Source: Dimargaris cristalligena
Lineage: Eukaryota
Assembly (NCBI GenBank): GCA_003614675.1
Contig: ML002341.1
Coordinates: 1 to 40,217 of the forward strand
Length of the DNA stretch: 40,217 bases
Direction of reading: 5' to 3'
The stretch's first letter is position 1; each line of letters starts with the position of its first letter. Of this stretch, positions 1 through 40,217 are shown in pieces. Position numbers and translations under genes: made by a program. The notes below the pieces were generated by a model. That model made no database searches. It saw only the letters and a program-made list of their open reading frames with translations, and was not told the origin of the DNA.

Positions 1-1662
1 GATTCTTGAAGGTATTTATACTTAGAAAGTGGTAGAAGTTCAACCTACGTAGTGTTACTGTTTGGATTGATAAATAATGACGAGTTTACGAATATATCTG
101 GCTAATGATGATATCAAATATAAATGCGAGTGATATTTGATGTGTTTTTCACTTGCTATGATATTGCAAGGTTATAAAATAATAAATCGAGACTTTGCTG
201 ATAAAAGGATATAGTAATGAGAATTGATTAATAAAGAAATACTGCGGTTAACTAAGTAGTCTCAGGTCCTACCACAACAATTAATTTCCAAGTTTTGTGC
301 TATATATCAACATAAGAATAATTAACTCAGTTTCTTAAATTAACGACAATTACTCTACTCGTCTGGAATTCTAGAATGCCCGGAAACAGTCGTAGATAAT
401 ATGCCAATACATCCTGTAGCATTTATTAATTAATATTTTAGCCACATACTTGATGTCCTAGGATGCTAACACCTTAAAATGGATGATATCAGAAGGTTAT
501 AAATGAACCATCCAACAGTTATGGCAAATATAATAGAATACTTATAGAAATATGTACTGTGTAACCGATATTGCTAATAATTATTGGCCTTTAATAGGTA
601 GCCAGTGGGCTATACTAATTGTATGCTTTAAAACTTAGGGACACTATTGATACTGAATATATTTAGGTAGTACTCGATCCCTCATTATAAGTTTTATTGA
701 AGCTGCCTCCCGACCTTCAAGCACCGAGCGTCCCTGAGAGACTAATGGGTTACCCCAAGTCTCAATGATTGTGACTGTTGGCCAAACCTGAAAGGAAATA
801 TCGCTATTAGTACCGATTTTTATAGGAATGCTCCTGGTCAATCTACTGTCATACTTACTGCTATTATGAACATTATAGATGATTTGGCCCTTTTAAAAAA
901 TGATCCCCAAAGCCCCTAATTATATGGAACTCAGACTGGCGTCTACATCAGCTGTTTTCCCAGTTCAAAAATAGTTTTGGGTAGTTATATACAGCTATGC
1001 TTAATGTGCCACTAGGCCCGAGTGCATCAAGGTGCCATGTCAGCGATTCTCTCCTCCCAATAGATGTATACTCATTTTGTAGCAATTGAGGCCACTCACA
1101 CTGGCTAAGTTTAATGTTGGGCTGTCCCTACCTACACCTGCCCCACATCCCCTTTCCTCTTCATTGTACTATTTTTCACCATGCCCTTGCTTAGTTCGAT
1201 TGAATATATTCCTTACACCATTCTAATTTAACCAACTGGTAGTATTAGTAGCCGTAGGACTAGTATTCCAAATGTTTCCTTGACAATGTACTTAAGGATG
1301 TTTAAATATAACCAGATATTTATTTGAAGGTATGCGTAGCAGAAATGAAATAAAACTAATTGGACTGCTAATAAGGAAACTAAGACTAATATTGGCTACA
1401 ATGGCCGCCCATACTATCTTCGGCGAGTATTACTACCAAATGCAGTAGAAAGCGAACCATTACACCTGGGTGGATATGTAAAATATGGTAATCGTGTGGG
1501 CCCTGCCGTACAGTGGCCATCATTTGAGGAAAAAAAGTGGATTTTAGAAGGTATTTGAACCCACTTAACTAGCCCAGTGTTGGGGGCTCGAGGCGGGTCG
1601 ATGATCGTGTCATCAATGCGGATGCTTTCATCCTGCAAGCTCGCTGAACCATCGGAGGAATT

Positions 1663-2082
1663 TTATTCGCTGCTGTCTTCGCTTTCCTCATCGTCGTCGC
1701 CGGCATCTTCTTCGTCGTTATCGTCGCCGTCGTCTTCCTCGTCGTTATAATCGCCGTCATCTTCCTCGTCGTTGTAATCGCCGTCATCTTCCTCGTCGTT
1801 ATCATCACCATCATCTTCCTCGTCGTTATCGTCATCGTCGTTGCCGCCCTTATGGTGCTTCTTACCATGGCGCTTCTTGCCTTCATTATCACCATCGTCA
1901 TCACCGGGGGTGCGACGGGTCAATTGGACAGTACTACCCTCTTCCCGTCGAACCAGGCGGTGGAGAGAAACGGAATTGGCCAGAGTCGGGTTGCGCAGCC
2001 TATTGGGAAGCGGGCGGGCATCCACGGCGATACATAGTACGCCCGCGGCAAGGATAGTTAGGGCCAGAGTGGAGAACTGCAT
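1663..2082 (-). CDS. Small secreted protein (139 aa) with signal peptide, dibasic sites and a D/E-rich tandem-repeat C-terminus; function unknown
   Basis: Single-exon ATG ORF. Hydrophobic N-terminus MQFSTLALTILAAGVLCIAVDA|RP with a V-D-A signal-peptidase-like site. Dibasic sites VRR, TRR and KKR. 42 of the last 59 residues are D/E. Pyrimidine-rich leader and TATAAAA upstream. Confidence 0.8.
   Translation of the reverse strand: MQFSTLALTILAAGVLCIAVDARPLPNRLRNPTLANSVSLHRLVRREEGSTVQLTRRTPGDDDGDNEGKKRHGKKHHKGGNDDDDNDEEDDGDDNDEEDDGDYNDEEDDGDYNDEEDDGDDNDEEDAGDDDEESEDSSE
1693..1827 (-). repeat. Coding minisatellite, 5 x 27 bp, encoding NDEED(D/A)GD(D/Y)
   Basis: The core tcttc(c/t)tcgtcgtt recurs at 1706, 1733, 1760, 1787 and 1814 (period 27). 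Confidence 0.95.
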
Positions 2083-2236
2083 AGTGGACGGAGAGGGCGG
2101 CGGTGAAGACGAAGAGGGGTAAGAGGTGAGTGGGAAAAGGAGGGAAGGTTGTAGAGAGGAGAGAAGTTGACGTGTTGCTATTGAAGGACGGTTGCTGTAA
2201 TTGATGGATAGTAAAGGAGGGGGGTTATACCGACCA

Positions 2237-2243
2237 TTTTATA
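2237..2243 (-). promoter_or_regulatory. Candidate TATA box of the secreted-protein gene
   Basis: TATAAAA on the minus strand about 155 nt upstream of ATG 2082, followed by a CT-rich leader. Confidence 0.45.
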
Positions 2244-3526
2244 CTTTTTCAGACGAGGTGCTAATTTGGGATACGCCCTTTTGATGCGAAGCGCTAAGGT
2301 TAAACTATTACCCCCACGGAGGCCTTTTATCTATGGCTTAAAGGGACTAAATGGGAGATAGAATGGCTCCTAATGCACCGTGCAATTAATGACCCGAAGG
2401 CCCCACAGGCATGGGTTGTGGTGTTAATGAGATAGTTTTCGGCCAACCGCGACCTTTATGCGATGGTGGCGAACAGCACAGGGGGGAGGGAGGGGGCTGG
2501 AGAAGGAGAGAGGGCCCACTCCCTGACCATAAAGAGTATTAGTGGCTGAGTGGCCGGATATTTGGATGAGACGCCTGGGTCCTCGAATTTTAGAGGCCCT
2601 ATTGGATTCGGGTACTATCAACAATGACCCCCCGAATGTGTGCAACAAAGCAGAAACCTGGGTAATAAAGGGACTAGGCTAAGTCATTCGCTTGAAAGCA
2701 ATCCACTATGCCTCTCTTGTTCCTCCAACATCCAACCCCCTCCCTCCTCTTTTTTTAAATTGTTATTTTGCTTTACACTATAGCATGGGGGGGGAGTATT
2801 GGGGTGAGGATGTCCTGAAAGATTTCGGGTATACAACCCACCGAACGCCCCAGGTCCGGAGGTCCCGATTAATTGAGACAATACAGCGGGACAAAGTGGG
2901 GCCTTTACCCGAGGCCAATTGAGTGTCTCGCGTTGCCCTTTTCACTACTGGGCCCTTCGATTGTTGCTCAAATTAAAAAGGGTCAGCCGAGGGGATTTAC
3001 ATTTACCCCCCGAGTACCCTTAGTAGGCAGGCACTCGTAACTGTAGGGGCCTGGCGGTGTCCCAAATTATCCACATATTTTTCACCTCGATAGGTGGCTC
3101 AGCCGCTGAGGAAAAGTTGCCCATTAGTTCCGTGGGGTTTGGGCCCACTGTCTCTGTTTCTTTTAATCGAAAAAAAGAATATGCTACAGTGACTACCTCG
3201 GCAGTATCTGATAGTAATTTCGCTTAGCTGATGAAAAAAATGTAACCAACTTGTAAGTCAGCATCCCTTAGAGCGTGGTGATAGTAATGCAGCTGAAGTA
3301 GAGGTATGTCCATACAATTAATTATTCGTGTGACTCAGTGACATTTCTTCAACTACCTAATAACTAGTTTTATTTTTTGATTTGACATTGATGCCTAATA
3401 ATTATCTCGCATATATAGGTTAAATGGTTTATTGTAGCGGAAATACTATAAAAAAATCCTAATTTATGTAAGCGAAAATGCAACAAGACCTTTGTAATTG
3501 TTAATGTAACATACAGATTCAACATA

Positions 3527-6500
3527 TTAGAAAATTGCAGTCACGATGCCCGCACCGATGGTTTCGCCGCCCTTTCGCAGAGTAATGCGGCCGAAGCTCT
3601 TGGAATGCTGGAACGTATCCAGGCAAACCGGCCGATCGGATGTGATTTCGATTTTAGCAGCCGAGCTCTTGGGAAGATGTCTTCGAAGAGGTAAACAATA
3701 AATAAATGCAACAGGGCCATGTCGGGAGTTAGTGGTAGTAACAAGGTCTGGTATACTAAATACAGGGGAGTGATAGCAAGAGCTAAAAAGCAGAAACCAC
3801 CACTAATAATGAACGGCCAGTCGCTTACCTCGGTCGCTTTTTAATTACTTCGCCCGATGATTTATCTAATAAGGCCACCAGTTTAGTAATAAAGGCGGGC
3901 TCATTACGACTTTGGTAATGGAGGATGATCTAATAAATATATAACAAAAGAAGTAAGATGTATTCACAAGGTTAGTCAAATGAATGAAATGTCAGAAATC
4001 CATCCAGCCCTCTGTTGATTTCCTGACCAGCACCACCCCACTGAATTATATACCCCACATGTTCATAGTATCTAAAAGGGTAAAAGAAGCCTTCCCCTCT
4101 CCTCCAGCGGATTAATACTCAAATGAATAGCCAAGGCAGCTTACCGGGTACCCCTGCGTAATGGGAACCTTTGTCTCGAATACCACGATTTGAGCTTCGA
4201 ACCGGCTCGTAGTGGGTATCGGGTGGTCACGCGGACACAGCACCGAACCCACACTATACTGGGTAAGATCGATTCCCTGTACTGTCATTAGAATACTGTC
4301 CCCCGCGGCCGCCCACTGCACCAAGTTGTCGAGGTGATCAATCGCTTTGACGGTGCCAATTTCAAGACCGGGTACGAGGGCCAGTCGTTCGCCCACGCGA
4401 ACGGATCCACTTTCCACCCGACCACTGACGGTTACGGTAGTTCCCGTGGTCCCGCCACTGGCGGCCGAGCCGACCGGGATGGTGGCCGCGATGGAGGCGG
4501 CTTGGTTATGTGTCGTTCCACCAAGTAGGCTACCCCGGAAAAAGTCACTCACCGATAGGCGGAAAGCCCCCTCGAGCGTTCGGGTGGGCGGGGCCAGTTG
4601 GTCAATGACCTCGACCAAGCAGGGCCCGGAGTACCATTCGACCAAGGCCTGGGCGTTCGTTTCCTTACTACTAGCCTTTTCCGGCTCGTTTCCGACCCTA
4701 TGGGTCAAATTGGTGCCGCGGAGGCCACTGCAGGGCACAAACACCAACGTCTCGGGTCGGAATCCAATTTGGGTCAAAAAGGCGGACACCTGGTCCCGGA
4801 TTTCCAGAAACCGGGCCTCCGACCAGTCCAGGGTATCCAATTTATTCACTGCTACCACGAGTTGCTGCACCCCGAGACTGCGGGCCAAAATGGCGTGCTC
4901 TTTCGTTTGCCCGTAGTCGCTAAATCCCGCCTCAAAGCCTCCGAGACTGGCGTCCACCACCAGAATAGCAGCGTCCGCTTGTGTGGCCCCCGCAATCATG
5001 TTGGGTATAAAGTCACGGTGCCCAGGTGCATCGAGAATTGTGAACTGGCGGTTTTCGGTTTCGAAATTGGAGGTGGCGATGTCGATGGTAACCCCCCTAG
5101 CGACCATTGATATACAAACCGACATCCGTTGTAGCGGCAGTGGGGTAATGGTTATAATCAATAAATATAGAAGCATGTTAATAGGGTGCAAGGCAATATG
5201 GTCTCCAATAGCCAGGGTATGCGGGTGTAACATGTTAGGTAATTCAAGTACTCTCCGTGGCTTTGTCTCAGGCTCCACTTTTCGGGGCCAAGGTTGCCAA
5301 CCCCAGTAGATATCAATAGTAGCAACTCCCAATTTCCTCCCTTACCTTGACCGTTCCTCTTCGGTTTCGTCCAAAACCCATGCAAAATGGAAAGACGATT
5401 TGCCCGATTTAGCCGCGTCCCGTTCGTATTTCTGCATGACCCGATCGGAAACCTGGCCCATGCGGTAAAGCAAGTGGCCCATCAGGGTACTCTTGCCGGC
5501 ATCGACGTGCCCCACCACAATGATGTTGATGTGGCCCTTACCCTGCCCCCGCTGTTCGAACTCCTGTGCTACATTGATGCGGGGGGCGGTTTTGGTCAGA
5601 TCCGGCCCTTGACTGGTGGGTTTTGTAACCGCCGGGGCTGCGGCGCTGGTCGATGGATCTATTTTTAGCTGGTTCATCTGCGCCACGGTATCACCAACAT
5701 CTTGTTGATTTGGTTGGGAGGCGGCGCCTAATGGAAATCAATCAGCCAATTGGGAAAATGGTGTAAAGTGGCGTTGCAGCCAGTGGGGGTTTTCGGGGTT
5801 AATACCTCAGTTTACGTTCCATTTTGGTAAATCATGGCATTACCATATTCATCAACTTTAGCTAAACTACTCGATCAACGAGGCTAACCAGTGATTCCTA
5901 ATAAAGGCGATTTCATTAAGAAATAGAAGAGAACCCCTCTTGATATGATGGCAGACGAAAACTAATATAGAAACAGGTATGAACAGGAGAAGGCGAATAA
6001 AAATAAGAGAAAATTATGAACTCGTACCTTTAGCGGATTTACCCCAATTGCTACCACTTTGGGCATTCGCAACAATATCATCCCGACTGGGTTGATCGAA
6101 TCCAAAGGGTTGGACCGTCGCAGCCTTGGCTTTCTTATTTTTGTTTTCTAGGGCCCAGGGAGTAAAATACAGCAAATAATTTAACAAAGCAGGGGGGAAA
6201 TTAAAATCCTGTAGGTCCTGGTGGCCTTGGGCCAAGGAATGGTAGAGGTTAGGGGGGATACGGGGGGAAGAAGAAGAGTCGGGGAAAGATGAATGTGTGG
6301 GAGGGGGGGAAAAGAGAAATTGGGCCAAAGGCGAGGGACTGGTTGTAAGAGGCGGCTTGGGGGATTTAATGACCGAGGGGGGGGGGCGGAGCAGCGGCAG
6401 TGGCAGTGACAGCTGGGGGAGAGGCGGAAGTAGAGGCCAGGGGCGGATTTCCCTTACCCAACAGGCCCAGACGTGCTCCGACCGTCCTTGGCTTACTACC

Positions 6501-8240
6501 AGGGGCTGCCATCTGGCCCAAGGAGGGACCAGTTGATGGGCGTTTCTTCATCAGGTCCGCCAACGACGGCTTCGCGGCAGCGGATGTCGAATTTGAAGGT
6601 TTTCCCGGGGCCAAGCTGAGGCGGGGCCGTTGGTTCAGTGCCGGCCGTCCGCCGAGTCGGGGCGTAGCAGCGGAGGCCAACGGCCCTCCTTCAGAGGGAG
6701 GCTGTGTTGGATTTAATCGAAGGCTGGCCAGCGCCGCTGACGCCGAGAATTTACCCTTGGCGCCATGGGCCAGGGAACGCAGGGACGTGGTAGTGGGCGG
6801 TGTCGCTGCCTCCATAGGCGAATTGGGTTCACAGGCTGGTTCCGGTTGTATGGGCTTTATGCGAGAGTGGTCTTCCGAATCAGGAGACGACGAAATAACT
6901 GAACAATCACCAACTTTGTTTTTAAAAATAAGAGAAAATAACGTAGTGTATGTTCAGGTTGGTGAAGTATAATAAACCCCACCCGGTCGAATCAAACCAT
7001 GGGAAATGCAATCGGCTGTTCAGTAGCAGCACCCTCGCCTGTGGTCCCCAGTCCCTCTGTTTGATTACAACATGGTTATCAAAGAATGTATCTTGGAATT
7101 TTGATCAGAGTTTAATTAAATGGACGCTACTTACTTTTACCTTTACTTTTCGATTGAGCAGCACTCTTTTGGCGCTTCTCGGCCGTTTCTATCATAAATA
7201 ACATTAGTATTAATGTGCAGGTTATCAATCGAAAGGTCAGCTAAAGGACTCTATAACGTATGCCCCAGATCCGATTGCTTGGCTTGGTTCAAGTATACAT
7301 ATGGACATGCCAAAGTGTCTACATATATACATATATAAATCAACCCCGAATGCAGAATATCCAAATGAGGGACCTACCTATGGCCCAGCCCAGGGTCTGG
7401 TCCACGTCAAAATAGCTATCCCATAGTACGTCCTGGATCTCTTTATCGGTCATAGGAACCCCGTCGCCTATGACCTCCCTAATCTTGGCAAGACCCTGCT
7501 GTAATTTGGCTGATTTGGATAATAACGATGGTATTGTTTGGAAGGAGCAGCGCATATAGAAAGGGCGGGTAAGAGTATTGATGATGTATACAAAGGGATT
7601 GTATAAGTATGGTGCGGTCACTGTTAGTAGAGTCCCTCTCATTAAAGAATACGGGCCAGAGTAACGAGGGCAACGGGCCCCTCACCCAGCCAGCCTTACA
7701 GTATTATTCCCAGGCGAAACACGATATATGAAACGGCTCGTTTAACGTATAGTCAAAGTATGGTAGCACTGAATGGTGTTTAAATAAAAAGAATTGGCTT
7801 ACCGAAATCCTCCTCGGACATTTCGTCCTCGGGGTATTCTTCGTCGTATTCATCGTCGAATACGTCTAATGGCCATACAATGAGGCATGTAGTCGAAAGC
7901 GGGGGTTGGGTTAAGGACCAACAACATTATATATTTATATAGATAAATACAAAAAACCGACTCAGTTAGAAATTACACCAATTCGTAAAGCCCATGCGCA
8001 CATCCACCCCCTAGGCTCGGCTGACAAATTGGGGGTATTCGGTCTGGTTTCGGGGTGGCGGGTATAGCACCTGGAAAAATACGGGATGGAAGGGCCGAGG
8101 CAATGGAAAGCATGCCCCCACAAAAACCCGCCCTGTCTCGCCCGTTCAAGAAGCGAATGCACCGAACTTGGGAGAAGGCTCTCTATTTGCAATAACCTAC
8201 CGTCGAGATCTAGGTTACGAACGTTGCGGTGGCGTGACAT
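3527..8240 (-). CDS. HBS1: HBS1 translational GTPase (eEF1A/eRF3 family, Dom34/Pelota partner); 8 exons, 625 aa
   Basis: Exons 8240-8201, 7865-7803, 7509-7378, 7188-7135, 5727-5346, 5096-4145, 3929-3829 and 3680-3527 total 1878 nt. All introns are GT..AG with consistent phases. N-terminus MSRHRNVR and HBS1 N-domain (EIQDVLWDSYFDVDQTL). GTPase motifs GHVDAGKST, RGVTID, DAPGH, NKLD and SGL. C-terminus GRITLRKGGETIGAGIV. Confidence 0.95.
6014..6898 (-). CDS. SKI7: Alternative Ski7-like exon inside HBS1 intron 4 (SKI-complex/exosome adaptor region); one-base frameshift at the G10 run 6377-6386
   Basis: Acceptor ttgttcag| before 6898 is phase 1 and in frame with exon 4 and with ORF 6815-6366. Repeated SLxxL motifs (SLRSLA, PSLADL, PSLGQM). 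After the homopolymer come LTTSPSPLAQFLF and PFGFDQPSRDDIVANAQ, resembling the Ski7/HBS1L isoform-3 exosome-binding motifs. The exon ends at TAA 6016-6014 or at a phase-1 donor G|GTACGA (6028|6027). Confidence 0.8.
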
Positions 8241-9022
8241 AGTAAGCAGTTAACAGGGGGGAAATAAACGGAAAAACTATAAAACCAAAAATTAGGAATG
8301 AAACCAAGGTGAGAGAATGTACAAGTGGAATGGGGGGTACAGCTGGGACAAATAGACCCGCCGAGCCACCCTCACCCTTTCACGACAAAGTTTGAGTCAG
8401 CGGAGTTGGCGGGGGCGGTGTCAATAAAGTGCCTCGGCTTTGTGAGTAAACTGGCTGTTCTATTGTAGCAACTCATGTTCTAACTTCCTCCGTCAAGTCA
8501 AATAGCGACAAGGTAACCTAGATGTAATTCCCGCTCGCTTACTTTGAATAGGGCACAAATGGCCCACTGAATAGCCAGCAGGTTGGACTGCGCCTCCCAC
8601 TTGGTTCTTAATTTCACCTCCCATCTTTTAAATTATGTAATATAGAATCGGCCAATCGCGAATTGTCAATATCCAACCAAGCAAGAGTTTTAATCAATAA
8701 TAATCAACCGATTTAATCGTACACAATAAATTGTCTACTGTATCGTACATTGTAGGTAAAATGAAGTGATATCTCCCAAAAAATAAAACGAATACTACTA
8801 AAAAAACAACAACCATCACTTCAGTGAAACTATCCATATCGTAAATCAAAAAAATAAAATAACCGACAGGTAAGAGCGGAATTCAAATCAACCATCCGCT
8901 GCCTTATTGCTCTTTCCAAATTAAAGAGACGTGTCGGTTCCGTATCGTTCACAGGTAAACATAAGTAACACATGTTCATAACCAAACATATTAAAGGGAT
9001 GATATGCAGTGCGGCCCATCCC

Positions 9023-11877
9023 TTAATTGTAGTCCGGTCGGACAAGTTTGCGCAGGGCCAGCATGAGGGTCGCTTGACGCTTGGCTTGGCACACCAAAAA
9101 GTTAATCAGGCAAGTTTCGTCGACACGGAGCTGGTAACCGATATCGTGATTAAAATCACGGGAGGTGATGCTGTCGGGCTGGTATACGATTTTGGTAATA
9201 TACCGGCGCAGCTTTTCGGACAATAGCGCTGGCACCCGATGGTGGTCGTAATCGGACCACTGCACCCCACATAAACTTTGGGTAAAGTGCCACACGGCCA
9301 TCCGGAATGGTTCCGTGTCGATTCCCGAATCGGTCGCCCAAATATATTCGGCGGGGTCACCCACAGTATAGTCCGTCTGCTGGACCGAGAGTCGAAACTC
9401 TAGTTTGAGATGCTCCTCTTGGTCGGACAAATACTGGCCAAGCAGGTAGCTCCCGTGCTGATCCCACGTCAGGTCATTACGGAAGGCTGACTCGGGCTTG
9501 GAACCGAGACCAAGCCCCGGCTTTGGGTACATCACCGGGGTTACCCGGGCATCGGGGCCCAGCACATAGCGATACATGGTACGCTCAAATCGTTGAAGGG
9601 GCGCGAATTTAGGACCTAGCGACATGTGAACATCGGCCATTTCCGGGACGCGGGTAATAATGGAGGGGTGGGCTAGGCTGTCGTAGGAGGCTAGAGGGTT
9701 ATGCGGAACCACGGCGGCCGGAATGGACTGCTCGTCGTCCCCAAATGACACTATGCTGAGCGGAGTCAGAGACAGGGCCTGGTGACTGGGCAAGGAATTC
9801 AACGAAGAAATCTCGGGCATACTAATACTGCTGCCAATGACTTCAGGCACAGGGCTGACGGTGAATTCGGGCATCGACAGATTCGCTCTGTGGTAGTGCT
9901 CATGCCTGGGGTTAGGCTCAAGTAGGTCAGGCGATGCACTGCGCGATAGCTTGGCGTACTTGAATTTCCGTAAGTCGTCTTGCGAGTGCCGGCGGAGGGT
10001 TTGGAGCAGCTTCCACGTCATGGCTTTATTGGCCGGAAGTTGGGCCGTTTCCATTCCGGGGACAGCCGACAGCGAATAGGCAGGAGTGCTCAGGGTTGGA
10101 ATGGGGAAGATTCGGGTAGTGGGTGAATGAAATACATGATACTCCACCTGGCGGTTGATACGAGCGAAGAACGGATCTTCCGTCAACTCTGCCGTGGCTT
10201 GCGAGTTTCGGTAGGACTGATCTGAGGACGACTCAGCGGGCTCCGTAATCAGGGCAAACCCACCCGGTATGTCCACTTCAGGCACTGCCCCACAGCTAAG
10301 GGCCAGTCCTGCAAAGGCGTGGCAGGTAGTGAGTAAGAAAACGGCGTGGCTCAGATCGGAGGCCAGCCAACCTTGGGCCATTGTGTGCGACCGCGGGCGG
10401 TATACCAGTGGGGGAGGGGATGGAATGGCATCGGGCCCCAAAGTCAAAAAGGCCTCTCGCTGCCGGGTTACCCGCTCCATGTTTTCCGTAGTTCCTAGGC
10501 CGACGAACAAAAGCTGGAAGTGATCGCGAGAGACAGCCCAAGGACGATGAGCTAAGAGAGAGTTAAGGTAGGCCAGCGACTGTAGTTTGGGGGGCACGTA
10601 GTTCAGTCCGGCGAGCCATTTTGGGTCTCCCTCGTGGCGCAAGAACTCCCGCTCGAACAGGGATACGCCGTAGTAGCAGTTGAGCTCCGCACAGGCCATG
10701 ATGGCCAAGTAATAGCGCTGGGCCATCGGAAGATGCCCGTTCATCCGGATTTGGGCATTGATATTAATGAATGTATTGGTGAGGAGAGTTGGGAAATACA
10801 TGAAAATACGGCCCAGGTGGTTTAGACGGTGATCCTGGCAGAACAAGGACTCGGCCGCTTCCTGTGCCGCCTCGCTACATTCAATTTCTTCCTTGTCATC
10901 GCCCGACTCATACACGCAGGAGGGGAATATGGGGTCGTAAAGGCCCGATGGTGACAGCAAGTGTGTAAAGTCCTGTGCCTGGATCGGCTTCTGAGGCAGT
11001 TTGACTAGGTAGCGAGGCAAGATAAAAAACGACGGGGAGCTGGTGAGGGGCTGGGGAACCAGATATTTGTACTGTTCTAAACGGCCTAGATAATGTGACC
11101 ACTTTAGACGAGTCTCCGGAAAGGGACAGTTGATGCTTAAATGCAGTGCGGTGAGGATACGTACTACAACCAAGGACCGAATGTGTCGCTCATCCCGAGT
11201 ACCTAAAGTACCGAGATTTTTCTGGTGTTGCTGATGGGGAAGGAATGGGGCGAGGGCAGGGAGCCCAAGCGGACTATGCATAGATGGGGCCGGCAGGTTC
11301 AACTGGGGCAGCTCAGGGCTCAGGTGATCGGTGGGCAGGGACAACGATTGTGAACGACTGTGAATAGAGTGCACCTTGCGAATTTGGGGCTGGTCTGAAT
11401 GGCAGGGAATGAGGCTTGGTGAGGGGGAGTGATGAGCTCCCGGCCGCGTAGGGAAGTACGCCTCCGAGTGATTCAATGGGCGGGCTCCGTAGAGGGTGCG
11501 CTTAAGACAATGCCAAGTGGTTTTGGTGGCCTCCAAGCGGCCCTTGATCGACGGGGAGTATACAAGCCGTAGGGGTTGGCTGGCTTCGTACAGGATACTG
11601 GGCTTTCGGACATAGTCGGCCACCTCTATCAGTATGATCAGCAGTACATTATGGGGTATATAAAAAACCGGTATGATGAAAATAGGTAAAATCGCACTGT
11701 TAGTAAAATCATCCGTAAGATGGTGGAAAGTGTTAGCAAATGAGAATCTTAACGGTCGGTAGAGATGGTTAAAATGCACGGCCGGGTTCGATAATTGCAA
11801 GGCAAAGGAAAAGCGAGAGGGAGATTAATAGACAATCCGATTAACTTACCTTCATGAAAAGCACAGTTGGGGTCCAT
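9023..11877 (-). CDS. SESN: Sestrin (PA26 family) homolog, about 876 aa, 2 coding exons
   Basis: Exon 11877-11850 (MDPNCAFHE, G|GTAAGT donor) joins exon 11625-9023 (TAG acceptor, phase 1 matches). Sestrin motifs: GHLPMAQRYYLAIMACAELNCYY, GDPKWLAGL, PPKLQSLAYLNSLLAHRPW, LTWDQHGSYLL, DTEPFRMAVWHF, DETCLINFLVCQAKRQATLMLALRKL. The ORF-track start at 11800 falls in the intron. Confidence 0.9.
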
Positions 11878-13343
11878 TGGGTGTGCCGCAAGGACTGTAA
11901 TGGGAACACAAACCCGAAAATCGAGAAAGTGGAAAGGGATACACGGCCAAAGGGCGGCGCTGGAACCACAGAGCGATGAAAAAGGCAATACTGGTTGACC
12001 GAGCCCAGCAAAAGAACGCGATGTTTAAGAGGCTATTTTTAAATGATTGGGGAATGGGAAAATAAGCTACCGCTATAGACTTCCTAATGTATATAAAAAA
12101 GTGATCGGGAATTAATACCCAGACTCGGGGGATTGGAACAGGGGGCTAGCTGAACCAACAAAACTGGATGTTGGGGCCCAGGGGCAAGTAACTAGTTAAA
12201 TGAAGATCGGTAGCAGTGGTATCACACTTCGACAGTATTAAATGAATGTAAAGAATAGATGCGTGAGAGGTGAGCTGTTCGATAAAATCCGTTAAAGCGG
12301 GTGCGTGATGAGCTGCAGCCAGGACGACACAGCGATAAGAAACAATAATATTAAAGGGAAGAATTCGACTATCAACGGCACATCACGGACACTTATTAAA
12401 AATAATGCAGACAGGGTCCTAAATCCAAAATTTGGACACTGCCAGCGACTTGAGCGATGTTTATAACCTGGAGAGCGGCTGGTAAGTGAGTTCAGTAGGT
12501 TATTGATGGGGTTGATCAGGCATAGAAGGCCAAAGTAAAGTACTTGTCAAGATACGGTAATATAAGGGGAAGGAACCCCAGGGGGTCATTCCCGGGCGGA
12601 CAACCCACAGTAAATTGCAATAAAGAGGAGTAAGGACCAGCGGCGGGGTGAAGCCAGGAGTTACTCCCTAGTAATAATTAGGCTGGAAGTTTAAAGAGCA
12701 GACGACGTAACCGGGAGGGTGGGTGATTATTCGAAATTAAGGCAAGGTGTAATCAAGCAAATATAGATGCTGTGTGAAAATGCCTGAATGGGGGCGGCCC
12801 ATACGAAAAACACATGGACGCCAATGCCAGCAATCAAACGGGTGGGTGAACTACCCGCTTCGGGGCCAAGGCAGCTTAGCAGGGTTAAATAGTAGCGTGA
12901 AGTAGATACACGACCACAGGGGGTAGCAGTGTCGATGAGAAAGAAACAGGGGGTGGGTGGAGCTGAAGAGAATATAGGGATAGGCGCCACTGGCAATAGT
13001 AGTTGCGAATTAAGGTTGGATACGACGATCCAGTGGGTGGGTGTGAAATTCAATTAAACGATTGAAATGTTTAAGGAAGGTATTGAGGTATATAGGTGTA
13101 CGTGTGTGAGTATGTCAGTGTCGGTGTCGGTGTATTAGGTGGGGAAAGAAAAGGTGGGGAAATAGTGTGGGAGTGAATGTTTAATAGAGACTTGAAAAGG
13201 GAGGATCGGCGGATGGAAGAACGAAGCTCACCCGCTACAAGATGCTTAAACGGGGGACTAGAAAAGAGCCAAGCCACCGGGAACGGGCGAAGAAGAAATG
13301 CAACAGGGGGTGGATTAGGCACCAGGGCCCGGCGGGGCGTGTC

Positions 13344-13351
13344 TTTATATA
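13344..13351 (-). promoter_or_regulatory. Candidate TATA box for the Sestrin transcript
   Basis: TATATAAA on the minus strand, directly upstream of about 1.4 kb of pyrimidine-rich, ATG-poor sequence leading to ATG 11877. Confidence 0.35.
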
Positions 13352-16300
13352 CTCGAAAGGATAGCGGGGGATTCGGGCCAGTGCAGCCCAGAAAAAGAGT
13401 GGGTCCGCGCACACACTGTGGAAGGGTGGGTAAATGCCCTTGCCGGCTTACACGTATACATACTATGATGAGTAGCATAGCCGGTGACTAAATGGGAGCC
13501 ATTGACATATACCTTCTTAGATGGTGCATACAGTGTGGTAGTACATCCACCCTCCCTCAATGCGCATACAAAGAATGGTCCAAGAAATAGGCTGGAGTAA
13601 TAAGGCAAGGCGAGTGCATTGAGCATTTGGAAGTAGAGCCATGTGTTGCGGTGAAAGGCCTGCAAAAACCCCACTCCCCCCAACGTACGTCGGCGCATAT
13701 ATCCCGTATAAATATTGAATCATTGCCGTTTTTCGTTGTTCAAATGCCATTCAACTCTTCTCTTTCTTGTCTCTGATAAATTGTACGGACTCATTGGACC
13801 AAAGTGATGCCCCCCAAAGTAAGTAAATAGCCGTGGCGATTTCCCTCACATTAAAAAGGTCCATCCTAGGGTGGGATGTGGGTGTCATCCGCCTCCTCCC
13901 ACGCTTACTGTGCCCTCCGCCCCCTCTCTGGATTATTTCGAACTTTTCCACGGGGGGGGGTCCATTTAGCCAGGCTACTTCCAAGGACGGCCCGGAATGG
14001 CTAGATGTTGTCTACTCCCCAGCACCTACTGACCTGGTCAACAAAGACTCCCAACGAAGGGGTGTTGTTCGGTAGATTTAGCTTTGGTGTGCATTGTTGA
14101 TTTTAGTTGGTATCAACCTGGCCTGTCGATCCCTAACTGGTGTCGTCCTCAACCCACTTATCGATTTCTGATTCTGCCCCACACAATGAAGTACGTGGTA
14201 CCCCTATAGCTCGTCCCGCCCAGATTTGAAAACCACGGGTACGCCGCCCGCCAAACGTCAAGTGAGCGGGCGCAAGGGGCAAATCAACTGATAGTTACTC
14301 GACCAAGCCTCCCCTAAGTAATAGTTGCATAGTGCAATTTAACCAAGAACGCCACGAAAAATCCCAATTCTCAAATGAAAATGATAACCACATAGATGTT
14401 CGTTTTTCCTATACCCCCCTTCATCACCAGTATTTAGTCCCACCGTTTCCCAACACTACTCAGCTATATTGTGGAGATAGTTGTTCCACAACATACATCT
14501 CACCAGGTCACAACCATTACTACCTATATCACTGGACCCATTGACCTGTCCGATGGCCCGATAGCTGGTGCCAGATGTCCACTCAGCATTTAATCGGATA
14601 TTATAAACTACAACTTACTCCCCTATTACAGTGGTCGGGAAAAAAGGGAAGAAAGCAACCAGCTGCACGGGTATCTTTGTGGCCAATCCATGTTTAAACG
14701 CAACTGGATACCTTGCATACACTCGCCACCTAAACAGCCCTATAATGCGAAATACCGAGTGAGCAACCTTCGTTCCCCCAAAAGACACCACGCCTACATA
14801 CCAGCTAGACATGATCCTCTATTCATACTGCCTGGTTATAGAATGGTTGCAGGACTTTAGTCGTCATCGATGAATACCAACAGGTAAGTCCGTATTTGGT
14901 CAAATGACCAACATCTCACTCTAAGGGTGTCGTGGTCATGGTCGCGGATGGATCTATATCGCATCTGCATCTCGGCCAACTCCGACTTCCGACCATCCAG
15001 CCAGTAAGCCCCGTTGACTCGCCCAGCCTCCCTTTTGCCTCCTTATATTCAAGGGGCTGATTATGGATGCATCGGAATAGAGAGCTGCTTCTTCCCCTCT
15101 CCGTTTATGGTCTATCACATCTTATCAGTTATTCCGATGCAGATTCACTGTCGTGGTATATGTAAAATCATATCTAAGAAGGACCGGGATGAGGTGCAGA
15201 ATCATAAAACGTACAGAAAACAGAACTCGTGCTATCCCTCGGTAACTTAGTCAGATTATCCCATGGTAAGGTATACGTCTTTACCCGACGCTATCCATTC
15301 GGATGTATTCAGGCTCTAACGAATGATTCACTCCCACCCAGATACGAAAGATGGCATATTATAGCACGACAACTAACTGCCAGTGCGTCTCCTCTGACGT
15401 AGTCTGGTCTGTTCCATATGTGGTTTCTATCGGCCTATTGTCCCGACCACAATTGCTATATTCCTGCACTATTGCTATGGTTCCCATGTTGGGCGTTTGA
15501 TGGGTGATGAGGACCGGGTTTGCAGCTGAAGACCGGAAGAACACATACGTACAGTCCGTGTGGCTGAACTTACGAGAGCCTCCCGCTCTTTCTGCTATAT
15601 TTCGGCTGATGAAAGAACCGATGGTGTAACGCTCTGCGATGGCAACAGCCAGGCCCACGGGCGTGGTGGAGAGATACCGGACTGGGAAATGACCCAAACC
15701 GCATTGACTGCCACGGCTACACTGCCCCAACCCTATCCAGTACGCACCCAATATGGCTGTGTTTGGAGACAGGGGTGTGTACATTGGGCCATTTCCCAGC
15801 CTAGATCCGCCATTAGCCATGAGTACCGCGGAATAAGACTTCTACGAGTAGCATCCCTCTCACATACCCTCCTTCTCCAGCCTCCGATTTCCTATCCACC
15901 CGACGTAGGGGGCTGTGTCTACCAGAGGTCCGTTTGTGATTCGGTCCTAGGTCGCACTGATCCCAATTTGGGCTGACATTTTTGGTGGTCAAATGAGGCC
16001 GTTGGTACTTGCAGATTCCAATGTAAAAAAAAAGTCTAACCCACTGTGAATGAGTGGTTGATTCGTCTGGTAGTATTAATGGCTGGTCTTAGGGTGCATA
16101 TGTTTATTGTCTCCATATAACATTTGTCTTGAAAAGTGGTGCGAAGAAGTGTGGTTCACTCTTTGAGATATAAAAGGCAGGGCGAGCAGGAGAGCATGGA
16201 TCCGAGGAGAATGGATTCTCTACCCAGACAGCCAATAATACAGATGGCAGGATTATGGAGTCTGGAGTCTGGCCTTCTCTGCTTCCCCGTCTAGCACCTT

Positions 16301-17644
16301 GTCCTTCTAACCAATGTACAAGTTCCATTATATCTTTCCATTCGCTACCTCCTACTTTTTGACTACTCTATATAGCAAACTTCATGGCATACATATAAAG
16401 CCATATATCTATATCCATACTGCCCCTTACACTGAATATTGGATTACTTTGCGGATGCATTGGCCTGCGTATTCGTCTGCATCCGTATCTGCGCACCGAG
16501 AAAGCCTTCCTGATTAGGCCAGCCTGGCCTGCCGTGTGGGTGCGGGTCGTAAAGGTAATATGCTACTCACCCACCCACCAATGGCGATTTGACCCTCATG
16601 GATGACATGGTACGCCTGCGTCTAGTCAGGAGTATGCATGGCGCTTCGGTATTTTTACCCGTTGGATAGACGAGCAGGGGCAATATGCGGTGAGTTATAT
16701 AGGGAATCTACGGGCCAAATTTTCATTGGTCGGAGTGGCCTGATTTACGAGTCCTTCTAAGCGGGCACATATACAACCGACTCAACCATCATATAATGCT
16801 AGCCAATCTACATTGTAACTGCAATTCAACAATTTGGTGTTGTCTAAGTGGCTCCAGTATTTGGATTAACTTTTGATTCTATAGCAATGTATCTTAAAAT
16901 GTCGAAACCCTAAATGCCATATTCCAATTTCACCGAGCCGTAGTAATTATAAAAGGTTGCAGTAGTATATAGTCACGGATGCACTTGGGAAGATGGCCAT
17001 AAGGGAGGGGTATTCAGACCAGTCGGATTAGCGGGGCTATTAAGCAACAGTAGGAGACCAGGCCTCTAGAACCCCTTTATAAACCGGGCTCTACTACATT
17101 TCGACAGACACACACACTCTCACCTTTAATTACATGCATTGAATAGAACCCACATGGGTGTTTTACAGCGGAGTCCCAGATTGGCAGCAGGCCCGCTCCC
17201 CACTTCTCGCTATTAGGCTTATGGGGAGGGAAAGGCTCGAGGTGCATGACTACTGCCGAGTCCAATAGGAAAAATTGGGTCGCGTCGACTCTCAGCCATA
17301 TCCCCCCTTCCATTCCCTCACTAACCGATCTGGCGGCTGAACAAAAATAATAGGATAATAACAGTCGCTTTATGCACGAAACGTATTCCATCAGCCCTGC
17401 CCAACCCCCAGACCCAGTGTTAGTGGTGTGGGTTCTATAGTATAATGGGCCAAACTGTTAGTCTGAGTAATCAATTTGTGCATCTTCGGATTACACTTAA
17501 CATTATCGGGTACATCTTTCCGAGGGTTTTACACCCATTTGCGTTTGTATTTAAAATTTGGATTTAAAATTATATGGTATTTTTCATTACTAGGCCGTCT
17601 TCAGTAGTTGTCACTGTATCTTTCTACATGTACATATACATAGG

Positions 17645-17664
17645 TATATATATATATATATATA
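17645..17664. repeat. (TA)10 microsatellite
   Basis: Read directly from the sequence. Confidence 0.9.
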
Positions 17665-20600
17665 TTGCCTATTTGGGCCATTCGGTATAAATCGGGAGGG
17701 CACATGTTGGTATAATCGGAAACAACCTTATACCGCCGCCATGGACTTTGACAGTGCCCAAGGAAATGCCTTCAAGGGCGAATGCATAGATGGTGGATGG
17801 TAGAACCAAGGCGGGCCCAAAACAAGCTCGATAAGCGGCTCTAGACCCAATCCGCTCAGCCAAGGAAAAAGGGCCGGCACTGAGCAATCTATTTTTTTCC
17901 AAAATGAGAAAGGAAAGACTGACCACAATATCAGAATAGGGTGCTTCCCCCTCTATATCTTTCCATTTCGGATATCCAGTGGGATGTTGAATTAGCTGCT
18001 GCTAGAATAAACATAGACAAAACCTGGGTTTTATTTTTATCGCTCTCCCTACCTTATCAATTACCCGGTCTATTATTCTCTAGCGGTTAGCCGCATGGAC
18101 ATCCATTCACTGGTTTAAACCACTGTTCACTCGAAAAAACCGGTTTTTATCGCGCACCATTGTTCCCACCATTCCCCGGTCGGACTTTTTATTTCATTAT
18201 ATATTCTTTGATGAAGAAATAGGGACAGTCATAATCCGACTCCCCCAGACGATACTTCTCAATAGAGGGATTTTCCCCCGGCGGGATACACGCCCACTGG
18301 GCTCATAAGGCACACGAGACATAGTCCACTGACAGTGTATAATGCCAAGGCTGACCCTACCCAAACTGGGAATGTGTAGTGATATCAGTAGCCTGGTTGA
18401 CTCGTCTAGAGTGCATGGGTGTGTGAATAGAAGGGTTAGCAATATACACGACGTTTAGTGGGGGTAGACTTGGGTTTTCCAAAGATCCCTCGGGCGAAGG
18501 TAAGTGCAGCCAGCTAGTTCAACGCCCTAGGCAACTCTAGATAGCTAGATACCCCTCTTACACGCCAGTAGACGATGAACTGTCGATTCGGCCAGAGGGG
18601 CTGGATATAGTTACTTGTCCTTGAGAAACCTTGCGGCTGTAAGATTGTAATGGATATACCCTGCTAGTAATTGGTAATACGGGATTTACCCTTAGCATGT
18701 TTCCGGGACTGCCGGCCGGTAACTATGGGCAAACTTCCCAGACATTTAGGCAAAGGCCCAGATGAGGCTACAGTAATGCTGCCGAAATTGCACAACGCAT
18801 CACCAAGGAACCACCCATTAGATAAGTTTGGTGCTCGCGAGAGCGATGGAGCAGGAATGTAGCAACAAACGGAGCGTATCGAATCCCAGCCTCTCCTGTT
18901 TGAGCCCGGCCGCCTAGATCTGTCTTACCGTTGGTGTTCTTCTAGAGACCATTCCACGGAAGTCTTAGAGAAGCCGCATTGAGATACCCGGCCTGGCCTG
19001 ATTAGGCATACTATACATTGGTTTCTAGAATAGGAAAATACGATTTGAGGGGGAAAGGGCGGCCCAAAGGTTCACCTCACTCTTCACTGGTTTTTTGACG
19101 TATGCCAGAAGGGGGAAATCCACCCTCCCTTCCCTCTCCATCCCACACCATGGGTTGTTACTTCATGCTGCGATCCGATAGTCGGCGCCCTTTAAACCAG
19201 TGGCGGTTGACCCAAGATGGCTCAGTGGGGACAGTGAACCCGCCCCCATGTCGCCATACTCCCATAGTCCGACCAAAATTGACCGAATGAGTACCTCCCA
19301 GTATATGACATAGGGCAATGTGGATAGGCATCCACGGCGTCCCTGACCATAATATTCACAAGCCATAGCCTAGTTTGTCTGTTGTTGCTGTTGTTTTTCT
19401 ATCATCAACCGACCACCGGGGCGATGGTGGTGAAGAATCGTGAACGAATGAATAGGTAGGAAGGAACACGAAATAAACGCCCCCCCCCGCACAAATAGGA
19501 ATTGTCAGCCTGGGCCAGTTTGGGGTTCTACGTGGCCGGATGTTGTGGATAGTTTACGCTGTAGCCTTGCTGACAGTAGTTGTTTTTTTTTTCGCCCGTG
19601 GAATGGTTCGTGTGAGGCACGGAGCGGTTGGTGCTACATCCCGGTTTCTATGGAGTGGTGGACTATCCGAATTGTCATGTTCATCAGAGGGGCAGTTATA
19701 CACAGCGGAGTAAATATATATGATGCCCAATATCACCTACTGAAGGGCATGTATACTCGTCTTGCTAGCCCTCTGCATCGGTTGGAGGCCGAGTCTAACA
19801 AATGACGTCCCCCTGATACGGCGACCTCCTCCTACATGGAGTCACTGACTAGAGGTGATTTCTTAGGAACCATTCGTTGACGCACGTTGAGTCGCATACG
19901 ACAAAGTCTATACACCGCCTATTTATTATTACAGCGCAAAAAAACGATGCTAGCGTGAATGGAGTATGTAAGGCCAGTCGGCGGGCAATACTAAGCCCTT
20001 CTGGTGAGTTTCCAGGTCTATCGCATGAATTGTTAATTCGACGGGGCGATACACGTGTGTGGTGGAGAGGGATTTTGTATAGAACACCCTCGTGGCGTTT
20101 CCAAGCAGTGGGCATGGGTGCGGGATATTACCCCTCATTCCCCATTGGTATACTAAGCGAGAGTGCTGCAGGATTTTACCAGGGCTTAAAGCGTATTAGC
20201 GGGTGAAGGTGGGGTAAGTATCGCAATTAATCTTAAAGCATGACCTGTCCAGATGCCAACTTAATGCCACTAAGTCCAAGCGACACTTAAACATCGATAA
20301 TGTCCCCCTCCCTCCCACTCGCGCGTGCGACTGGTTTGGTTACTGGGGTCCACGGGTTAGCCAAATCATTGGAGTGAAATTATGGGTGGAACATACGTGC
20401 GGCTATTAGCTAGGGCCACCTCGAACAGGGTGTGTCTAACCATGCTGGCCTGGTTCAGGCTGATAGTAACCACCACCCTGTCTATGTTTTCGCCTGATTA
20501 TTATGGTTTGGCGCACTAGTTATTTGGTCCATGCCAAGAGAAGATGTGGTGCATTGGGCTCTCCATGGCCTAAAGCACCCCCACCCGGACATCTGGTCGA

Positions 20601-21022
20601 ATGGCATTAATCCCTAGAAGAGCCGCCATCCGTCCGTTAATGCAAACAGATTAGTGGAGCGAGATGGGGTGGAGGTGGGAAGTGGAAGAATAAGCACAGC
20701 TCTGCTCCCAACGCCACACCTTATTTTCCGGTTACTCGAGGTGACGGTTCAGTCCAGCCGTTCGGCAGCGGGTAGAAGGGGTAACACAGGACCACATCGT
20801 TTAGGTGGGGCGAAGGGATGTACAGCCGGGGCTCAAGATTGGTTAATTTTAGAGCATGGGGGGTGGGTTTAGTTTGTGACGGATAGATGTTTCCAAGGTA
20901 CGAGGGATACTCTCCTTTACATACAGACAAGCTCATGAGGAGATATATCTGCATCCGCCCTATACTTCCTTTGAAGTTCCCCGAGCAGCTGTGGTTGATC
21001 GACAATTATTCTTTGATACATA

Positions 21023-21040
21023 ATATATATATATATATAT
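21023..21040. repeat. (AT)9 microsatellite
   Basis: Read directly from the sequence. Confidence 0.9.
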
Positions 21041-22121
21041 GTTTAAACAGCCGCGGTAGGTCGTATCAGATGCCCACCAGACCGGCCTGGTTTCAGGCTA
21101 AACCATATTCCGTAACCCCATGGTGCACAGGGAGTCACACACCCCAGCAGCCGGAGAACTCCTTCAAGGACCGCGGGGGCTTCCCGAACGAAGCTAATTA
21201 TTAAAGACTCATTAGTTCTCCGTATCTTGTCGAGTAGGAAAGATGTCTTCCCTTCGTGCCTTCTATAAATCAATGGGAGAAAGTGGGTCGTACGGCGCGG
21301 GGGAAAATGCTAACCTTTAGGCCTTTTCAGCCAAATAGGAAGACAGGGAGGGTTACAGCGTTGGGTTTGGCCTGTTGAACTCGAGACGAGGCTGTTGTCT
21401 TCCTTCCGCCTGCCCTACCGAGGCGCTGGATGGGGTAGTGGTCCCCCTCTGAGAATTCGATAATGGCAGGACCCGTAGTAGTAGTATATCGGCCGCCCTT
21501 TTGTATAAGTAAGCCGCCAGCCGTCCGCTCTTCATGATACGCTGCCCTCCTACTACCATTATCATCATAGAACTCTTCTCCTTGTTTATTCTGGAAAGCG
21601 CACCCCACACTGGCGGTAGGTTGTTTTTCAACGGGCTGTCGACCAACCCCCATAGCCTTTTCCGTTCTCATTATATTCGCCCTCTACTACTACGGCCTTG
21701 GCTTATGTTAGGATTGGCCCCGTTTCCTATTGTCGCGCGGTAATTGTAGTGGCGACCCTTATGAATTAACGGCACCTGCATTAGCCTCATTTTAAGCCGC
21801 CCTCTGGCCTGCATATACTGTCCTTTCTTATATTCTCCCTTTTTTTCTGGCTATTGTTGTATGCATTTATGCGCCCTGCTTTATATATGTCAGTTCGACT
21901 AAGTCCCACGGCTTGAAGCTATAGTTGACTCCGCTCACCGTGTTCTTTGAAACTCTTGACATTCGCACTCTCCTCGGTTATCTCTTCTTCCTTTATTTTT
22001 CTGTTTTCTATTTGGCCGTGTTTGGTTTGAGCCCATTTCCCGCCTCCACCTCTTCTTTAGTCTGTCCATTCCTTCGTTTCCCCAAGGCCTGCTTTATATA
22101 ACCTTTGCCCCCTCCCGTTCT

Positions 22122-23447
22122 ATGCTCAAAATGTTCGGCAACTCGAGTGCCCCGCGCACTCGTCTCAACCGCCTCGTATGGTCCTACCTGCCCGACTGGG
22201 TTCTGGTGATCATCATGGCCCTGGCCTTCTTCGCCATTGACAAAATTCACCCCTTCCGCCGTGAATTCTCCCTCGAGGACAAGACTATCCAGCACCCCAT
22301 GAAGCCCGACACCGTCACCCCGACTATGCTTATTATCATTTCCTTCGTCATTCCCATTGTCGTTATCTTTTTTAACGCCGTCTTTATCCGTCGTAGCTGG
22401 TTTGACCTGCACCAGGGCTGGTTGGGTTGTATGCTGGCCCTGACCCTGACTATCATGGTTACCCATACCCTTAAGGTTACCGTGGGTCGTCTGCGCCCCG
22501 ACTTTATCGACCGGTGTAAGCTGGACCGCAGCAACGGAACCCCCACTGACCCTGGCATTGGCCTGTCCAACTCCTCCCTATGCACCCAGACGAACAGTAA
22601 AATCCTCCGGGACGGCATGAAGAGTTTCCCTTCAGGCCACTCCTCCATGACCTTCGCCGGCATGACCTATCTGACCCTGTACCTGGCCGGTAAACTCCAT
22701 ATCCATGACCAGAAGGGTCACACCATCAAGACCTTTATCACCATCATGCCCCTGCTGGGCGCCGCCCTGGTCGCTGTGTCGCGGACCTGTGACTACCGCC
22801 ACCACTGGCAGGATGTCACCATCGGCTCCATCATTGGTATTCTGTGTGCCTACTTCGCCTACCGCCAGTACTATCCCCGTTTGGCTTCCCTCACCTCCCA
22901 CCGGCCCTACTCGCCCCGTATCCCCGCCGACGACGATGAAATGGGTCAAGGTCGCCTGGCCCGGCCCCAGCGCTTCGGCGCCAGCCCCGAGAACTCCATG
23001 TACCCCATCCCCGAGCGTACCAACCCGTCCGGTAAAGCCAGCTCCGCCGGAACCAGCCACCTAAACCCCCATCTTCCCGACTACAATGACACTACCGATG
23101 CCCAGACCATTTCGGATGACCTGGGGTACACTCCGGCGGTCCACCCCCATGATGCCACGGCCATTTCGGTGGTCCCCTACCACGCCAACCGGAGCGGCGG
23201 TGGGAACCAGTATCTCCAATCCCAGCCCTCCTCCTCCTCCCAGTCAGGTAATTTAAATATTGTTCACTCTACTGCTACTTCAACACCCTCTACCTTAAAT
23301 GCCCCCCATGTTTTGGGTGGCCTGTCGCCTACTTACGGTAACCACCCGAGTGATTTTGGCCGGACGAGTTTCAATAGCGAGTCCGAACTATTGCCAGACA
23401 CCAATAGCCCCTACCACCTGCGGGAAATCCGAACCAATGGCCAGTAG
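22122..23447 (+). CDS. DPP1: PAP2-family lipid phosphate phosphatase (DPP1/LPP1-like), 441 aa, single exon
   Basis: All three catalytic motifs are present: KVTVGRLRP (KxxxxxxRP), PSGH and SRTCDYRHHWQD (SRxxxxxHxxxD). About six hydrophobic segments and a long S/P-rich C-tail. DPP1 versus LPP1 orthology is not resolved. Confidence 0.93.
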   Translation: MLKMFGNSSAPRTRLNRLVWSYLPDWVLVIIMALAFFAIDKIHPFRREFSLEDKTIQHPMKPDTVTPTMLIIISFVIPIVVIFFNAVFIRRSWFDLHQGWLGCMLALTLTIMVTHTLKVTVGRLRPDFIDRCKLDRSNGTPTDPGIGLSNSSLCTQTNSKILRDGMKSFPSGHSSMTFAGMTYLTLYLAGKLHIHDQKGHTIKTFITIMPLLGAALVAVSRTCDYRHHWQDVTIGSIIGILCAYFAYRQYYPRLASLTSHRPYSPRIPADDDEMGQGRLARPQRFGASPENSMYPIPERTNPSGKASSAGTSHLNPHLPDYNDTTDAQTISDDLGYTPAVHPHDATAISVVPYHANRSGGGNQYLQSQPSSSSQSGNLNIVHSTATSTPSTLNAPHVLGGLSPTYGNHPSDFGRTSFNSESELLPDTNSPYHLREIRTNGQ

Positions 23448-25207
23448 CAGCACTTTCCCCTCCCCGCTTCTCCATCGACTCTCCCACTCACTTGCCAGTG
23501 TAGTTTATAGTTCATGTTGTCATTTTCTCCTCCTTCTTTTCCCGCCTCTTTCACCCTTCACCTTGCACTTCATATCCATCTACTATATCGACCACCACCA
23601 ATGGACTATCCCAGTTCCCTCTTCGAATCCCAAACGAGAGAAGTATATTGTTTGACTCCGCCATTACATATATCTTGCGTAATTAATTACTATTTTTTAA
23701 TTGGGTGGCTTTAGTTTCGCTTTCTCCGTCACTTTAACGGCTGAACAGCAGGCCTAAACACGACCCCAATAAAACTCCTCCAATATTCGTTCCATTCGGT
23801 GGATTTCCGCTCGTTCGTGCCTGTTTCATCCATTTTTATTCACCGTCATGTCCATTTTTATTTTTGGTCATTCTGCCCCTTTTAACTACTTTCTTTTACC
23901 GTGGCGGTGGCTATACCGATACATTTTCTGACAACCATGGCGACGCGAAACGGGGAGGAGACACACCGAATCATATTTGGTCTTGTGCAACAAGTGGGTG
24001 GGATCCTATAGGTGGAAGTCTCCGGTCGGGTGGTGCCCTATCCTTGGTGACCAAGGGGTTCCTCTCCCTTTCAATAATGAGCTCTTGTTTTTTCCTTATC
24101 TTTTTGATATGGGGAGTGGCGCCTGCTATACATTGCTTCTCTTCCTACACTTTTTTGGCCACCCCCCCTCCTTGCCCCCATTTCCTACTGCGTACAGCTT
24201 GTTTTGGTGTCCCTGATTGAGTAGGCGTCTGGGCAAACTTAACTGCACCGTTGGAATAGAATACTTCTTCTATACGGGGATTGGGGGATGGCGAGGCAGT
24301 GGTTGAAGGAAAGGCAAGGGTATGGAGCGAGGTGGTCGTGTGTGGCGGGTTACACCACCCGGGTGCTAAAGGGGACTCGGCTGATTTCCTCTCTCTTCAC
24401 TATCATATTTCCGTCGTAATGACAGGTGGTATATTCTTGTCACTTGCTTTTGTATGGGGGTGTGGGCTATTACTCAGTCCTTCCGCTGTACCCACTAACC
24501 TCACACATCCCTATTAACTAGCTACTAACTGTCAACTTAATTTTGTTATATGATAATATGCGGTTTTTTGGGGGGGCATTCGATAATAATGCAAATCCTT
24601 ACAATACGATGTCCATACCAATAGCCAGCCGCTACTAGTCACGGTCACGGCGTATATTACCAAGGTGCTTGTAGCTCACCGGCCACTATCTAGACATTCT
24701 ACATAAGACTGTTCTAGCTTCATTGTTCAATGACCTTTCTGATTACTTTAGAGTATGCAATTGGTCTAATAGTGGTGAAAATTTATTATTCTGGTGAGAA
24801 AAACTTTCGGATAGACCACGTGTAACAATTTCCAACCCCTGGGTACCTTTATCGATGTCCTGGCAGCCACTTGAATTTAGCACGCGGATTGGGAACAGTT
24901 AAATCAGTTGAAGGACATATGTGTAGTTCACATTCGCCATTAGTATAGTTGGCCTGTTATATTTTTTTGAATCGCTTTATCATATCTATTTAAGTCACAG
25001 TTGCTATGTGCTGTCTATGTTAAATATCCCCCTCCATTTAGTCTGTATTCCCATATCCCCGCCAATATCATTCGTGGTATCATTTTTTATATTTATTTAG
25101 TCTTTTACGCTCTATTTCAATAATAATACATTCTTTACCCTGTCCCTTGTCAGAATGGTTAAGCTGAAGAAAGTTATGCTTCAGGGAGATAATGTCCGAA
25201 TGAATCA

Positions 25208-26724
25208 TCAGGAATAAAAGTCCGCCAACTCAATGACATCATTGGTGGCGACTACCAAGTAACAGCCGTTGCTTATGGATTTCGATGCGACCAAGTCACT
25301 TAATCGGCAGGCCTTGGGTAGGTATGTTTTGGCCATAATAGAGTATAGTCTCGTTTCCTAGTTGGTGAAATCAAAGCGAATTTCAATGTAGGGGATTGTT
25401 AGTCTCGTATTCCACGGGAATGTCTTAGGTATTCGGGGATAATTGTACAAGTGGGATATCAAGTCAGTCATTTTTACGCGAATACCGACTCCAGCTTAAC
25501 CCCAATAGATTGAATGCAAAATGAATGGATGGTAATTAAATAGATCCTCGGACTGTAATGTATAGATGTGCCTTACTGTAGTCAACGCTGACGGCGATAT
25601 CTTTAGACTCGACCAAATTATATCAATGGCCTTGCCCACCAGAGTATGCTAAACCGAAGAGGGGAGATGAGGTAAAGTACAATTATCGGTAGTCAAATCC
25701 CGGATTAGTCCCTGCAGGATTAAAGTCTCCGAAGGTTGGGGTCCCCCCTATTGGTTCCTATCAATAGTATGTGGGGGGGGGGGGGGGGGAGGAAGAGGAG
25801 GGATTGTGTGGTCCTACCAAAAACCAAAAAACATGGAGCCACATCGAACCCACTAAGTAAGAAAACTCATTCCATAATTTTACCTGGTCAAGATAGCATT
25901 CGAGATCCGGCAAGTTGGGCTTATGGTGAAGGCGAACCCGGAAATAGAGTCGATCGGCTACGGGTGTTTTGGGATTGCCCGTGGCTCGGGTTTTGAGCTT
26001 CATTAGTTCGACCATGGAAACTCGGGGGTTGGACCAGGCGGGGGGTGGTCGCGGTGATACTGATGCTGATACCAATGCTGGTACGGCTGGTTGGCAGGGT
26101 GGGTCAGTTTTGGCTAACGATGCGTTTGGTTTACGAGTGTGACGGTCTAGGCCTAGGGTGGTTCGGATGGCCTCACGCTTTCGTTGGCGATCAACGGCCG
26201 TCTGATCGGCTTCGGCTTGGATTTGGGGGCACTGGTGTTCGTCTGGATGGCGGTGCCTGTGTGTATGCAATATACGGGTATTTATATAGCATATTATAGA
26301 ATACGCCACGGTGAAGGCGGTTAGAATAGGATAATCGGGTTATAATGGGGTTTTCCAAGCGCCGGCCCATTAGGCAGGACTAGCACTGCCTCTTGATACT
26401 CCCATATTAGTTTTCACGGTTATATATTACGTACTCGAAGCAGTAGCCCTGGCGGCACCGGGGACATACGGCGATGGTGATGCTCCGGGTGCGACAGTGG
26501 GAGTTGGCGCAGGGGATTTTCAGTGACTCGAGACGCGGTTGGTTAGGGCCGCTACCGGAAGTTAGGGTGTCGGGGGACTCGGTTGCCGATGGACACTGGT
26601 GACTCAATGGCAGGCGATGGGTGAGGCAGAACGTCTGGTGACATAGTTGGCATACAAACGGCAGAAAGTCCAACTGGCCACACTTGGCCAATGCGCAATT
26701 ATGGCCCACTTGAGGTAGCTCCAT
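25208..26724 (-). CDS. ZFAND1: AN1-type zinc-finger protein with C-terminal ubiquitin-like domain (ZFAND1/Cuz1-like); 4 exons, 294 aa
   Basis: Exons 26724-26435, 26256-25884, 25648-25577 and 25357-25208 total 885 nt with consistent phases. MELPQVGHNC..C..LDFLPFVC..C..FC..HR..H.C; second AN1 finger CPRCRQGYCFE|HRHPDEHQC; MKLKTRATGNPKTPVADRLYF; VGKAID; ISNGCYLVV. Confidence 0.88.
25773..25789. repeat. G17 homopolymer in ZFAND1 intron 2
   Basis: Read directly from the sequence. Confidence 0.85.
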
Positions 26725-27212
26725 GGCTGGTCGACGGGTCAATATGCAACGGAAACAACTAAACAAATGAGTGCGCGCAGTAAAGTATATCAAGAGGAAA
26801 TGCGGATAAGGTAGGGAGAGTAGAGTCCCTTTACTATACGTTGCAAAGTTATTGGAGGCTAATACATTGAAAGCTGGGTGACGTGACATACGCGGGGAAC
26901 TACTTACTTTCCGTTTCTCTCATCCAAAAGGTAAGCCAGCTCACTAGGGCAAGTTGACTGTGCTTATATTGGAATCCGCCTAATGTTTAGTTCGAAAGCC
27001 CTTACACTTTATTTATAGCTTCATTTTTGAGTTGCCAATGTACATTCATTCGATTACTTTCTCTCCGTGAAATATAGCCACTATACCGCTGCCTCGTTAA
27101 TACTACCAATTCTCCTCGTCGAACCCATTCCCCCTCGACATTCCATCGTCAAGTTCGAACGCTAACCTTATTCAACCATACCGAAATTACGCGCACCGCG
27201 TGAATTCCAGTC

Positions 27213-30200
27213 ATGCAGTGGAATCGGCCAGGCAGCCAAAATGCGTCAGGGTTCAAACCCAAGTTTCAATTCGGACTGCAGGCCGGCAAGACCCTATCCA
27301 AACCCGCCGAGAAGAAGCTGACTAAAAATGCACTTACTGGCAATAACGATACGGACGACCAGAGTGACGGTGTCCCTAAATACCGACCCTCCCTTCGGTT
27401 TACTGAGCAGTCCCAGCCACCCATTGGCTCAGAAGGAGAAGATATTACACTCGAGAAACCACCGTCACCACCCGTAGGTAGTTCTTCGCTGCCGGACGAA
27501 GGAACCTCTGAAATACGCCGATGGCCGAGCCCGGAACGAACTGAGTCTGGTGAACATACCCTATCTGCTCCCGAATCGCTCTCTCATGACCAGGCCAATA
27601 TAAAAGCAGTTGGTGGTGCCGTACTAAAGGAAGATGAGGAGGAGGAAGAAGATCCGCTGGAAGCGTTTATGGCAGGTATCGACCGACAGGTTCAGCACGA
27701 ATCAAGTGCCCCGAAGAAATCCCCACCGGTAGGTCTACTTTTATGCATGGATCCCTTAGATTCAACGAATACAATGCGCCATTGTTTGAAATTGTGATAT
27801 CCGCTGTCCTTAAGCCCAACCCTCCACTGCTACTCATCGGAATACGGGTAAATGGTCTACTTTACCACTCTAATACCAATTTGTATTATGTTGTGCTATT
27901 CGACACTACTCTCTATATTCACCACGAACTAGTTCCGGGCTGAACGCTTGAATAAAGATGACCCACTCGATAATTTTCAAGAACTTGAAGAGGCATCGGC
28001 CGCCAACCCGGGTATGTTGGTCCGTACCGGCACCTTGGATAATTCCGACGACGAAGTGTACGAAGCGGCCCGCCTCGCGGACGAGCGACTAGGTGACTCC
28101 GAGTCCACTTCCGAGCCGCTATCCAAAGACGTTGAGCCGCTAGCCGCCATTGATCACTCTAGCATCGCCTACATTCCCATTGAAAAGAATTTCTATCAGG
28201 AACATCCCGACGTCAGTCGGTTGAATGACGCGGAAGTATCCCAACTCCGGCGGGATTTGGATATCTCGGTTCGGGGCGCGGGGGTGCCCCGACTGGGGCT
28301 TTCGTTCGCCCATTTCGGATTAGATACTGACCTGTTGGACGGGATCGCGGCCCACGGCTACCGGGAGCCCACCACGATCCAGAAACAGGCCATCCCCACC
28401 GCCCTCACGGGCCGCGATATTATTGGCATCGCCCAGACGGGTTCGGGCAAAACGGCGGCCTTTATCCTGCCCCTCCTCGTCCACTTGCTGGACCAACCGG
28501 AGCTGGAGCCGGGCGAAGGTCCCATTGGTTTAATTTTAGCCCCGACCCGCGAACTGGTGCAGCAGATCCACCGCGAGGCCCGGCAATTCGCGGGGGTTTA
28601 TGGGGGCGGGGCAGTACGGTGCCGCATGGCTTACGGCGGCACCTCCCGTATGGTCCAGTTCCGGGAACTGCGGCACTCAACCGTAGATATTCTGGTGGCC
28701 ACCCCGGGGCGCCTCATCGATTTGGTGAAAATGAAGGCCACCTCCCTTCGGCGCGTCTCGTACCTGGTGCTGGACGAGGCCGACCGGATGTTAGATTTGG
28801 GGTTTGAACCCCAAGTACGATCGATTTGCGAGCGCATCCGACCCGATCGCCAGACCCTGCTGTTTAGCGCGACTTTCCCCCGAAAAATTGACCATCTGGC
28901 CCGCCAAATCACCCGCGATCCGGTCCGGATTGCGATTGGGCAGATAGGTGAAGCGAACAGTGATATTCGGCAACATTTCCATATTTTACCCGACGACACG
29001 GCCAAATGGGAGTGGCTAAGGGTCCATATTACCCCATATTGTATCGAGGGCAGTGTATTGATTTTTGTCGCCCGAATGGGGGAAGTGGACATTTTGGCCG
29101 AAGGTCTACACGCCATGGGAATAGAATGTAAGTAACTCTCTTTGAATTGTTTAGGCTGGTTATTGCTTCAAAGGACCGGCGTATGACATTTAAATCGTCT
29201 GAAACTCTCGCTTTTTTTTTGGCAGAGGTCGTTGTGGGTCAAGCTACACCACCACCCGGAGGGGGAGAATTTCCGATGGGCGGAATCGAACACCCATTAA
29301 CCGGTGGTGCCACTTTTTCTATTTCCCCGACGGATGCATTGCATATATTTTAGGCGGCACCATCCACGGCGGTATGATGCAGTCTGAACGAGACCGGGTG
29401 ATTCGAGACTTTAAAAACGACAAATTATCGGTGGTCGTGGCGACTGACGTTGCAGGTAAGTAAGCGTGTGGGCTTGGTTTATCCGACTTGCTTTTTAGAG
29501 AGCCGATTGGGATGTTGGAGTTGCTCACCCTTCTTAAATCGACTCTTTCTTTCCAGGGTCAGATTTCGAATTGAATGATGCTATGAAATCCTCATCCCCA
29601 CTTAACCATGCATTTATTTAACGACAGCGGCATTATATATATATATATATATACTCTTTTAGCGCGGGGACTGGATATCAAATCTATCCGGACGGTGATC
29701 AACTACGACCCTGCCCGGGATATCGATTCCCACGTTCATCGAATCGGACGGACGGGTCGGGCGGGTATTAAGGGTGACGCCCATACGCTTTTGAGTGCCA
29801 AGGAATCGAAGGCGGCGGGTGATCTGGTTCGGCTACTGGAGTCGGCAGGGGACAGTGTCCCTACCGAAGTAATGAGTCTGGCTATGCAGGTAAGTAGTCA
29901 AGTGGACTGCATGTTGGGTGGCTGCAGACACGGTAAGGGGTCGATTATATGAAAAAGGGAGGGGTAATTAGATGGATCGAATATGCACATGATATAAAAG
30001 ACGCACCTTGTGAGTTGACTAGGCTGGCGGTAAAGTTCACTTACATACCCTCGTTAAGTTTTTTTACCTCTACCCCAAAGTTGGTGAACTTCGGGTGGAC
30101 TTGATAGCAGGGAATATAGTATAACTCATCGTTGTTTTTAATCTGCACTTCTGAACCATGACATGTCCCGGTGCTAGAATCCCAAATTCCGACAGTCAAG

Positions 30201-30615
30201 GGATTGGACGTCCCATCGTGGTCGTAGAGGCGGCGGTCGAGGTGGAAGAGGCGGTAGAGGAAGAGGGGCGGCTAATCGGCAATGGAACCCGCGGCCCGGC
30301 GCCAATGTCCCGGATTTGGCCCATCTCAGCCCACTGACTGCCGGGGCCCGCTTGGCCGGCGACCGATCGGGGATTGGGGCCTCTGGTCCGAATCGGCCGT
30401 CTGCCTCCCAAGGTCGATCGAACGGCCCCATGTTCCGCCCCGCAAGTAAGCCTTCCGAATTTTCGGGGTCGCATGAAGCGACACCGCTACCGTCGCAGTC
30501 ACAATCACAGCCACCTCCGCTCCCGAACAATGTTAATCCAAGCGAGCCCGACTCTGCGCCGAATGCGAACCCCTCTTCGCCACCTCGTAAACGCAACCGA
30601 TGGGACCAGAAGTAA
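27213..30615 (+). CDS. DDX42: DEAD-box RNA helicase DDX42 (SF3b125)-like; 5 exons, 825 aa
   Basis: Exons 27213-27728, 27933-29127, 29354-29455, 29663-29889 and 30178-30615 total 2478 nt with consistent phases. Helicase motifs [29 protein letters not shown] and [11 protein letters not shown]42-type features: [39 protein letters not shown], an RGG box and terminal RKRNRWD. Confidence 0.9.
29634..29653. repeat. (TA)10 microsatellite next to the 3' splice site of DDX42 intron 3
   Basis: Read directly; the acceptor AG is at 29661-29662. Confidence 0.9.
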
Positions 30616-31333
30616 AAAGGGACCACTTAATTTTGGGTTGGGGTGGGCGCAATCGACGCCTTGCTATACAGGGCTATTTGAATGAATGACCATACTGGCA
30701 GAGTGTATAATTCCATTCAATTGAACCCTGGGGCAGTTTTGGGAGATCGATACTTACAGTCAATAAATACGGCTGTGAACCCTTTGTGCGCTTTGCCCTT
30801 TTGGATGATCCAGGCCGATTGTTGTGTGGTTTTGGCTCAGCCGTCAATAGTACTCTGTAAACACCATGTGAAGGGGGGAGAGATGCACTGGGAAAAGGAT
30901 TTGCCTATCCTAACCGGGTGTGGATTGGTTGTTCAGTGGCCTCTAGAAGAATAGTTTAGTTCAAGCCCCGATGGCCTTTGGTATTCGCCCGCTGAGTTGG
31001 TATTAGAAACACGCTTTCCCACTTCTTTGACGTCTCTCTACTGTTGTTATCTTTGGGGTTTCTTTATAATATGTATTTTTTTTAGTAAGACATTCTACAA
31101 TTGCTTTAATTTTCATGTTGGCCTGTTTGTAAATAGTCTTTTCAGATACCCGAGTTAACTACATAAACTATTCGGTCAGCTCTCGTTGTTACCTTAAGCC
31201 GCTCGACTTTTTCCGCTGGGGTGGAGAGTTAGTATCACCTCCACTGTAGACTTCTCGCTATCTAATTATTCTATTGTTTTGTTGTTTTTTTCGTCCCACG
31301 CATTCGCATTCCGGGGTAACCAGTACGATCAGC

Positions 31334-34300
31334 ATGCAGCCCATGCCCACTGCCCTAAAGCAATTGCTCTCCAAAGGCGATGTCAAAGCCGTCAGCTCCC
31401 TTTTCCACCAGGAACACCCGCGCAGTCGGGCCAGCGGCCGTTGGTCCGGGTCCGTGGGGCTTGGCATACCCCGTAAACCGTCGCACCGTTTACCGCAGGC
31501 CTTCGCCGCTTACATTATCACCACCGAAACCCGGGTCGAGTCTAACGCGGCTCGCAAGAAATACACCGCGTATAAGGTCCTGGTCTCCAACGGACCAACC
31601 CAAACTTGGGTAGTGCGTCGGTATAGTGACTTTTACCAGCTGCACCTTCAGGTCAGTGAATATATACAAAACCCCCCGCTTAGTCCATTTTGCGACCGGG
31701 CCAATTTTTACCCCTTATTTCATCATGATACCTCTCTCCTGTACCCTCATGCGTCTGGCCCAAAGCACTCAATATGCCCTCTCTCTAACGAACTATTCCA
31801 CAAACCTTGCCGCGAATGTACGACTGGTATATTAACCTAATTTTACTCCAATTGCATACCCCGGATTCCCATCTATACGATAAATACCCCCTCCCCTCCT
31901 ATGCTGTGTTTGGCGGGGCTGCAGATTGGCAAACGATTTCCCACCAAGAAGCTTCCCCCATTCCCGCCGAAGCGTTTGCTAGGTAACCATTTTTCATCCC
32001 AGTTCGTGCTGGCCCGCCGGGAGCAGCTCAATCAATACCTGGCGGCCATTACCAGCGACCCGGAAATCCGATGCCTGGATATGGTCAAGGGGTTTTTCAG
32101 TCATATCGCGCTTGAACCAACGTTCTTCGACGGACCATCCAATCCCACCGAAGTGCCAACTAACGGAGTAACCCCACGCCAACGGCCCGGTGGCAATAGC
32201 GGTGCTAGTTCTGCGCATGGTGTTGGAAATAACCGACTGTCGATATTCAGTTTATGGCGCAACTCGTCCAAATCAGCCGAACCCTCTAATAGCCGCAAGC
32301 CGCCCCTACCACCATCGGCCATAGCAGTCGTATGCGCCTCCCAGGCCCCGACCTCCAGCCCCGGAACACCCTTGGCACATGACCTAACCCCGGTCCGGCC
32401 GGTGCCCGTCAAACCGGCCTCACCCGATGACCCTATGCTGAAACGGCGCACCTTCTCCGTTTATAATGCCCGCCGTAAATTAGGTCTAATTAAGCGAAAG
32501 GATCTTACCAAGAAGCGGCGAGTTCACCTACCACCGGTCAATGGGATCCAAACTACCCCATCACCGTCCCAGTCGTCCGAAGCGAAATCTACCGAGGCGC
32601 CGACCCATTCCACGAGAACCCCGGAGGGGGGTGTGGTCAAGGCCAGCCGTCGCTTATCGCTTTCGAGTACCGATGATCCGTACGATCAGGACGAATTAAC
32701 CCGAGATACGTCTAATCCTTGTTTTCCGCGGGACAACACCACTATTGACGATTTCTACCTACTCAAGGTCATCGGGAAGGGCAGCTACGGCAAGGTAAGT
32801 TGTAATAACCCTGGGAACAAATGGAGACTGGTCACATAATACCTTCCACATGATAGCTTTTGCAAGCCCCATGACCAGCGTTGAACATCGACCATAATAC
32901 TATTGGCGAGCTGTATCTAGCCCCATTAATCCAAATACAATTGAAACGAATATCCGACCACCCTTATATGAACAACCCAATTGGACTTCCCTAGGTCATG
33001 CTCGCCCGGCATAAAAACTCGGGCAAAGTGTACGCCATCAAAGTAATCACCAAGAAGTCCCTCCAACGCCGACCCGGGGATATCGCCCGGATTATGGCTG
33101 AGCGCAATGTATTGGCCCGTAATATCAGTCACCCTTTCCTAGTCGGACTCCAGTACGCTTTCCAAACCACCCAGAAGCTGTACTTCTGCATCGACTACGT
33201 CAATGGCGGCGAGCTCTTCTTCCATCTCCAACGGGACCAGCGCTTTGACGAAAGGCGGGCCCAATTTTACGTGGCTGAAATCACCCTGGCCCTGGAGTAC
33301 CTGCACAATCTCAACATTGTCTACCGGGATCTCAAACCCGAAAACTGTCTACTAGACTCCAAGGGTCATATTCGTATCGTCGATTTCGGATTGGCCAAGG
33401 ATGTCTCCCGGGCGGCCGACGCAAAAACCTCCACCTTCTGCGGCACCCCCGAGTACCTAGCCCCCGAAGTCCTCCGCCAGGAGGCCTACGGGAAGAGCGT
33501 AGATTGGTACTGTTTGGGAGCGGTGCTGTACGAAATGTTGGTCGGAGCACCCCCGTTCTACTCGCGTGACAGCAAGGACATGTTCCACGGCATTCTCCAC
33601 GGGTCCCTCGAATTTCCGGACCATGTCAGTCCTGTGGCCCGCGATCTAATCGTCCGACTTACTTCGCGGAACCCACTCACACGGCTGGGATCGGGGGTCC
33701 GGGGCTCGTACCATGTTAAGGCCCATCGGTTTTTTGAGGTAAGCATATCACTGGTTTCGGCTAATGGCTTAAAGTGAAATACCTTTAGAGTATGAAGTCC
33801 CTTAGAATCATTTGGGGGTATGATTACTAACCATTTTCGATGAATTATATTTTATTATTATAATAATTATCTGGGGGGTGTAAATGTCCTAAATTTTTCG
33901 TATTCTCTAGGGTATCAACTGGAAGAGGCTATACACCAAGGAAATCACTCCGCCGTACAATCCGGATGTGGTATGTAGTTTCAGTAATCCTGATTGCCCT
34001 ATTAACGGTTGCATAAAGTACCGGGCCACTCTAATCATCTAACGGCCATTTTAATAACTATAATGGCCATCAACTCTGACCAGTTAGATCCGAATCTAAC
34101 ACATCACTGAACCACAATATTGCCCATTATTGTCCTATTTCTCTCGTCTCGGCCCCCCCCCCCAAAACTGTAGGCCGGTATTTTCGATTTAAAGCACATT
34201 GACCCGGCTTTTAGTAATGAACCCATCCCCCAGTCGCTACTCGATGAGGGAACCATTTCCCTGGCGTTACGCGAAGAAGTCGATAGCCACATTCCCCCTT

Positions 34301-34638
34301 CCTCGTCCGTGGGCGCTGGATTGAACTTCCGCGAAGGTCTAAACACCAGTCCTGACCGAACCGCTAATGGGCAGCTACCCTTATCATTTACACCCACGTC
34401 GACGAAATCGCTATCATCTAATGCGGGCCATATTAGCCGTACCACGACGCCCCAGTTACAGCCTAACCGGCTGCCGGGACTGGGCCCAGGTATGAAGCAT
34501 ATGCCGTCCACTGAGTTTGACCTGGAGCAGGCTATGGAAGAAACGGAGGACGCCTTTCAAGGGTTTTCATTCGTGGCACCGGGTGTGAGCGACGACGAGG
34601 AGAGTGGGCTGTATCATAGCAGTGGCTGCAAACCGTAG
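31334..34638 (+). CDS. SGK3: PX-domain AGC kinase, SGK3/CISK-like; 5 exons, about 818 aa
   Basis: Exons 31334-31651, 31925-32794, 32995-33738, 33911-33970 and 34174-34638 total 2457 nt, all phase 0. PX domain YKVLVS..RRYSDF..FPPKR..RREQL. Kinase motifs GKGSYGKV, AERNVLARNISHPFLVGL, YRDLKPEN, DFG and TSTFCGTPEY. AGC tail PPYNP, DLKHIDPAF and hydrophobic motif FQGFSF. The start codon choice is tentative. Confidence 0.9.
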
Positions 34639-35680
34639 CACAACCATTGAGGGTGTATCCACCATTACCTAATCCGGCAAAGCCCGCCTGTACATTTATA
34701 TTTATCGAAATTAGCCCAAACTATACGAGTTGACCCTTAGTCGCTTTTTATTTTAGTAGTTATCAAAGGATAGCCCATAGTAATTTAATTATTTTTTACT
34801 GACGAGATTATAAATTTTTAAAAAAGGATATCTACCTGTTGAACAGAACTAGGCACATACAGGGAGATAAAATACGTTCATTTTAGTAATACACAAGGAT
34901 GTCTAAACTACAAATGAAAGTGTTTGTGGGTGTCACTCAGGTTTGACACGGACCACCCGAACTACCTCATGTATTTTTGAGTATATAACCATTGGAGGTA
35001 TCTTCAAGCCGGTGTTTTGGGCCTACTTCGTCAGGATTATACACTGACCGGGAGAGTAGTTTATATAGAGCATTTGTGAGCTATAAAATGCCAACAGGCG
35101 ACTAATAGACAGGGCAGTAAACCATTCGAATAGTACATTAATATATCGTAGGGGGCAACATGCCTTCCTGTAGGTCCAGCCTTAGACCAGCAAGCTCTTA
35201 TTTCGTAAATGCTAGTTTGGAAAAATAGAGTGTCAATTGCCGGGGTAATTGAGGAGCCGATGCACTGGTGTTTTTAGCAGGACCGTTGGGGGCTCTTTTT
35301 GCCATTAGAGTAGCCCCTGTCGCGCCGACATTATAGTGGTTCACCCAAGGGAGTTCGCTCAATGGTTGTGCTATTCCTCCCCCCTAACTTCGTGTAGCCC
35401 TGAGTCAAAATTGATTGAAAAGGGGAACTCTAGAAATCCAAATGACTTATCCGCCCAAGAACATAACTCACCTTGTATTACATATATTGGAAGAGAGTCC
35501 CCTATTGTCCATTAGATTTCGTTGCGCAAGGGGGTTCATATACTGAGAACCCGCCACACCAGGCCCCTAACTTTAAGGACCCTTGTTTTGCCGTGACCCC
35601 AATTATGAACATTTTTCATATGGGTAACGACTCGTGGTTAACTCGGGCTCCCCTTTTACCAAGCTCAAGTAAACGCCGAC

Positions 35681-35687
35681 TATAAAA
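35681..35687 (+). promoter_or_regulatory. Candidate TATA box of the orphan gene
   Basis: TATAAAA about 205 nt upstream of ATG 35892, followed by a pyrimidine-rich leader. Confidence 0.4.
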
Positions 35688-35891
35688 TCTACCCCTCCGC
35701 CCGCTTTCCGGCTGGTAGGTTATCTTCCCCGATTCCCCCTTCTCCTTTGTTTACCATTTTTTTTAATAATCCAGACCATTATTTATTGTCGATTAACGTC
35801 CCTCTATTGAGGCGTACCTCCTTACTTTAACCCACGTCCCCGCAGTCTTTAGCACCTTACCCTGATCCTATATCACCCACTGTGAGGCAAC

Positions 35892-37431
35892 ATGCGTCTT
35901 GGCGAAATTATCTATCCTCTGCTGGCCACTCATTTCACGGCCTTCAACTCACCGCTTAATCCCACCAAACAATCGCCTAATGCATCGGAAGCCAAATGGG
36001 TCAAGCAATTTCTCGCGTTGCCAGATTTGGTGCGAAATCCGGCCGCAGATGTTATTGTCAAGCAGTTGTCCCTGTCAGCCTATGTCTGGTGGGCCCCCGC
36101 GCTATTAAACACGAGCCCCAAAGATTTGCCCCTGCTCAACGAAAAGGTAAGCACAACTGAATTAGTTCATATTTCACTATCACCTGCATTATACCACCCT
36201 AAAATTTTCATGCATGCTTTTCGAACGGTTATGCCCAAACTATGGCATATGACATGCCCCCCATCCAACGAATACCCAAGCTGTCCTAGACGAATGGGTA
36301 TATCCACTAATTTCACTACATGTGCCGCTCTTGGCCTACTTACTAATGCGATTCTGGTGGATGGTAAGCTACTGCTACATTGATTTGAATTGTGCCTAGG
36401 CCAACACTTTTGTAGACCAATCTGTTAAATATTTCAATCCCGAATCAAACCGATTGGTCGATAGTCAGAAATTTATGGATATCTGGTTGGCCGGAATCCC
36501 GCTGGAGGCTACTAATGCCATAGTGGAAGGTTTATCGGGAAGTATAGACGAAAAACGGCGAAGTGTTTTGAAAATATTGGGGAGAGGGCTCGGGCTGAAA
36601 AGCCACCCTGACAAAATTGTTGGTCTAAATATCGGGAACCCTCTATTCACCCGCGCCAATTGGAAATACGTTAATTTGGCTAAGATTGGGCTCTTGGAAT
36701 TCACTCGACACTTCCCGCTGGCCCAGGCGGCGACCGCTAACCTGTTAGGTCTAATTGTCACTCTGAAGCCTGCCAAGGACCTGGATACCAATATCATTTG
36801 GGAAACTCGGGTAGCGTTAAACCAATCGGATTTTGAGGTGTATATCGGGGATCAGGTGAAACTTCAGCTTGACCTTAAATTGACCTACCCAAGAAGTGCC
36901 TCAACCTTTCTTTGCGTGGCACTCTGGCACCTTTATCATACCGGACAAGAAAAGGAGATCCTAGAATATATCAACGGACCTGTTATTGTTTTAGAACGAT
37001 CACGCGAAATTCGAAAGAACGATGCGCTTAGGGGCTCTCTAAATTTTTTGTTGACTCTGGCAGCGATTAACCATGACGAACCCATAATCAAAGCAATTAA
37101 CGAACGCTGGATTATATCGACTACCATAACGATTTATGATTTCAACGAAATACATAGTGATTATCATACGGTTTTGACGGATTGTATGCGTACCAACGGC
37201 CTCGATAAACACGCAAAATACCTCGAAACGTTATGGGATCTTCCCCTTATGCCCAGACCCCAAAACTCGGCCTTCTGCACAGAATTTATGTTCGGCAGCG
37301 ACTGGGTTTGGATCGAGCCAAATGGCGATGTTCTCTTGGCCCACTATGCGCGACAGTTTGTTTTCGATGAAAGCGCCACAATTAATGTTTCAGTCTATAA
37401 TAAGGTGCTTCCAATTATGAATTTTTTATAG
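35892..37431 (+). CDS. Hypothetical protein, 2 exons, 428 aa, no recognised domain
   Basis: Exon 35892-36146 (AAG|GTAAGC) joins exon 36400-37431 (cctag|), both phase 0, linking ORFs 35892 and 36454 in frame. The 1032-nt open second exon is unlikely by chance. The N-terminus is only weakly signal-peptide-like. Confidence 0.75.
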
Positions 37432-37776
37432 CGACTCTAGGATGGAGATTATGGACAAGCAACTACCAGTGGCAAGCCAACCCCTACAACTATCCCTTTT
37501 GCAGTCTAGTGGGGACCTTTTTTTATGTACACTTGTAAATCTATCTATAAAGACTTTTAAATGAATGTCTCGAGTAATGCCTTCCGGAGAAGCAGTGTGC
37601 GGGTTGGCCCAAGTGCACCGAAGGTTCACGCATACAGCGAGTGGTGCGCTGGTAGTGTAGTGCCATCCAGAGGTCGGTACTTATCCCCAGACTATGGGCA
37701 GCCAGTCCTCATTGTCAGAGGGCGGAATATGCCATGACATGCAATGGCAGTATCACTCCCACTATTTACCCATGAA

Positions 37777-37800
37777 TATATATATATATATATATATATA
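37777..37800. repeat. (TA)12 microsatellite
   Basis: Read directly from the sequence. Confidence 0.9.
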
Positions 37801-38254
37801 CCGCCTATACTGTGGCATACACAAAAGCTAACAAAAATATTATTCATTCCTTTATACTCGTGGTTTGCATTAAAAAGCCCACCATTTTTTCCTTGCTTCT
37901 AAAAGTCTGACCTATTTTTCGGTGGATTCCCGGTTATTCCATCTTGTTCCATTTCTTGACCTTTCTCTACATCCTTTTTCTTGCACCTAACAGCCCCTAA
38001 GGCCCTCGGGATGGCTACATAAGTAACCAGCGAACCCCCACTTGTTTGAGAAAAAAATCATCACTCGTTTTATTTCAAACTCAAATTCCACAATTCCTTG
38101 AACTCAGTCCCGATTTTTTTATTAATTATTTCTTATTTGTTAAACACCACTGTTTCTTATATTTATTTTCAATAAAACTCTTGTGTTACTCATTATATCC
38201 TCCCCCCATCCTCCGTCCAACCCACTGACCACTCACCCCCTCCAAAAACCCACC

Positions 38255-38431
38255 ATGTCAATGTCCAATTCTGCCCTGGTCTCATCCCACTCCACAAACC
38301 TCCCGACTTCTGCCACCAAGGAGCTGGCTGCCATGACTTCAGGCCATGTTGATAAGGAGGCTACTACCTCCTCACGAATCCCGAAGGCTGATAACAACAG
38401 GCCGGATGTCCCAGGTAGTACAGTAGTGTAG
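38255..38431 (+). CDS. Possible small ORF (58 aa, S/T-rich)
   Basis: ccaccATG context after a roughly 230-nt pyrimidine-rich leader with no ATG. No homology recognised. Confidence 0.2.
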   Translation: MSMSNSALVSSHSTNLPTSATKELAAMTSGHVDKEATTSSRIPKADNNRPDVPGSTVV

Positions 38432-38829
38432 GGTACTATTTTAATATAGGAAGATAGATACTTTAAGGTGGGGAATGTATAATTTTTTTTAGCTCTTAGT
38501 CATAGTGTAGGAATAAATTGAACTAATAGACAGTGAACACAAAAGAGAATGATGTCTATTTTCGTAAATGATAAAATGGTCGAACACAGTAATTGTTCCT
38601 CTCTAACGATATTTTGACACCAGCTTTATAAATATTATAGTCCTAGTCCCTTCATTTATTATGTGGCAATTAATTAAAGCCAACTTCGCACTCAAACTGC
38701 GAGCAGCCATTATGCTGTGATGGATAGGCTAAAAATTGCATTCTAAGGCATCTCCACCCATAAACACACATGTTCTATTTCTGGCATGATATAAATGTAA
38801 TTTTGGCCACTTTACTATTAATTGGTCGT

Positions 38830-40217
38830 TCTGAAGTGAGAATAGCCCAGTAGCACTCTTGAACCACTTTTTTTTTGCATTACCCCCTGTGTTTTATGGC
38901 TGTTACTACTTTATTTTATTATTTTTAGCAATTACACAATAAGTTTCATACTTACCCACCTTGCTATACTAGCTAGTGGGTTCCTACTGTTCCAAACTAA
39001 GGGTTACACTCTACCCCAATAATCTAGCTACCAGCCCAGTGAATATTGGAGTTTCTGCTGGTAGGGAACTAACCCCATTGGCTATAGACCACACCCATTA
39101 TCCAAATCCCAAAGTATAGACACCCAGGGCTGGAGTCGAACAATACGTAATTCAAAATGTGTCTAGCATGAACCAGATATTAGCCACATTAGTATTGACA
39201 GTTTGCTGGGGGGTGAAGGTAAGCAATTCCCACTAAAGAAAGAGAATGCTGGTCCCATTAAATACAGTTGAATCAATTTATTGATCAAGAAAATACTTGA
39301 TGAGGACAGTTACAAATGGTTCAAATGCTGAAATGATGAATCCCAGATTCACGAAATTATATAGATATATGGGATGGGTATAATTCAAAGTATGCTGACA
39401 AGATGGGCATTTTAAAGGCAGGGGGAAATAAAATGGAGAAGGTGTGAAAGATGTGCCTGCCCGCCTCACAGGAGTGATTAAGGCCCAATATCTGGATAAT
39501 GTGGACTAGTATTATGATAGCCAATAGACTTTCAATACTTGCCGATGCAATGCAATCAATGACAACTAGCTGCTGCTTATCAAGTGTATGCCAGCTAGAT
39601 GATATTGGTGCTAGGGAGCTAACTTTGGTCAGGGATTAGGGCAGGAACTTGGATAGCTTCAGTAGACTGTCCCTTCATGGGAGTTCCACTGGACTTTCCC
39701 TTCACGAGGGCTTTGACTTTACTACCCATATGCCTCATGCCACTAGCAATTCTGCTGTCCGTACTCTTTGTGAGGTTTTTGATAGTACCAGCAGTGTTAC
39801 CAGCCACAGCTTTGAGGTTTGCCCTGGATATTACTTTCATTTACTTCATTTTTTGAGTAACTAAATTTTGGCTACTCATTTTCAAACTGTTCACAACTAT
39901 CCATCCATCCTTTTTGACCCATTGGGCACCTGCAAGACTGCCTGAAATGACACCCCAACTGTCTGACCCATTACTGGAACAATGATTATGTGGACACTGT
40001 GACAATCTGTTCAACACTCCACCAATTTCATGAGTATTTTGAAATTAGCATCTCAGATCTGAGATCTCATTCAAATTTTGAAATTTGAACTTTAACTTGG
40101 TGATTTCAACCACATTACTACCATATGACTGTGATGACTGGCCCACTATGCCCCCACTCAAACTGGTGCTAGTGCTATAGCTGAGCTTGAGAAAAGACTG
40201 GAAGTTCTGGAAAGAGA
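38830..40217. other. CpG-depleted block, probably a decayed repeat, transposon or gene relic
   Basis: I counted only 7 CpG in about 1.39 kb and none after 39761. TpG/CpA is abundant and the reading frames are broken. Confidence 0.5.

Follow-up and report, generated by a model that had tools for sequence, protein, structure and literature searches.

HBS1 gene structure

The minus strand of the window (the whole 40,217-nucleotide stretch of DNA analysed here) carries an HBS1 gene. Pfam matches to HBS1_N (PF08938, E 4e-10), GTP_EFTU (PF00009, E 9e-32) and GTP_EFTU_D2 (PF03144) bear out the identification made in an earlier, sequence-only reading of this DNA. Phase 1 is shared by exons 2-4 and exon 5, and the exon 4 end at 7135 and exon 5 start at 5727 proposed in that reading join in frame. 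The donor is GTA[AG]G in all seven constitutive introns. Introns 1-3 measure 335, 293 and 189 nt and introns 5, 6 and 7 measure 249, 215 and 148 nt, whereas intron 4 extends over 1407 nt; the outsized intron reported earlier (1407 nt against 148-335 nt in the other six) thus holds after recomputation.

Table 1. Features of the HBS1 locus, in order of transcription.
Feature	Position	Strand	Remarks
HBS1 exon 1	8201-8240	-	ATG at 8240, phase 1 end; MSRHRNVRNLDLD agrees with the N-termini of P0002 and P0003
HBS1 exon 2	7803-7865	-	Acidic N-terminus, phase 1-1
HBS1 exon 3	7378-7509	-	HBS1_N domain
HBS1 exon 4	7135-7188	-	Phase 1 end, donor AAA/GTAAGT
Upstream sub-intron, if alternative exon included	6899-7134	-	236 nt, AT-rich
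Putative Ski7-like alternative (cassette) exon	6028-6898	-	871 nt as assembled; acceptor TTGTTCAG/, donor AAG/GTACGA; homologous to P0001, P0002 and P0003
Frame A half of the exon	6387-6896	-	S/T/A/P-rich, probably disordered, with SLxxL/M units; 0 stops; weak similarity to the relatives' repeat region
SLRSLA	6785-6768	-	SLxxL/M unit
KPSLADLM	6572-6549	-	SLxxL/M unit
PSLGQMA	6527-6507	-	SLxxL/M unit
C10 homopolymer	6377-6386	-	Forced reading-frame change; probable 1-nt length error; X1, X3 and X4 contigs end at or near the run
TAA that closes the frame entered at the 6898 acceptor	6366-6368	-	From frame reading
SPSPLAQFLF	6311-6340	-	Candidate SKI7-like motif (helix 1); counterparts SPPSALANFL (P0002) and HPSSFSQFIL (P0003)
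LYHSLAQ helix	6227-6247	-	Counterpart LYRDLAT in T. parasiticus proteins; compare DLYKAF/DLYKTF of plant/human SKI7 as given in PMC6143672
Patch 4-like motif VQPFGFDQPSRDDIVANAQ	6059-6115	-	FDQPSRDD invariant in 4/4 Dimargaritales sequences
TAA in motif frame	6014-6016	-	4 codons beyond the donor; with the donor unused, would terminate a protein lacking the GTPase
Downstream sub-intron	5728-6027	-	300 nt, AT-rich, donor GTACGA
HBS1 exon 5	5346-5727	-	Linker and GTPase start (P-loop GHVDAGKST), phase 1 entry; Pfam GTP_EFTU
HBS1 exon 6	4145-5096	-	GTPase and domain 2; Pfam GTP_EFTU, GTP_EFTU_D2
HBS1 exon 7	3829-3929	-	
HBS1 exon 8, including stop codon	3527-3680	-	Boundary placed by match to the P0002 C-terminus

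A coding block within intron 4

Within intron 4, the block between 6898 and 6028 has a GC content of 0.44-0.71, against 0.35-0.43 in the flanking parts of the same intron. Its acceptor, TTGTTCAG/TT at 6899/6898, is compatible with phase 1, confirming the phase-1 CAG acceptor proposed earlier, and its donor at 6028/6027 is phase 1 in the frame that reaches it (frame B, below) and in frame with exon 5. Position and phases are as expected of an optional segment separating HBS1_N from the GTPase, but the exon as assembled is 3n+1 nucleotides long and contains a frame break at a run of ten cytosines (C10). Undivided, intron 4 is far longer than its neighbours, while the two sub-introns fall within the usual 148-335 nt, which counts for inclusion of the block as an exon.

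In the fungal order Dimargaritales, three HBS1-like proteins (two of Tieghemiomyces parasiticus, one of Dispira parvispora) have the elements of this block, all in a single frame, in the stretch that separates HBS1_N from the GTPase; the block is therefore genuine coding sequence. A phmmer search of 1.84e9 representative proteins returned one match, P0001 (E 7e-10), and BLASTP aligned frame B with P0002 at E 1e-18. Frame B is 40-52% identical to the relatives, with its motifs invariant; the upstream frame (frame A) resembles them only marginally (BLASTP E 1.1; shuffle P 0.02-0.18). In P0002 and P0003, SLxxLA units, a PSxLAxFL motif and FDQPSRDD[LV]V follow one another in a single frame upstream of the GTPase. 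A PSxDD-type motif precedes the P-loop in all eight HBS1_N-bearing long proteins found. Searches of the exon against Pfam, PDB and Atlas gave no match; the PDB profile search returned only two spurious decarboxylase matches (E 0.49), with no Ski7 or HBS1L3 among its results, and the Ski7 chains in PDB have no detectable sequence match to the exon.

Ski7-like motifs

The minus strand encodes each of the peptides SLRSLA, KPSLADLM, PSLGQMA, SPSPLAQFLF and PFGFDQPSRDDIVANAQ. This agrees with the SLxxL repeats, SPSPLAQFL and PF motif of the sequence-only reading, the last two of which lie in a separate frame. The pattern SL..[LM] has three occurrences, where shuffles give 0.32 (P 0.003), for a pattern picked post hoc from the same data. 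AKPSLADLM agrees with the A+PSh portion of the published SKI7-like motif (RxxxFxxxL / A+PShFAahL / A+SLFaaa[P/L]) yet lacks its F. In the PDB searches the exon gave no statistical match to known SKI7-like motifs, and the critical R, F and L residues of the human RxxxFxxxL have no clear match in the exon. SPSPLAQFLF, retained as PSxLAxF[LI] in P0002 and P0003, is predicted with low confidence to be helical at residues 16-21; the AlphaFold model is likewise of low confidence (mean pLDDT 59).

The Patch 4-like sequence QPFGFDQPSRDDIVANAQ lies in Ski7-specific sequence and departs from PF[D/R/K]F..xSPDD[IV]V at one position, P to R. Translated in all six frames, the window (80,430 positions) contains the pattern PF.F...S.DD[ILVM]V once, against an expectation of 7e-6 matches. 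According to PMC6143672, the Patch 4 consensus is IaPF[D/R]F[K/D][S/T]aSPDDIV+A in animals and IaPFKFDaPSPDDhV in plants, and the motif in the window agrees with the consensus as published there and in PMC5389692. The SRDD variant noted earlier in place of SPDD is kept in 3/3 Dimargaritales relatives, and FDQPSRDD[LV]V as a whole recurs in all three. The gene shows a Patch 4 core that tolerates replacement of Pro by Arg.

A frame break at a cytosine run

Frame A, opened by the 6898 acceptor, contains 177 open codons and reaches its TAA ahead of every exosome-type motif. SPSPLAQFL and PFGFDQPSRDDIV sit in the +1 frame, in a stop-to-stop ORF from 6547 to 6014 (frame B), and the two frames overlap over the C10 run. 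Over 6896-6387 frame A has no stops, against five and seven in the other two frames; over 6376-6029 frame B has none and the highest codon log-likelihood ratio of the three (+14.6 bits). The "in-frame exon" of the sequence-only reading therefore stands as to its acceptor phase but not as one open frame, a break on which that reading was silent.

The +1 break most likely arose because the assembly has the length of the C10 homopolymer wrong by one base; C9 in its place would yield an open cassette of 870 nt. In three DNA runs (X1, X3, X4) no contig spans the run, so that its length was neither confirmed nor corrected; the X1 contig stops within the C run and the X4 contig continues into 13 extra G's. 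An internal intron offers no rescue with a donor of the constitutive type, as 0 of 183 frame-restoring GT/GC-AG candidates have a GTA[AG]G donor.

Alternatively, C10 is genuine and the isolate has recently acquired a real frameshift. Inclusion of the exon would then yield a protein that breaks off behind the SLxxL segment, from a transcript probably subject to nonsense-mediated decay, and the part that binds the exosome would be a pseudo-exon that died recently. The window does read C10, no contig contradicts it, and both frames are otherwise intact. Yet frame B is open for 177 codons and conserved in the relatives, so any genuine frameshift would be very recent; the break falls precisely in the type of sequence most liable to length errors, which the short-read contigs from all three runs do not get past, and Ski7 function is described as conserved across eukaryotes (PMC6143672). 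We consider a genuine frameshift of this kind unlikely. There is a slim chance that C10 is genuine and that either the full Ski7-like protein depends on +1 recoding at the homopolymer (transcriptional slippage or ribosomal frameshifting), or the fungus makes an SLxxL-only truncated adaptor. Such an adaptor, if real, would bind the Ski complex without the exosome and act as an inbuilt antagonist or regulator of the coupling between the two.

The sequence-only reading also expected automated annotation to miss the exon. The region is in fact included in all three Dimargaritales models found; in the present assembly, the probable homopolymer frameshift would lead any gene caller to truncate or drop the Ski7 isoform.

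Inclusion, skipping and the fate of the GTPase domain

The annotated relatives raise the question of whether the block is skipped at all. In all three it is annotated as constitutive, and no HBS1-only protein of those species is among the matches found. The Dimargaritales might accordingly possess one long, fusion-type Ski7/Hbs1 protein doing both jobs, or obtain Hbs1 from another gene. These gene models are, however, predictions that report one isoform each. The cassette is symmetric (phase 1-1), and its GTACGA donor differs from the GTA[AG]G of the constitutive introns, as expected of a skippable exon. Moreover, the long form of Lachancea kluyveri fails to complement hbs1, and skipping is visible in basidiomycete ESTs, both as described in PMC3597508. 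Constitutive inclusion is unlikely.

A third arrangement would follow human HBS1L isoform 3 (HBS1LV3), which the sequence-only reading had invoked as a parallel: the donor at 6028 would go unused, translation would end at the TAA just four codons beyond it, and the product would have no GTPase. The putative donor is weak, and a truncated form is proposed in basidiomycetes (PMC3597508) and established in vertebrates (PMC5389692). Against this, the phase of the donor exactly suits exon 5, the models of all three relatives run from Patch 4 directly into the linker and GTPase, and a by-eye reading found no AATAAA in 6027-5728. The human parallel is inexact, and an isoform of this type is quite unlikely here. 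With the donor in phase with exon 5, the predicted long form most likely retains the GTPase domain, unlike human HBS1LV3.

Finally, the notion of a non-coding intron or an opposite-strand gene with a motif arisen by chance, which could appeal to the exon's lack of a Pfam match and to a 199-aa plus-strand ORF (6373-6969), is effectively refuted by homologues at E 7e-10 and 1e-18 that align at the right place in HBS1 proteins, by the motif expectation given above, by plus-strand ORFs that themselves lack Pfam matches, and by searches that found neither a tandem-repeat array nor an RNA family.

A predicted two-product SKI7/HBS1 gene

We favour, with a probability of about 0.6, a single SKI7/HBS1 gene in a Dimargaritales-like fungus (Zoopagomycota) with two predicted products and a C10 break that is an assembly error. 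Skipping of the block would join exon 4 to exon 5 and yield canonical Hbs1 (HBS1_N, linker and translational GTPase), the Dom34/Pelota partner for ribosome rescue. Inclusion as a phase 1-1 cassette would lengthen the protein by about 290 residues, placed after HBS1_N and before the linker. This insert would begin with a disordered segment bearing several short SLxxL(A/M) units that may form amphipathic helices of the Ski3-binding type; in PMC10659929, Ski7-Ski3 binding is described as proceeding through short Leu-bearing helices. The second part would comprise the PSxLAxFL motif, the LYxxL helix, a YFTPW helix and the Patch 4-like QPFGFDQPSRDDIV, exosome-type motifs that may contact the exosome cap and Csl4. 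The identity of the gene, the coordinates of its exons, the motifs, the break in frame and the conservation in proteins of three relatives are observed directly. Alternative splicing of the block, its partners Ski3, the exosome cap and Csl4, and the artefactual nature of the break are what we infer from these features.

Relation to known SKI7/HBS1 genes

The arrangement itself is already known: SKI7 and HBS1 encoded in one gene have been published for fungi, animals and plants (PMC3597508; PMC6143672; PMC7491326, citing Marshall 2018), with a single gene and exon skipping documented for basidiomycetes (PMC3597508). The present gene would extend this one-gene-two-factors arrangement to the Dimargaritales, and it lends weight to an origin of that arrangement before the major fungal phyla diverged. 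Among the papers listed by our literature search, none deals with SKI7/HBS1 in this lineage, although Marshall et al. 2018 (PNAS) may already include early-diverging fungi.

The predicted organization matches the GTPase-retaining, exon-skipping type of basidiomycetes and plants rather than the terminal-exon type. In Ustilago maydis and Cryptococcus neoformans, as described in PMC3597508, one gene likewise gives the Hbs1 form by skipping internal exon(s) with Ski7-like sequence between HBS1_N and the GTPase, which is how we read the present gene. Those species are Basidiomycota, whereas this gene is from the Zoopagomycota and its Patch 4 reads FDQPSRDD, with R for P. The Ustilaginomycotina long forms P0004-P0008 similarly have LxxLA units and an F.GPSPDD.V motif ahead of the GTPase; profile-profile alignment with them is limited to a 27-column stretch at Patch 4 (P 7.6e-4, probability 25%), and the basidiomycete case is backed by ESTs. 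The L. kluyveri gene also encodes two products, with the GTPase kept in the long form (Marshall et al. 2013, PMC3597508), as predicted here. There the two arise from alternative 3' splice sites of one intron rather than a cassette exon, and each isoform complements only its own mutant, a functional proof (PMC3597508).

The alternative exon of human HBS1LV3/SKI7 (Kalisiak et al., PMC5389692) likewise comes after exon 4 of its gene, HBS1L. The human Ski7-specific region closes with PFDFxxxSPDDIVKxNQ, with which the window agrees at 10 of 14 specified positions (manual count). The human exon, however, is terminal and its protein lacks the GTPase, whereas a phase-matched donor leads into the GTPase here; the exosome anchor RxxxFxxxL has no clear counterpart, and S-R-DD replaces S-P-DD. 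In Arabidopsis HBS1/SKI7 (At5g10630; Brunkard & Baker 2018, PMC6143672), the SKI7-like motif is supplied by a cassette exon, ahead of Patch 4, in a protein that keeps its GTPase; four helices are predicted in the same order (motif helix, DLYKAF-type helix, Patch 4). The Arabidopsis Patch 4 is described as lying outside the cassette, in a protein with a Zn finger, whereas here a single exon carries every motif and a Zn finger is absent. Ski7 of S. cerevisiae presents short N-terminal Ski3-binding helices, exosome-binding helices and a GTPase-like domain in the order predicted here (PMC4942675, PMC10659929), but is encoded by a separate, intronless gene derived from a duplication.

Structure of the HBS1 gene and of its fourth intron

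The minus-strand gene is identified by its encoded domains as an HBS1 orthologue, with Pfam matches to HBS1_N (E 4e-10), GTP_EFTU (E 9e-32 and 3e-12) and GTP_EFTU_D2 on its eight exons, the ends of which were set by sequence reading and an anchored string search. The gene model and intron lengths of an earlier sequence-only reading are reproduced by this derivation, namely 335, 293, 189, 249, 215 and 148 nt for introns 1, 2, 3, 5, 6 and 7 and 1407 nt for intron 4. All seven constitutive introns carry a GTA[AG]G donor. Exons 2-4 are phase 1-1 and phase 1 is also what exon 5 accepts, such that splicing of exon 4 to exon 5 preserves the reading frame.

Within intron 4, GC content is 0.44-0.71 at about 6050-6880, compared with 0.35-0.43 in the flanking parts. 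This block begins at the phase-1-compatible CAG acceptor proposed in the sequence-only reading (TTGTTCAG/TT at 6899/6898) and ends at the donor AAG/GTACGA at 6028/6027, which is phase 1 in the frame encoding the motifs discussed below (frame B), such that frame B would read on into exon 5 without a shift. Inclusion of the block would leave two introns of 236 and 300 nt, inside the size range of the other HBS1 introns. The weak GTACGA donor and the symmetric phases are compatible with a skippable exon. Exons 2, 3 and 4 and, if corrected as described below, the alternative exon are all symmetric phase 1-1, such that each could be skipped with the frame unchanged.

Features of HBS1, the intron 4 block and neighboring sequence
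Feature	Coordinates	Strand	Remarks
HBS1 gene	8240-3527	-	8 exons
HBS1 exon 1	8240-8201	-	
HBS1 exon 2	7865-7803	-	
HBS1 exon 3	7509-7378	-	
HBS1 exon 4	7188-7135	-	
Candidate alternative exon	6898-6028	-	871 nt (3n+1)
Frame B, stop-to-stop ORF	6547-6014	-	
Overlap of open frames A and B	6547-6366	-	
C10 run	6386-6377	-	
Frame A stop (TAA)	6368-6366	-	
Stop four codons beyond the donor	6016-6014	-	
HBS1 exon 5	5727-5346	-	
HBS1 exon 6	5096-4145	-	
HBS1 exon 7	3929-3829	-	
HBS1 exon 8	3680-3527	-	
PA26/sestrin	9026-11824	-	Pfam PF04636, E 3e-68, three stretches
G9 run	13952-13960		
C9 run	19480-19488		
PAP2 phosphatase	21960-23444	+	Pfam
G17 run	25773-25789		
DEAD-box helicase	27933-29132	+	Pfam
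PX-domain protein	31841-32836	+	Pfam
Protein kinase	32995-33774	+	Pfam
C11 run	34153-34163		
ORF	36400-37428	+	no family in Pfam search

Coding potential of the block

Comparison with related proteins identifies the block as coding. When the peptide encoded by frame B was compared by phmmer with 1.84 billion representative proteins, a single match emerged, P0001 (E 7e-10), to which word-indexed protein searches added P0002 (BLASTP with frame B, E 1e-18) and P0003. Tieghemiomyces parasiticus is the origin of two of these proteins and Dispira parvispora that of the third (P0003), both species being Dimargaritales; all three are named in their sources as hypothetical, elongation-factor-like proteins, and each possesses HBS1_N and a GTPase. 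In the interval between these domains all three carry the elements of the block in one continuous frame: SLxxLA-type units (four in P0002; two LxxLA in P0003), a PSxLAxF[LI] motif, an LY/VYxx[LV] helix, [YC]F[TP]PW and [PA]F[GTK]FDQPSRDD[ILV]V. The expectation that automated annotation would probably miss this region is not borne out in these relatives, as all three models include it.

Frame A, the frame opened by the 6898 acceptor, aligns weakly to the relatives (BLASTP E 1.1; Smith-Waterman against shuffles, P 0.02-0.18), and its best alignments fall on their repeat region. It contains no stop over 170 codons, compared with five and seven in the other frames, and the pattern SL..[LM], which was chosen post hoc, is found three times where shuffles give 0.32 (P 0.003), and never in the other two frames. 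Frame B has the highest codon score of the frames (+14.6 bits), obtained with a crude and noisy training set that still held 30 stop codons and included control exons. Since both halves occupy one frame in the relatives, frames A and B of the window are best read as parts of one exon.

The two Tieghemiomyces proteins, P0001 (680 aa) and P0002 (788 aa), share 77-88% identity in their N-terminal part; P0001 lacks the SLxxLA repeat segment of P0002 and keeps the motif ending in SRDD[ILV]V. They could be paralogues, haplotypes or differing gene-model choices in the same exon.

Broader searches found no family for the block. Neither exon half matched a Pfam family, nor did opposite-strand ORFs at the block; a single-sequence search of the PDB found no match, and the sole matches to a three-sequence profile, two decarboxylase chains at E 0.49, were considered spurious. 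A search of the ESM Atlas with the exon gave no usable match, a profile search of longer proteins recovered P0001 and P0002 alone, and none of 175 stretches that fit the pattern in a metagenome scan was confirmed. The block contains no meaningful tandem repeat and no Rfam family.

A frame break at a cytosine homopolymer

Frame A runs for 177 codons from the acceptor to a TAA, and SPSPLAQFLF and PFGFDQPSRDDIVANAQ are encoded in frame B instead. The block had been described as an in-frame exon bearing these motifs; the peptides are indeed encoded, but not as one piece. The two frames are both open only across a short overlap, within which lies the C10 run, and removal of one C would convert the exon into an 870-nt phase 1-1 cassette.

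We consider an artefact of homopolymer length the best explanation of the break (probability about 0.6-0.65), because the frame-B motifs are intact and the break falls in the most error-prone type of sequence; the window copy thus probably carries an assembly frameshift. Contigs from three DNA sequencing runs end at or near the homopolymer: that of X1 stops at 6378, inside the run, that of X3 stops at 6402, and that of X4 extends to 6377 and continues with 13 more G's without any fit. None bridges the run, 6333-6376 is uncovered in all three, and X5 contributed no contig, such that the length of the C run lacks independent support. A recent, true frameshift would produce the same break and is distinctly less probable, given the intact motifs downstream.

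Alternative acceptors or recoding take up the remaining probability. Phase-1 acceptors at 6495 or 6486 would enter frame B directly and give in-frame cassettes without correction, but their pyrimidine tracts are poor and the resulting W/C/H-rich peptide is unlike the relatives, making their use unlikely. The acceptor at 6225 yields a clean 198-nt cassette and was rejected because it would lose the conserved LYHSL and SPSPLAQFL. An internal intron joining the frames was also rejected: a GTA[AG]G donor is missing from all 183 frame-restoring GT/GC-AG combinations, each of which would excise GC-rich, exon-like sequence.

Other long homopolymers of the window (G17, C11, G9 and C9) lie outside any clear coding frame and are therefore uninformative on the assembly error rate; they may flag further unreliable run lengths.

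A Patch 4-like motif and predicted helices

Passages of PMC6143672 give the Patch 4-like consensus as IaPF[D/R]F[K/D][S/T]aSPDDIV+A in animals and IaPFKFDaPSPDDhV in plants, and the human HBS1LV3 Patch 4 appears in part of PMC5389692 as PFDFxxxSPDDIVKxNQ. The window's VQPFGFDQPSRDDIVANAQ fits this consensus with a single core departure, R for P, as the sequence-only reading had noticed, and all three Dimargaritales proteins share the R of SRDD. Translated in six frames, the window contains PF.F...S.DD[ILVM]V a single time, compared with 7e-6 expected. All five long HBS1 forms recovered from Ustilaginomycotina (P0004-P0008) carry F.GPSPDD.V, and profile-profile alignment of the two groups is restricted to a 27-column Patch 4 stretch (P 7.6e-4, probability 25%).

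Upstream of their PSPDD motif, at residues of about 120-260, P0004-P0008 contain repeated S/K-L-x-x-L-A-A-A-R-type units that recall the Dimargaritales SLxxLA units; together these may represent a conserved multi-copy short linear motif with putative Ski-complex binding.

A low-confidence AlphaFold model (mean pLDDT 59) places helices at PLAQFL, LYHSLAQ, PALLNYLLYF and RDDIVANAQ; the order of these predicted helices agrees with that given for SKI7 of plants and yeast in passages of PMC6143672. With no match in Pfam, PDB or the Atlas, assignment to the Ski7 group draws on the motif, the position of the block and homologues from the lineage rather than on a family-wide statistical match.

Predicted products and known SKI7/HBS1 genes

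Skipping of the exon would yield Hbs1, and inclusion a Ski7-like adaptor. Yeast Ski7 binds Ski3 via short Leu-bearing helices H1-H3, according to passages of PMC10659929; the SLxxL(A/M) units may mimic these, and the C-terminal motifs of the block may touch the exosome cap and Csl4. We infer alternative use of the exon from sequence; among the five sequencing data sets listed for this DNA, none is recorded as RNA.

The long form probably keeps the GTPase, because the donor phase matches exon 5 and the models of all three relatives continue into that domain. A truncated, GTPase-less long form is possible through the stop just beyond the donor. The predicted retention resembles the long forms of Lachancea, plants and annotated basidiomycetes and differs from human HBS1LV3, such that the analogy drawn earlier with human HBS1L isoform 3 is imprecise. 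The two-in-one interpretation is right in kind, its alternative splicing being predicted; the underlying observation is just partly confirmed, because the frame break had been missed.

Many Ascomycota and Basidiomycota are reported to have a single, alternatively spliced SKI7/HBS1 gene, and in Ustilago and Cryptococcus the splicing takes the form of exon skipping (parts of PMC3597508); such genes are also described for plants and animals (parts of PMC6143672). A full-text literature search found no paper pairing Ski7 with Zoopagomycota or early-diverging fungi, and among the matches listed for Ski7 and Mucor none was on topic. The arrangement itself is thus already known; what is lineage-specific is the SRDD variant.

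Directly upstream of HBS1 lies the PA26/sestrin gene. Discussion of sestrins mostly concerns animals, and one in a Zoopagomycota-like fungus may deserve attention.
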